The notes beneath the pieces are model-generated. The model was not told the origin of the DNA and searched no databases. It saw nothing but the letters and a program-made list of their open reading frames with translations. A DNA stretch of 64,000 nucleotides. It comes from Basidiobolus meristosporus CBS 931.73. Its lineage: Eukaryota > Fungi > Basidiobolomycota. The position numbers and the translations under genes are program-made. How positions within the stretch are numbered: position 1 is the first letter of the stretch; each line of letters begins with the position of its first letter. The stretch lies in the NCBI GenBank assembly GCA_002104905.1, contig MCFE01000189.1, positions 62,001 to 126,000 on the forward strand. The letters run 5' to 3'. Of this stretch, positions 1 to 64,000 are shown in pieces.

Positions 1-261
1 AAAGCTTAAAAGTCACTATATGATCTCAAACAATCACCTAGAGCCTGGAATTTCACAATAGATTCTTATTTGGAATCTTTGAGTTTCAAAAGGAGTAATG
101 CTGACTATAGTATATACTATAAGCCAGATAGAGTAAGTCCAGTTCTATTAGCTCTATAGGTGGATGATGTTATTATAGCAACTAATAACTCACAAACATT
201 GGAAGAGACTAAATCCAGCCTATCTAGGGAGTTTAAGATGTCTGATCTAGGAGAACTCAGT

Positions 262-994
262 AGACTTGTTCCGTTGGATAGTGCCACATTGAGCCATGAA
301 TGCCAAATGATGCCATAGTGTGCCAGGGAGGCCAAGTGAGCCTAAACTTGGCCACAGAGTGTGGAACATAGATCTGCATCTTCATGCAAAGCAGCCCCTG
401 TGTTTCACTCACTGTGATGGAGAAAATCCATTTTTTGACCTTTTTTTTAGGTCAATGTTGTACAGGATGCGCAAGAGCACTAAAGGATTGAAGATATGCA
501 TCTGGTACTCAATACCCATGGCACTCTGAATCTAGCTCCTGTGGCTTGTAACATGTCACAAAAATGCATGGCACTATCTTAGTCCACTGGTACTATCTGG
601 CACTATAAGTGCTTTGTATTGATCTTACTTTGGAGCCAATATTTAAATATAGTGCCGGATAGTACCAGTGGACTAAGATAGTGCCATGCATTTTCGTGAC
701 ATGTTACAAGCCGCAGGAGCTAGATTCAGAGTGCCATGGGTATTGAGTACCAGATGCATATCTTCAATCCTTTAGTGCTCTTGTGCATCCTGTACAACAT
801 TGACCTAAAAAAAAAGGTCAAAAAATGGATTTTCTCCATCACAGTGAGTGAAACACAGGGGCTGCTTTGCATGAAGATGCAGATCTATGTTCCACACTCT
901 GTGGCCAAGTTTAGGCTCACTTGGCCTCCCTGGCACACTATGGCATCATTTGGCATTCATGGCTCAATGTGGCACTATCCAACGGAACAAGTCT
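262..994. mobile_element. Non-autonomous foldback/MITE-like DNA element with ~346-bp terminal inverted arms and a 40-bp spacer
   Basis: 262-607 is the reverse complement of 648-994 except for 4 substitutions and a 1-nt poly-T indel. Termini are AGACTTGTTCC...GGAACAAGTCT. It is flanked by AGT (259-261) and AGT (995-997), and removing it plus one AGT restores the Copia consensus ctcagttacta. Confidence 0.93.
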
Positions 995-1882
995 AGTTAC
1001 TAATTAGGGATTAAGTTCTCCACAGACAGAAGTACCCAGACTAATACCCTAGGCCAATCCATGTATATTCAAGATGTACTAAAGAGTACCAAATGGAAGA
1101 CTGTAAACAGGCAGCTACCCTAATAGAGACAAACCTTAGCTTGGTCAAAACTCAAGCAAATCAAGAGAGCTTGGTGCCATCTTAAAGCCCTGACTTTCCT
1201 TATCAATCTATGATTGGCAGTCTGATGTATTTCATGCTTGGAACATGTCCAGATATCTCATGTTCAGTGGGAGTTGTCAGCCAGCATAATCAGAACTATG
1301 GATCTGACTATATTGCAGCAGTTAAGTGAATTTTTAGATATCTAAAAGGAACTGCTGATATCTGCATAAGATACACTGATAAGAATTCTCAACAAGATCT
1401 TGTGTGATACACTGATGCAAATTGGGGGTGAAATTTGGAAGACAGAAGATCCACCACATGATACACCTTTCTTTACTGTAAAGGAGCAATTTCATGGAAT
1501 TCAAGAAAGCAACCAACTGTAGCACTTTCTACCACAGAGGCAGAGTATATGGCAGCCTCTGAAGCTACAAGAGAAGCAATGTGGCTAAGAAAGCTTCTTA
1601 CAGATTTAGGCCAATGTCAAAAGACTTCTATTACTTTGTTTTGAGATAATCAACAATGTATACAATTAGGTAGAATCCAACTTTTCATGCTAGAACTAAG
1701 CACAAAGATATCAGACATCATTTCAAATGTGAAGCTATAGAGAATAATCTGGTTGGCTTAGTTTACTATCCTTCAGATGAAATGATTGCAGACAAATTCA
1801 CCAAGCCATTAGCCAGAGACAAGTTTGAATATTGTAGGTCAAAATTAGGACTACTCAGTATGAACATTTAGCTGAGTGGAAG

Positions 1883-2230
1883 CATTGTAAGAATTTGTAA
1901 TTCCACCAAAATATTCATCCAGCTTAGTCACTTTGATCATTACATTCAAATCCTAGAGAATACTGACCAAATTCCTTGTTGGGATTTACTTGGAATATTT
2001 TCAACAAAAAACCAGGTACCAAGAACACAAATATTCTTAAAGTTGTCCAAGCAGCCCCAAACTCTGAACAGATGCTCTTGGGACCTTTTCTTACCTATTC
2101 TACATGCTTGCTATGCCAATACAATGTAAAAGTATAAATACTACTTTTACATTCAATAAATCCTCAATTGAAAATCACATAATCACCTGTCATCCTAATC
2201 ACATCCAAAATCTCCCAGACTCTTTCATCA
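1883..2230 (+). repeat. Copia family LTR (3' LTR)
   Basis: Homologous to the LTRs at 5630, 36643 and 40973; follows the PPT; termini degenerate. Confidence 0.88.
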
Positions 2231-4225
2231 TTAAGGAGGTACCCAAGACCCTATAAAGGCAACAGCAACTTGTTTTACAACTACTGCAAAAGGAAAGGAC
2301 ACACATCAGACCTGTGTCTCAAAAAGTGAGATAATTAGCCAAAGAAGCCTGAATATGGAAATACTGGAACAATTGAAGATAAAATACTCATATCTGCACT
2401 AAATATGACCACAAACAAGGGTTCTCAGATGTGGAATATTGACTCTGGAGTATCTCAACACTTTGCACACCTAAAAGAACTATGTTCCATATCAATAGAA
2501 CACTTGATGCAGTGGAAGAAGGAACTATCCAAGTAAATCTTAAAAGCAGTGAAGGAAGCCATACACTGAACTTTAAAGAGCTACTTTATGTACCAGAAAT
2601 AGCCAAGAACCTACTATCTGTAAGCAAGGCCACAGCAGAGAGACACAGTTTCAGCTTGGCAATTCTGGATCCAGGATCACTGATCAAAATGGTACTCATA
2701 TTGCTTTTGGCATCAGAGATCAGAATCTCTATAAGTCAACATATATTCCATCATATCTGAAAGCTAACATAATTAGCTCAAATGAAGAAATATCAATATT
2801 CTGGCACAGGAGATTTGGACTCATCAATCTTGATTATTTGGGCAAAATGATCAAAGATCAGCAAATTTCTGGAGTAAAAATTGATCCCCCAGCTAATTTG
2901 GAGCACCGCAAAGCCTGCCTATATGAGAAACAAGCCAGACAGCTGTTCAAGAGCTCTGGGTTGATCAAAACTAAGAAAAATTAAATCTAATTCACTCAGA
3001 TCTATGTGGACTTATGCAAAAGTCATCCTTAGGCAGGTTGAAGTATTTAGTCACTGTTATTGATGATTATACAAGACGCATGTAGATCAACTCTACAGAG
3101 AGAAAGGAAGAAGTTCTGTCTAAGCACAGGGAGCTTCAAGTCATGGTGCAGAGAAAAACTGGTGAAAAAAATCAAGAAAATATGCTCTACCAATGGTGCA
3201 GAATATACCTCAAAACTCTGCATCCATGTCTGGAAAATTCTTGAAATAAAGCAAGAGACTATTATACTCTACTCTCCACAGCAAAATGGAGTAGCAGAAT
3301 GTGCAATCAGATCAGCAGCTCATATGGCAAGATATATGAACCTTACTCAAAAATTATCCTGTGACTTTTAGGCAGAATCAATCACAACAGCTGTTTACCT
3401 TAAGAATAGGAGTTATAACAGAATACTTTGCAATTCTACTCCATTTGAAGCATAGTATGGATACAGGCCAAGTGCAGAACAACTAAGAATATCTGGGTGT
3501 ACAGCATATACCAAGAGACAGCCCAGTAATCAGTCAAAATTTGAGCCAAAAAGTGCAAAATGCATATTTTGGGCTACTGCAATGAGTTTAAAGCATACAG
3601 ACTCTACAATACCAAAGCAAAGAAGCTAATCAAGTCCAGGGATGTGTTGTTTGATGAAAGTTTGAAATTTTCACCATAAATGAAATCAGATGATGAAAAA
3701 AATCTGGTCTCAATTCCACCAATTGAGAGGATTGAATCAGAGCAAAACAATGAGAATTTTTTCACTCTAGAGGACTCTACAACCATGATGCAGCCTGATC
3801 TGCACCCAGGAATATCCTGGAGGTGATCATTCCAGTATCAGATTCCTGGAGATCCAACCAGGCAAGAAATTACCTAAATTACTATATCAATGAGGGTACA
3901 AACTTAGCCTATGCCTATTCAGTCCATATTGATGAACCCCCTACTGTAAAAGAGGCCTTAAATGGCCCTTAGCAAAAGCTGTGGAGATATGCAATGACTG
4001 AGCAATATCAGGCCCTAATGGAAAATCAAACTTGGGACTTAGTAAAATACCAATCAACTAAAAGTTAATTGGATGCAGATGGGTCTTCAAGACAAAATAC
4101 AAGGCTGATGGTACAATGAAAGATACAAAGCAAGACTTGTGGCCAAAGGATACTCTCAAACAAAAGGACTTGACTATACTGAGATCTTTGCACCAATAAC
4201 CAAGTTTAATCCATTAGATGAATAT
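2231..4225 (+). mobile_element. Internal Copia fragment (mid-gag, protease, integrase, start of RT), decayed; probable host of the upstream Copia
   Basis: Colinear with 37655-39690 apart from an internal deletion. ORFs 2482-2760 and 3060-3371 carry the NGAEY and YSPQQNGVAE integrase motifs. Confidence 0.88.
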
Positions 4226-4753
4226 TGTCATGATCACATGACATCCCTGGTCTCCAATTGTCTTGCTAAATTAAGTCAGTGAGCAAGTCCCAGTTCCTTC
4301 TAGAGAGTTCTACTACATTCTAGCAACATCTTGAAAGCTCCAAGTCAATAATACACAATAGAACATTCCATGGAAGCTTCCCATTAGAATTTATGCAGTC
4401 CCATGCCATATGTGGTAACTACATGTCACATGACCTAGTCACATGCTCAGCTGACCCCTGACATATCTCCATGTGATATTCCAGTCTGTTCTTTAGTATA
4501 TTCTATCTTGGCACACTTACTGTGCCTAACCCCAGAACCCCATCAGTATTAGCCAATATCTCTTGGCATCCATATTGCCAAATAGCATATATAGTCCTAT
4601 CTCCCCTTATGTATTCCTCAATCTGATAAACACAGGTCTTGAATAAACAGCCTTGCCTTGGAAATACATCTGGCCTTGTTGATCCACACCTAAGTCTTTT
4701 CCTGGTCCTGCCTTGCCTAGCTCTACTCTCCTGCCTTGTGTCTATTCATAACA
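4226..4753 (+). repeat. Solo LTR of a second family (528 bp)
   Basis: TGTCATGA...TCATAACA inverted termini, TATA-like and AATAAA signals, three TCACATG motifs. It interrupts Copia sequence abruptly and has no matching TSD. Confidence 0.7.
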
Positions 4754-4865
4754 AAAGTCTGGGTACTTCTGTCTATGGAGAACTTTATTCCTGAAGAGTA
4801 AATGGTTCTCTGGGATTGGACATGTTCAACTCCTTAGATAGGCTGGATTTAGTCTCTTCCAATGT
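4754..4865 (-). mobile_element. Short inverted Copia RT fragment
   Basis: Reverse complement matches the RT segment gttctccacagacagaagtacccagact near 1017-1042. Confidence 0.75.
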
Positions 4866-4923
4866 TACCATCCTATGAAAAATCTCAAATTTGGAATTCA
4901 TATGATTTTCAGCTGGTGCTTTA

Positions 4924-5000
4924 CTGGTATTCTAAAGGTATTTAGCTGGTATTCTAATGGTATTTTGCTGGTATTCTAATAGTATTTTGCTGGTATTTAG
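4924..5000. repeat. Minisatellite: three 22-bp units plus a partial unit, built from 11-bp subunits
   Basis: ctggtattctaaaggtatttag / ctggtattctaatggtattttg / ctggtattctaatagtattttg / ctggtatttag. Confidence 0.85.
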
Positions 5001-5199
5001 CAGGTGTTTTTTGCTCAAATATCTAGTTGCATTTTTTGATGGAAGTGGTGGGCAGCTAATCACCCAATTTGGTATGAATCCTGGTTGCCCTAGTCACCCC
5101 CTTGAAAATATGTCTGCTTTTCTGCCCAACTGGTAGTACATAAGATAATGATAGTTGTCAGATTTGAGAAACTTGGAATTCAGCTGATTTTATAATGGT

Positions 5200-5977
5200 A
5201 TCACAGAATGCACCTTTCTATATGGCAAAGGAGCAATTTCATGGAATTCAAGAAAGCAACCAACCATAGCACTTTCTACCACAGAGGCAGTGTATATGGC
5301 AGCATGTGAAGCTACAAAATAAGCAATGCGGTTATGAAAGCTTTTACAGATTTAGGCCTATGTCAAAAAACACCTATTACTTTATTTCAAGGTAATCAAG
5401 GATGTATGCAATTAGATAGAAATCTAACTCTTCATGCTAGAACTAAGCACATAGATATTAGACATCATTTCAGATGTGAAGCTATAGAAAATAACTTGAT
5501 TAACTTAGTTTACTGTCCTTCAGATGAAATGATTGCAGACATATTTACCAAACCATTAGCCAGAGGCAAGTTTGAATATCTTAGGTCAAAATTAGGACTA
5601 GTCAGTATGAACATTTAGCTGAGTGGGAGTGTTGTAAAAATTTGTAATTCCACCTAAATATTGATTCAACTTAGTCACTTAGATCATTACCTCCAAATCC
5701 TATAAAATATTGACCAAAATCTTTATTGGGATTTACTTAGAATATTTTCACCAAAATATCAGGTACCCAGAACATGAAAATTCTTAAAGTTGTTCAAACA
5801 GCCCCAAACTTTGCACACATGTTCCTGGCACCTTCTAGCCCTATTTTACATTTTTTTTATGCCAAGACCAAGTAAAAGTATAAATACTACCTTTATATTC
5901 AATAAATCACTAAGTGAATACCATATCATCTACTTGTTCTCCCAATCAAATCTAATATCTCCATGACTCTTACAACA
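5200..5977 (+). mobile_element. Copia RNase H, PPT and 3' LTR (LTR 5630-5977)
   Basis: ORF 5334-5618 contains TKHIDIRHHF and MIADIFTKPL. PPT gagtgggag, then TGTTGTAA...TTACAACA. Confidence 0.92.
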
Positions 5978-6127
5978 GTTCTTCTGCCTTTTATAGGCTC
6001 AGCTATTCCTGAGATACTTTCTTAACATACTAATGCTAGCCCAAAAACCACTTGCTTGTTTCAATTCCAGATAATGCTCATGGAACAAGTCAAGTGCATT
6101 CTGCTTGGCCTTGAGTTCCTGATAGTC

Positions 6128-6830
6128 TCATGATATGCCAGCCTTAAGGTGTTGGCACGCCAAACTTCTAACAGCCTTGTGAATATTAGCCCACACTTCA
6201 TCATTGCACTCAGTGGCTTTACAGATCTTCAATGTCTGTTGATTTTGAGGCTGCAGTATAAACACTACATTTTCTCCCTCCCATGCTGTGAAAGGCTCAT
6301 CTGTGGGCTTTATTATTGGGCACTGTTGTTGTGCTTTGAAGACTGTCCAGTGTTCCTGTTCTGTTACATTGGGAAGTGGCTCAATTATTGGCTGTGACTT
6401 TGAGCTACTTGAGTTTCTTCTTTGCAGCAACAATACTGAGTTTGTGACCTGGAATATTAATTGCTCTACACCTTTTATTTGCTCATCCTGCTTCTGGACT
6501 ATTTCCTGATTTCTCTGGGTCATTACATCTATCCTATCAGCCGCTGCACCTAATTGCTTCATTAATGCTTTGGTATGAACTGACAGCATACTTGCTGATA
6601 CAAGTGGTGGTGATGTTATGATGGCCACTGACTGGTCTTCAACTGAAGGTACTGCTTTTGCAACATTCTGATCTGCCACAGCAATATGGTCAGCTTGTGG
6701 CTATGCAGTGATTCCCAATTGCCTTCTTGACTAGCAGCATGAGGAGTCCATATTATTCCCTTCAGTGGGCACACAGTCCACAGGGCCTTTTTTGGTTGTA
6801 GCCCCACTTGTTGCACTGAATGTCAAAGCA
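6128..6830 (-). pseudogene. Accessory ORF (ORF2) of the Tnp2/CACTA-clan transposon, frameshifted
   Basis: 183-aa open segment 6128-6679 with a coiled-coil-like Q/E-rich stretch. Homologous DNA recurs at ~28900-29045 in the same head-to-head position relative to the transposase. Confidence 0.55.
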
Positions 6831-6989
6831 AGCTATTGCCCAACTGTTCTTCTGCTGCTGTCAGCAGTGGGGATTGGTTGGGAACCAGACAGCTTTGTTT
6901 TATTTTCTGGCAGCATATATATGGAAGTGAGTCAAGCCTAAGGGGAAATAGTGTTACATATACATGTGTATGTAGTGCCACAACTTTAT

Positions 6990-9560
6990 TGATAATGCTT
7001 ACTATGGTGAGTCATCACTGAATCTTACATTCAAATAGGTGCAATATCTCAAATATAAGACAGTCTTAAACTCACATGAGTGTTGACAAAAAAGTGATAT
7101 AATAGCATTACATTGTGGAGTGCCAAACTGTTTGCACCATGGACAAGATTACTCTGATTCAGCACCATAAGAGAAGAGAAAAAAGAATATGTGGCTATTG
7201 TAACAAGCCTCTCAGCCATGTAGCATGCAGACAGTATAGGGAGTACTACAAAGATCACAGCCAGTGTTTTGCCACACAAGTCATATTTGACCGTTCACCA
7301 GCCACTAGTGTAACAACAATATGTTGCTGGCCACTTGATACTTCTAAAATGGCATCTGGCTGTACTTGTCACCTTGTTCAAACTGAGTCAGGGAGAATTT
7401 GTGACACCTTTAGGCTCACCCAACCTTCTGAATATGGCACACAGAGTGATAGCTCTGAAGAAGCAGGCTCACTGAAGGATTGTGAGCCTATATTCCCTAA
7501 CATTAGTATCCTGCATGAGCCTGGCAAAATCCCATTGTGCAATGAGACAACACTTGCAGAAAAAAATGCCAAGGATACTTTATAGAATCAAGTGAGCCCA
7601 GTAGTCCATCTACTGGTGAATGATGTGATGTTGTGGCTGGAGAAGTGGCATGTTTCCACTAATGTCAGTAATGGGGGCTTTGAGGATTTACCTCTACTTC
7701 TTGCCAAATTCATCCTGGGATGCAACCTACCATGTATATGGCATTAATGGACAGCCATCATGCGGCTAGTAACATATGACCCAGAGACCATCCTGATACC
7801 AGCATGTGTTAACTGTTGCATGGAATTCACATCAGGAAATGACTCCATTGCAAAGTGCTCAACTTGTCAGGAATCCACCACCATTGGGGGAAAACATTGT
7901 TCACACTCTGGATATATCCCAGTAATACTCTGTATAAAGAAGCCCATGCAGACCAACAAGCATTATAAAGCTGTAAAGTACCTCACTTGTTATAAATTAA
8001 GCACAAATATCAGATGTATTTGAAGGCAAATATTACAAACAGCCAAGAAGCAAGGGCTACTTTGAAGGTATATATGGCCTCACCTTGCCCTTGGCACTTG
8101 ATGGATTCTCATTAGACAAATACTCTACAAGCAACTCCTGCTGGCCACTGATTCTGATCAACGTGAATCTGACTTCCATTGTACAGCATTAGAGACAACA
8201 TCTGATGGTAGTCTCAATGGTATCTGGGCCTATATCATGGTCCAATGTGGATAGCTAACTATATCCATTGCCGGATGAATCTTGTATTCTTGCCAGCAGG
8301 ATAACAGTATGTGGCTGTCATGTCAAAGTGCATATAATTATCTACATTGGAGATACCCCAGCCATCAGCAAGATAGCTGGCTTTTCTGGGCACCATGGAT
8401 GATATTACTGTCAAATGTATGAGATCAGGGAACTTATTCCATAACTCACACACATTATTATTACCCAAATAACCGTGCTAAAAGCATCATCTTTCTGCAG
8501 AGAGAATGTACAGAAGTCAGCATGGAATTACTGCAGAGTTGGCAAGCTATAAGCCATTGGCTAGAACATGGAATTAATGAAGGGATTTGAGCGGCTATAC
8601 TGCAAGCATAAGCTGAACATGTATATCTCTGCTGCTGCTGTATCCACTTGCTACTCCATTTTACTTGGTGGGCTGAGAATATTGGACCTTGCTCCACCTT
8701 TTGAGAGTTTCCTATGGAGCAAATATGTTGGGAGATAGGATGACAAGTCAAGTTGCAGGTACAATCATATCCCAGTCTCATCAAGAATATTACCCTCAAG
8801 TCTATCATGGATGTGATGAGTTGCTACATGGAGGACAGCCAGGAAGAGTTAGAAAATACTGAGGACAGATGTGCACACAGAGACACCTATGGCTATGGCA
8901 TTAAGAAGCTAGTCAGCCCAAATGCATGGGTAATCAATTAAGTCATGCAAAGTTGGGCTGGGTGCAACAAGCAACTAATTTTTATTGGGAACATTCTACC
9001 AAGGTGTGCCAAGTTTCTCTTGGTCACAAGCCAATTTCTACACCATTCAATATGGAATTCATACAAACAAGAGCCAGAGCACACCTATAAAGGGGACTAG
9101 AATCCAGCAGGGAGAAGAAATATATCGGCCAAATACTAAAAAGTTCTTTGTGGATATTCAGGAGGTATTCATGGCAGATGTGGTGGCAACCAAGCATATG
9201 ATTACAAGATGTATATGTTATCAGCAATACAAGGTATATGGCAACCTTGCAAGCATCACACTAAAAAGCCATAAATTTGAGGTAATAGAAGTATGTCAAT
9301 TGTGGCAGGTGTGTGTGTTTGTAGAGGTTAGTAAGCAGGAGACCATAGTATTCTTTGATTTGAACTATATGTGGAATGCCCAAGGTAGTAGTGGGTAAGC
9401 AAATAAAGAGGGGTGATTCTACAGTAAAATATATGAATTACACAAGAGGAGGTAGAAAAAGGAAATACCATTTGGTATTTTGTACAGTGGCATTATACAG
9501 AACTAGCTGTAGGCCTCCATACTGCCATCTTAATGCCATCAGAGACTTGCAATGAGGCCT
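6990..9560 (+). mobile_element. Decayed Tnp2 (Transposase_21-like, EnSpm/CACTA clan) transposase, copy 1
   Basis: Motifs across frameshifts: CVNCC..CSTC, LALALDGF, WPLILINVNL, SGP, IGDTPAISKIAGFSGHHG-YYCQMYEI. These match the fungal tnp2-type pattern. Confidence 0.8.
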
Positions 9561-9927
9561 TCAAGACACCGTCAATTTTTTGGCATATTAGGTCATTGGA
9601 TGTGCCAGCTAGTTAGATTCATTTAAAATAGTTGAAGAGCACAGCAAGACCACAACAATGCAATGCAATTATTGCCATAGCACCAATTAAACCCTGTCAA
9701 GTTTTACAGCTTTATTTGACAGTAAAGTTAGCCAAATGCTGTAGTGGGGTGACAGTGACACCCACTGACAGATGTGCTCATTCCCTCATTTTCTACTTCC
9801 CTATATCTCTACTACATTTATTTTAGTTTTATCCCATTTGTACTATCCCATAAGCCAGTTGACTATCACACCTGCTTACCTTATTGCATAAGTTACCCCT
9901 CACTTTATGTAGATTACTAGCTATAAG

Positions 9928-10795
9928 TGTTTCGATATTAGGCAAGTACCGCACCAGTACCCGTGACTCATGAACAACCTGTGTCAACATCCCTACCATT
10001 TCCATACCATATATGGTATCCCTATGTTACACAGGTTTCAGAATACTGATTCCGGATTGGTTGGATGTACTGTGCCTCTTAGAACCTTCCGGCACCTACT
10101 TAGAACATTCTTAGGTCATTCTGATGTCCTTAAGATCTCTATTGATATCTGGAACCTTCTGGAACACCATGATTAGTAATCACTTAGCCAGTAAGAATAG
10201 TATATAAGGGAGGCTATCCCTCAACAATAAATCATCATCCCTTTTATCAATATACCAACTTGTTGATTAGTGTGATCACTGCTACCTGCTGCTACCTGAA
10301 CTTCCAACCCCTGACCACAGGACACTCCCAGGAAACCACGCTGACAGCCAACTGACCTTGGAGGCACTACTTGTGAGGAATACTTGGAGTAGGTATCTTT
10401 TATTATATTTGATTCTTTCCCAAGTTTGTTCTTGTACAGGCAAAGATACTTTTCTGTCTTTGTAACTATTGACCACAGCTGCATTCTTATCAAGTCCCTG
10501 CTGGTGGAGCTTACAGTTGTTTTGACTTTGGAAGCTTTAGTACGTTGTCATCTCAAAGGACACTGAACCCAGCACATACTTTTGTTAAGACGCCAACTAA
10601 GTTGGGGATTGTAGCTCAATAGTTTTCCCTTGACAAACTTGTGGCTTTATTCCCCTTCACATTAGATTAGAGACAGAACCCAAGTATTCCTAGCAAAGCT
10701 TTTGCCAGAGGTTATTGCACCCAGTGAACACCCCACACACAAAACACTTGAGAAGTGTTGGACGTACCTCTCCCTTGGACCTATACACCACCACA
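9928..10795 (+). repeat. LTR of a third family (probably solo)
   Basis: Starts with TGT exactly where homology to the reverse complement of 27930-28536 begins. TATA-like (gtatataag) and AATAAA signals. Homology ends at caccaccaca; no TSD seen. Confidence 0.55.
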
Positions 10796-10919
10796 ACGCT
10801 GTTGTGATCCTGTCATAAGATTATTTGAAGTGTCACTAATTCCAAGCTGCTGGTACTATGATGGTCTCCAAATAGGATTCTGACAGCTGATCTGGATCAG
10901 ATCCACCTGCAGGACCATA

Positions 10920-11235
10920 TTATTTTTCATAGGGACAATGATGCAGCTACTGGGAAGTGGCCTAAGGAGTATTGTTATGAGAATAATGCACTCCCAAAGG
11001 TGTAGGAGAAGAAGTCTTCAGCTACCTGAAGAAAGAGCAAAGTGCCTTTTACAGCATTTGCCTCAATGTTGAAGACATATTGTTAATTCAATGCTCAAGA
11101 GTAAAAACAGCAAAGAATGCCTGGAAGGCATTGGAAAAACACCTACCAGTCATGCTCAGCTGCTAAGAAAATGTATCTCAGACAAAACCTCTTTACTGAA
11201 AGATGTTACCAGGAGCAGAAATGAAAAATCCAGTC
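10920..11235 (+). mobile_element. Copia gag 5' fragment
   Basis: Colinear with 37100-37405 (EQSAF..ICLNV, KMYLRQ). Confidence 0.75.
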
Positions 11236-11399
11236 GACAACCCTTTGATACCTAAATTGGTCCCATGAGTGAGTCTGATCCAGATCACCCATCAAGATCC
11301 TATATGTAGGCCACCATAATGCCAGCAGCTTGGATTTATTGACCCTCTTCACAATCTTGTGATGCAATTTTGCGGGCTTTATACTGTTTCTACTGCCCA

Positions 11400-11700
11400 A
11401 TTGGTTAATGAGCTTGGCAGTGTTTAATGGTTCTATACTAGGCTTTGGATGGCATTCTAACTGTCTCAATGCTGTCTACATTTATTAGAGTAGACTCACA
11501 CAGCCAATAAGTGCAACTGTCATATATGTAAAGAAATTTGAGTGTGTTTTGGTGGCCTTAGTGTGGACATCTGTTGGCATTATTGCAGCAGTACACATGT
11601 CTACAGCTAGTCCTGTATAATACCACTGTACCAATTTACCAAGCAGTATTTACTTCTCCCTCCAATTGCACCATTCATTAATTCCACTGCAAAATCTCCC
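11400..11700 (-). mobile_element. 3' tail fragment of the Tnp2-clan transposon
   Basis: ctacagctagtcctgtataataccactgtaccaatttacc matches ~18280-18320 and the reverse complement of ~9475-9515. Confidence 0.55.
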
Positions 11701-11772
11701 TTATTTATTTGCTAACCCACCGCTACCATAAATATTCCACATACATGTTGAATAAAAAACAATGACCTCCTG

Positions 11773-12150
11773 AATTGTAAAAGCTTGTAATTCCACCCAA
11801 ATATTAACCCAACTTATCCACTTGGATCATTACCTATAGATCTTAGAGAATACTGACTAAACTCCTTGTTGGGACTTACTTTGAATATTTTCACCAAAAC
11901 ATCAAATACCTAGACCATCAGAATTCCCTAAGTTCTCTAAGTAGCTTTAAGCTTTGCACACATGTTTTTAGGACCTTCATATGCAAAGAATATATGCTTG
12001 CTTCTGAAAAATCATGTAAAATATCTTAAGTGCTTTTACTGTGAATGACTCATTCAGTGAAAACCACATATTGTACATGTCCTCCCAATCACTTCATATA
12101 TCTCCAAAAGCTCTTAAAGCAGGTGATGAGCCCCAAGCTGTCAGCTCTGC
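11773..12150 (+). mobile_element. Copia 5' LTR (~11773-12121) with PBS, truncated immediately afterwards
   Basis: LTR homology followed by ggtgatgagcccc (12122-12134), a variant of the GGTTATGAGCCC primer-binding site. Confidence 0.8.
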
Positions 12151-12159
12151 AGGGTCTAC

Positions 12160-15100
12160 TAAGTGACTTGGAGATATTTGAGGTGATTAGTAGAACAAGT
12201 AGATTGCATGGTTCTCACTTGGTGATATATTGAACATGAGATAGTGTTAATACTCATACTTGGTTATGGAATAATAAGCATGTAGAATTAGCTTGGGAAG
12301 GATCAAGAACATATTCTAAGAGTCTGGGGGATATTGTAAGTGATTGGGAGAGCAAATAGATTATGTTGCTTTTACTTGATGATTTATTGATTGTAAGAGT
12401 ATTATTAATACTTTTACATGATTGTGGAATCACAGATGTGTTGAATAGGCTGAGGGAAGTCTCAAGAACATGTGTGCAAAGTTTAGAGCTGTTTGCACAA
12501 GTTTGGGAATTTTCATGTTCTGGGTACCTGATATTTTGGCAAGAATATTCCAAGTAAATCCCAACAAGGATATTAGTCAATATTTCCTAGGAATTGGAGG
12601 TAATGATCTAAGTGACTAAGTAGGTGACTATTTAGGTAGAATTACAAATTTTACAACACCCCCACTCAACTAAATGTTCATACTGACTAGTCCTAATTTT
12701 GACTTAAGATATTCAAACTTGTCTCTAGCTGATGGTTTGTAAATACATCTGGAAACATATTATCTAAAGGACAGTAAACTAAGCTAACTAAGTTAGTTTT
12801 TATAGCTTCACATATGAAATCAACTATAATATCTATGTGCTTAGTTCTAGCATGAAGAGTTAGATTACCATCTAATTGCATACATTCTTCATTATCCTGA
12901 AATAAAGTAATAAGTGTTTTTTAACATAAGCCTAAATCTTCAAGAAGTGTCCTTGACCTCTTTGCTTCTTTTGTAGCCTCTCATGCTACTGTATACTCTG
13001 CCTTTATGGCAGAAAATGCCATGGTTGGTTGCTTTCTTGAATTCCATGAAATTGCTGCTTTACAGTAAAGAAAGGTGTATCCTGTAGTAGCTTCACATAT
13101 GAAATGATATCTAATATCCAGGTGCTTAGTTCTAGCATGAACAGTTATATTTCTATCTAATTGCATACATCCTTCTTTATCCTGAAATAAAGTAATAGGT
13201 GTTTTTAATGTCTTGAATAAAGTAATAGGCGTCTTTAACATGAGTTTAAATCTTTAAAAAGCATCCTTGACCACATAGCTTCTTTTGTAGCTTCACATGT
13301 TGAAATACACTCTGCCTCTGTGGTAGAAAATGCTATGAATGATTGCTTTCTTGAATTCCATGAAATTGCTGCTTTACAGAAAAGTAAGGTGCTTGCTATG
13401 ATGGATCTGCTGTCTTCCAGGTTTTGTCCCCAATTAGCATCAGAGAATCCCACAAGATCCTGCCTTGAATCCTTCTAAGTGTATCATAAGCAGATATCAG
13501 CAGTTCCTTTTAGGTATCTAAAAATCTGCTTAGCTGCTGTAACACAATCATCTCCATAGTTCTGACTATGATGGCTGACAACTCTCACTAGGTATGAGAT
13601 ATCTGGACATGTTTCAAGCATGATACACATCAGACTGCAGACCGTAGATTCATAAGGAAAGTCAGAGCTTTCAAATAAAACCAAGCTCCCTTGAATTGCC
13701 TTAGTTTTGACCAAGATAAGGTTTGTCTCCATTGGGATATCTACCAGCTTAGAGACTTCCAGTTGGTGCTTCTTTGGTATATCTTGAATATATTTGAGTT
13801 GGCTTAGGGGGACAGTCTGGGCACTTTGGTCTATGGAAAACTCTGTCCTAGGTAGCAACTGAGTTATGCTAGATCAGACATTATGAACTCATTAGATAGG
13901 GTGGATTTGATCTCTTCCAATGTTTCTAGGCTATTGATGGCTTAAATGGGCTCATCCACATATAGATGCTAATAGGACTGAACTTGCTCTATCTGACTTA
14001 TAGTATATACTATAGTCAGCATTACTCCTTTTGAAACTCAAAGATTCCAACTTAGAATCTATTTTGCAATTCTAGGCTCTTGGTGATGGTTTGAGTCCAT
14101 ATAGAGACTTTTCAGGTTTGCAGACCAAGTGGGGGTTCTCTTGGTCAACAAACAAATCAGGCTGGTCCATATATGCATCCTCATCAAGTTCTTCATTCAA
14201 AAGTGCAGTTCTTATATCCATTTGATGAATATGAGCTTATATTTGGCTGCAATAGCCAATATTAATCTGTTGGAATTAATCTTGGCTACTGGTGCAAAGG
14301 CCTCAGTATAGTCAAGTTCTTTTGTTTGAGAGTATTCTTGGGCCACAAGTCTTGCTTTGTATCTCTAAATTGTACCATCAGCCTTGTATTTTGTCTTGAA
14401 GTCCCATCAACATCCTTGAATATTGGATGATTGGTTGTTTGACTAATTCTCAGGTTTGATTTTCCATTAGGACCCAAGATTCCTCAGTCATTGCAGCCCC
14501 CCAAAACTCTGTCAGAGGGCTATTTAGGGCGTCTTTTACTGTCTGGAACTTGCCAATATGGACTGAATATGCATAGGCCAAGTTTTTGCGCTCATTGATA
14601 TAGTAACTTGGACTATTTCTTGTCTGATTGGATCTCCAGGCATTTGATAGTGGAATGATCACCTCTGAGCTGTTCCTGGCCACAGATCAGGCTGTACAAC
14701 AGTTGTAGAGTCCTCGGGAGTGCAAAAATATCATTGCTTTGCTCTGATTCAATCCTGACAATGGCAGGATTTAAGATCAGATTTTTGTCATCATTGAATG
14801 TTATTTTTGCAAACATTTTGAATATAACTCAATTAACAAATCCTTGGACTTGATTAACTTCTTTGCTTTGGTATTGTAGAATTAGTATGCTTTACTCTTA
14901 TTGCAGTAGCCAAAAATATGCAATTTGCACTTTTTGGCGCAAACTCTGGCTGATTTCTGCACAGTTTCTTGGCATATGCTGTATACCCAAATATTCTTAG
15001 ATGGTCTGTACTTGGTCTGTGTCCATACCATGCTTTAAATGGAGTAAAATCACAAAGTATTCTGGTTGTAGAAAGCAACCAAAAATCAAAGGATAATCTT

Positions 15101-15345
15101 TGATTATAGATCACAGAGATTGCCATACCAGTTATTGATCTGTTTGCATATTCTGCTACTCCATTTTGCTGTGGGGAGTATGGTATAGTAGTCTCTTGCA
15201 CTATCCCATGAGTTTTACTGAAGTGGATTTAGAATAGAGGTACTTTTTCTATCATTGTCAGAGTGTATTTTCTTGATTTTTACACCAGTGCCTCCCTCTG
15301 CCATTGGTTTGAACTCCTTTAGCTTAGACAGAGCTTCTTCATTTC
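12160..15345 (-). mobile_element. Decayed Copia (integrase, RT, duplicated RNase H segments, PPT, 3' LTR ending at 12658, plus a tandem partial LTR)
   Basis: Minus-strand ORFs contain YSPQQNGVAE, GFSDANWG, STTEAE and TKHIDI. The LTR end TTACAACA at 12651-12658 lies next to the PPT complement. Confidence 0.88.
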
Positions 15346-15827
15346 TCCCTGTGAAGTATACCCATGTATATCTTGCATAATCATAAATAGTCATTGAGAT
15401 AATAGCATAGAGTATAGCTGTTTCCCCAGTAACTTACAAGATCTAAAAATCTTGTATACATTTGTTTAGATATAAATAGAAAGTTTACAACATTTCTACT
15501 CAAGTGAAACTTATATTTACTAGCTCTAACTGGAATTTAGGAGACTCAACTTTGTCTCTGGCTTTTGGTTGAGATAATATGCTGCATTCATATCATTTAT
15601 AGGACTGTAGCATATGGCAAGCAGCTGAGATGATACAACTAAAAGACAGTCACAAATCTCAATCCCAAGACTGAATGGTGTTGTTGTTATTGTGGTTGGG
15701 GTGGGTTGGTGGTTATAAAACTTTGAAAATAGAGCTTACTAAGGTGTGCTAATTAATTAACTTACCTCTACTTCAATATGGATGCATTGGCTTTCACCAA
15801 CAAGAGTCTTCAGCTCTCATGCAGAAT

Positions 15828-15900
15828 AGACTTGTTCTGTTGGATACTGTTACATAGAACCAGCTTGTGTATAGTGCTTGGTCAATCTGGCACTCTATGG
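15828..15900 (+). repeat. Left terminal inverted repeat of the AGAC-ended DNA transposon family
   Basis: agacttgttctgttggata matches the foldback terminus. Its reverse complement aligns (~70%) with 21020-21089. Preceded by AAT. Confidence 0.7.
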
Positions 15901-17559
15901 CACTCTCTGACACTCAAATTTCAACCATAATGCTAGTGGTAGGATCCAGTTGCTATTAATTTTACTCCATCTTACTGATGTTGCCCAGAACAGTTTTTTT
16001 TTGCATTATTTACCCTTCATGATGTTCTAGACAGATTTCTCTCAATGGATGTTGTCCAGTAAGAGTATACTCTGCATTAATATATATCATGACTATTTTA
16101 CCTATTCTGCTCTTTGCTAGAATATATGACTCTCCTCTGTGTTTACCTGCCAATATGCTGAATCTCTTGAGATATCCAAATGAATGCTCTGCCCTGACTT
16201 TGAAGTTATTAAATATGTCATTTTGGAGCTTCTGCTTCCTGCCAAGCTCACCATTTGTTGGCTTACTATAAGCTGCAATACATCCTAATCTCAGACAATC
16301 CTCCCCTATATAGCTAATTCTGCTGTATATTTCACCCCTCTGAAGAATTTGGGATGATTATATACCCAGAGTGCTTTGTCATGTCTATACTGAAATATGA
16401 AATCTGCAATTGATGCAATCTGATTTATGCCAATGCAATCCAAGATGCATGATGCATGATATATGGAATATTCAGGAAATACATTAGTTTTCATATGTAT
16501 TTCATATATGACCAGGTTGATGTCAACAAACTACTATATAAGTATCAAATTCATCAATATGGTCTCTAAACCAAGTCTCAACTCAACTTTAGTACAACAC
16601 AGACAAACCCTTCCCCCACCTCACAAGTGCAGACTGGACCAGAAAAGTCAATGTTGGATCTGTTTGAGTTCTTGCCAAATGATTCTAGTATTGTCCCTGT
16701 ATTATATGATGCAACTTCTTACTAATATTTGCAAAAGTATCAGACAGAGAGTAATCAAATACCTTGAGTAATCAGTGGGTAAGCTTCAAGAGGAAGAATA
16801 CAGACCAAAGCAACTGCTTCTAGATTGCAGCAGTTGCCTTGCTGGACTCCTTGCCATTCCCTGCAATGCCAGTGTGCTGGCACATGTCAGTCCAATTTAT
16901 GCCCATTCCCTCCACAAGAGCACCCCACATTGAGGTAAGGCTAGTTAGATCAATGTGTGTGCTTCAGTGCAAGACTACCAGAAATTGCCAATCTGCTGAT
17001 TGAGACATGAGTCCATTGGGGCAGGCCAAGGTTTGTTGTCATGTAATATAGCATTGAACTCAGCCAAGGGCCATACCAACACATCAAGTTACACCTGCAT
17101 GGATGTTACACCTGACCATCTGCAAGTGTCTGGTGAACTGCCTAATAATGTCCCACATGAGGTGCCTCCAGCGCCAGAGTCTTTGGCAGTTACAAGAACA
17201 TATTAGCACATGGCACTTCAGGCTGGTTCCATTACAGCATCTGGAGCAATTCAGCACGCCAAGCTCCATCATTGCACTCATTAGCTAAAGGGCAAGATAC
17301 TGACTACAAGAACACAAGTAGCCAAGATGATAGTCAGCAATGAAGTAGTTTAGGTGTGCAAAGAAAATCACTACCAAGTGCTTCAGTAGTACTCCCTGCA
17401 AGAAAAAAACAAAGAGGAAGATGATAGAGTTGCATTGAATTGTAACCATGGGTCATGGTCCAAGCAATGCATTTTTCTTTGCAATCCAAAACAAGCCATT
17501 GCAAATCAGTGTTCACTTAGTTTTTGATAAAAGTAAAATCAAAGTCATCTCAAACTTGA

Positions 17560-20500
17560 GACAGAATGCTTGTAAATAAACAACCTGCATATATATACAT
17601 CACCAGTGTATGAGTTGTGGATCTCATACAATTGACAGCAATACCATCCATTGTGCCTGCTTAAGTTGGCTATCTTGCTGATTGCTTGAGTATCTTAAGT
17701 GCAGATAATATTATGTACTCAGATGTGACAGTGTGAGAATTGGTGGCCAGCAAAAATTGCTGTTATGGTATTTACTGAATGAGAACTTACAAAGTGCCAA
17801 GGCAATGGCAGGGTCATAGATACCTTCAGCCTAGCACTTGCCTCTGAGTTGTTTGCAATGTTTGCCATTAAAAATATTGAAACTCTTTGCACTTGGTTGA
17901 TAAAGAGTGCAACACTTTATCCCTGTGAAAAATAAATTTGTCTTGCAGGTGGATCCATCCAGAACAGCCATTAAAATCCTGTCAAGAGACCGCCATAATA
18001 CCAGCAGCTTGGAAGTAATGACCATCAACACAATCTTATGATGGCATCACAATGGTATTTTGCTAATTTACGGCCAAATAAAGTTGAAAATATTACAATA
18101 TTTGTATGATGTTTTGCCAAGGGTGGCATGGCATTATTACAGTCTTAGTGCACTCTACAACAAGCTGAGTGGATCTAACCAGCCAGTACATCCAATTGCC
18201 TTGTGTGGCAAAAAGCTTGACAGTGTTTTTACAGCCTCTTTGCAAGCCTCTGATGGCATTATCACAGAAGCAAGGCAGCCTACAGCCAGTTCTGTATAGT
18301 GTATCATACCAATTTACCAAATGCTGGTATCATATACATCTTGCAAGCATATGCTTGGTTGCAACCACTTCTGCCATGAAAACCTCCTTAATATTGGCAA
18401 AGAACTTATTTGTACTTAGCCAACATATTCCTTCTCCATCCTGGATTCTAGTAACGCAATAGACGTGCTTTGATTCTTAATGTATTTATTCTGTATTGAG
18501 TGGTGTAGAAATTGGCTTGTGACAAAGACAAATCCGCCATACCTTGTAGAGTTTTCCTAATAGAAATTAGTTTCTTGTTGCACCCAGCCCAACTTTTCAT
18601 TACTTGACTTATTACCCACACATTGGGGCTACTTGGCTTCAATGCCAAAGGTAAAGGTGCTACTAAGAGTGCATCTGTCCTCAGCATTTTCCAACTCTTC
18701 CTGGCTGACAACTATGTGCCAACTCATCAGATCCATTAAGGACCTGAAGGTAGTATTCTTGATGAGATGGGGACATGGTAGTATATGCAACTTGACATGT
18801 CTTCCTATCTCTCCACACATCCACTCCGTAGGAAACTCCAAAAAGGTGAAGCAAGATCCAATATTCTTGACACACTAAGCAAGATGGAGTATGAAATCAA
18901 TACAGTAGCAGCAGAGATCTATGTTTTCCGCTGTATTATTGTAGTATAGCTGCCCAAATCCTATCATAAAATCTTTGCACAAAAGCTGTAGATGCATCAA
19001 GTTGGCATTGGTGATCCACTTCTGGATTAATATTACTACAATGCTGACATATGACTCCCAATGCTTCCAATGTACTCATGGTAAGATTGGCTTTAGAATG
19101 CCACCTAAATAAATACATATCCAGTTTATCCAGTCTTTGCATTTCTATTGTTGCATACGCATAAGAATATTGATTGGAGCCCATGCAAAGTACTTAGGGT
19201 AGTGGATACTCTGTAATATCTTGCCAATTCTTTCATATTTCTCTGGTATCTCAAAGGGTGCATTTAGCTTGAAATACCCCCAGTACAACTTGGTCATCAG
19301 TATAGGGTTACTGAAAAGCAAATACATTGCTCCAAGTGGAAAGCTTTTGCTCCAACAGATACCCTCTATCTTGAGTATCTCCAGCTTCCAGTTAATTCCA
19401 CATTCTAGCCAATGGCTTATAGCTTGCCAACTCTGCAGCTACCATCAGATTCCTGCTCTGAAAATGTAAGATAGGTGGCAGATTCAGGTTGATGAGAATC
19501 AGAGGCTAGCAGGATTTGCTAGTAGAGTACTTCTTTAATGTGAATCCATCAAGTGCCAAGGCAAAGTCATGTTCATACATACCTTCAAAGTAGCCCTTGC
19601 TTCTTAGCTGTTTGTTACATTTGCCATCAAATATACTGGATATGTTTACTCTTGATTGATACTGAGTGTGATACTTTGCAGCTGTACAATAGTTGTGCAC
19701 AAAATGAGCTTCTTTATATGGGGTATTACTGTAATACATCTGGAGTGTGAACAATACTTTCCCCCTATGGTAATGGATTCCTGACAGGTAGGACACCTTG
19801 CAGTTGTGGCATTTTCTGATGTGAATGCCATGCAACTGTTGACACATGCTGGTATCAGGACAGTCTCTGGGTCATATGTGGCCAGGCACATGATGGTTGT
19901 CCATTTATACCATGTAAATGGTAAGTTGAATCCCAGGATGACTTTGGCAAGAAGTAGTATAAAGTCTTCAAAGTCCTGTTGCTGACATTAATGGAAACGC
20001 ACCATTTCTCTTGCCACAACATCACATTGCTCACTAGTAGATGGATTACTGGCCTCACCTGACCCAACCAAGTATCATTGGCATTTCTTTTCATGGGTGT
20101 TGTTTCATTGCTTTATGGGATTTGGCCAGGCTCATGCAAGGTACTGTTGTTAGGGAAGATAGACTCATAATCCATAAGTGAGCCTGCATATTCAGTGCTA
20201 TCATCTACGTGCCATATTCAGAAGGCTGGGGTGAGCCTAAAGGTGGCACAAACTCACCTGACTCAGTTTGCACAAGGTGACAAGTACAGCTAGGCACTGT
20301 CATAGTAGTATCAAGCAGCTGGCAAGATATTGGTGGTATAGTAGTGACTAGTGAGTGGTCAAATCTGACTTGTGTGGCAAAACACTGGCCATGATCCCTA
20401 TAATACCTTCTGTGCTGTTGGCATGCTTCTTGGCCAAGAAGCTTGCTACAGTAGCCAAATGGTTTTCTCTCTTCTCCTACAGCATCAATTCAATGTAATC

Positions 20501-20690
20501 TGCCCATGGGTCATACAGTTTGACACTCAACAATGTAATGTTATTATATCACTTTTTGTCAATACTCATGTGAGTTTAAGACAGTTTTGTATTTGAGACT
20601 TTACACCTACATGAATGTAAGATTCAATTATTACCTGTCAAAGTAAGCATTGTAATAAAAGTTGGGGCTGTGGCAACTTAAGAAGTGATT
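17560..20690 (-). mobile_element. Decayed Tnp2-clan transposase, copy 2 (~18200-20690), plus an extra middle fragment (~17560-18040)
   Basis: Reverse complement is colinear with 6990-9560 (YDPETVLIPACVNSC, FALALDGF). Confidence 0.82.
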
Positions 20691-21019
20691 TGGATATAAA
20701 GAACTTATCAAGAAATTGTGATAATATTAGTACTGTTGTTTATTAATAAAGAAGCTCAGTATTTATACCTTTGTAGAAGTAATACAGCTGTAACACTAAG
20801 TAAGGAGGGGTTCTCAATATTCAGGAGCATTCTGTAATAGTGTCAGGGTTTGTACACAATGTTTAATAATAGTGCTAATTTGATCCTAACTATAAGGGAA
20901 TAATCATAAGAGCATAGATCTGAAGAAAGTGGCAAAGTTAGAGCTGTAAATTAGTCCCACAGTGACCAAGACTATTCCAGAGTTGTTTAGTAAACTTTTA
21001 GCTGCTGAATGATAGAAAT

Positions 21020-21089
21020 TATAGTGCCAGATTGATCTGACACTACAAACAGGCTGACACTATGTGGCACTATCCAATGGAACTAGTCT
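21020..21089 (-). repeat. Right terminal inverted repeat of the AGAC-ended DNA transposon family
   Basis: atgtggcactatccaatggaactagtct matches the foldback right end at 967-994. Followed by ACT. Confidence 0.75.
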
Positions 21090-21430
21090 ACTTGCTCATC
21101 AGTAATATGCCTATCCTAATGATTATGCTGCACCTGGGCATTTCAACCTAATTGAGCCCTTTGAGATAAATAAGCATTTCATAGGAGTTGGCAAGATATT
21201 ACAGAGTATCTGCTGTACAAAGTACCTTTTACAAGGCCCAATTAGTATTCTTATCAATATGCAGTAATGCAAATGAGAGGACTGGATGAACTGGATATGA
21301 ATTTGTTGAAGTATCCTTCTGAAGCCATTTCTATCATAGGTATATTGCAAGCACCAGGAGTCACATGTTGACATTGTTCAAGTAATTATTAAGAAGCAGA
21401 TCACCAGTGCCAATTTGGTGCATCTGCTGC

Positions 21431-21806
21431 TGTTATGATCTGCCGCTTGAATGTTTAAGTTAGATCAGTATTTAGTCAAATCAATTAGTATATGTTTAGG
21501 TTACAAGTATATCAGTATTATCTATGAAATCAGTAGCATTAGTCAGCAAATGAATCAGCAGATCCTTATCAGACAGAAATAGATATATTAAGTAGGATCT
21601 TATTGGGTGATGATGATGCAATCAAATGAGCCATCAGCCACAACCTACATTAGGAAATACAATTAGTCAGCAATTGATCTTGCAAATTGTATATAAGGAA
21701 CTGCTGGAACCTCAATAAAAATCAGTTCAAGTTTAGTGAATACAATACTAGCTAAACTCCCTATTCCTCTACAACTCTTATACCAAGACTTGTAACATTT
21801 GTAACA
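21431..21806 (+). repeat. Gypsy 5' LTR (376 bp)
   Basis: Direct repeat of 26009-26385; TATATAA and AATAAA present. Confidence 0.97.
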
Positions 21807-21807
21807 T

Positions 21808-21817
21808 TGGTAGCAGC
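21808..21817 (+). promoter_or_regulatory. Gypsy primer-binding site, probably for the 3' end of initiator tRNA-Met
   Basis: TGGTAGCAG is complementary to the ...CUGCUACCA 3' end typical of eukaryotic tRNAiMet. The host tRNA itself is not in the window. Confidence 0.7.
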
Positions 21818-21864
21818 AATAACCAGAAACCTCCCTCCTGAAGAAAGAAGAAACCACCCTCAAG

Positions 21865-24800
21865 ATGTTGGACAATCAACAATGGAAGAATGCCATGCAG
21901 CAAATCCTGGCCCAACAGCAACAGTTACTCCAGATCCTCAGCCAACAGCAACTAGGAATGACTACCATGGCTCAGAGCCAGCAAAGCCCTGTCAAGAGCA
22001 ACTTTAATGTGAAGGTCAACCGGTACCATGGCAGAGTCAATGAAAACCTGGGAACTTGGCTCTTTCAGATTGAAGAAGCTTTTAAAGCTAAAGGAATTGC
22101 TCCACAGAGCAAGTTGCATTATGCAGCTTTTTACCTGGCAGATGCAGCTTTACAGTGGTACCACAACAAGATCAGGTCAGCTACTATGATGGGATGCTCT
22201 ACAATCCCTACCTGGGATGAGTGTGTGTCGGAAATTCAGGATACTTTTGAACCTCCACACCAGCAGACACTACTAAGAAGGAAGTTAAAGACACTCAGAC
22301 AGAAAGGAATGGTGCAAGAATACATCTATGAGTACAGATGTCTACTTGGACAAATTGAAAGAATGGACCCCTTGGATCAAGTTGAATACTTTATTGATGG
22401 GTTGAAAGAAAGAACTTGCAAGGAAGTCAATTACCAAAGACCTCAGACTATTGAAGAAGCCATCAAGATTGCCATTGACTATGACTCAGCTATGTTTGGA
22501 GTTGGGAAGCCTACAGTGACTAATCAGAAAGGCTATAATCATTTTGAAAGAAGACAATCAGAAGCAGTACCAATGGAAATAGACGCTTTGCAGAAGAATC
22601 CCTCCTCAGAAGAATGCAAGAAGAGAGGACTTTGCTTCAATTGCCACCAGCAGGGACATATTGCAAAGTACTGCCCTCGGAGAAGAAATGGACACCAGCC
22701 AACAAGAACCTTCAACCATATTGAGTCCCATGAACACAGTAATGTGGAAGAAGAGCTTGAAGAAGACTTGGAACTCACCTTCCATATGACAGGAGAGTAC
22801 TTGTCCCAAATGACTTCAAACTTAGGGAAGTTATTATACTTGAATGGAGTAATCAATGGAGTACCTGCCAAGATCATGATTGACTCAGGAGTATTGCATG
22901 AGAAAATGTCAGAGCAATTTGCTTTGAAAGCTGGAATCAACTCGGAACCTACCAAATCAACTTCAGTCTCCACAGCTGATGGGAACTCCCACATAATCAA
23001 CCGTATTACCCAGCCAGTAAGAATGAAGATCAATGACTATGAAGAAGACCTACAGGCTTATATATTTGGGAACTGCAAGTTTGACCTTGTACTGGGGAAA
23101 ACCTGGCTATTTTGTTGTAATCCATCAATCAACTGGAGAACCCATGCTACTCAGATCCAAAAAGACAACAAGACCTATGAGCTATTACCTGCCAGGCTGG
23201 ATTTCAACTTGGTCAATTCCAGTGTGTGTGAGACAAGTGAACTTAGCAAGACCCAGTTCTGTAGAGCACTTAGAAAAGGTACCCAGATGTTCCTCATGGC
23301 GGTATTACAGGAGGATTCCTCTACCCCAGCACCCCAGCAGGTCCAGACTCTCTTGAAGAAATATTCAGACGTGTTTCCAGATGAGCTTGTAAGCCTACCA
23401 CCAGTCAGAGACGTGGATCATGCCATTGACACAGGAGATAGCCCTCCAGTGAGTAAGACACCTTACAGAATGAGTCCATTGGAATTGGAGGAAATGAAGA
23501 GACAAATTGATCAGCTATTGGAGCAAAGGTACATCAGGCCTAGCAAGTCACCCTGGGGAGCACCAGTGCTTTTTGTGAAAAAGAAGGATGGAACACTTAG
23601 GATGTGCATTGACTACAGAGCCCTGAACTCAGTTACCGTCAAGAATAAGTACCCCATACCTTGGATTGATGAGCTTTTGGACCAACTTAATGGAGCCACT
23701 ATTTTCAGCAAGATTGACCTCATGTCAGGATACAAACAAATTAGGGTGAAACCAGAGGATATTCCTAAGACAGCATTTAGGACCAGATATGGACATTACA
23801 AGTACTTAGTCATGAGTTTTGGCCTCACTAATGCCCCTGCAACATTCATGATGCTGATGCAGACTGTCTTTCAGGAGTACTTAGACAAGTTTGTGATAAT
23901 CTACCTGGATGACATATTGATATACAGCAAGACAGAAGAGGATCACGTAGTGCACATTGAAAAGGTCTTGAAGAAACTAAGAGAGAACAAGCTATATGGC
24001 AAGCTAGCCCAGTGTGAATTCTTCAAGGAACATGTTGAATACCTGGGACACATAGTGACTAGCACAGGAGTGACCTTGGACCCTAAGAAGGTGGAAGTAA
24101 TCAAGAATTTGAAGCAGCCCCATAGCATATCAGAACTCAGATCCTTCCTTGGAATGGTTTCCTATTATTGGAGATTTGTCAAGTCATTTGCAAGTATTGC
24201 AGCCCCTTTAGCTGATATCCTCAAGAAAGACAATACCTACAAGTGGGACATAGCTTGTGAGTCTGCCTTCCAGACGCTCAAGAATGAACTTGCTAAGCTG
24301 CCAAGCCTAAGAATACCAGACTTCAGAAAAGAGTTCACTCTGTGCACAGATGCTTCAGATTATGCAATTGGTGAAGTGCTGAGCCAAGAACACAAGGGAA
24401 AGGACTACCCTGTTGCCTTTGAATCCAAGAAACTGAACTCAGCAGAACAAAACTATACAGTCCATGAGAAGGAGATGCTTGCTATAATACACTGTTTGAA
24501 GACATGGAGATGCTATATTGAAGGAGTCAAATGCACTGTGAAGACTGATCATGCCTCCCTCAAGTATTTATTTACTCAGAAGGTACTCACTAGAAGAATG
24601 ACAAGATGGAGTGAATACATTCAGCAATTTGACCTGGAGATTGTCTACTGCCCTGGAAAAAACAACACGGTTGCTGATGCCTTATCAAGATTAGATCAAG
24701 TTGCACAACTCAACTTGGTGCATGAATCAGATTGGCCTAGCCTATTACCAAAGTACTTGGAGGACCAAGCCATTCCTAATGAGGTGGATGAAGACATCAA

Positions 24801-25998
24801 GAAGATAATCCGTGATGAAGCCAGCAAATTTGTTGTACAGGATGAAACACTCTACCAAATTGTTGATAGAAGCCCTATTGCCTATTGTCCTTATGTTGCT
24901 TGCCTGGATTTAATACATAAGCTACACAAAGGATATGGACATCTTGGGATTGAAGGAACCTATAGCCTTGTGAAAGCCAGAGCATGGTGGCCCAGAATGA
25001 AACAAGATATTGAGAAGCTAGTGAAAACATGCCCAAACTGCCAAATCAATCAAGGCCAGCCACAAAGAATTGCCGAACTCTTCCCTTTGGAGCCTGTAAG
25101 ACCATTTGAGAGATGGGGAATTGACTTTATTGGAAGACTGCCAACTACCAGGAAATGCAACCGTTGGATCCTAGTAGCTATTGACCATGCCACTAAATGG
25201 CCAGTTGCTAAAGCTGTACCAATAGCCAGTGAACAAGAAGTTGCAAGTTTCATTTACCATGAGATCCTGATGAAGTTTGGATGCCCTGTGGAGATCTTAT
25301 CCAATAGAGGTGCAAACTTTATGGCAAAGACATTAGAGGCTTACCTGGAAATGCAGCAGATCAGACACTTGAAAACCTTGGCATATCACCCCAGAACTAA
25401 TGGAGTCACTGAGCGGTTTAATGGATTATTTGGAAAAATGCTGACCAAGTATGCAAATGGAGTTGTCAGTAGATGGGATGAGTATATAGACCAAGCACTC
25501 TTTGCATGCAGAGTCAGAGTACACAACACCACCCAGCAATCACCATTTTACTTAGTTTATGGATGTGAACCAAGGATTCCAGGAGATCTCACACAACCAA
25601 AGCTTACAGACATCTTAGAAGATGAACTCAGTCAGCCAAGTAGACACCAGCAACTAGAACAAAGACGTCAAGAGGCACAGACCAAAGTATCTCAAAGTGC
25701 AGAAAAGATGAAGCAGAGATTTGATAAGACTATAGCACCAGAAGCATTGACAGTTGGGAACTTTGTATTGCTAAGAAACAACACTTGGAAGAAGTTTGAG
25801 CCACAATGGACAGGACCATTCAAGATCATCAGAGAATGTCCATTTGCAACTTACCAACTGGTGGACAAACAAGGCAATATCCGAGAAGACTTAGTGCATA
25901 GGGACAGACTCAAGCTTGCAAGACTTGCTGATAATACTGAACCATCAAGATATTGGTATCACAAGAAAAGAGATCCAGGAGAACCCTCTCAACTTTAG
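21865..25998 (+). CDS. gag-pol: Gypsy Gag-Pol polyprotein, 1377 aa (Gag, CCHC knuckle, protease, RT, RNase H, integrase with GPF motif, no chromodomain)
   Basis: [36 protein letters not shown] zinc finger, WGIDFIG, ILSNRG (catalytic D replaced by N), TERFN, WTGPF. Domain order PR-RT-RH-IN. Confidence 0.97.
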
Positions 25999-26008
25999 TA
26001 GGGGAGAA

Positions 26009-26385
26009 TGTTATGATCTGCCGCTTGAATGTTTAAGTTAGATCAGTATTTAGTCAAATCAATTAGTATATGTTTAGGTTACAAGTATATCAGTATTATC
26101 TATGAAATCAGTAGCATTAGTCAGCAAATGAATCAGCAGATCCTTATCAGACAGAAATAGATATATTAAGTAGGATCTTATTGGGTGATGATGATGCAAT
26201 CAAATGAGCCATCAGCCACAACCTACATTAGGAAATACAATTAGTCAGCAATTGATCTGGGAAAATGTATATAAGGAGCTGCTGGAACGTCAATAAAAAT
26301 CAGTTCAAGTTTTAGTGAAAACAATACTAGCTAAACTCCCTATTCCTCTACAACTCTTATACTAAGACTTGTAACATTTGTAACA
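26009..26385 (+). repeat. Gypsy 3' LTR (377 bp)
   Basis: Follows the PPT; direct repeat of the 5' LTR. Confidence 0.97.
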
Positions 26386-27599
26386 CTGCATCTATGTGAG
26401 GAGTTTACAGTGGTATTTGGGCAATTATACCACAAGTATAGAGCTAAATATGCAGATCTCTGCCATTACTATGTCCATTCTTTACTCCATCTTACTTGGT
26501 ACATGGAGAATGCTGGACCCTGCTTCATTTTTTGGGGGTTTGCCATACCGCAGATATGTTGCAAGTTAGGAAGACAGGTCAAATTGCAGGTACTGCTATA
26601 TCCTAATCTTGTCAATATATTGCCTACAAGGCTCTCATGGATATGTGAGTTAACACATAGAGGACAGCCCAAAATAGTTAGCTGCTGCTGAACACAGATG
26701 TGGAGCTGGAGCCACCTTTGCATTTGGCATTAAGAAGATAAGCAGCCTCAATGTGTAGATAATCTATTCAGTAATACATGGAGGGGCCAGATGTCACTAG
26801 CAACTAATTTTTATTAGGAAAGTTCTTCCAAAGTGTGCCAGGTTTCTCTTGGGTTTAAGCCAATATCTACACCACTAAATACCAAATAAATATAATAAGA
26901 ATCAAAGCACATCTATAAAGCAACTAGAATTCAGCAGGGCATAGGAATATATTGGCTAAGTACCAGAAACAATTTCTTGCCACTCAAGAGGTATTCATGG
27001 CAAAAGTTGTGGCAATCAAGCATGAATTTCAAGAAGTATGTGTTTCTAGCAACACAGGGTATTAGGCTATCTTGCAAGTACCCACTGAAGTGCCACAGAG
27101 CAGTGGTGATGGTATTGTGAGGTCTGGTGATTCCAACTGTATATTTGCATGAATTAGTTGCTTAAAGCACCACCTACAAACTAGAGAATACTTACCTAAC
27201 TCCTTGTTTAAGTATAATTTTAACATATTTGCCAAAACATCAGATACCCAGAATATGCAATTTTGCACAATTAGCCATACAGCCCTATACTTTCCAATCT
27301 GTTCTTGGGGCTTTCCTAGGGTTGCTCTATATGCTTTTTTTGCTACAACCATGCAAAAATACTATTACAACTTTGCATACAATAAACCATAATCTGAATA
27401 TTGAATAATATGCTGGTCTTTTGGATGAGTCAAAACTAAGCAAAAATAAAATACAATTTACTGATATTATAAAAGATATATATGGGTCTTGCATACTTTT
27501 GACAGGTCCTTGACAAAACAAGCATATAGAATATGCTTAGGAAGGCCCTAAGAGCATAACATACCAAGTTTGGGGCTGTTTGGACAAATTTGACAAATT

Positions 27600-28536
27600 C
27601 CAGTTCTGTGAACCTGATGTCTTGGAAAATATGTATGTATCAATTTATCTGTGTAGCCAATGTACTCCCTATAGCTCCACCTATGAATTGCTGTCCAATA
27701 GCTATGTTTCTGAATAAAAGATATCCATATGTGTATCATGCATATTATATAATGGATACTGTCTGATGATCTTGAATAGTCATGTCCATTGTAGCTCAAA
27801 CCTCTTCTCAGTGCTGCTACTTAGCAATACAATGCTCCAAGCTCTCAAAGCCTCTGGTGAAGTAGTCATATCAAGTCTCCACTTCTTTGTTTTGGGACTT
27901 CAGAGATTTTGGTCTGTGCCTCCAGATACTGTGGTGGTGCAGAGTTACTTCTGGGAGAGGCTACACAACTCCAGGTGTGTGTGGTGTTGGATAAGTGTAG
28001 CAACCTTTGGGTTTAAACTGCTGGAGTCTTTGTCAATATGTCCCTATGATAGAGGCACCTGCCTCTCTAGCTTAAGAAGTGCTCCAAGTGTCTCAAAAGG
28101 CCTCTGCATGTCTTTAGTGCCACCCTGAAAAGCTCCTTGATGGCAGGTCCAAGGTGTGACTGTGGAAAGTAGGTACAGTGATCAACTGCTAATCTATAAG
28201 GGGAAAATATTACTGATAAAAGGGATAATATAATGATGAGGGATTGACTACCTTAAAATACTTTTCCTGACTTTGAAGTGATTACCAATGACAAGGTTTT
28301 ATAAGGTTCCAGGCATTGGTAAATTTCTTGATGACATTACTACAAGCTAAAAATACTCCATGAAGATCATGGAAGGTTCTGAAAGGCCCAGCTCATCCAA
28401 TTAATCAGGGTCCAGTAGTCTGGGACCTGTGCAACAAAGAGATAACATATATGATATTGAAATGGTAGAGGTGGTGATGCAGACCTAGGGTATGCACCTC
28501 AGATGCTGATGCAGGTACTTGCCTAATGTATATACA
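27600..28536 (-). mobile_element. Third-family LTR (~27930-28536) joined to a Gypsy integrase C-terminal remnant
   Basis: LTR homologous to 9928-10795. Adjacent minus-strand DNA reads EKRFELQWT*LFKIIRQYP, compared with [18 protein letters not shown] in the intact Gypsy. Confidence 0.6.
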
Positions 28537-28559
28537 TCTGGTGATCACAAAGCTGAATG

Positions 28560-31040
28560 ACATTTGTGATAAATAATGTTGATAACAAACCAGGGTAAAT
28601 GTGATATGGGTATAAAACTGGCAAAGTTGTCAGTGAGTTTTGGCAGTGTGTGATATCCTGGAACTGTTGGTTCTCATGCACACACTAAGAAAAATGGCAA
28701 TTGTTGGGTAGTGTTACACAGCCCAACTCTGCAGGCAAACAATGCTTGCTCAATAAACTTGACCCATCTACTTACAGCTCCATTTGCATACTTGGTCAGC
28801 ATCTTCCAAGAATTCCCTCAAACTTCTTGGTGACTCCATTAGTTGTAGGTTTATATGCTGAGGTTTTTAAGTATATTCAGATCTGCCCAAACTACATGTT
28901 CTGGTTGTAGCTCTGCAGACACTGACAATTGCCTACTTGCCTGAGAGCCTGAGTAGTCCACAATATTACCTTTAGTGGGTACACTGTCACTATGGTCTTT
29001 TTGGATGCAGCCACACTTGTTGAACTGAGTGTCAAAGCCTTCTGAAAACTCTTATGAAGTGATAGCTCCAAAGCAGAAGGCTCTGTGATAGATTGTGAGC
29101 CTACCTCACCTCACAACAGTACCCTGCATAGACCCAGTAACAACAATATTTGATGAGATAACACATGTTGAAAAAAGTGCAAAGGATAGTTTATGGAGCC
29201 AAGTAAACACAAGATTCATCTACTAGTGATTGATGCAATGATGCGGCTAGAAAAGTGGTATGCTTCCACCAGTATCAGTAATGGAAGCTTGTAGGATGTA
29301 TTATTTCTTTTTGCAAAAGAATCCTGGGATGCTACTAACACTCTATCTAATGATGGTCTTGCTGCTATTAGGGCCCAAATCCTTGTTTGACCTGAATACC
29401 TACCTGTATCTAGTGCTAGATAATTTTATATGCTTTCTGGTGGGAGACCAATAAATGGAAATCATGTGAAAGTGCTTATTGTTATGTACAATAGATATAC
29501 CCCAGCCCTCAACAAAGTAGCCAGCTTTTCTTTGCTCAGTAGATGCTATTGCTGCCACATTTGTGAGATTCAGGGGATATATTCCATATTTCACATATAT
29601 GATTATTATCTAAATACTAGCACTCACCATATCATTTTGTCACCAAGAGAGCGGACAGAAGTAAGCTTACAGTTGCAGCAAAGTTGGCCAGCTACAAATC
29701 ATTGGCCAAAGCATGAAACTAATTGGAAACTAGAAACAAAAGGATAAAAGGAATCAATTGGATCAAAAGCTTATCACTGCAGCAATGCATTTGCTCCTCA
29801 ATAATATCCCATAGTAAAGACCAAGTGATACGTAGGCCATTTCAAACTAAATGTACCCTTTGAGATACTGCAGAAATCTTAAGGAATTGACATGATTTTA
29901 CAGAGCATCTGCTTTGCAAAGTGCTTCACACATTTTCCAATCAATATTTATATGTATTTGCACTTATATGAATGCAAGGACTGGATGAACTGGCTATTAA
30001 TCTATTCAGGTGGCCCTTTGAAGCTATATCTATCAGGAGTGCATTGGAAGTATTGAGAGTGTTATGTTGACATGATTGGAATATTTATCCAGGAGTAGAT
30101 CTCCAATCCAAACTTGATGCATCTGCAGCTTTTATGCATGGAGTTTGTAACAGGATTTGAGGTGCTATACTACAAGCATACAGCAGATTGCATGATCACT
30201 GCTGCTACTGCATCCATTCTCTACTCCATCTTGCTGGTGTTCACAATATGTTAGGCCTAACCTCATCAGTTAGGAGCTTCCTGTGGAGTGATAGATGCTA
30301 AGTTAAGTTGCAGGTACTCTCATAACTCAATATCATCAAGAATAAAGCTTTCAAGTCCATTGTGGATATAACAAGTTGACACATGGAAAATAGTTATGAA
30401 GAGTTCAAAATACTGAGTACAGATGTGCTCATAGAGGCACCTATACCGTTGGCATAAGGAAGCTAAGCAGCCCCAAAATGCAGGTAATCAGATGAGTAAT
30501 GCAAGGTGGGCTGGACACATTAAGTATCTGATTTCATAAGGACAACTCTACCAAAGTATACTGCCTTTCACCTGGTAACAAGTCAATTTCTATGCCAATT
30601 AATATGGATTTCACACAAACAAGACCCTCAGTACATCTAGCAGTGGACTAGAGCTCAGCAGGGAAAAGTAATACCTTGGCTAAGTACTAAAATTTCTTTT
30701 GCAGATATTCAGAGGTATCCATGTACAAAAATGTTTGCAATCAAGCATATGCTTGCCAGATGCATGTATTACCAGCAACACAAGGTATATAGCAATCTTG
30801 CAAGTTTTATACTGATAAGCAGTATAGATGAGGTGATACAAGTGTGCAAGTTGCATTGGATGAGTCTATGTAGAGGCTAGAAGGCAGGAGGCTATATTGA
30901 TCTTTACTGCAGAAGAAATATGATAGGATCATAGATCTAAGAAAAGGTAGCAAATTCCAAGCTTTAAATGACCATTACAATGACTCAGACTAGTCCAGAA
31001 TTGCTAAGTGAGCTTTTGGCTACTTATTAATGCAAATAGT
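28560..31040 (+). mobile_element. Tnp2-clan transposon copy 4 (ORF2 remnant on minus strand ~28560-29045; transposase on plus strand ~29080-30990)
   Basis: Colinear with 6690-9400, with a CCHICEIQG motif. Its 3' tail (30920-31040) is homologous to the DNA just inside the TIR at 20905-21020. Confidence 0.8.
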
Positions 31041-31256
31041 CCAATATTTAAGCAATCCAAATATTGTCAAGTTTTTAGCTGTGTTTACCAGTAGAATCAA
31101 GATACCATCACAACCCAACCATAAGATTATGCAGACTCTGAGGCTGCTACATAGAGCTGAAACCTGTCTGTAAGGCAATTCAGGATAGTAAATATCACAT
31201 CTATTTAGGTGGTTAATATACCCACAGATTCCATCCCATCAACAAATAAAATAACC

Positions 31257-31990
31257 TAAGATGATTTACTGGTTAAATGTTTAGGTTAGATCAGTTATTA
31301 GTCAAAGCAATTAGTTTTATGTTTAACCTATCAGTTTATCAGTGTTATCTATCAAATCAGTAGTATCAGTCAGCATATGCATTTGCAGATCCTTATCAGA
31401 CAGAAATAAATATATGAGTTGGATCTAATTTGGTGATGATGATGCAATTGAATGAGTCATCAGCCCTAACCTACATTAGGAATTACAGATAGTCAGCAAC
31501 CAACCTGGCCAAATGTATATTAGGAGCTGCTGGAACCTTGATAAACATCAGTTCAAGTTTAAGTGAATACAATACTAGCTAAACTCCTAATTCCTCTACT
31601 GCTCATATATCAAGACTTGTAACATTGGTAGTAGCAGTAACTTGAAGCCTCCCTCAAGATGTCAGAAAATTAAGAATGGAAGAATGCTATGCAGCAAATT
31701 TTGCCCAAACAGCAACTGTTATGCCAGATCCTCAGCCAGCAGCATCAAGAAATGACTACCATGGCCCAGAACCAGCAAAGCCCTGTCAAGAGCAACTTTA
31801 GTGTGGGGTAATACTATTAATATGGGCACAATAGAATGGGATAATACCAATGAGATAAAGTATGGATAAGTGCATCATAATAGCCATATAGATAAATCTG
31901 TGTGTGGGAGGTATGTTGACCCTACCATACCTGTGCTATGGTAAAGTCAATGAAGACCTGGGAACTTGGCTCTTTCAAATTGAAGAAACT
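31257..31990 (+). mobile_element. Diverged relative of the Gypsy element: 5' LTR (~31257-31624), PBS and start of gag, truncated
   Basis: Colinear with 21431-22100, with ttggtagtagc after tgtaaca and a ~120-bp insertion in gag. Confidence 0.88.
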
Positions 31991-33273
31991 TTTATGGCTA
32001 AAGGAACTGCCCCAGAAAGCAAATTACCTTATGCAGATTTTTTTTCTGATTGTTTGAGTACCCATAGAGATTTTTAAGCTTGCAGACCAAATAGAGGTTA
32101 TCTTGGTCCACAAACCCATCAGGCTGGTCCATATACATGTCCTCATCAAGTTCTTTGTTCAAAAGTGCAGTTTTTATATCCATTTGATGAATAAAAACTT
32201 ATATTTGGCTGCAATAGTCAACAGAAATCTGAGGAATTAAACTTAGCTACCACTGCAAAGGTCTCAGTATAGTCAAGTCCTTTTGTTTGAGAGTATCCTT
32301 TGGCCACAAGTCTTGCTTTGTATCTTTCAATTGTACCATTGGCCTTGTATTTTGTCTTAAAGACCCATGTGCATCCAATTGATTTTTGGTTAATTGGTAA
32401 TTTGACCAAGTCCAAAGTTTATTTTTCCATTAGGGCCTGATATTCCTCAGTAATTGCATATCTCCAAAACTTTGTCTAAGGGCTATATATGACCATCTTT
32501 GCAGTCTGGGGCTCATCATTATGGACAGAATAGGCATAGGCTAAGTTTGTACCCTCATTGATTTAGTAGTTTGGGCAATTTCTTGTCTGATTGGATCTCC
32601 AGGCATTTGATACTGGAATGATTACTTCTGTGATATTCCAGGGTACTGATTCTGGTGGAACCACAGTTTTAGAGTCCTCTGGAGTGAAAAAGTTCTCATT
32701 GTTTTGCTCTAATTCAATTCTGACTCTTGGTGGACTTGAGATCAAATTTTTGTCATCATCTGATGTCATTTTTTGTGAAAATTCTGCATTTACATCAATT
32801 AACAAATTGCTGGACATGAATAACTTCTTTGCTATGGTGTTGCTTAGGCTGTATGCCTAACTCTTGTTGCAGTAGCCCCAAAGTTTATATTTTACACTTT
32901 TTGGCTCAAATTTTGACTAACTTCTGGGCAGTTTCTTGGCATATGCTGTAAACCCAAGTCTTCTTAGATGTTCTGTACTTGGTCTGTATCCATACCATGC
33001 TTCAAATGGAGTGGAATCACATATTACTCTGTCATGACTCCTGTTTTTAAGGTATACAGTTGTGGCAACTGATTCCATCTAAAGATCATAGGATAATTTT
33101 TAATCATAAATCATAGATCTTGCCATAACAATTATTGATCTGTTAGCACGTTCTACTACTCCATTTTGCTGCAGGAAGTATGATACAGTAGTCTCTTGCT
33201 TTACCCCATGAATTTTGTAGAAGTGGATGAAGAGCTTGAGGTATATTTTTCACCATTGTCAGAGCATGTTTTC
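31991..33273 (-). mobile_element. Copia integrase-RT fragment
   Basis: Contains [12 protein letters not shown] and MDIKTALL. Cut at 33273 by the LTR of the next Copia. Confidence 0.88.
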
Positions 33274-36200
33274 TGTTGTAAGAGTCTTGGAGATATTGGA
33301 AGTGATTGAGAGAACACGTAGATTATGTAGTTTTCACTTAATGATTAATTGAATGTAAAAGTAGTATTTATACTCTTACATGGTATTGGCATAACAAACA
33401 CATAGAATAGGTCAAGAAAGGTCCCAAGAACATGTGTGCAAAGTTTGGGGCTGTTTGGACAACTTGAGAATTTCATGTTCTGGGTACTTGGTATTTTGGT
33501 GAAAATATTCTAAGTAAATCCCAACAAGGAGTTTGGTCAGTATTCACTAGGATTAGAGGATAATAATCTAAGTGACTAATTTAGGTGAGTATTTAGGTGG
33601 AATTACAAATTTTTTGCAACACTCCCACTCAGCTAAATGTTCATACTGACTAGTCCTAATTTTGACCTAAGATATTCAAATTTGTCTCTAGCTAATGGTT
33701 TGGTAAATATATCTGCAATCATTCCATCTGAAGGGCAGTAGACTAAGCTAACTAAGTTATTCTTTATAGCTTCACATATGAAATGATGTCTAATATCTAT
33801 GTGCTTAGCTCTAGTATGAAAAGTTGGATTTCTACCTGATTTTATACATCCTTGATTTTCTTGAAATAAAGTAATAGGAATTTTTTGACATAGGCCTAAA
33901 TCTGTAAAAAGCTTTCTTAGCCATATTGCTTCTTTTTTAGCTTCACATGCAGTCATATGCTCTGCCTCTGTGGTAGAAAGTGCAATGGTTGGTTGCTTTC
34001 TTGAATTCCATGAAATTGCTCCTTTACAGTACAGAAAGGTGTATCCTGTGGTGGATCTTCTGTCTTCTAAATTTTGTCCCCAATCAGCATCAGAGTATCC
34101 CACAAGATCTTGTTCTGAATCCTTATAAGTGTATCTTAAGCAGATATCCGCAGTTCCTTTGAAATGTCTAAAAATCCTTGTAACTGCTGTAATATGATCA
34201 GATCCATAGTTCTAATTATGTTGGCTGAAAATTCCTACTGAATGTGAGATATCTGGACATTTTCCAAGCATGATATACATCAGACTGCCAATCATAGAAT
34301 GATAAGGAAATTCAGGGCTTTCAGATGGCACTAAGCTCTCTTGATTTGGTTGAGTTTTGACCAAGTTAAGGTTTGTCTCCATTGGGGTAGCTGCTGGTTT
34401 ACAGTCTTCCATTTGGTACTTCTTTAGTATATCTTGAATATACTTGGACTGGCTTAGGGTGATAGTCTGGGTACTTCTGTCTATGTAGAACATGGACCCT
34501 AAGTAGTAACTGAGTTCTCCTAGATTGGACATCTTGAACTCCTTAGATAAGCTGGATTTAGCCTCTTCCAATGTTTCTAGGTTATTGGCATCTATAATAA
34601 GATCATCCACATAGAGAGCTAATAGAACTGGATTTGCTCTATCTGGCTTGCAGTATATATTATAGTCAGCATTACTCCTTTTGAAACTCAAAGATTCTAA
34701 ATAAGAATCTATCTTGCAATTCCAGGCTCTTGGGGATTGTTTGAGACCATAGAGTGACATTTTAAGTTTGCAGACCAAATGGGGGTTATCTTGGTCAGCA
34801 AGCGCATCAGGCTGGTCCATATGCACATCCTCATCAAGTTTTCCATTCAAAAATGCAGTTTTTATCTCCATTTAATTAATAAAAAACTTATATTTGGCTG
34901 CAATAGCCAATAGCAATCTGATGGAATTATAGTTGGCTACCAGTGCAAAGGTCTCAGCATAGTCAAGTCCTTTTGCTTGGGAGTTTTCATTGGCCACAAG
35001 TCTTGCTTTGTTTCTTTCAATTGTACCATTGGCCTTATATTTTGTCTGGAAGACCCATCTGGATCCAATTGATTTTTGGTTGATTGGTAATTTAACTAAG
35101 TCCCAGGTTTGATTTTCCATCAGGGCCTGATATTGCTCATTCATTAAATATCTCCAAAACTTTGTCTGAGGGCTATTAAGGGTCAATTTTGCAGCCTGGG
35201 GCTCATCAATATGGACTGAATAGGGATAGGCTAAGTTTGTACCCTCATTGATATGGTAATTTGGGCTATTTCTTGTCTGATTGAATTTCAGGGCATTTGA
35301 TACTGGAATGATCACTTCTGGGATATTCCTGGGCACTGATTTTGGATGAACCATGGTTGTAGAGTCCTCTGGAGTAAAAAATTACATTTTTTGCTCAGAT
35401 TCAATCCTGACAATTGGTGGACTTGAGATCAGATTTTTGTCATCATCTGATGTCATTTTTTGTGAAAATTTTAAATTTTCATCAAACAACGCATCATTAG
35501 ACTTGATTAGCTTCTTTGCATCAGTATTGTAGAGTCTGTATGCTTTACTCTTATTGCAGTAGCCTAAAAATATGCATTTTATACTTTTTGGCTTAAATTT
35601 TGACTGATTTCCAGGCACTCTCCTGGCATATGCTGTACACCCACATATTATTAGATGTTCTGCACTTGATGTGTATCCATACCATGCTTCAAATGGAGTA
35701 GAACCACAAAGCATTCTGTTATAACTCTTATTCTTAAGATATATTGCAGTAGCAACTGATTCTGCCCAAAAATCATAGGATAATTTTTGATCATGGATCA
35801 TAGATCTTGCCATATCAATTATTGATCTGTTAGCACATTCTGCTACTCAATTTTGCTGTGCAGGGTATGGTATAGTAGTCTCTTGCTTTATCCCATGAAT
35901 TTTGCAGAAGTGGATGAAGAGTTTTGAGCTATATTCTCCACCATTGTCAGAGCATATTTTCTTCATTTTTTCACCAGTTTCTCTCTCAACCATGGCTTTA
36001 AGCTCCCTGAACTTAGACAGAGCTTCTTCCTTTCTCTCCATGAAGAAGACCCATGTGTATCTTGTAAAATCATCAATAAAGATGATTAAATACTTCATCC
36101 CACCTAAGGATAGACTTTGCAAAGGTCCACAGAGATCTGAGTGAATTAGATCTAATTTTTTCTTAGTTTTGATCAACCCAAAGCTCTTAAACGGTTGTCT

Positions 36201-39200
36201 GGCTTGTTTCCCATCTATGCAGGCTTCACAGTGCTCCAAATTAGCTGGGATTAATTTTTACTCCAGAAGTTAGCTGATCTTTGATCATTTTGCCCAAATC
36301 ATCAAATTTGATGTCCCCAAATCTCCTGTGCCAAAGCGTTGGTGTTTTTTCATTTAATTTACTTATACTGGCTTCCAAATATGATGGAATATAAGTCAAC
36401 TTGTATAGATTCTGATGTCTGATACCCAAAGCAATATGGGCACCATTTTGATCAGTGATTATGCATCCAAAATTGTCAAAGTTGAAACTGAGACCTTCTG
36501 CAGTGGTCATGCTTACAGATAGTAGGTTCTTGGCTATTTCTGGTACATAGAGTACTTCATTAAAGGTCAGTGTATGGCTTCCTTCACTGCTTCTTAGGTT
36601 TACTTTAATAGTTCCTTCTCCCACTGCTTCAAGTGTTCTATCTGTAGTAAAAATTTGTAATTCCACCCAAATATTCACCTAACTTAGTCACTTAGATCAC
36701 TACCTTCAAATCCTAGAGAATACTGACCAAATTCCTTGTTGGGATTTACTTAGAATATTTTCACCAAAGTACCAGGTACCCATAACATGAAAACTCTGAA
36801 AGTTGTCTAAGCAGCCCCAAACTTTGTGCACATGCTCTTGGGACCTTCCCAAACCTGCTCTACATGTTTGTTATGCCAGGACTATGTAAAAGTATAAACA
36901 CTACATTTATATTCAATACATCATTAAGTGAAAACCACATAACCCACTTGTTCTCACAATCACTTCCAATATCTCCAAGACTCTTACAACAGACTATGAG
37001 TCCCAAGCTGTCACTCTCTGCAATGTTTACTACTGCTATTAATGGAATCTTCCCTCTGCTGAAAAGCTGGATGGATCTAACTACCAAGTGTGGAAGGTGA
37101 AGATGAAGATGCTGCTACAAGAAAGAGGCCTTTAGGATATTTTCATGGGAGAAGAATGCCCTCCTAAAAACATGGGAGAGGAAGCCTTAAAGTACCAGAA
37201 GAAAGAACAAAGTGCCTTTAACTACATATGCCTTAATGTTAAGGACAAATTGCTAATTCAATGCTCAAGAGCAAAAACAGTAAATAATGCCTGGAAGGCA
37301 TTAGAAGACACCTACCAGTCATGTTAAGCTTCTAAGAAAATGTATCTGAGACAAAAATTCTTTATTACAAAGATGCAGCCAGGAGGAGAAATGAAAAATC
37401 TAGTTAACGGAATTACCCTGCTGGTAGATGAAATGGAATCTGTGGGCATACCAACTACTGATGAGGATGTGATAGTTACCATCCTGAATAGCCTAATAGA
37501 CAAGTTTCAGGTCCTTGTATCAATCCTAGAGTCCAAAACTGAAGATTTGACCTTAATTTATGTATATGGAAGGCTCCTGGATGAAGAATTAAGAAAATCA
37601 AGCGCCAATAAGAAGGAAGGAGAAAATGCTTTAATCAGCAATGATAACCAACAAAGGAGGTACCCAAGATCCTACAAAGGCAACAGCAATCTGTGTTGTA
37701 AATACAGCAAAAGGAAAGGACAAACATCACACCGGTGCTTCAAAAAGAAAGACAATCAGCAAAAGAAGTCTGAAAGTGGAAATGCGGCAACAACTGAAGA
37801 TAGACTATTCATATCTGCACTAAATATGCCACAAACAAGGATTCTCAGACGTGGTATATTGACTCTGGAGTATCTCAACACTTTACACACCAAAAATAAC
37901 TTTTTACCCAATACCAATAAATTCCAATTAAGAAGGTTTTCATGGGTGACAATAGAACACTTGAAGCAGTGGGAGAAGGAACTATCCAAGTAAACCTAAG
38001 AAGCAGTGAAGGAAGCCATACACTGACCTTTAAAGAAGTACTCTATGTACCAGAAATAGCCAAGAATCTACTATCTGTAAGCAAGGCCACTGCAGAATGA
38101 CTCAGTTTCAGCTTTGACAATTCTGGATGCATGATCACTGATCAAAATGGTGCCCATATTGCTTTGGGTATCAGACATCAGAATCTATACAAGTTGACTT
38201 ATATTCCATCATATTTGGAAGCCAATAGAAGTAACTTAAATGAAGAAACACCAATGCTTTGGCACAGGAGATTTGGGCACATCAATTTTGATTATTCGGG
38301 CAAAATGATCAAAGATCAGCTAATTTCTGGAGTAAAATTGATCCCCCAGCTAATTTGGAGTACTGTGAAGCCTGCATATATGGAAAGCAAGCCAGACAAC
38401 CATTTAAGAGCTCTAGGTTGATCAAAACTAAGAAAAAATTAGATCTAATTCACTTAGATCTGTGTGGACCTATGCAAAATTTATCCTTAGGTGGGATGAA
38501 GTATTTAATCACCTTTATTGATGATTTTACAAGATACACATGGGTCTACTTCATGGGGAGAAAGGAAGAAGATCTGTCTAAGTTCAGGGAGCTTAAAGCC
38601 ATGGTTGAGAGAGAAACTGGTGAAAAAATCAAGAAAATATGCTCTGACAATGGTGGAGAATATATCTCAAAACTCTTCATCCACTTCTGCACAATTCATG
38701 GGATAAAGCAAGAGACTACTGTACCATACTCTGCACAGCAATATGAAGTAGCAGAATCTTCTAACAGATCAATAATTGATATGGCAAGATCTATGATCCA
38801 TGATCAAAAATTATTCTATGATTTTTGGGTGGAACCAGTTGCCACAACTGTATATCTCAAAAATAAGAGTTATAACAGAATACTTTATGGTTCTACTCCA
38901 TTTGAAGCATGGTATGGATACAGACCAAGTGCAGAACATCTAAGAACATGTGGGTGTACAACATATGCCAAGTAACTGCCCAAAATCAGTCAAAATTCAA
39001 GCCAAAAAGTATAAATTGCATATTTTTGGGCTACTGCAATGCAAGTAAATCATACAGACTCTACACCACCAAAGCAAAGAAGCTAGTCAAGTCCAGGGAT
39101 GTGTTTTTTGATGAAAACCTAAAATATTCATAAAAAATGACATCAGATTTGATGAAAATCTGATCTCAAGTCCACCAATTGTCAGGATTGAATCAGAGCA

Positions 39201-42200
39201 AAACAATGAGAATATTTTCACTCCAGAGGACTATACAGCCATGATTCAGCCAGAATCAGAGCCCAGGAATATTCCAGAAGTGATTATTCCAGTATCAATT
39301 GCCTGGAGATCCAATTGGACAAGAAATAGCCCAAATACTTTATTATGGAGGGTACAAACTTAGCCTATGCCTATTCAGTCCATATTGATGAGCCCCAGAC
39401 TGTAAAAGAGGCCCTAAATAGCCCTCAGACAAAGTCTTGCAGATCTGCAATTACTGAGGAATGTCAGGCCCTAATGGAAAATCAAACTGGGGACTTAGTC
39501 AAATTACCAATTGACTAAAAATCAATTGGGTGCAGATGGGTCTTCAAGACAAAATACAAGGCTGATGGTACAATTGAAAGATACAAAGTAAGACTTGTGG
39601 CCAAAGGATACTCTCAAACAAAAGGACTTGACTATACTGAGACCTTTGCACTGGTAGCCAAGTTTAATTCCATCAGATTGATATTGGCTGTTGCAGCCAA
39701 TTATAAGTTTTTTATTCATCAAATGGATGTAAAAACTGCATTTTGAATGGAAAACTTGATGAGGACATGTATATAGACCAGCCTAAAGGGTTTGTTGACC
39801 AAGATATCCCCCATTTGGCCTGCAGGCTTAAAAAGTCACTATATGGTCTCAAACAATCACCAAGAGCCTGGAATTGCAAGATAGATTCTTGTTTAGGATC
39901 TTTGAGTTTCAAAAGGAGTAATGCTGACTATAATATATACTGCAAGCCAGATGGAGCAAATCCAGTTCTATTAGCTCTCTATGTGGATGATCTTATTATA
40001 GATGCCAATAACCTAGAAACATTGGAAGAGGGTAAATCCAGCTTATCTAAGGAGTTCACGATGTCCAATCCAGGAGAACTCAGTCACTACTTAGGGTCCA
40101 TGTTCTACATAGACAGAAGTACCCAAACTATCACCCTAAGCCAGTCCAAGTATATTCAAGATATACTAAAGAAGTACCAAATGGAAGACTGTGAACCAGC
40201 AGCTACCCCAATGGAGACAAACCTTAACTTGGTCAAAACTCAACCAAATCAAGAGAGGCTTGTGCCATCTAAAAGCCCTGACTTTCCTTATCATTCCATG
40301 GTTGGCATTCTGATGTATATCATGCTTGGAACACGTCCAGATATCTCAAATTCAGTGGGAGTTGTCAGCCAACATAATCAGAACTATGGATCTGATCATA
40401 TTGCAGCAGTTAAGCGGACTTTTAGATACCTAAAAGGAACTGCTGATATTTACTTAAGATACATTTAAAAGGACTCAGAACAGGATCTTGTGGGATACTC
40501 TGATGCTGTTTGGGGACAAAATTTAGAAGACTGAAGATCCACCACAGGATACACCTTTCTTTACTGTAAAGGAGCAATCTCATGGAGCTCAAGAAAGCAA
40601 CCAACCATAGCACTTTCTACCACAGAGGCAGAGTATATGGCAGCCTGTGAAGCCACAAAAGAAGCAATGTGGCTAAGGAAGCTTTTTACAGATATAGGCC
40701 TATGGCAAAAAAACGCCTATTACTTTATTTCAAGATAATCAAGGACATATACAATTAGGTAGAAATCCAACTTTTCATGCTAGAACCAAGCATATATATA
40801 GTAGACATCATTTCATATGCAAAGCTATAGAGAGTAACTTAGTTAACTTAGTTTACTGCCCTTCAGATGAAATGATTGCAGATATATTTACCAAACCATT
40901 AGCTAGAGACAAGTTTGAATATCTTAGGTCAAAAATAGGACTAGTCAGTATGAACATTTAGCTGAGTGGGAGTGTTGTAAAAATTTGTATTTCCACCTAA
41001 ATATTCACCTAACTTAGTCAGTTAGATCATTACCTTCAAATCCTAGAGAATACTGACCAAATTCCTTGTTGGGATTTACTTAAAATATTTTCACCAAAAT
41101 ACCAGGTACTCAGAACATGAAAACTCTCAAAGTTGTCTAAGCAGCCCCAAACTTTGTGCACATGTTTTTGGGACCTTCCTAAACCTGCTCTACATGTTTG
41201 TTATGCCTGGACCATGTAAACATATAAACACTACTTTTACATTAAGTAATTCATTAAGTGAAAACCACATAATCTACTTGTTCTCCCAATCACATCCAAT
41301 ATCTCCAAGACTCTTACAACACTATTGTCACCCATGAAAACCTTCTTCATTTGAATTTCTTGATATTGGGTAAAAAGTTGTTTTTGGTGTGTAAAGTGTT
41401 GAGATGCTCCAGAGTCAATATACCATGTGTGAGAATCCTTGTTTGTGGTCATCTTTAGTGCAGATATGAATAGTCTATCTTCAGTTGTTGCAGCATTTCC
41501 ATATTCAGGCTTTTTCTGCTGACTATCTTTCTTTGAAGCACTGGTCTGATGTGTATCCTTTCCTTTTGCAGTAGTTGCAAAACAGGTTGCTGTTGCCTTT
41601 GTAGGGTCTTGGGTACCTCCTTTGTTGGTTATCATTGCTGATTCAAGCATTTTCTTCTTCCTTCTTATTGGCACTTGATTTTCTTAATTCTTCATCCAGG
41701 AGCCTTCCATATACATAATTTAAGGTCAAATCTTCAGTTTTGGACTCGTCTTTCAGGCTATTCAGGATGGTAAATATCACATCCTCATCAGTGGATGTTA
41801 TGCCCACAGATTCCATTTCATCTACCAGCAGGGTTATTCTGTTAATTAGATCTTTCATTTCTTCTCCTGGTTGCATCTTTGTAATAAAGAATATTTGTCT
41901 CAGATACATTTTCTTAGAAGCTGAACATGACTGGTAGGTGTCTTCTAATGCCTTCCAGGCATTCTTTGCTGTTTTTGCTCTTGATCATTGAATTAGCAAT
42001 TTGTCTTTAACATTAAGGCAAATGTAGTTAAAGGCACTTTGTTCTTTCTTCTGATACTTTAAGGCTTCCTCTCCCACGCTTTTAGGAGGGCATTCTTCTC
42101 CCATGAAAATATCCTAAAGGCCTCTTTCTTGTAGCAGCATCTTCATCTTCACCTTACACACTTGGTAGTTAGATCCATCCAACTTTTCAGCAGAGGGAAA

Positions 42201-42588
42201 AATTCCAGTAATAGCAGTAGTAGACATTGCAGAGAGTGACAGCTTGGGGCTCATAACCTGTTGTAAGAGTATTGGAGATATTGAAGTGATTGGGAGAACA
42301 AGTAAATTATCTGGTTTTCACTCAATGATTTATTCAATATAAAAGTAGTATTTATACTTTTACCTGGTCTTGGCATTAAAAACACGTAGAATAGGTTAAG
42401 GAAGGTCCCAAGAACATGTGTGCAAAGTTTGGGGCTGCTTGGACAACTTATCTAATTTTCATGTTCTGGGTAAATATTCTAAGTAAATCCCGACAAGGAA
42501 TTTGGTCAGTATTCTCTAGGATTTGAAGGTGATGATCTAAGTGACTAAGTTAGGTGAATATTTAGGTGGAATTACGAATTTTACAACA
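33274..42588 (-). mobile_element. Outer Copia element (3' LTR 33274-33621; 5' LTR 42259-42588), ~4.63 kb once the nested insertion is removed
   Basis: Exact PBS GGTTATGAGCCC (complement at 42247-42258). Gag, protease (WYIDSGAS), LWHRRFG, LDLIHSDLCGP, SDNGGEY, LYVDD and RNase H all occur in order but with many stops and frameshifts. Flanks ttttc and taagt do not form a TSD. Confidence 0.9.
36643..41321 (+). mobile_element. Inner full-length Copia element (4679 bp; LTRs 36643-36991 and 40973-41321), pseudogenised
   Basis: 349-bp LTRs ~92% identical by hand count. Degenerate PBS gactatgagtcc, PPT gagtgggag, domain order gag-PR-IN-RT-RH. TSD CTATC/CTATT inside the protease region of the outer element. 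Confidence 0.95.
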
Positions 42589-43150
42589 TAAGTGGGTTTC
42601 ACTTAATGATTTATTGAATGTAAAAGTAGTATTTGTACTTTTACATTGTCTTGCATGACAAGCACATGATATAGGCTAAGAAAGGCTCCAAGAACATGTG
42701 TGCAAAGTTTGGGGCTGTTTGGACAACTTTGAGAATTTTCATGTTCTGGATACCTGGTATTTTGGTGAAAATATTACAAGTAAATCCCAACAAGGAATTT
42801 GGTCAGTGTTTTCTAGGATATGAAGGTACTGATCTAAGTGACCAAGCTAGGTGAATATTTAGGTGGAATCACAAGTTTTTACAAAAGTATCAGCTCCAGT
42901 GTCCAGATAAATGGAAGGCACCTGGCTGAAGAAATAAGAAAATCAAGTGCTAACAAGAAAAACAAGCAAAATGCTTTAATAAGCAATGATGACCATCAAA
43001 GGAGGTACTCAAGAGCATTAGGAGAAAGCAGCAACATTTCTTGTAGCAAGTGCAAAAGGAAAGGACACTCATCAGACTGGTACTTCAGAAAGCAAAATAA
43101 TGAGCAAGAAAAGCATTAATATGTAAATGCTGCAACAATCGAAGATATAC
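42589..43150. mobile_element. Partial Copia LTR (minus strand, 42589-42886) in tandem with the outer 5' LTR, followed by a plus-strand gag fragment
   Basis: LTR homology lacking one end. ORF 42838-43119 contains EEIRKSSANKK and CSKCKRKGHSSDWY. Confidence 0.8.
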
Positions 43151-46100
43151 TTGAAATTGATATGATGCTAGAGCCAAAGCTATTTTGCACCAACTATAGA
43201 AAGTATCCTACAGGCATTTATTTTGGATATTACTAGCCATCCCATCATGGTTCACAAACTATCTCTTGGTGTATTTTACTATACGCACAGCCAAATATGC
43301 TCTCACAACATGTAAGAAGGCCAGTGGCTATGATGTTTGGCCTATGAAGATGATTCAAGCCGGTATATACATTACTGATGGTAGAATTTACATTTTTGGT
43401 GCTAACTCATATTTTGTGAGAGTCGTAAGTACAATGGCATTCCTCCACAGCAGAGATCAATAAATGGTTTTCCGGCTCACATCCAACAATCCAGTTGTAA
43501 ACCAAGCTGTATTCTCCACCAGATCCAGTTTGAACAGCTGGTGATTGCCGCATATTTCGGGACAAAACTCCATGCAACCTCTAGGTAATTACCAATATGG
43601 TTGGATTTTGGTGTGATTGAAAATATTGATGCACTATTCACGGTTGGGGTACCGAGTTGTCCACTACATCAATCAAGGGTTCAGGGCATGTAACAATTAC
43701 AAGAATCTACTCTTCAGATGTCCGTTATAACAGGATCAAAATAATGGGATACCGTTCCGTCATATATGCAATGTCGGTCAAAGGATACGGATTTCAAGGC
43801 GTGATTTGGGCTGCAGGTGAAGTACCCACCGCCGTATTAAGATGAGAAGCCGGGGACCCAACAAGCAGCGCTTTGACTAGGTGGCTTTACTATGTAATTA
43901 ATCCAGAATTTATTTATGAAGATCTGCTATTTGGAGGCTTACTATACACATCCATCAACCTCCGATACTAGCATTCACGGGATCCACGGATCAGGACCTC
44001 TAGCCTCGGCACTGGAAGGTACCTTATCAACATGAATGCTTTTAGTGGTATTTAAATGGAAACATAAAGCATTGAAGTAGGGAGCAATCACTCATCTCAG
44101 GTTAGTACTGGTAGACAAATTGAGATATTTACTCTATAACACAGTGGCCAAAATGTATTGATCTAAATGACATCGCCAATCAGCACGGGGCTAGGTACAC
44201 AAAAGTCCAGTATTTCAAAAGGCGATCCCTCTGATAATCTTTGCCAACGTAATATCGATCCTTGCTCATGGGTGTCAGTTATTTCCACCGAGATGGTCCC
44301 CGACTCCGGTATAGGGTCGGCGGAAAACTGTAACGCTCAAGGTTAAGGCGATAACTAGCTAAGGTTGGTCAGAACGCCAACAGTGAGTGGGAGGGAGTAC
44401 GGGATCTGGATTCTTGTAAATCTATGGAGAGGTTATAGTAAGTGATTTCCCTTGTGAATCCAAAAAAATGGGATTGTTTTGTTTTTCCATCGGAGCCCCA
44501 GTTACAGATCATGCCAGAGACTCCAGCAAAATACCACATCCAGAAGAGCTTGAGGGTAACGTATGAATACCAATACAGATTAGTTCTGTGCATAGATGAG
44601 AACCATGGGGAAAATGTCATCAGTCAAGTGAGAAGTTCGATTCAAAAGCATAATAATATAAATAAAAAATGTCAGATCACTATCAGCTCCGCTTTAATCG
44701 CCTAATTTAGCATGAAGGGAACTCCGAAGATAGAAAGCCCGCGCTCATGATCACGATTGGACACTATGTTTAGTGCATTAGCTTTGAATCCATCTGTTGC
44801 ACCTTACACCATCCACTCCCCAGTCCTTATTGTTGTGCACAAGCCAACTGTTGCAACTAACGCGGCATGTCTTAGTTCCTCCCCAACGGTTCTTGATTTC
44901 GTGCTCGATAAAATTTCACATCGCTTACAACTTCTCTTGGATGTTGAGTTGGCCTGATCGTAAGCCGATAATCAATTGGGCAATGCCCCTATTCGTCCAT
45001 GCTTCAGGAGTAGGCAGGCGTCAAGCGCCATCCAGGCCAATTGATCACTTGTAAACAGCCCTGTGAAATCGAGATCACAGGTATTTACGAACAAGATACA
45101 TCAACTAGATCCCACAATCAACTACCCGAGGAATACATAGGGAATCTAATCCAGTACACTCTCACCCCCTACGTCGTGAAACACTACCCACCTTCTTAGC
45201 CGTGTTCCTGTAGTTTATGATAGCCGCGCTCTACTTAGGACCTCCATAGCCTGAGCGTATTGCACCCTATACCGAGGTGGTGTACGATAGGATTTGTGCA
45301 ACGAACACTTGGTGTACAGTACACCTTCGGATAAACGGCCTGCTTGATTTGGAATTCATGGTAAAAATGTGGTAATGCCAAGGCGTCTTTTGGTTGTGTC
45401 GCATGTATAATAAGAAAGGGCAGCTGTCCAAGATGAAATTTTGAGATTAGCAGTGTCTGGGCCCGAATATGGCCCATCATCCATACCACGTGCTTTTAAT
45501 ACTCGCCAAGCACAGTGCATCACTCTGGTTCGTGTCAACATAGCAGCTAAGATCGTGCACTGGGGTATGCTCATCCAAAAAAAATAACGCAACTGGAGGC
45601 GAATGTTACTTCCAAATCAAGAATTTCAAGGCACCTATTGACTGAATACTGAAATAGGAAGTACAGCCACCAGACTGTCTGTACGGATTGAATGTTTTGA
45701 AGTCCCTGGATGCTTATAGAGATGGCATCATAAGGATTCATGAGACTGACGTGTTGAAGGGGTTCCATTTGAAACCTGGCCATCGATATTCATCAGGAGC
45801 CGGAGTAGAAATCAACATCGTATTAGCAACATGTTGATTTGAGCATAGCCGTGAAAGTGGTACAATATATATGTGGTTTTCAAACAACCTACGTTTAGAA
45901 GTTTCCAATGGAATTTAGCCCGTACCACCATCCATCCCGGCTATGCTGGATGAATACCAGTTCTACATTCAACCTACAATCATGATTGTGATAAGAGTTT
46001 TTTAGATTCCTGTGGTCGTTTCAAATCACCACATTTGACACCCGATCGGTGCGATGTGAAGCATCAAGGTGACGGCAATGAGTTACCCTTTGAAAATGCG

Positions 46101-46423
46101 TATCTCCAGGGCACATCAGATCTGAATGCAAGCAACTGCATTCCATAAACATTAGCTAAGGAACAAATCATGATGACCAACCTCAAACTTGGGATTTTCT
46201 CAACAACAAGATGCACACCTCAAATCTTGGCCGCCTGCAGCTTGTTACATGTCCTCGGATTCCAAGTACAAGGTTGACGTTACAAACATATTCAAACAGC
46301 ACCGCTTGATATAAATTATGCTTCCGCATCATTGTGAACAAAACATTTCTTTGGTAGCAACCTATTCCCGTACATATTTCCCATTTGAAATAGCCCCTTG
46401 CTTAGATACCCAGATCCCGATTC

Positions 46424-48656
46424 ATGATAATGATTGTGCAATGGCTTGTATTGCTTTGTCTATCTAAGGACTTGGCTTTCGGTGCAGCTATTGAAGATAT
46501 CCCAGAGAGAGTAACTTATTTAGTGGAATTCAAAAAGCCTGCTGGCGATTCTATCGCGTGCAGAGAGCAGCAGAATAGTTTTCTGTCGGAAATGAAGGAA
46601 AGAGGAATCTGGACCAAGGAAAGAGTTTCCTTCTCACGCTTAGTGAATGCGATGTCGGTGGAATTCTCCTCGAAATACCTAGACTCCATTGCTAATGCGC
46701 CTGACGTGGAGAAAGTTTGGCCAGTGGTATGTGACAATCGATTTCCTTTCTTTGCAAGAACTTGGTTGACCCGTTTATTCATGCTACTAATAAACCAGAA
46801 TACATTTACACTAAATGCCGGCGACATAATCCAAGCAATTGCCCAACCTGGGTCATCATCCCTTGCTCGGCTAGCTCTTAGTATGACCGGTATCGACAAA
46901 GTCAGAGCCAAGTACGGATATACTGGTAGCGGGATACGAATTGGTGTGGTGGATACTGGCGTTGATTGGAGTCACCCAGATTTGGGGGGCTGTTTTGGCG
47001 AGGGTTGTAAAATACGCTATGGATTTGACTTCGTGGGTGATGAATTTGGTAGAAGATCACCGATCCCGTCTCCTGATGGAGATCCAAGAGATTGCCATGG
47101 CCATGGAACTCATGTCACGGGCATCATTGGGGCAAAGGGATCCGACTATTCCGGAATAGCCCCTGATGCTACATTTGGTGTTTACAAAATATTTGGCTGT
47201 AAAGCAGATACCACAAACGATGAGTACATTATCCAAGTAAGCACGGTTCGCTTAACTACTATTCTGCAGCAATCTTATTCATTATGTTCCTCGAAAGGCT
47301 TTGGAAATGGCGGTTCGTGACGAAATGGATGTCATCAATTTATCTTTAGGTTCCCCGGTCCCCTGGGGCGAAACCCTGGCGGCCAAGGCCGTTAACAGAG
47401 CCGTATCACGAGGGGCTTCTGTTGTGGTCTCCTTTGGAAATGATGGAAGAGCAGGATTGTGGACTGGCGGCGAGCCATCTGTGGCTAGTGATGCAATTGC
47501 TGTAGTCTCTCTAGAGGGCAACAAAGTATCCGATTTTTCCTCATGGGGACCAGACTTTGAGTTGAATTTGAAACCGGATGTTGGCGCTCCAGGAAGGAAG
47601 ATCTTTTCTACTTGGCCGGTATCAAAGGGAGAGTATGCTTTACTGTCAGGCACCTCCATGGCTGCTCCACATATCAGTGGGGCTGTTGGACTTTATATAC
47701 AAGGAAAAGGAAGGAGGGCCCCAAGGCAAATACTCGAGAGAATGTTGACTACCTCTGATCCCATCATAGACAGCAGCAACGGCATCCTGGCACCAGTCGC
47801 AAGGCAGGGCGGTGGCATGCTGAACCTTCCAAAAGCCATCGAGTCCGAGACACTTATCAGGCCAGTGAAGATCGCGTTGAATGATACCTTGCACACCGCT
47901 TCCGTCCGCACTATTACAGTCACAAATGAGGGAAGCGCTGCCCAGACTTATACCTTCGCTCATTCGCCTTCGGCCTCGGTGAATGGGTACTTGGCATCCG
48001 GCCTGCTCACTACAACCCCACGCCTAAGCCCAGTGTATGCTACTGTTGACTTCGACAAGACCTCGGTTACAATTGAGCCTGGGCAGAGTCAAAGAATAAC
48101 GGTCGGAATTCGTCCACCAACGCTTCCCAGAGAGCAATACTGGATTTATAGCGGATATATCGATATTCATCAGGAACAGAATGATGAAATCTACCATGTG
48201 CCATATTTGGGGATCAGTGGAGACCACAATAGCCTTCCCATTCTGAGTGATCCAAAATTCCCAGCCATACTAACCCAGCGAACCGGAAACAAACTCTACA
48301 ACGACCAATCACAGACGGTAGTCTCCTCATTAAATGAGAACGATGCGGTGGTTTTGCTATTCCGGCTCACCCATCCAACGCAGCTAATTAACATTAGAAT
48401 TTGGAGGGTGGATGGGTTAAGACCCAGGCTTCAGGGCTACCTAACCAGGAGAGGCTTTGTAGGACGCAGTATTGATGGTGAGGTTCAGACATTGCGATGG
48501 AGCGGGCGCATCGATAATGCAGCAGGGCAGATTGTGGACGAGGCAGAGAGCGGAGCTACATATCAATTGGTCATCGAGGCACTAAAGCCTTTCGGATCAC
48601 CAAGGAATAGTCAGGATTATGACAGGTGGTTTTCCCCAAGGATATTCGTTGACTAA
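46424..48656 (+). CDS. Secreted subtilisin-like serine protease (S8, I9 propeptide, C-terminal Fn3-like/DUF1034 region, no PA insert), ~699 aa; exons 46424-46726, 46799-47236, 47298-48656
   Basis: Hydrophobic signal peptide; triad VVDTG, HGTH, GTSMAAP; oxyanion GNDG; KPDVGAPG. Introns GTATGT...CTAAT...CAG (72 nt) and GTAAGC...AAG (61 nt), both phase 0, join the two track ORFs in frame. Confidence 0.93.
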
Positions 48657-49646
48657 TCCGAATCTCAGTTTCATTCGTGAAATCAATCTGACCAACACCG
48701 AACGAATACATTATCTATGGCACAAGTAACCCGTTCCATCCATACCAAAATCCCAATGTCACTACCGCACCATTTCCCCGTTTTGAGGAAGAAACCAGAG
48801 GCACTCATGTTTATTTAAAATTGCCTTCTCGAGTTGGTAGTTAACATGTAATATGTACCCCTCATTAGAACCTCATTTTCCAAATAGAACGCCTGATGGA
48901 ATAAGTCATATTCTCCAGTGCAACCCACAAAGTAACTTGGCCCAAGTATCCTGAATAAATCCTGATGGCGTATGACTCTCCCCTAACTTGGATTATCTCG
49001 TATTTACGTGTTAGACCAAGTTGCGAAGTAATCCATTCAAACTTGTAAGAAAGGAAACTGGCCAGACCAGAACCCAGCTATGGTTGCGATCGGGTTCTAT
49101 GAGGCTGCAGATCAGCCAATGGTGTACTCAAGGTGCAGATATCAGCGTGCATTGCCTAGACACCGTTTGTACACCAACCACTAACTAACTGATGGGCGAT
49201 TTGCCGCCGACTCCACACCCAGTTCATGTGATTTCCCGGTCACGGATTAATTGGATGAATTTTATTTAATTTAATTACAAACCAACCTAAATTTCACGAA
49301 TACTATGAGACAACATTCAAAGGATACAAAAATATGTCAAGAATAACATGTATACAATAGAACGTGAGTGAACCAATTACTAATCCAAAGGGTATTCGAA
49401 TGCTACGGAGTAAGGGCCTCCTAACTATGTCTCAGCGAGTAACCATCAGCAGGCACTAGCGAGAGTGCGGTGGATGGTGGCCTCAGAGAAGGGACTGCTA
49501 AGCCTCTTGTCGTTAAGAGGGGAAGAACGGGAGAACGTAAAGGAATGTATCATACATATAAAAATCGAATCGCAAGAATCATTGACAAGTGAACAAAAAA
49601 TCCAACCAACACACCAACCAAGGCTCCTCAGGAGAATGATTCTTGA

Positions 49647-50558
49647 TCAGTTTGAGAGCCTGCGACGTTTGCTCGAAACCATGAACGGATCCTCGCAGTG
49701 GATATCGTGGATTGGCGAGGAGGTTAACAACTGGGCGTGCTGATCTCCGGATGATTCAACTTCGGGCTCTTCTGGAATGAACATTAGATCATGATCACGC
49801 AAAGGTGATACAGGTGAACTAATCACTTCAAATTCCACCTCTCCCTGAATATTAGGCAGTGGCCTACAGACCTTTTCTGTAGGCATATGAGGGTCCCATT
49901 TCTCAGTATTATCATCATAAGACAAGCGACGTTTGAAGTCCTCAGCCGAGTCGCCTTGAACAGAGAGACGCCTAAGCTTTGGTGGGTTGTTGTAATCATA
50001 TCCACCAGGACTTGCAACCGAAATTTTCGAAGGGAGCTTGGCCGGAGTGTTTGAAAGAAGGCATTTTACAAATGGAGATGTTGACTCTCCGAGGGAACCC
50101 GGTAGGCTTCGGGTGCGAATGGGTGTAGTAGCGATGTCTGCAGCAGCTGTGGTCCGATCCTTGGGGGAGAACACGTCGGTTCTCTCTAATTCTCTACACT
50201 CGCTGTCTCTCTGAAGTCGGGTCGCCAAAGGAGTCTCACCGTCAGTCTCCTCGAGCAGTGGATTGACATTGATGAAGTTGACCACTACTCTATTCTCTCG
50301 GGGGACTCTGACTGGTAGGCTCGGCATAGGGTTGGCCGATTCTCTCTTTTTCGAAGAGAGGTTTATGGTTGAAGGACGGCGTTTACGAGTGTTGGGTATC
50401 ACGGGGAATTTCTGATCATGAGCTCTTCCTGAATTCGACCAATCTGGAGGAGGAATTGTCCAATACGGGCTTTGCATCTCTGAAGGTGTTGATTTCTTAC
50501 GGGAGTCTTTAGAACGAGGAGTAAGGGGACAAGAAATGGTTGAGGTCGACATATTCAT
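49647..50558 (-). CDS. Hypothetical intrinsically disordered Ser/Pro-rich protein, 303 aa, possibly nuclear
   Basis: Long stop-free ORF in CpG-rich DNA. First ATG is at 50558 (the track start is a TTG). About 12 S/T-P sites, four RRxS motifs and a C-terminal KRRRL. Confidence 0.75.
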   Translation of the reverse strand: MNMSTSTISCPLTPRSKDSRKKSTPSEMQSPYWTIPPPDWSNSGRAHDQKFPVIPNTRKRRPSTINLSSKKRESANPMPSLPVRVPRENRVVVNFINVNPLLEETDGETPLATRLQRDSECRELERTDVFSPKDRTTAAADIATTPIRTRSLPGSLGESTSPFVKCLLSNTPAKLPSKISVASPGGYDYNNPPKLRRLSVQGDSAEDFKRRLSYDDNTEKWDPHMPTEKVCRPLPNIQGEVEFEVISSPVSPLRDHDLMFIPEEPEVESSGDQHAQLLTSSPIHDIHCEDPFMVSSKRRRLSN

Positions 50559-52568
50559 CCTCCAGCAATGATTATTCACTAGGAGATTCAATCACTTGGT
50601 TTGGCACTTCCCCACCAGAGGAATTTCAATAGCGCAGCGATGGCAAGGTTAATTTATTAAATGTTGGAAGGGAATGCTCATATTGGAAGGGGACTCGGCC
50701 CAATAAATATAGTGAGCCACCCTGGTTACGATGCACTAAAACAAACGAATCGCGACATCAAATTTGCAGCGATAGTACAACAGGGGTCAGGGAGAAAAGA
50801 TGGTGGCTACGTCTCAACCATTGTTCTATATTAATTCTAGGATTAAATATGGTTTTGTCAGGTGCTAAAGCTCAAAAAACGCTAGAAAGGCCGGAAAAGC
50901 GAGGAATATTTATTAAAATCGCTTTTCTTTTAATAACTGGCTTTTAGCACTTGACAAATCCGGTTCGATAGATACTTGATTCAGGCTATGGGATATGATT
51001 GGTGGTCCTGGGTATCGATGGAGTGAATCAATTGATTCTTAGTAAATAAGAGATCTCATCAGATGTTGCCTACTGCCAACAAATCAAGCGCCATATCTAT
51101 TTCGGAAGATCTATATACCTTCATTTACCATCATATGAAGCTCAAGATGACCAAGATAGTGGGTACAAATGGTATAATTGGAACCGCTCTATTGGCTGAT
51201 CCGTATCTCGAATCAGTGGAGGGTCTGTGCGATGTATACTTCATGATCCATCGTGAACTTGCTAGTTGTACTACTACTTCCTGTGGTGCTGCATTGCTGA
51301 GATTTGGCTGCTAGAGTTAATTAAGGTTTTTACAAAAACTGGGCAGCAGCGACTGCAAAAGCAAGAGAATACCGATTTGTACAGGGTAAATCTAGTTGAT
51401 GTGCTCAAAAAGTTGTACGGTGCTCTATGCCTACATAAGCATCGGCTCAATATGTCAAAGACAGGATAGTGGTCCCATTACGTTGCACTGTTCTGTATTC
51501 GAGTTGGGATTTTGATTATTCAGTGAACGTGAGCTCGCAATTGGTATATTGTAGTGTGTGGTGCAATGAATATCCGTGCAGCGGCTAGGATAATTATGAG
51601 CGAACGTTGTGACAACTTCTGACATATCTATTGACGAAATTAGACCTGCAGATTCCAAGTGTCTGGGTTAACCTAGAACTGGTATAATCGCTATCTTCAT
51701 CACAATCGGCTGCATTGTATCTTCATGTTTCCCTTATGAGCCAGATAATGTTTGCTTTGTTTCTTTAAATACCTTTGCCAATACGTAAAAGCCTACAGTG
51801 GTTTCTACGGAGAAGCGAGTGAAAGACCAACAAAATTGCTCTGGGCTTATTTGTTTTGCCATACCGGATGGTCACCAGTGATGTAGTATAAAAGTTTCAA
51901 ATCTCCCATCCAATAATCGATAATCACGCTGATTTTGTTGGTAGTTGATAACTGAAACCTGGGTAAATCTAAGATTGATCTCAACAATCAATTACCCCAA
52001 CCTTGCAGCTTTTGGAATGCATGTGTTGTATCCAGTTTCATCTTTAGAAACCATGGTTCAAATGCTTTTGGTACATCACAATGAATGTAGGACTCTAAAC
52101 CACATCTTCCATACTTTATGGATTCTATTCCACCGGATCAAAGTATTGTAGTACTCTTTGACTTTGAGCCCTGCCATTCATATTCCATTAGGTAACTCGT
52201 TTAATAGTTGAACTCATTTTATAGACATGCCAAAGAAAAGGGAGAAGATTGGAATATGAGAAACCTCTAGATTTTTCTGAAAATGAGTTTGACAGCAGTT
52301 ATGCTAAGATCTGGTAGGCTTGATGTATTAAGGTGGCTTTTCAGAACACTATCTAGAGTGCCAATATTTCTACCCATCAAGTCAATGGTTAATTTCTGAG
52401 TTTTCTGTTAGATGGTCCAAATATATTTTATCCTACTTCACCGTGTACCGCGATATTCTTATTTATGTTCAGATTAAGCTGCAAAAATAGTCACTATACG
52501 AAATAAAAATCTGGGACACGTGATCTTTCCAATTTATAGACAGCCTATTGTACAGCTGACTCCCGAAA

Positions 52569-52862
52569 ATGTTTGCTCTCACCAAGCAGTGTCCCAAGAT
52601 AGGTTTTACCATACTGAAGCGGACTTACGCGAGTAAAACCATCTTTGTCGCCAACCTACCACGAGAAACGACACACCAGGACCTGAAGTTAATATTCTCA
52701 AGCTATGGATCGGTCTATACCGTGAAGCATGCACCGCGCCAGAGCTACGGCTTCGTTATAATGGAATCAACATCGGCGGCAAAGGCGATAGAAGACGTGA
52801 AGGGATATCGTCTGCATGGAAATATACTCAAAGTCAAAGAATCCAAACCACGAAAAAAGTAA
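52569..52862 (+). CDS. Single-RRM RNA-binding protein, 97 aa, with a putative mitochondrial presequence
   Basis: RNP2 IFVANL and RNP1 SYGFVIM, with the typical ending LHGNILKVKES. The N-terminus has no acidic residues and ends KRTY/AS. Confidence 0.88.
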   Translation: MFALTKQCPKIGFTILKRTYASKTIFVANLPRETTHQDLKLIFSSYGSVYTVKHAPRQSYGFVIMESTSAAKAIEDVKGYRLHGNILKVKESKPRKK

Positions 52863-53739
52863 ACCCTAACCTTCGGAGTATGGGTTTCTTTGAAAATTTT
52901 TATATTAGTAGAATCGAATGCATGCCCAACCCACTATAAAGTTGACACCAACTTTGATATACAAAGCAAATCCAAATCTTGTACGCATTTATACTCCCAA
53001 ATACATATATTGACTCCAAACCTAATTCACTTTCGTGTAGTTTTCGTGCATAATGTTTCTGTACAACTGCCAAACACTTCACCGATTTACGTTCTGATCT
53101 GTGGCTTTATATGTTGGATTTAAAACGTTCTATTACCCCATTAGGATTCGCCTCAAACAGTTTGGCAATATTTTTCGTTGAAGATACCATGCGTATGTTA
53201 CGTGCTGTTATGAGGTTCTACTCTAGTAGAGAAATGCCAGGTGAAGAGAGCATTGAAATTTCCTCAACTCCAACATTAATACACCCACACTGAACAATAT
53301 TTCATAATGAACTTACGAACTAAATCCTAAGTAAATGATTCATAATTTAGCAGTAAGATGTTGGCTGTTCTTTAAAAATCTTGATTACTTTCAGGCCATC
53401 ACTAATTGTAACTTGTCCAAAAGTCCTCCAACTTTGCACTAACTTCCTGAGACCGTTCTTAAATCATCCTTATCATTAGTTTACAAAGTTTCCCTAAATG
53501 TACAAGTACTTTCCTTGAGTTCAATAAAAAACAAGTGAGTATCATGCAATTCTCTAGTTCACCAAATCACTCTAATACTGCCTAGAATCCTGCAACAAAT
53601 ACCCACCTTTAGTTTTCTGCACTCTGCGGATGATATTTCATCTAGCCTACAGCATATTTTTTTTGCTCAAAACCTATACGAAAGCTAAAGACTAAAGACC
53701 ATATCACGAATATCAAAGGGCAGATGAAAAAATTTACAC

Positions 53740-54130
53740 TTTATTGCACGATCTGAAGGAGCAGTGGAGGCGATTTAGCTAAAGAGAAGCTTGTATGATG
53801 TACACTTGTTAGCATACTACGTGTTGATAAGATATTATAACTTATAGGTGAGCATTTTAAAGGTAAAAATAAGAATATATAGCTTAGAAAGAGTTTGGGT
53901 TTTCTGGAGACTCCACTAATTCCAAGAAATTGCCATTTTTTCAAGCTGAGTGTTAAGTTTCTAGTAGCCAACTTCACATTTCCCAAAGATCAAACATCCA
54001 CAACTTAGATGATAAATACCATTAATATCACTATGAAAGATTTAAACATGATTTGTATAAATATTCTGCTGGTTTTCCTATGATATTCCAATGGTATTCT
54101 GCTGGTGATTTTCAATTAGGCTTTGAAGTG
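53740..54130 (-). mobile_element. Highly degraded retroelement remnant (possibly Gypsy RT C-terminus) with an 11-bp-periodic repeat
   Basis: KLATRNLTLSLKKWQF resembles the L...KL...KCEF end of Gypsy RT. Local CpG is reduced. The 11-mers at ~54060-54110 resemble those at 4924-5000. Confidence 0.35.
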
Positions 54131-54355
54131 TTTATTACACCAGGAGTGTCAAATCAGGATTAGTTGACCTATACGCACTATCCGGCACCATGATCGACAT
54201 CACAATGCAGCCAGTATATTTATTAACTTCGTATAATATGTATCAGAGTTAGGAGAAGTAGATATCTCTCCAAGTCTCTGGATGTCATCTCTCTACGTGT
54301 CATTTTGGACTTTTTTGTAAGTTCATTAAATATATTTTGTAAAAACTTAAAAGAA

Positions 54356-54885
54356 ATGAATCATGCAAACTCTACTCTTTTGGCCTTAACCCTACCGTCG
54401 AGATTCTTTATGAGATGGATAGGTTAAAAATGCTCCCAATACACTCGCAGCATTTGGAATGTACAAGGAGTATCTGTATGACATTCTATTTCCCATGAGT
54501 TCTGTACGAAACTATATCACCTGGTTTGTGGAAATCGAATCAACACAATCCTTCCAATCAGGTCGAGTCAGCACTCAGGACAGCTTGTCCAGGGAATGAA
54601 CATCAGACTAAAGTCTCTCCTAAGGGTAGAGTACTTAATGTACTCACCAAGAGGTGAGTTTGTTAGAGAAGCATGTGGCCTAAAAAACTGAAGATGGCTT
54701 CATTTTACAAGCGCAACATTTGCCTACTAGGGTCATGGCGATGTTTATTTCCCGTGATGTCAATCGATGTTCAGTTAATTCCGAACAACAGGACATCAAA
54801 AACTAAAAGCTACTTTGCTGAAAACACAAGTTTTGTAAAGACTCGCTACTTGTGGCTTAGCCTCAATGCGTATTAGTATGATGTA
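54356..54885 (+). pseudogene. Degraded 5'-half copy of the 387-aa membrane protein family
   Basis: aaggagtatctgtatgacattctatttcccatgagttctgtacgaaactatatcac and downstream DNA align with 57570-58000, with multiple frameshifts. Confidence 0.85.
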
Positions 54886-55215
54886 TGAGGGGAAAGCAAG
54901 AAGGATCACGTTTAAGCAACCCAAAGATTATTTCAGTCCAAACTTCATAATAAGAGGCAATACTACGGATTTCCGATAATCTGATTAAAATTAAGTAGGT
55001 AGCATCTATACTATGAGACTAAAGGTTTCATAGAATGTAGAATAATGATGCATACCTCAACAAGACCACGTAATGTTGGGCTTCACTAGGTGTTAGGTAA
55101 TGTAGCACGGGCAACATAAGCCCTTGGCTGTGATATACCGGTGACTGATATTTTGTCTATATACGTCTCAGAACTTGTGCAAAGTAATGCATTTGTGGTT
55201 CAACTAGGTACAGAA

Positions 55216-55952
55216 ATGAGTGATGACACATTAATTATTACAGAAGAACGAAGAACACTCATGCAAGTTTTTTTCCTGGGACTTGCCGTTGCCTGGACAC
55301 TGAGATTGGTTATGAGAAAGATCCAAATTTTCCCGAACACCCTCGCAGCATTTGGACTGTTCAAGGAGTATCTGTATGCCATTCTCTTCCCCATGGACTC
55401 TGTCCGAAACTACATCACTAGATGTGGCCATGATCATTCCACTGTTGTACTCATTCGGCAAGTGTATTGCACCAGTGTTCATCACTCTGGAATCCGATGA
55501 TTTCCATGCCAGCAAGTATTTTGTCCAGATGACTGAGAATAACCAATCCAATGAGGATATCTACATTGGCAAGGTTTCAAGCACCAAAGAGTCAGTTCAC
55601 AAAGAAACAATGCTCAGATATGCAATGGAACAAGCAATTGACTCGATCGCATATACGGCTTTGCATTTTATGATATATTACACCTGGAGAGAACTTAATC
55701 TTTATGGGGTGGAAGGAATTTATCCGCACAATCGTCCATGCGAATAAGTGTGTTGGTATACGGTATATTTCCAATTCGTGGGATATGGTAAACATACTGA
55801 AGCGATTGTGTAGTGTTGCTCGATTGGTAAAAGTTAGGCAGCTGTATTTTGTCAATAATAAGGTCATTAGTCTCTTGAACTGGTCTGAGCCTGCTCTGTC
55901 TCTTGTCTATATAATTGCCCGGCTTTCTTCAATATTGTATTTTCTGCATTAA
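55216..55952 (+). pseudogene. Pseudogene of the 387-aa family with a 434-bp internal deletion and later stops
   Basis: The junction catcact|agatgtgg at 55419/55420 corresponds to loss of 57631-58064 in the intact paralogue. It has its own distinct N- and C-terminal variants. Confidence 0.92.
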
Positions 55953-56017
55953 ATGAACACCTGATGTAATTAAATAAAAATCAATGCAAATCAACTTTGC
56001 GGAAACCAGTTTTTTTT

Positions 56018-56748
56018 GTGATTCTGGATCATGCTGTATGACGTGTCAACGGACCACCATTTTATGTGTGATTTCCTGTTGGTATAATATCTAACCCGAT
56101 CTCTTTTCAAATACATACAAATCTAGCGATTGCTCTGAAAAAATATCGTTTCCTTCTGGTGGTTACGTTCTCATTCGGGTGATTACCTCATTGTGCACTT
56201 TGTGTTCATAAAGTAGTTTTCTAGTCTTTCTATTTGTACTTTTGCCACCCAAAATCCAACACGAAGTACGGATCGTGGTTTAGGAATGCCGGTGCTTCGG
56301 GTATATGTATTACCTTCAAGAATTTTTTGCATCGGCAAGGAATCTGGGAATTGAATTGGTTTATAACAGTAGGCATGATACAGTTGTATTTGCAAGTGGA
56401 TAATTTTTTTTCAGGATGTGAGGCAGTACTTTCAGTGATGTAAGTGGTGTTCAAGACATGTACAAAATAAGCCGTAAACATTGGTGCACTCCTCATGCTA
56501 ATGTTTCGAAAGTAAAGCTTCATCAAAGCCAAACTCAAGGAACTACACACCAGTGTTAACGTTTGCCGGAAATCCACTCTATTCTGGCGTGAATTAGTAA
56601 AAGAATCAGCCATGTGTATGTCAGGTGTTCGTAGTAGCACCTGCTACGGGTAACAATGTGGACATCGGGATAAATACCAGACTATCTCAGTTTACTCCCC
56701 AAAATTCATTGCTGACAGTAATACACCAATTATAGAATTTATATAATG
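56018..56748 (-). pseudogene. Decayed coding-like segment X, copy 1
   Basis: Roughly 70-75% DNA similarity to 59464-60176, with in-frame peptide similarity (NSQIPCRCKKFLKVIHIP vs NSQITF*CQKFLKAIHKP; FMNTKCT in both). Family unknown. Confidence 0.5.
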
Positions 56749-57263
56749 GCTGAAAGCGTACCTCGATGGAAAACGCCCTACGCCATCTTTATAAATTATT
56801 TCTTAATCCAAATTTCAGATTGGATGGGCTGATAGTTACATACCAGTTAACATCAATGTATCATTAAATACTTGTACCTTGATGAGCTCACCAGAAACGC
56901 AAGAGATCCCTTACAAGAATTCTGTAGTGGAAAGCCTAAAACCTTTTGTGCACTTGCATATATATATATTTCTTAGATAATCTTTAAGGTATTTAGGTAC
57001 TTTATTGCATGACAAGAAGGGAATTGGGAGCAGCAAATACAAGCGACAGTATACCTGATAATACATCAAAAGAATATACTAAAATGGCTGGTGAAGCACA
57101 GCCTCAGTTAATGCCATCATACTAATGAAACATTCGCATAGCCCTTTGATTATATTATCATCACGGCTACTCACAAGCATTTTGTCCTGTGAATTTACAG
57201 GTGGCATTGATGCTTCCAGGTGCAATCCTGCGGAATCCACTACACGCCACTTGTGATAGCCTT

Positions 57264-57267
<4 letters not shown>

Positions 57268-57306
<39 letters not shown>
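57268..57306. repeat. (TA)n microsatellite, ~19 units
   Basis: Directly visible, ending ~120 bp upstream of the ATG at 57424. Confidence 0.97.
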
Positions 57307-57312
<6 letters not shown>

Positions 57313-57423
57313 GAATTGGGATCTTTTTGGTGCGACTTGTTTACAGAAACGTAAATTGCGGAAAATCACTTTAAAAACCGGCACGTTTGCTATTCGGTGT
57401 TTTGAAACATAAGCTGTACCAAC

Positions 57424-58587
57424 ATGGACATTAATTCGCAAGATAACTTGGAGGATGAGCTAAATGCTATTTTTTACCATATTTTGCTGTCCGTTATCTT
57501 TGCCATTATGCTAAGATTGGTCCTGAGGAGGATTCAGGTTGTCCCCAATGCCCTCACCTCATTTGGACTGTTCAAGGAGTATCTGTATGCCATTCTCTTC
57601 CCCATGGATTCTGTCCGAAACTACATCACTCAGTTCGTGGAAATCAAGTCAACACAAGCCTCCCAAAATCAGATCGAGTCAGCTCTCAGGGCGGCTTATT
57701 CTGGGAATGGCTACTGGGTCAATGTCTCTCCGAAGGCCAGGGCTGTCAGCGCACTCACTAGGGGCGAGATTGTCAGTGAAGCCCGTGGCCTGAAAAAGAT
57801 GATGATGACTTCATTCTACAAGCACAACATATGTCTACCTGAACAATGCCAATATGTGTCCGCAGTCGTGAAGGACGATGCCCAGCTAATCCTGAGCAAC
57901 AAGATCTCCATCTCACAGAGCCGCATTGCTGAAGACAAGAGTCTGCTGACAAAGGTTTGCTTCTTGCTCGTGGCCATGTACACGATGTATGCTATCTCCA
58001 CAATCACCTACTGCCTCTGGACAATGCATTACATTCCGGCAGCATATCGTACGATAAATTTGGTAGATGTGGCCATGGTCATTCCACTGTTGTACCCGTT
58101 CGGCAAGTGTATTGCACCAGTGTTCATCACTCTGGAATCCGATGATTTCCATGCCAGCAAGTATTTTGTCCAGATGACTGAGAATAACCAATCCAATGAG
58201 GATATCTACATTGGCAAGGTTTCAAGCACCAAAGAGTCCGTACACAAAGAAACGATGCTCAGATATGCACTGGAACAGGCAATTGGTTCCATTATATATA
58301 CAGCTCTACATTTTATGATGAGTTACACTCTGGAAGGTGTATATCTATATGGAGTGGAAGGGAGTTATCCTATAAACCAGGAACAACCCCCTCATTTCTT
58401 CGTTTCAATACTCTTCGGGCCCTTCACTTACGGCAAGAGTGCTGAAGCCATTGTGCACAGTGTTACTCACTCGGTCAGATTCGGGCAGCTGTATTTCACC
58501 AATAGCAAGGTCATCTGCTTCTTGAACTGGTCAGAGTCTATCCTATCAGTTGTGTATATGTATGTTCGCATTTATGCGATGTTTTAA
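57424..58587 (+). CDS. Uncharacterised multi-pass membrane protein, 387 aa, intronless (paralogue A)
   Basis: Intact ORF with hydrophobic segments at approximately aa 16-35, 178-199, 214-237, 286-303, 325-345 and 363-385. Conserved with two further intact paralogues. Confidence 0.9.
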   Translation: MDINSQDNLEDELNAIFYHILLSVIFAIMLRLVLRRIQVVPNALTSFGLFKEYLYAILFPMDSVRNYITQFVEIKSTQASQNQIESALRAAYSGNGYWVNVSPKARAVSALTRGEIVSEARGLKKMMMTSFYKHNICLPEQCQYVSAVVKDDAQLILSNKISISQSRIAEDKSLLTKVCFLLVAMYTMYAISTITYCLWTMHYIPAAYRTINLVDVAMVIPLLYPFGKCIAPVFITLESDDFHASKYFVQMTENNQSNEDIYIGKVSSTKESVHKETMLRYALEQAIGSIIYTALHFMMSYTLEGVYLYGVEGSYPINQEQPPHFFVSILFGPFTYGKSAEAIVHSVTHSVRFGQLYFTNSKVICFLNWSESILSVVYMYVRIYAMF

Positions 58588-59127
58588 TTTTCCAACTTCA
58601 GTAAACCCATGTATAAAGCTGAAAATAAGCTCAAATATCACCCCTAAGGGTAGCTGAGGCCTGTGATACACAGTCCAAGCGATTCCATAGAATGCAATAC
58701 GATCTTGGATCAACAATACTACACGACGTAGGGCTTACTCGGTATTAGGCAATATAGTTCAAGAAATACATACCTTGGTTGCGAAAGGCCTATGTCAATA
58801 TTTTTGTCTATATAAACACTAGCACATCTGCCAGGTAATGAGTTGGCGGTTTGGCCACACGCATTGAACAGATCGAATCGGAAAAGGGAACCATGGTGCA
58901 AATTGATCCCCGAGATCATGCGCCTCAGATCATCACCGTACCTGTCTCTGTAGATGTACTTGGAAATATCCTCATCTCATCTAGGCCATAAGTGATATAC
59001 ACAAAAGCATTCAAGTGAAAAGACCGAGCCGTCAGAGCAAAATGAAAGATGGTATGATTTCAAGTGGTGAAAAGGTTGACAACAAAATTAGCTTTTTCGT
59101 GTTGCTGACATGTAAGAGAGGGTCGTA

Positions 59128-60176
59128 TTAAATGCCAAGCCAGAATCGACACCATTTCACAACATTACAGTTCTTCGACATTGCTGCTTTGAGGACCTCT
59201 AGCATCAGGGCGGTCTGATAATCTATTATGGTATTATTCAAACTAGGATCCTGTGATGTGCCAAGGAGGCTTGGTAACTTGAGATATACTCTATTGAACG
59301 AGCCTGTGTTTTTATCCCTTAACCTCGAGCCAGCTCTCAGGGTGACTTCTGTGAATGGGCTGCCAGAGTGCTCACTAGTAATGGAATTGCCTCCAAAGCA
59401 TATGGTTAAAAAAATCTCACTACAGCTTCGTTTTACAAGCACAATACTTGTCAGATTATTCCTGTGGTTCTGGATTATGCTGTATGATGTGTCAAAGGAC
59501 CACCAATTTATGAGTAATATCCTGTTGGCGCGATATCTAACGCAAGCTCTTTTCAAATGCACGCAAAAGTTCGCGATTGTTTTGAAACAACATCTAGGTC
59601 CCTTGTGGTAGCTACGACATCATTCCGGTGATTACCTCACTGTGCACTTTGTGTTCATGAAGCAGCTTTCTGGTCTTTCTCTTTGTACTTTGTGCCACCG
59701 CAAGACCAACACGAAGAGCAGGTTATGGTCAAGTAGTACTGGTGATTGTATTGATACTTTGGGTTTGTGTATTGCCTTCAAGAATTTTTGGCATCAGAAA
59801 GTAATCTGGGAATTGTGTTAGTTTAGAACAGCAAGCATATATTTGAGTAAACAATTGCTATGATGCAAGGTGTTCAAGGGGCATATTAAACGAACCCTTA
59901 ACACCAGTATGTTCATCTCATTAAATGTTGGTTTGAAAGTAGAGCATTACCATTTCTAAGCTCGATGTACTACATACCAGTCTCGAAGTGCACCGGAAAT
60001 CTATTCATTTCCGCTGTGAATTAGCCAAAGAATCAACCATGTGAATATCAGTGTTCGTAGTAGCACCTACTATGGGCATTAATATGGAAATGGGGATCGA
60101 TACCAGACTATCTCAGTTTACTCCTGAAATTTCATTGCTGACAGTAGTACACCAATCATATAACCTATATGGTGGA
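59128..60176 (-). pseudogene. Decayed coding-like segment X, copy 2
   Basis: Homologous to 56018-56748 and continues into the 144-codon open segment 59128-59562. A signal-peptide-like stretch LRTLIFTWLILWLIH lies at its 5' end. Confidence 0.5.
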
Positions 60177-61065
60177 TAGAAACGGACATCAATGCGTGAA
60201 GAAAGAATGTACACAATGGAAAGCGAGCTGAGTACACTTTAAGCCATCCTTGTGACTATTTCACGATCCAAATTTAAGATCATAAGCAACTACTATTACT
60301 TTCCAGTTGACGTTGATGTGCCACCTGATACTTTTATCTTGACTGAGATGGCTAGGGAAGAAAAAGCACTGTGGTGAGGCTTTTCCCATCGGTCACCTTT
60401 ACCATCATGCTGAGATGGTAATACGATGGATAGTGGTTGATTGATCTGAGCAAAACTTTCAAAAAGAGTTTCGACAAACATTGCTTTTCTAGCCCTATGT
60501 TCATGGTAAGAAAGACGATCAGTTTTTTACTGAGCTACTCGTTTGATCAAACTTGAGCTACTGTGTTTCTCCAATAGCATCAGTATTTTAATCCGTAATA
60601 AGCCTTTCTAGTCAATATTTTATATATATCCACAAATTAGTGTATTATAGATAATGTTTGCACTCAACTTGATGTGAGGCCACACGGTAGAATCACGATT
60701 GGGGTACCAGTGTGTTGCAAATTCCAGATTGGCCAAGTGATTAGTGCTGTCACGGTTATGAGGCAGCCACATTGTAAGGCGGAAGTTGCTCAAAAACCTC
60801 TACTAATTTCGCATTTGAGCGTTTATCAACCGGTTCATTTTTATAATAATGAAGCAGTCGTCTAGCCTCTTGGTTGTACTCGATGTTATACTAGATTGGT
60901 ATAGATGATAAGATGAATAATTGACTGTAGCTATATATAGATATGAATGTGTATGCGTAGAATTTGGTTTCTTCCAGTGTAACTTGCTTAAAGTAAATTG
61001 CGGAAAATCACTTTAAAAACCGGCATATTTGCTATTCGGTGTTTTAAAACCTAAGCTGTACCAGC

Positions 61066-62229
61066 ATGGATAATAATTCGCAAGTAATCTCGGATGAAGA
61101 GTGGAATGATATTTTATACCATGCTTTCCTACCCATTATCTTTGCCATTATGCTAAGTTTGGTCCCGAGGAGGATTCAGGTTGTCCCCAATGCCCTCACC
61201 TCATTTGGACTGTTCAAGGAGTATCTGTATGCCATTCTCTTCCCCATGGACTCTGTCCGAAGCTACATCACTCAGTTCGTGGAAATCAAGTCAACACAAG
61301 CCTCCCAAAATCAGGTAGAGTCAGCTCTCAGGGCGGCTTATTCTGGGAATGGCTACTGGGTCAATGTCTCTCCGAAAACCAGAGCTGTCAGAGCACTCAC
61401 TAGGGGCGAGATTGTCAGTGAAGCACGTGGCCTGAAAAAGATGATGATGACTTCATTCTACAAGCACAACATATGTCTACCTGAACAATGCCAATACGTG
61501 TCCGCAGTCGTGAAGGACGATGCCCAGCTAATCCTGAGCAACAGGATCTCCATCTCACAGAGCCGCATTGCTGAAGACAAGAGTCTGCTGACAAAGGTTT
61601 GCTTCTTGCTCGTGGCCATGTACACGATGTATGCTATCTCCACAATCACCTACTGCCTCTGGACAATGCATTACATTCCGGCAGCATATCGTACGATAAA
61701 TTTGGTAGATGTGGCCATGGTCATTCCACTGTTGTACTCATTCGGCAAGTGTATTGCACCAGTGTTCATCACTCTGGAATCCGATGATTTCCATGCCAGC
61801 AAGTATTTTGTCCAGATGACTGAGAATAACCAATCCAATGAGGATATCTACGTTGGCAAGGTTTCAAGCACCAAAGAGTCAGTACACAAAGAAACGATGC
61901 TCAGATATGCAATGGAACAAGCAATCGGCTCGGTTGCATACACGATTTTGTACTTCGCGATGAAATTCATCCTACGGCGGTTATATAGGTATGGGATCGA
62001 AGGGATCTACCCTATGATGGAAGAGCCTTCAATCATGTTTCCAATGAGAGTAATTGACATGCACTTCGCTTACGGTAAGAGTGCTGAGGCGAGTGTGCAT
62101 AGCGTTGCTCGATTGGTAAGAGTTGGGCAGCAGTATTTCACAAATGGCAAGGTCATTCGCTTCTTGGATTGGTCCGAGTCTATCCTGTCGGTCATATATG
62201 TATATGTTCGTGTATTTGCAATTCTGTAA
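61066..62229 (+). CDS. Uncharacterised multi-pass membrane protein, 387 aa, intronless (paralogue B)
   Basis: Colinear with A without gaps: 8 differences in aa 35-289, 15 of 34 in the N-terminus and ~45 of 98 in the C-terminus. Confidence 0.9.
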   Translation: MDNNSQVISDEEWNDILYHAFLPIIFAIMLSLVPRRIQVVPNALTSFGLFKEYLYAILFPMDSVRSYITQFVEIKSTQASQNQVESALRAAYSGNGYWVNVSPKTRAVRALTRGEIVSEARGLKKMMMTSFYKHNICLPEQCQYVSAVVKDDAQLILSNRISISQSRIAEDKSLLTKVCFLLVAMYTMYAISTITYCLWTMHYIPAAYRTINLVDVAMVIPLLYSFGKCIAPVFITLESDDFHASKYFVQMTENNQSNEDIYVGKVSSTKESVHKETMLRYAMEQAIGSVAYTILYFAMKFILRRLYRYGIEGIYPMMEEPSIMFPMRVIDMHFAYGKSAEASVHSVARLVRVGQQYFTNGKVIRFLDWSESILSVIYVYVRVFAIL

Positions 62230-62599
62230 TTATGCGATATTTGGTTGATCGATTCGAGCTTAATACACTGCAATTAGCTGTAGCTGGCAAGGTATGCACT
62301 ATAATCTAGTAACGGATCACCATTTTGGTTGAAGATCCGATATGAATAATACATTAAACACTTTCTATAATCTTTACTATAAAGCACACTTCAGTGAGTG
62401 AAAGCAGATTAGCCCGAGGTGCCTAAAAGAATACGGATGAAAAGCACATATCACTACAAACTATAGCGAATATTCTGCTTCTATGATGAAACAGACGACT
62501 TGGTTGTTGGAACATGTGTATATTCTCGAGCAAAAGAATTCTAAGATACGTATGGTGCAGGTTATTTAGAATCAGGCATAAGATACAGATGGATGTGTT

Positions 62600-63763
62600 T
62601 TACATCTTTAATGTTATATATCGGTTATAGAGGACAACGAGCACTCGGACAAAGAAATAGATGACCGAAAAGATCGCTTTGGTAAACGTGAGCACGGCAA
62701 TGGTCTTTCTATCAGTAAAATATACCATTGCAAGTGCATTCAAGCATAGCATATTATGAATTATTGTTTCAATGATAGGGAAAAAAGTTTCCACTGGTTG
62801 TGGTTGGTAGGAATACACCCATCCAATCTCTGGGGTGAACCAATACATCGGTGATTCAGTTGCAAAAGCAAGCATTACATAGAGTACTGTGTATACCATG
62901 GAGCCAATTGTTTTTTCTAGCAAATATCGAAGCTTAACCTTTCTTTCTATTACATCTTTGGTTTCACTTGGCTTCTCAGATAGATTTTCACAGCTTGAGG
63001 GTTCTGAGAGTAATGTAAAATCAGGATTCAAAGAAAGTTGATCCGACTCCAAGGTGATAAACACAGGTGCAATACACTTGCCAAAAGTGTAAAAGAGCGG
63101 GGAGAATATGATCGCATTGTTTATGAATGCTGATAAGTAAGGCTCGTGGCCACTAGGGAGTCTCCATATATATGTGCCACAGAAATACGCAGGCACAGCA
63201 TAAGCGCAAGCTAGTAGAATAACGAGAGCGCATACTTTCGTAGTAGTGGTGTCATCTTGAGTGATCCGGCCTTGTGAAACAGAAAATCTCTGCTTTATGA
63301 TGAGCGAAGCATCTTGTTCACGTACTTTTGTCAAGAGTACGCAGTCAGATGGTATCTTCACAGTATGTTTGTGCAGTACAGAAGTGAGAAATCTTGTAGG
63401 TGGAGATGCCTCTGTGAATACAGTATCCTTTTTGAACGTCACGATGTTTGTGTTTTTTGGGCAGGCATCGACCAAATAGCCATTCCCAGCGTAAGCAGAT
63501 CTTAAGACTGATTCCGCGTGCCCTTGCATTCCTCCTGCTGACTTGATCTCCACAAATTGCGTGATGTAGTCTCGAATGGGGTCCATTGGGAACGCCAAGG
63601 CCCAAAGATACTCCTTAATCAGGCCCAATGTTGATAAGCTACCAGGTATGATCTGCATTCTTCGAAGGAGTAAGCTGCCAAGATGGGAAATCATGCCAGG
63701 AACCAGAAGTATTTGGAGCCTCTCATAGAGAATATCATAAACAGAGGTTTCATTCATTTTCAA
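62600..63763 (-). CDS. Uncharacterised multi-pass membrane protein, 387 aa (divergent paralogue C, tail-to-tail with B)
   Basis: Shares KEYL.A..FPMD..R.YITQFVEIKS, ES.LR.AY.GNGY, FGKCIAPVFITLESD, LRY..E..IGS..YT.L and YFT..K.I with A and B. Confidence 0.9.
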   Translation of the reverse strand: MKMNETSVYDILYERLQILLVPGMISHLGSLLLRRMQIIPGSLSTLGLIKEYLWALAFPMDPIRDYITQFVEIKSAGGMQGHAESVLRSAYAGNGYLVDACPKNTNIVTFKKDTVFTEASPPTRFLTSVLHKHTVKIPSDCVLLTKVREQDASLIIKQRFSVSQGRITQDDTTTTKVCALVILLACAYAVPAYFCGTYIWRLPSGHEPYLSAFINNAIIFSPLFYTFGKCIAPVFITLESDQLSLNPDFTLLSEPSSCENLSEKPSETKDVIERKVKLRYLLEKTIGSMVYTVLYVMLAFATESPMYWFTPEIGWVYSYQPQPVETFFPIIETIIHNMLCLNALAMVYFTDRKTIAVLTFTKAIFSVIYFFVRVLVVLYNRYITLKM

Positions 63764-64000
63764 GCGTGATTTGGAAATGAAATTATTTCAACCACTTGTT
63801 TAAACAGGCCTATTTATATGTAAAGGGTGGGTGAGGAATAGAGAATGAAAATATTAATCAGCAATGATATCAGCTATCGCTATGTATTGAATTCTATCCA
63901 AGGAATGCACAAATCCCATGATATATTGATGGATATTTGCTGATTTCGGCTTGGTACGCGAAAGGCGGCGCATACACCAGTCACAACTATCCTTAACGCC

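Follow-up and report, generated by a model that had tools for sequence, protein, structure and literature searches.

Tandemly arrayed, intronless genes for an orphan membrane-protein family in Basidiobolus meristosporus

What kind of protein is encoded by a tandem row of intronless membrane-protein genes in the frog-gut fungus Basidiobolus meristosporus, and do these genes evolve like receptors? The row lies toward the end of a 64,000-nucleotide stretch of contig MCFE01000189.1 of strain CBS 931.73 (the window). A preliminary description of this DNA had found no known family in it and had proposed a diversifying receptor or recognition system, for host sensing, non-self recognition or GPCR-like sensing, with variable segments outside the cell and a conserved signaling module inside.

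The row itself is real. Open reading frames (ORFs) and tblastn with family members confirmed the three intact genes and two pseudogenes described for the window, and the array extends further. Genes A (57424-58587; public protein P0003) and B (61066-62229) are intact plus-strand ORFs of 387 aa. Gene C (62600-63757, minus strand; public gene model P0001) is intact and encodes 385 aa from the first ATG, or 387 aa from an alternative TTG start at 63763 (62600-63763). Since a single-exon protein of B. ranarum aligns end to end with the ORFs, the genes are intronless, as had been described. Pseudogene psi-1 (~54363-54873, plus strand) spans residues ~12/37 to 186, lacks the C-terminal half; its reading frame shifts near residue 78 and is interrupted by two in-frame stops. 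In psi-2 (55219-55937, plus strand), residues 5 to 70 are fused straight to residues 214 to 387, with 71 to 213 deleted; a stop interrupts this copy near residue 322, and the frame shifts at 345. One more copy survives as a relic of ~31 codons at 59359-59451 (plus strand), which corresponds to residues 107 to 137 with 48 to 52% identity. The spacer after psi-2 (56010-56768, plus strand) is 81 to 83% identical to that after gene A (59456-60194), and therefore the duplicated unit comprises gene and spacer and is ~3.5 kb long. Two further intact genes lie beyond the end of the window (L001:5552-6715 and L001:7821-8936), which brings the whole array to ~14 kb with five intact genes, two pseudogenes and the small relic. 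A peptidase M13 gene past the window marks its end. Tandem arrays of orphan genes are frequent in the B. meristosporus genome, and the array form alone therefore says little about function.

How far does the family reach? An exhaustive hmmsearch of 1.84 billion representatives with the family profile gave 13 matches, 11 of them from Basidiobolus. The other two (P0014 and P0015) were rejected as relatives; they are bacterial DUF7507/DUF11 repeat proteins in which a 50-residue stretch is matched 4 to 8 times, the short repeated motif resembling the P-V-F...S-D-D stretch of the family. Word searches returned only Basidiobolus proteins, and none of 413 pattern matches in a metagenome scan was confirmed. 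So far as public data reach, the family is confined to the genus Basidiobolus. In the tree it falls into two subfamilies that are 20 to 25% identical to each other. B. meristosporus has at least 15 intact copies (the present array, a second array of ~10 and two singletons), and B. ranarum has at least four, dispersed as single genes amid housekeeping genes. Tree and synteny identify K7432_005370 (P0002; 54% identity) as the single B. ranarum orthologue of gene C; it too sits beside the peptidase M13 gene. Past the M13 side, the B. ranarum neighbors (BBE oxidase, TMEM230, ricin-lectin) are absent from the window, and no recurrent functional neighbors of family members were found.

The proteins had been described as having six to seven transmembrane (TM) helices. 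Averaged over the family, hydropathy has six peaks (residues 16-34, 178-196, 217-235, 286-304, 340-358 and 369-387), the fifth of which is weak (mean KD, 1.12), whereas the segment 40-75 stays below the threshold (0.86). An AlphaFold2 model built from six sequences was unusable (pLDDT, 39.5). A model from an alignment of only 16, closely related sequences reached medium confidence (pLDDT, 65.6; pTM, 0.64); its helices agree with the hydropathy peaks, and it has a mixed alpha/beta region at 46-170, further strands at 228-250 and long C-terminal helices at 268-312 and 325-357. The N-termini are acidic (35 D/E versus 4 K/R over 18 members, with N-x-[ST] sites in 8 of the 18), and K/R residues follow TM1. 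Hydropathy, the positive-inside rule and the medium-confidence model together predict that the chain has six TM helices and leaves both termini outside. From the charge asymmetry, the conserved alpha/beta module that separates TM1 from TM2 is predicted to be cytosolic, which agrees with the orientation originally proposed. The amphipathic segment 46-76 could form a seventh membrane helix, in which case the N-terminus would be flipped. The predicted cytosolic segments measure ~135 and ~55 aa, the external loops only ~10 and 10 to 25 aa. An internal duplication (TM2-3 versus TM5-6, TM1 versus TM4 or N-half versus C-half) was not detected with hhalign (probability, <1%).

The sequence blocks that had been called invariant do not vary among the window copies, but P60, R65, T69, Q70, G288, S289 and E341 (gene A numbering) are the only residues shared by all 17 full-length members. 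H345 is kept in 88% and replaced in two of the 17. G288-S289, E341 and H345 fall within predicted TM helices, and a family-wide R-x-[YF]-I-T-Q motif lies in the predicted cytosolic module. Conservation is lowest in the external N-terminus and in the loops TM2-3 and TM4-5 (pN, ~0.5); stronger constraint (pN, 0.11 to 0.20) is seen in TM3, in the module and in the beta segment.

No search assigned the family to anything known. Pfam (the three window genes at E ≤ 1, ten further members at E ≤ 10) and NCBIfam (four members) returned only sub-threshold noise (MASE7, TolA, DUF2975, ABC_export, ABALDH and UgtL). MASE7, a bacterial membrane sensor domain, covered TM2-TM3 of A and B with 17.9 to 18.7 bits against a gathering cutoff of 26.2 bits and was absent from C and the ten others; we attribute this score to hydrophobic composition and rejected the assignment. 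PDB sequence searches with one protein and with a 16-sequence profile gave nothing below E = 0.4. The ESM Atlas gave no usable match by features for the full protein or the module (38-175), and its structure rows, obtained with a poor model, did not exceed a TM-score of 0.36. Shape searches of the 16-sequence model with Foldseek against the PDB, VIA (wide and second look) and the Atlas yielded only generic helical hairpins at 320-387 and non-significant GPCR rows. The GPCR rows, of class A, were the top rows in Foldseek. GPCR-type receptors (Ste2/Ste3, Git3, Pth11-like and class A) likewise have an external N-terminus, a polytopic helical bundle and, in some fungi, multigene families, but their seven-helix bundle, in which the N-terminus lies outside and the C-terminus inside, was not found, and the searches do not support a GPCR fold. 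A rhomboid-like intramembrane serine protease was considered on account of the G-S in TM4 and the His in a later TM helix. Rhomboids have a GxSG motif in TM4 and a His in TM6; the family motif G-S-[ILMVF] lacks the second Gly, and Pfam Rhomboid did not match. The family is a genuine orphan, matching no known family or fold in these searches.

Do the variable segments diversify under selection? According to this explanation, positively selected external segments bind host or foreign ligands and are coupled to the conserved intracellular module. The low conservation of the external parts, the lineage restriction, the species-specific copy number, the pseudogenes and one N-terminal comparison with omega of 1.1 would be in line with it. 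However, that value rests on 21 changes (p = 1), and omega was 0.20 to 0.47 in the variable segments with enough changes; the family is under purifying selection (dN/dS, 0.2 to 0.4). Moreover, genes A and B are 97% identical in the DNA of the core but 65% identical in the C-terminal third, where dS is 1.68 versus 0.075, a jump of ~20-fold, and the N-terminus of B versus D has a dS of 0.555 versus 0.046. Since dS jumps wherever amino acid divergence jumps, the mosaic reflects different ancestry or gene conversion and not selection for change. Gene conversion is indicated to have homogenized the core (codons 37 to 290) of A, B, D and psi-2, with older, divergent ends left, and the sequences indicate that the family evolves through tandem duplication, the decay of copies and gene conversion. 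The external parts are predicted to sum to only ~60 residues, and a variable loop (251-267) is placed in the cytosol. Pfam searches revealed neither HET nor NACHT nor any further recognition domain, and nothing links the family to host interaction. The original interpretation is partly supported: the predicted cytosolic position of the module agrees with it, but a diversifying surface receptor or a role in non-self recognition is quite improbable. Very improbable, in our judgment, is a highly divergent branch of the 7TMICs (insect odorant and gustatory receptors, GRLs and plant DUF3537 proteins), tetrameric ligand-gated cation-channel chemoreceptors, with 46-76 as the true second TM helix and a cytosolic N-terminus. 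This superfamily (Or/Gr, GRL, DUF3537 and PHTF) is similarly polytopic (~350 to 500 aa) and extremely divergent in sequence. 7TMICs drop to ~8% identity and evade sequence searches (PMC9998090). UniRef automatically names two B. ranarum members "Odorant receptor" (P0004) and "Gustatory receptor" (P0006). The size (~380 to 400 aa), the cytosolic loops that exceed the very short external ones, the external C-terminus, the long C-terminal helices and the birth-and-death arrays are all 7TMIC-like, and seven TM helices with the N-terminus inside are geometrically possible if 46-76, slightly below threshold at 0.86, spans the membrane. Nevertheless, four of the six features that define 7TMICs were not found. 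Hydropathy and the AlphaFold2 prediction give six membrane-length helices instead of seven, and the acidic N-termini with K/R after TM1 argue against an intracellular N-terminus. None of 18 members had the motif [TS]Y-h5-[QKE][FLM] in the last TM helix (regex), which is diagnostic for 7TMICs although not obligatory (PMC7746228). The profiles 7tm_6, 7tm_7, Trehalose_recp and DUF3537 did not match at E ≤ 1 (window genes) or E ≤ 10 (ten more members), and the family profile found nothing among PDB sequences. No paper was found that connects gustatory-receptor-like proteins with Basidiobolus, and none on the genus was among those listed by a wider search on chemoreceptors and orphan families. By the tests applied, the family is neither a GPCR nor an insect-chemoreceptor (7TMIC) family.

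Purifying selection throughout, the strongly conserved module and the invariant polar residues within predicted TM helices (G288-S289 and E341, with H345 at 88%) would also suit an intramembrane enzyme or small-solute transporter, for example, for dealing with lipids or xenobiotics in the gut, in which the TM4 Ser, the TM5 Glu and His and conserved Asp residues are catalytic or bind substrate or ions and the module binds a cofactor or substrate. A weak, non-significant Rossmann-like resemblance in the Atlas (TM-score, 0.30 to 0.36) points the same way. We regard this as unlikely: Pfam, NCBIfam, Foldseek, VIA and Atlas matched no enzyme or transporter family or fold, H345 is substituted in 2 of 17 members, a nucleotide- or cofactor-binding motif is not visible, the internal repeat common in transporters was not found by hhalign, and core enzymes are seldom restricted to a single genus or arrayed with pseudogenes. 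Genus restriction, tandem amplification, gene conversion, pseudogenes, species-specific expansion and a window in which Ty3 and copia elements abound could instead speak for a selfish or conflict-driven family, like wtf poison-antidote drivers or killer-immunity membrane proteins, spreading through duplication and gene conversion where transposons are plentiful. Such a family is barely credible here, since no LTRs flank the array (the closest elements are >14 kb away), the B. ranarum copies are single and stand among housekeeping genes, the intronless single ORF gives no sign of dual transcripts, and purifying selection contrasts with the rapid change expected of drivers.

The predicted layout is that of a six-helix membrane protein. 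Each protein of ~385 aa would begin with a short acidic N-terminus outside, followed by TM1 as signal anchor and by ~135 aa of conserved cytosolic alpha/beta module with its R-x-[YF]-I-T-Q motif. TM2 and TM3 would lead into a conserved beta segment (P-V-F), which runs back to this module, and then into a variable acidic loop; TM4 would be a long helix bearing the invariant G-S, TM5 would carry the invariant Glu and, four residues on, the nearly invariant His, and TM6 would place the C-terminus outside. Tentatively, and at clearly less than even odds, the invariant polar residues within the bilayer and the cytosolic module might form the working core of a stimulus-sensing or ion-conducting membrane protein. 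Paralogues would then be tuned by their short outer loops and by the divergent TM1, TM5 and TM6. Packing, catalysis or transport could account for the invariant G-S, E and H just as well. As a whole, this explanation of the array and its proteins has, in our estimate, a little under an even chance of being right. Decidedly unlikely is a bolder version, stimulus-gated channels or receptors of new fold, either invented in Basidiobolus or diverged past recognition from 7TMIC-like ancestors, with paralogue-specific pockets for small ligands (TM1, TM5, TM6 and outer loops) and gating or signaling by the TM5 Glu/His, the TM4 Gly-Ser and the cytosolic module. If true, it would equip a fungus that lives between soil, insects and amphibian guts with a chemosensory repertoire.

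If the predictions hold, the family has an undescribed architecture, six helices with termini out and a cytosolic module after the first helix that is completed by strands after the third, with relatives detectable in one early-diverging fungal genus only. It offers a compact set of residues for testing (R65/T69/Q70, G288/S289 and E341/H345), and the paralogues with swapped ends are a natural series for structure-function work. Gene conversion that mimics "hypervariable ends" also calls for caution in scans that take mosaic paralogues as diversifying selection.

The family resembles wtf of Schizosaccharomyces pombe and DUP240/COS of Saccharomyces cerevisiae in its single genus, clustered copies, pseudogenes, mosaics from non-allelic gene conversion and a function that is hard to assign. 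The wtf genes, which encode multi-TM poison-antidote drivers, contain introns and produce two transcripts, whereas DUP240 proteins possess two TM helices; neither wtf nor DUP240/COS is known to have a cytosolic alpha/beta module like that of the Basidiobolus family. Unlike these families, the Basidiobolus family is under purifying selection.

The preliminary description had placed five tandem copies of the family, three intact and two pseudogenes, in this stretch, and an ORF search together with tblastn using family members located all of these ORFs and decayed copies, but the array extends beyond the window. The contig, MCFE01000189.1 (137 kb) of assembly GCA_002104905.1, belongs to Basidiobolus meristosporus CBS 931.73, an early-diverging fungus (Zoopagomycota) rather than a plant or animal, and the window is eukaryotic, with a GC content of ~39%. 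Genes A (57424-58587) and B (61066-62229) are intact ORFs on the plus strand, and gene C (62600-63763) is an intact ORF on the minus strand whose first ATG, at 63757, gives 385 aa. Of the decayed copy psi-1 (~54363-54873), residues ~12/37-186 alone remain, with a frameshift and 2 in-frame stops; in psi-2 (55219-55937), residue 70 is fused straight to residue 214, with 1 stop and 1 frameshift. A relic of 31 codons lies at 59359-59451. Just past the window end, two more intact genes, D (387 aa, 5552-6715) and E (371 aa, 7821-8936; both in coordinates of L001, the reversed locus around gene C), are followed by a peptidase M13 gene, and the whole array comprises 5 intact genes and 2 pseudogenes in ~14 kb. 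Since the spacers 3' of psi-2 and 3' of A are 81 to 83% identical, the duplicated unit was gene plus spacer. The ~76 nt 5' of the start codons of A and B (57348-57423 and 60990-61065) are ~90% identical, and a simple-sequence repeat at 57079-57441, within ~350 nt upstream of A, reads on the minus strand as 12 alternating Ile-Tyr codon pairs.

Retroelements of the Ty3 and copia types and a subtilase gene without introns also lie in the window. A young-looking, intact Ty3/gypsy LTR retrotransposon (21431-26308) has an unbroken ORF of 1377 aa (21865-25998; gag-protease-RT-RNaseH-integrase) between direct repeats (21431-21730 and 26009-26308), each at least 300 nt long, which share 98% identity. 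Copia-type remains (RVT_2, rve, and Retrotran_gag_2) lie at 33633-35354 (minus strand) and 37340-40468 (plus strand) as several broken ORFs on both strands. The subtilase gene (46424-48656, plus strand; Inhibitor_I9, Peptidase_S8, and fn3_5) is split into two ORFs overlapping at 47301-47320, the break being a frameshift or else a short intron. Between it and the array, a 314-aa ORF (49647-50591, minus strand) had no Pfam match.

Searches of Pfam (with 13 members), NCBIfam, and PDB sequences, using single-protein and profile queries, gave nothing above noise. The earlier statement that no Pfam family is recognisable stands, and the confident match to a housekeeping family that would have spoken against the first interpretation did not appear. 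Gene C, used as a word-search query, matched the public model of itself and a B. ranarum protein at 54% identity, and neither word searches nor a metagenome scan found family proteins outside Basidiobolus. An exhaustive profile search of 1.84 billion representatives, run with local HMMER matching and no length filter, gave 13 matches, 11 of which came from B. meristosporus or B. ranarum. The other two (P0014 and P0015, from metagenomic, long bacterial HYR/DUF7507/DUF11 repeat proteins) were rejected as spurious: their E values of 1e-12 to 1e-16 arose because one 50-residue profile stretch, with a short P-V-F...S-D-D-like motif, was matched 4 to 8 times and the scores were summed. Database entries of family proteins are hypothetical proteins only, apart from two B. 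ranarum members that UniRef labels "Odorant receptor" (P0004, KAK9765675.1) and "Gustatory receptor" (P0006, KAK9720804.1). No Pfam 7tm_6 or 7tm_7 signature was detectable in either, the labels are probably machine generated, and they call for a structural test before being passed on to other entries.

A second B. meristosporus array, on MCFE01000622.1, holds ~10 copies in 21 kb and belongs to the divergent subfamily of the same family; it comprises 8 ORFs of 219 to 394 aa and several fragments on both strands over ~20 kb (600-20600 in coordinates of L003, the locus on this contig), with only 17 to 25% identity to the window genes. The public gene model P0011 (671 aa) merges two adjacent copies of this array. 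There are, moreover, two B. meristosporus singletons (P0005 and P0016) and at least 4 B. ranarum members, the latter dispersed among housekeeping genes. A maximum-likelihood tree separated two subfamilies (support 100/100), grouped C with B. ranarum P0002, and placed A, B, and D in a burst specific to B. meristosporus. C and P0002 share a peptidase M13 neighbour and are therefore orthologues; B. ranarum has just one gene at this place, which points to growth of the array out of a single locus.

A, B, and D align with each other without indels. A and B are 97% identical over codons 37 to 290 (dS, 0.075) but 65% identical over codons 291 to 387 (dS, 1.68; Fisher P = 8e-20 for synonymous change), and between B and D, dS is 0.555 in the first 36 codons versus 0.046 in the core (P = 6e-5). 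Because the amino acid jumps coincide exactly with the synonymous jumps, this mosaic reflects gene conversion among copies of unlike age and not selection for change. In comparisons of A, B, and D, dN/dS was 0.20 to 0.25 in the core and 0.20 to 0.23 in the divergent C-terminal third (deficit of nonsynonymous changes, P = 1e-8); for the N terminus, it was 0.34 to 0.47 in two pairs and 1.1 in one (21 changes, P = 1). For C versus P0002, it was 0.24 overall with dS saturated; nonsynonymous differences peaked in the N terminus and the 4-5 loop (0.50 each) and in the cytosolic loop at 251-267 (0.52). TM3 had the fewest (0.11), followed by the strand segment (0.15) and the module, the conserved soluble region between TM1 and TM2 (0.20). 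It follows that the genes are functional and under constraint, with outer segments relaxed but not demonstrably driven. These data show a constrained multigene family, restricted to one genus, whose copies arise by tandem duplication, decay, and undergo gene conversion.

Averaged over the family, hydropathy peaks six times (16-34, 178-196, 217-235, 286-304, a weak one at 340-358, and 369-387). Of the 6 or 7 TM spans originally proposed, six are thus accounted for, and a seventh (46-76) is only an alternative, the segment 40-75 lying just below threshold. Modelling with AlphaFold2 gave no usable result from six sequences (pLDDT, 39.5); a second model, of gene A (16 sequences of 17 to 82% identity), reached a pLDDT of 65.6 and a pTM of 0.64. 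In it, a helix (4-38) precedes a mixed alpha/beta region (46-170). Two helices (174-201 and 213-223) come next, then strands (228-250), a disordered loop, a helix of 45 residues (268-312), and two last helices (325-357 and 361-386). Foldseek with this whole-protein model against the PDB gave a best match of only E = 2 (TM score, 0.28), and an Atlas shape search gave TM scores of ≤0.31. The family is a genuine, previously undescribed orphan with no recognisable relative or, as judged with this medium-quality model, fold; the novelty is the family itself.

Among 18 members, K/R content is 2.5 to 7 per 100 residues in the N terminus, 2-3 loop, 4-5 loop, and C-tail and 11 to 15 in the post-TM1 stretch, module, 228-282 segment, and 5-6 turn. 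By the positive-inside rule, both termini are predicted to be outside and the module cytosolic, in agreement with the orientation first suggested. The N termini carry 35 D/E versus 4 K/R, and N-x-[ST] sites in 8 of the 18 are weakly consistent with this orientation. Invariant throughout are P60, R65, T69, and Q70 (motif R-x-[YF]-I-T-Q), G288, S289, and E341 (gene A numbering), and at least 88% of members keep I68, G94, D152, L155, P221, P232, V233, D240, Y281, Y292, H345, and L367; no internal repeat was detectable. Each protein is predicted to cross the membrane six times, with its N and C termini outside and a conserved alpha/beta module in the cytosol, and TM4 and TM5 are predicted to carry the invariant polar residues.

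Our tentative reading is a stimulus-sensing or ion-conducting membrane protein, in which the cytosolic module and the intramembrane Glu/His/Ser residues would form the working core and the divergent helices and loops might tune individual paralogues. An intramembrane enzyme or transporter is an unlikely reading. The diversifying recognition receptor of the preliminary description is improbable: the N terminus and 4-5 loop are indeed among the most variable segments, but the cytosolic 251-267 loop is equally variable, dN/dS stays at 0.20 to 0.47 save in the one pair, and divergence jumps follow dS. A selfish, wtf-like family is highly improbable.

That the family is a divergent 7TMIC, the superfamily of insect odorant and gustatory receptors, GRL, and plant DUF3537, is very improbable and is retained because a seven-TM layout is geometrically possible if 46-76 crosses the membrane. 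The structure search with the medium-quality gene A model gave no 7TMIC-type match. In predicted helix count and N-terminal side, and in motif and sequence signatures, the Basidiobolus family departs from the 7TMICs, and of the defining features compared, loop length is the one in which the two clearly agree.
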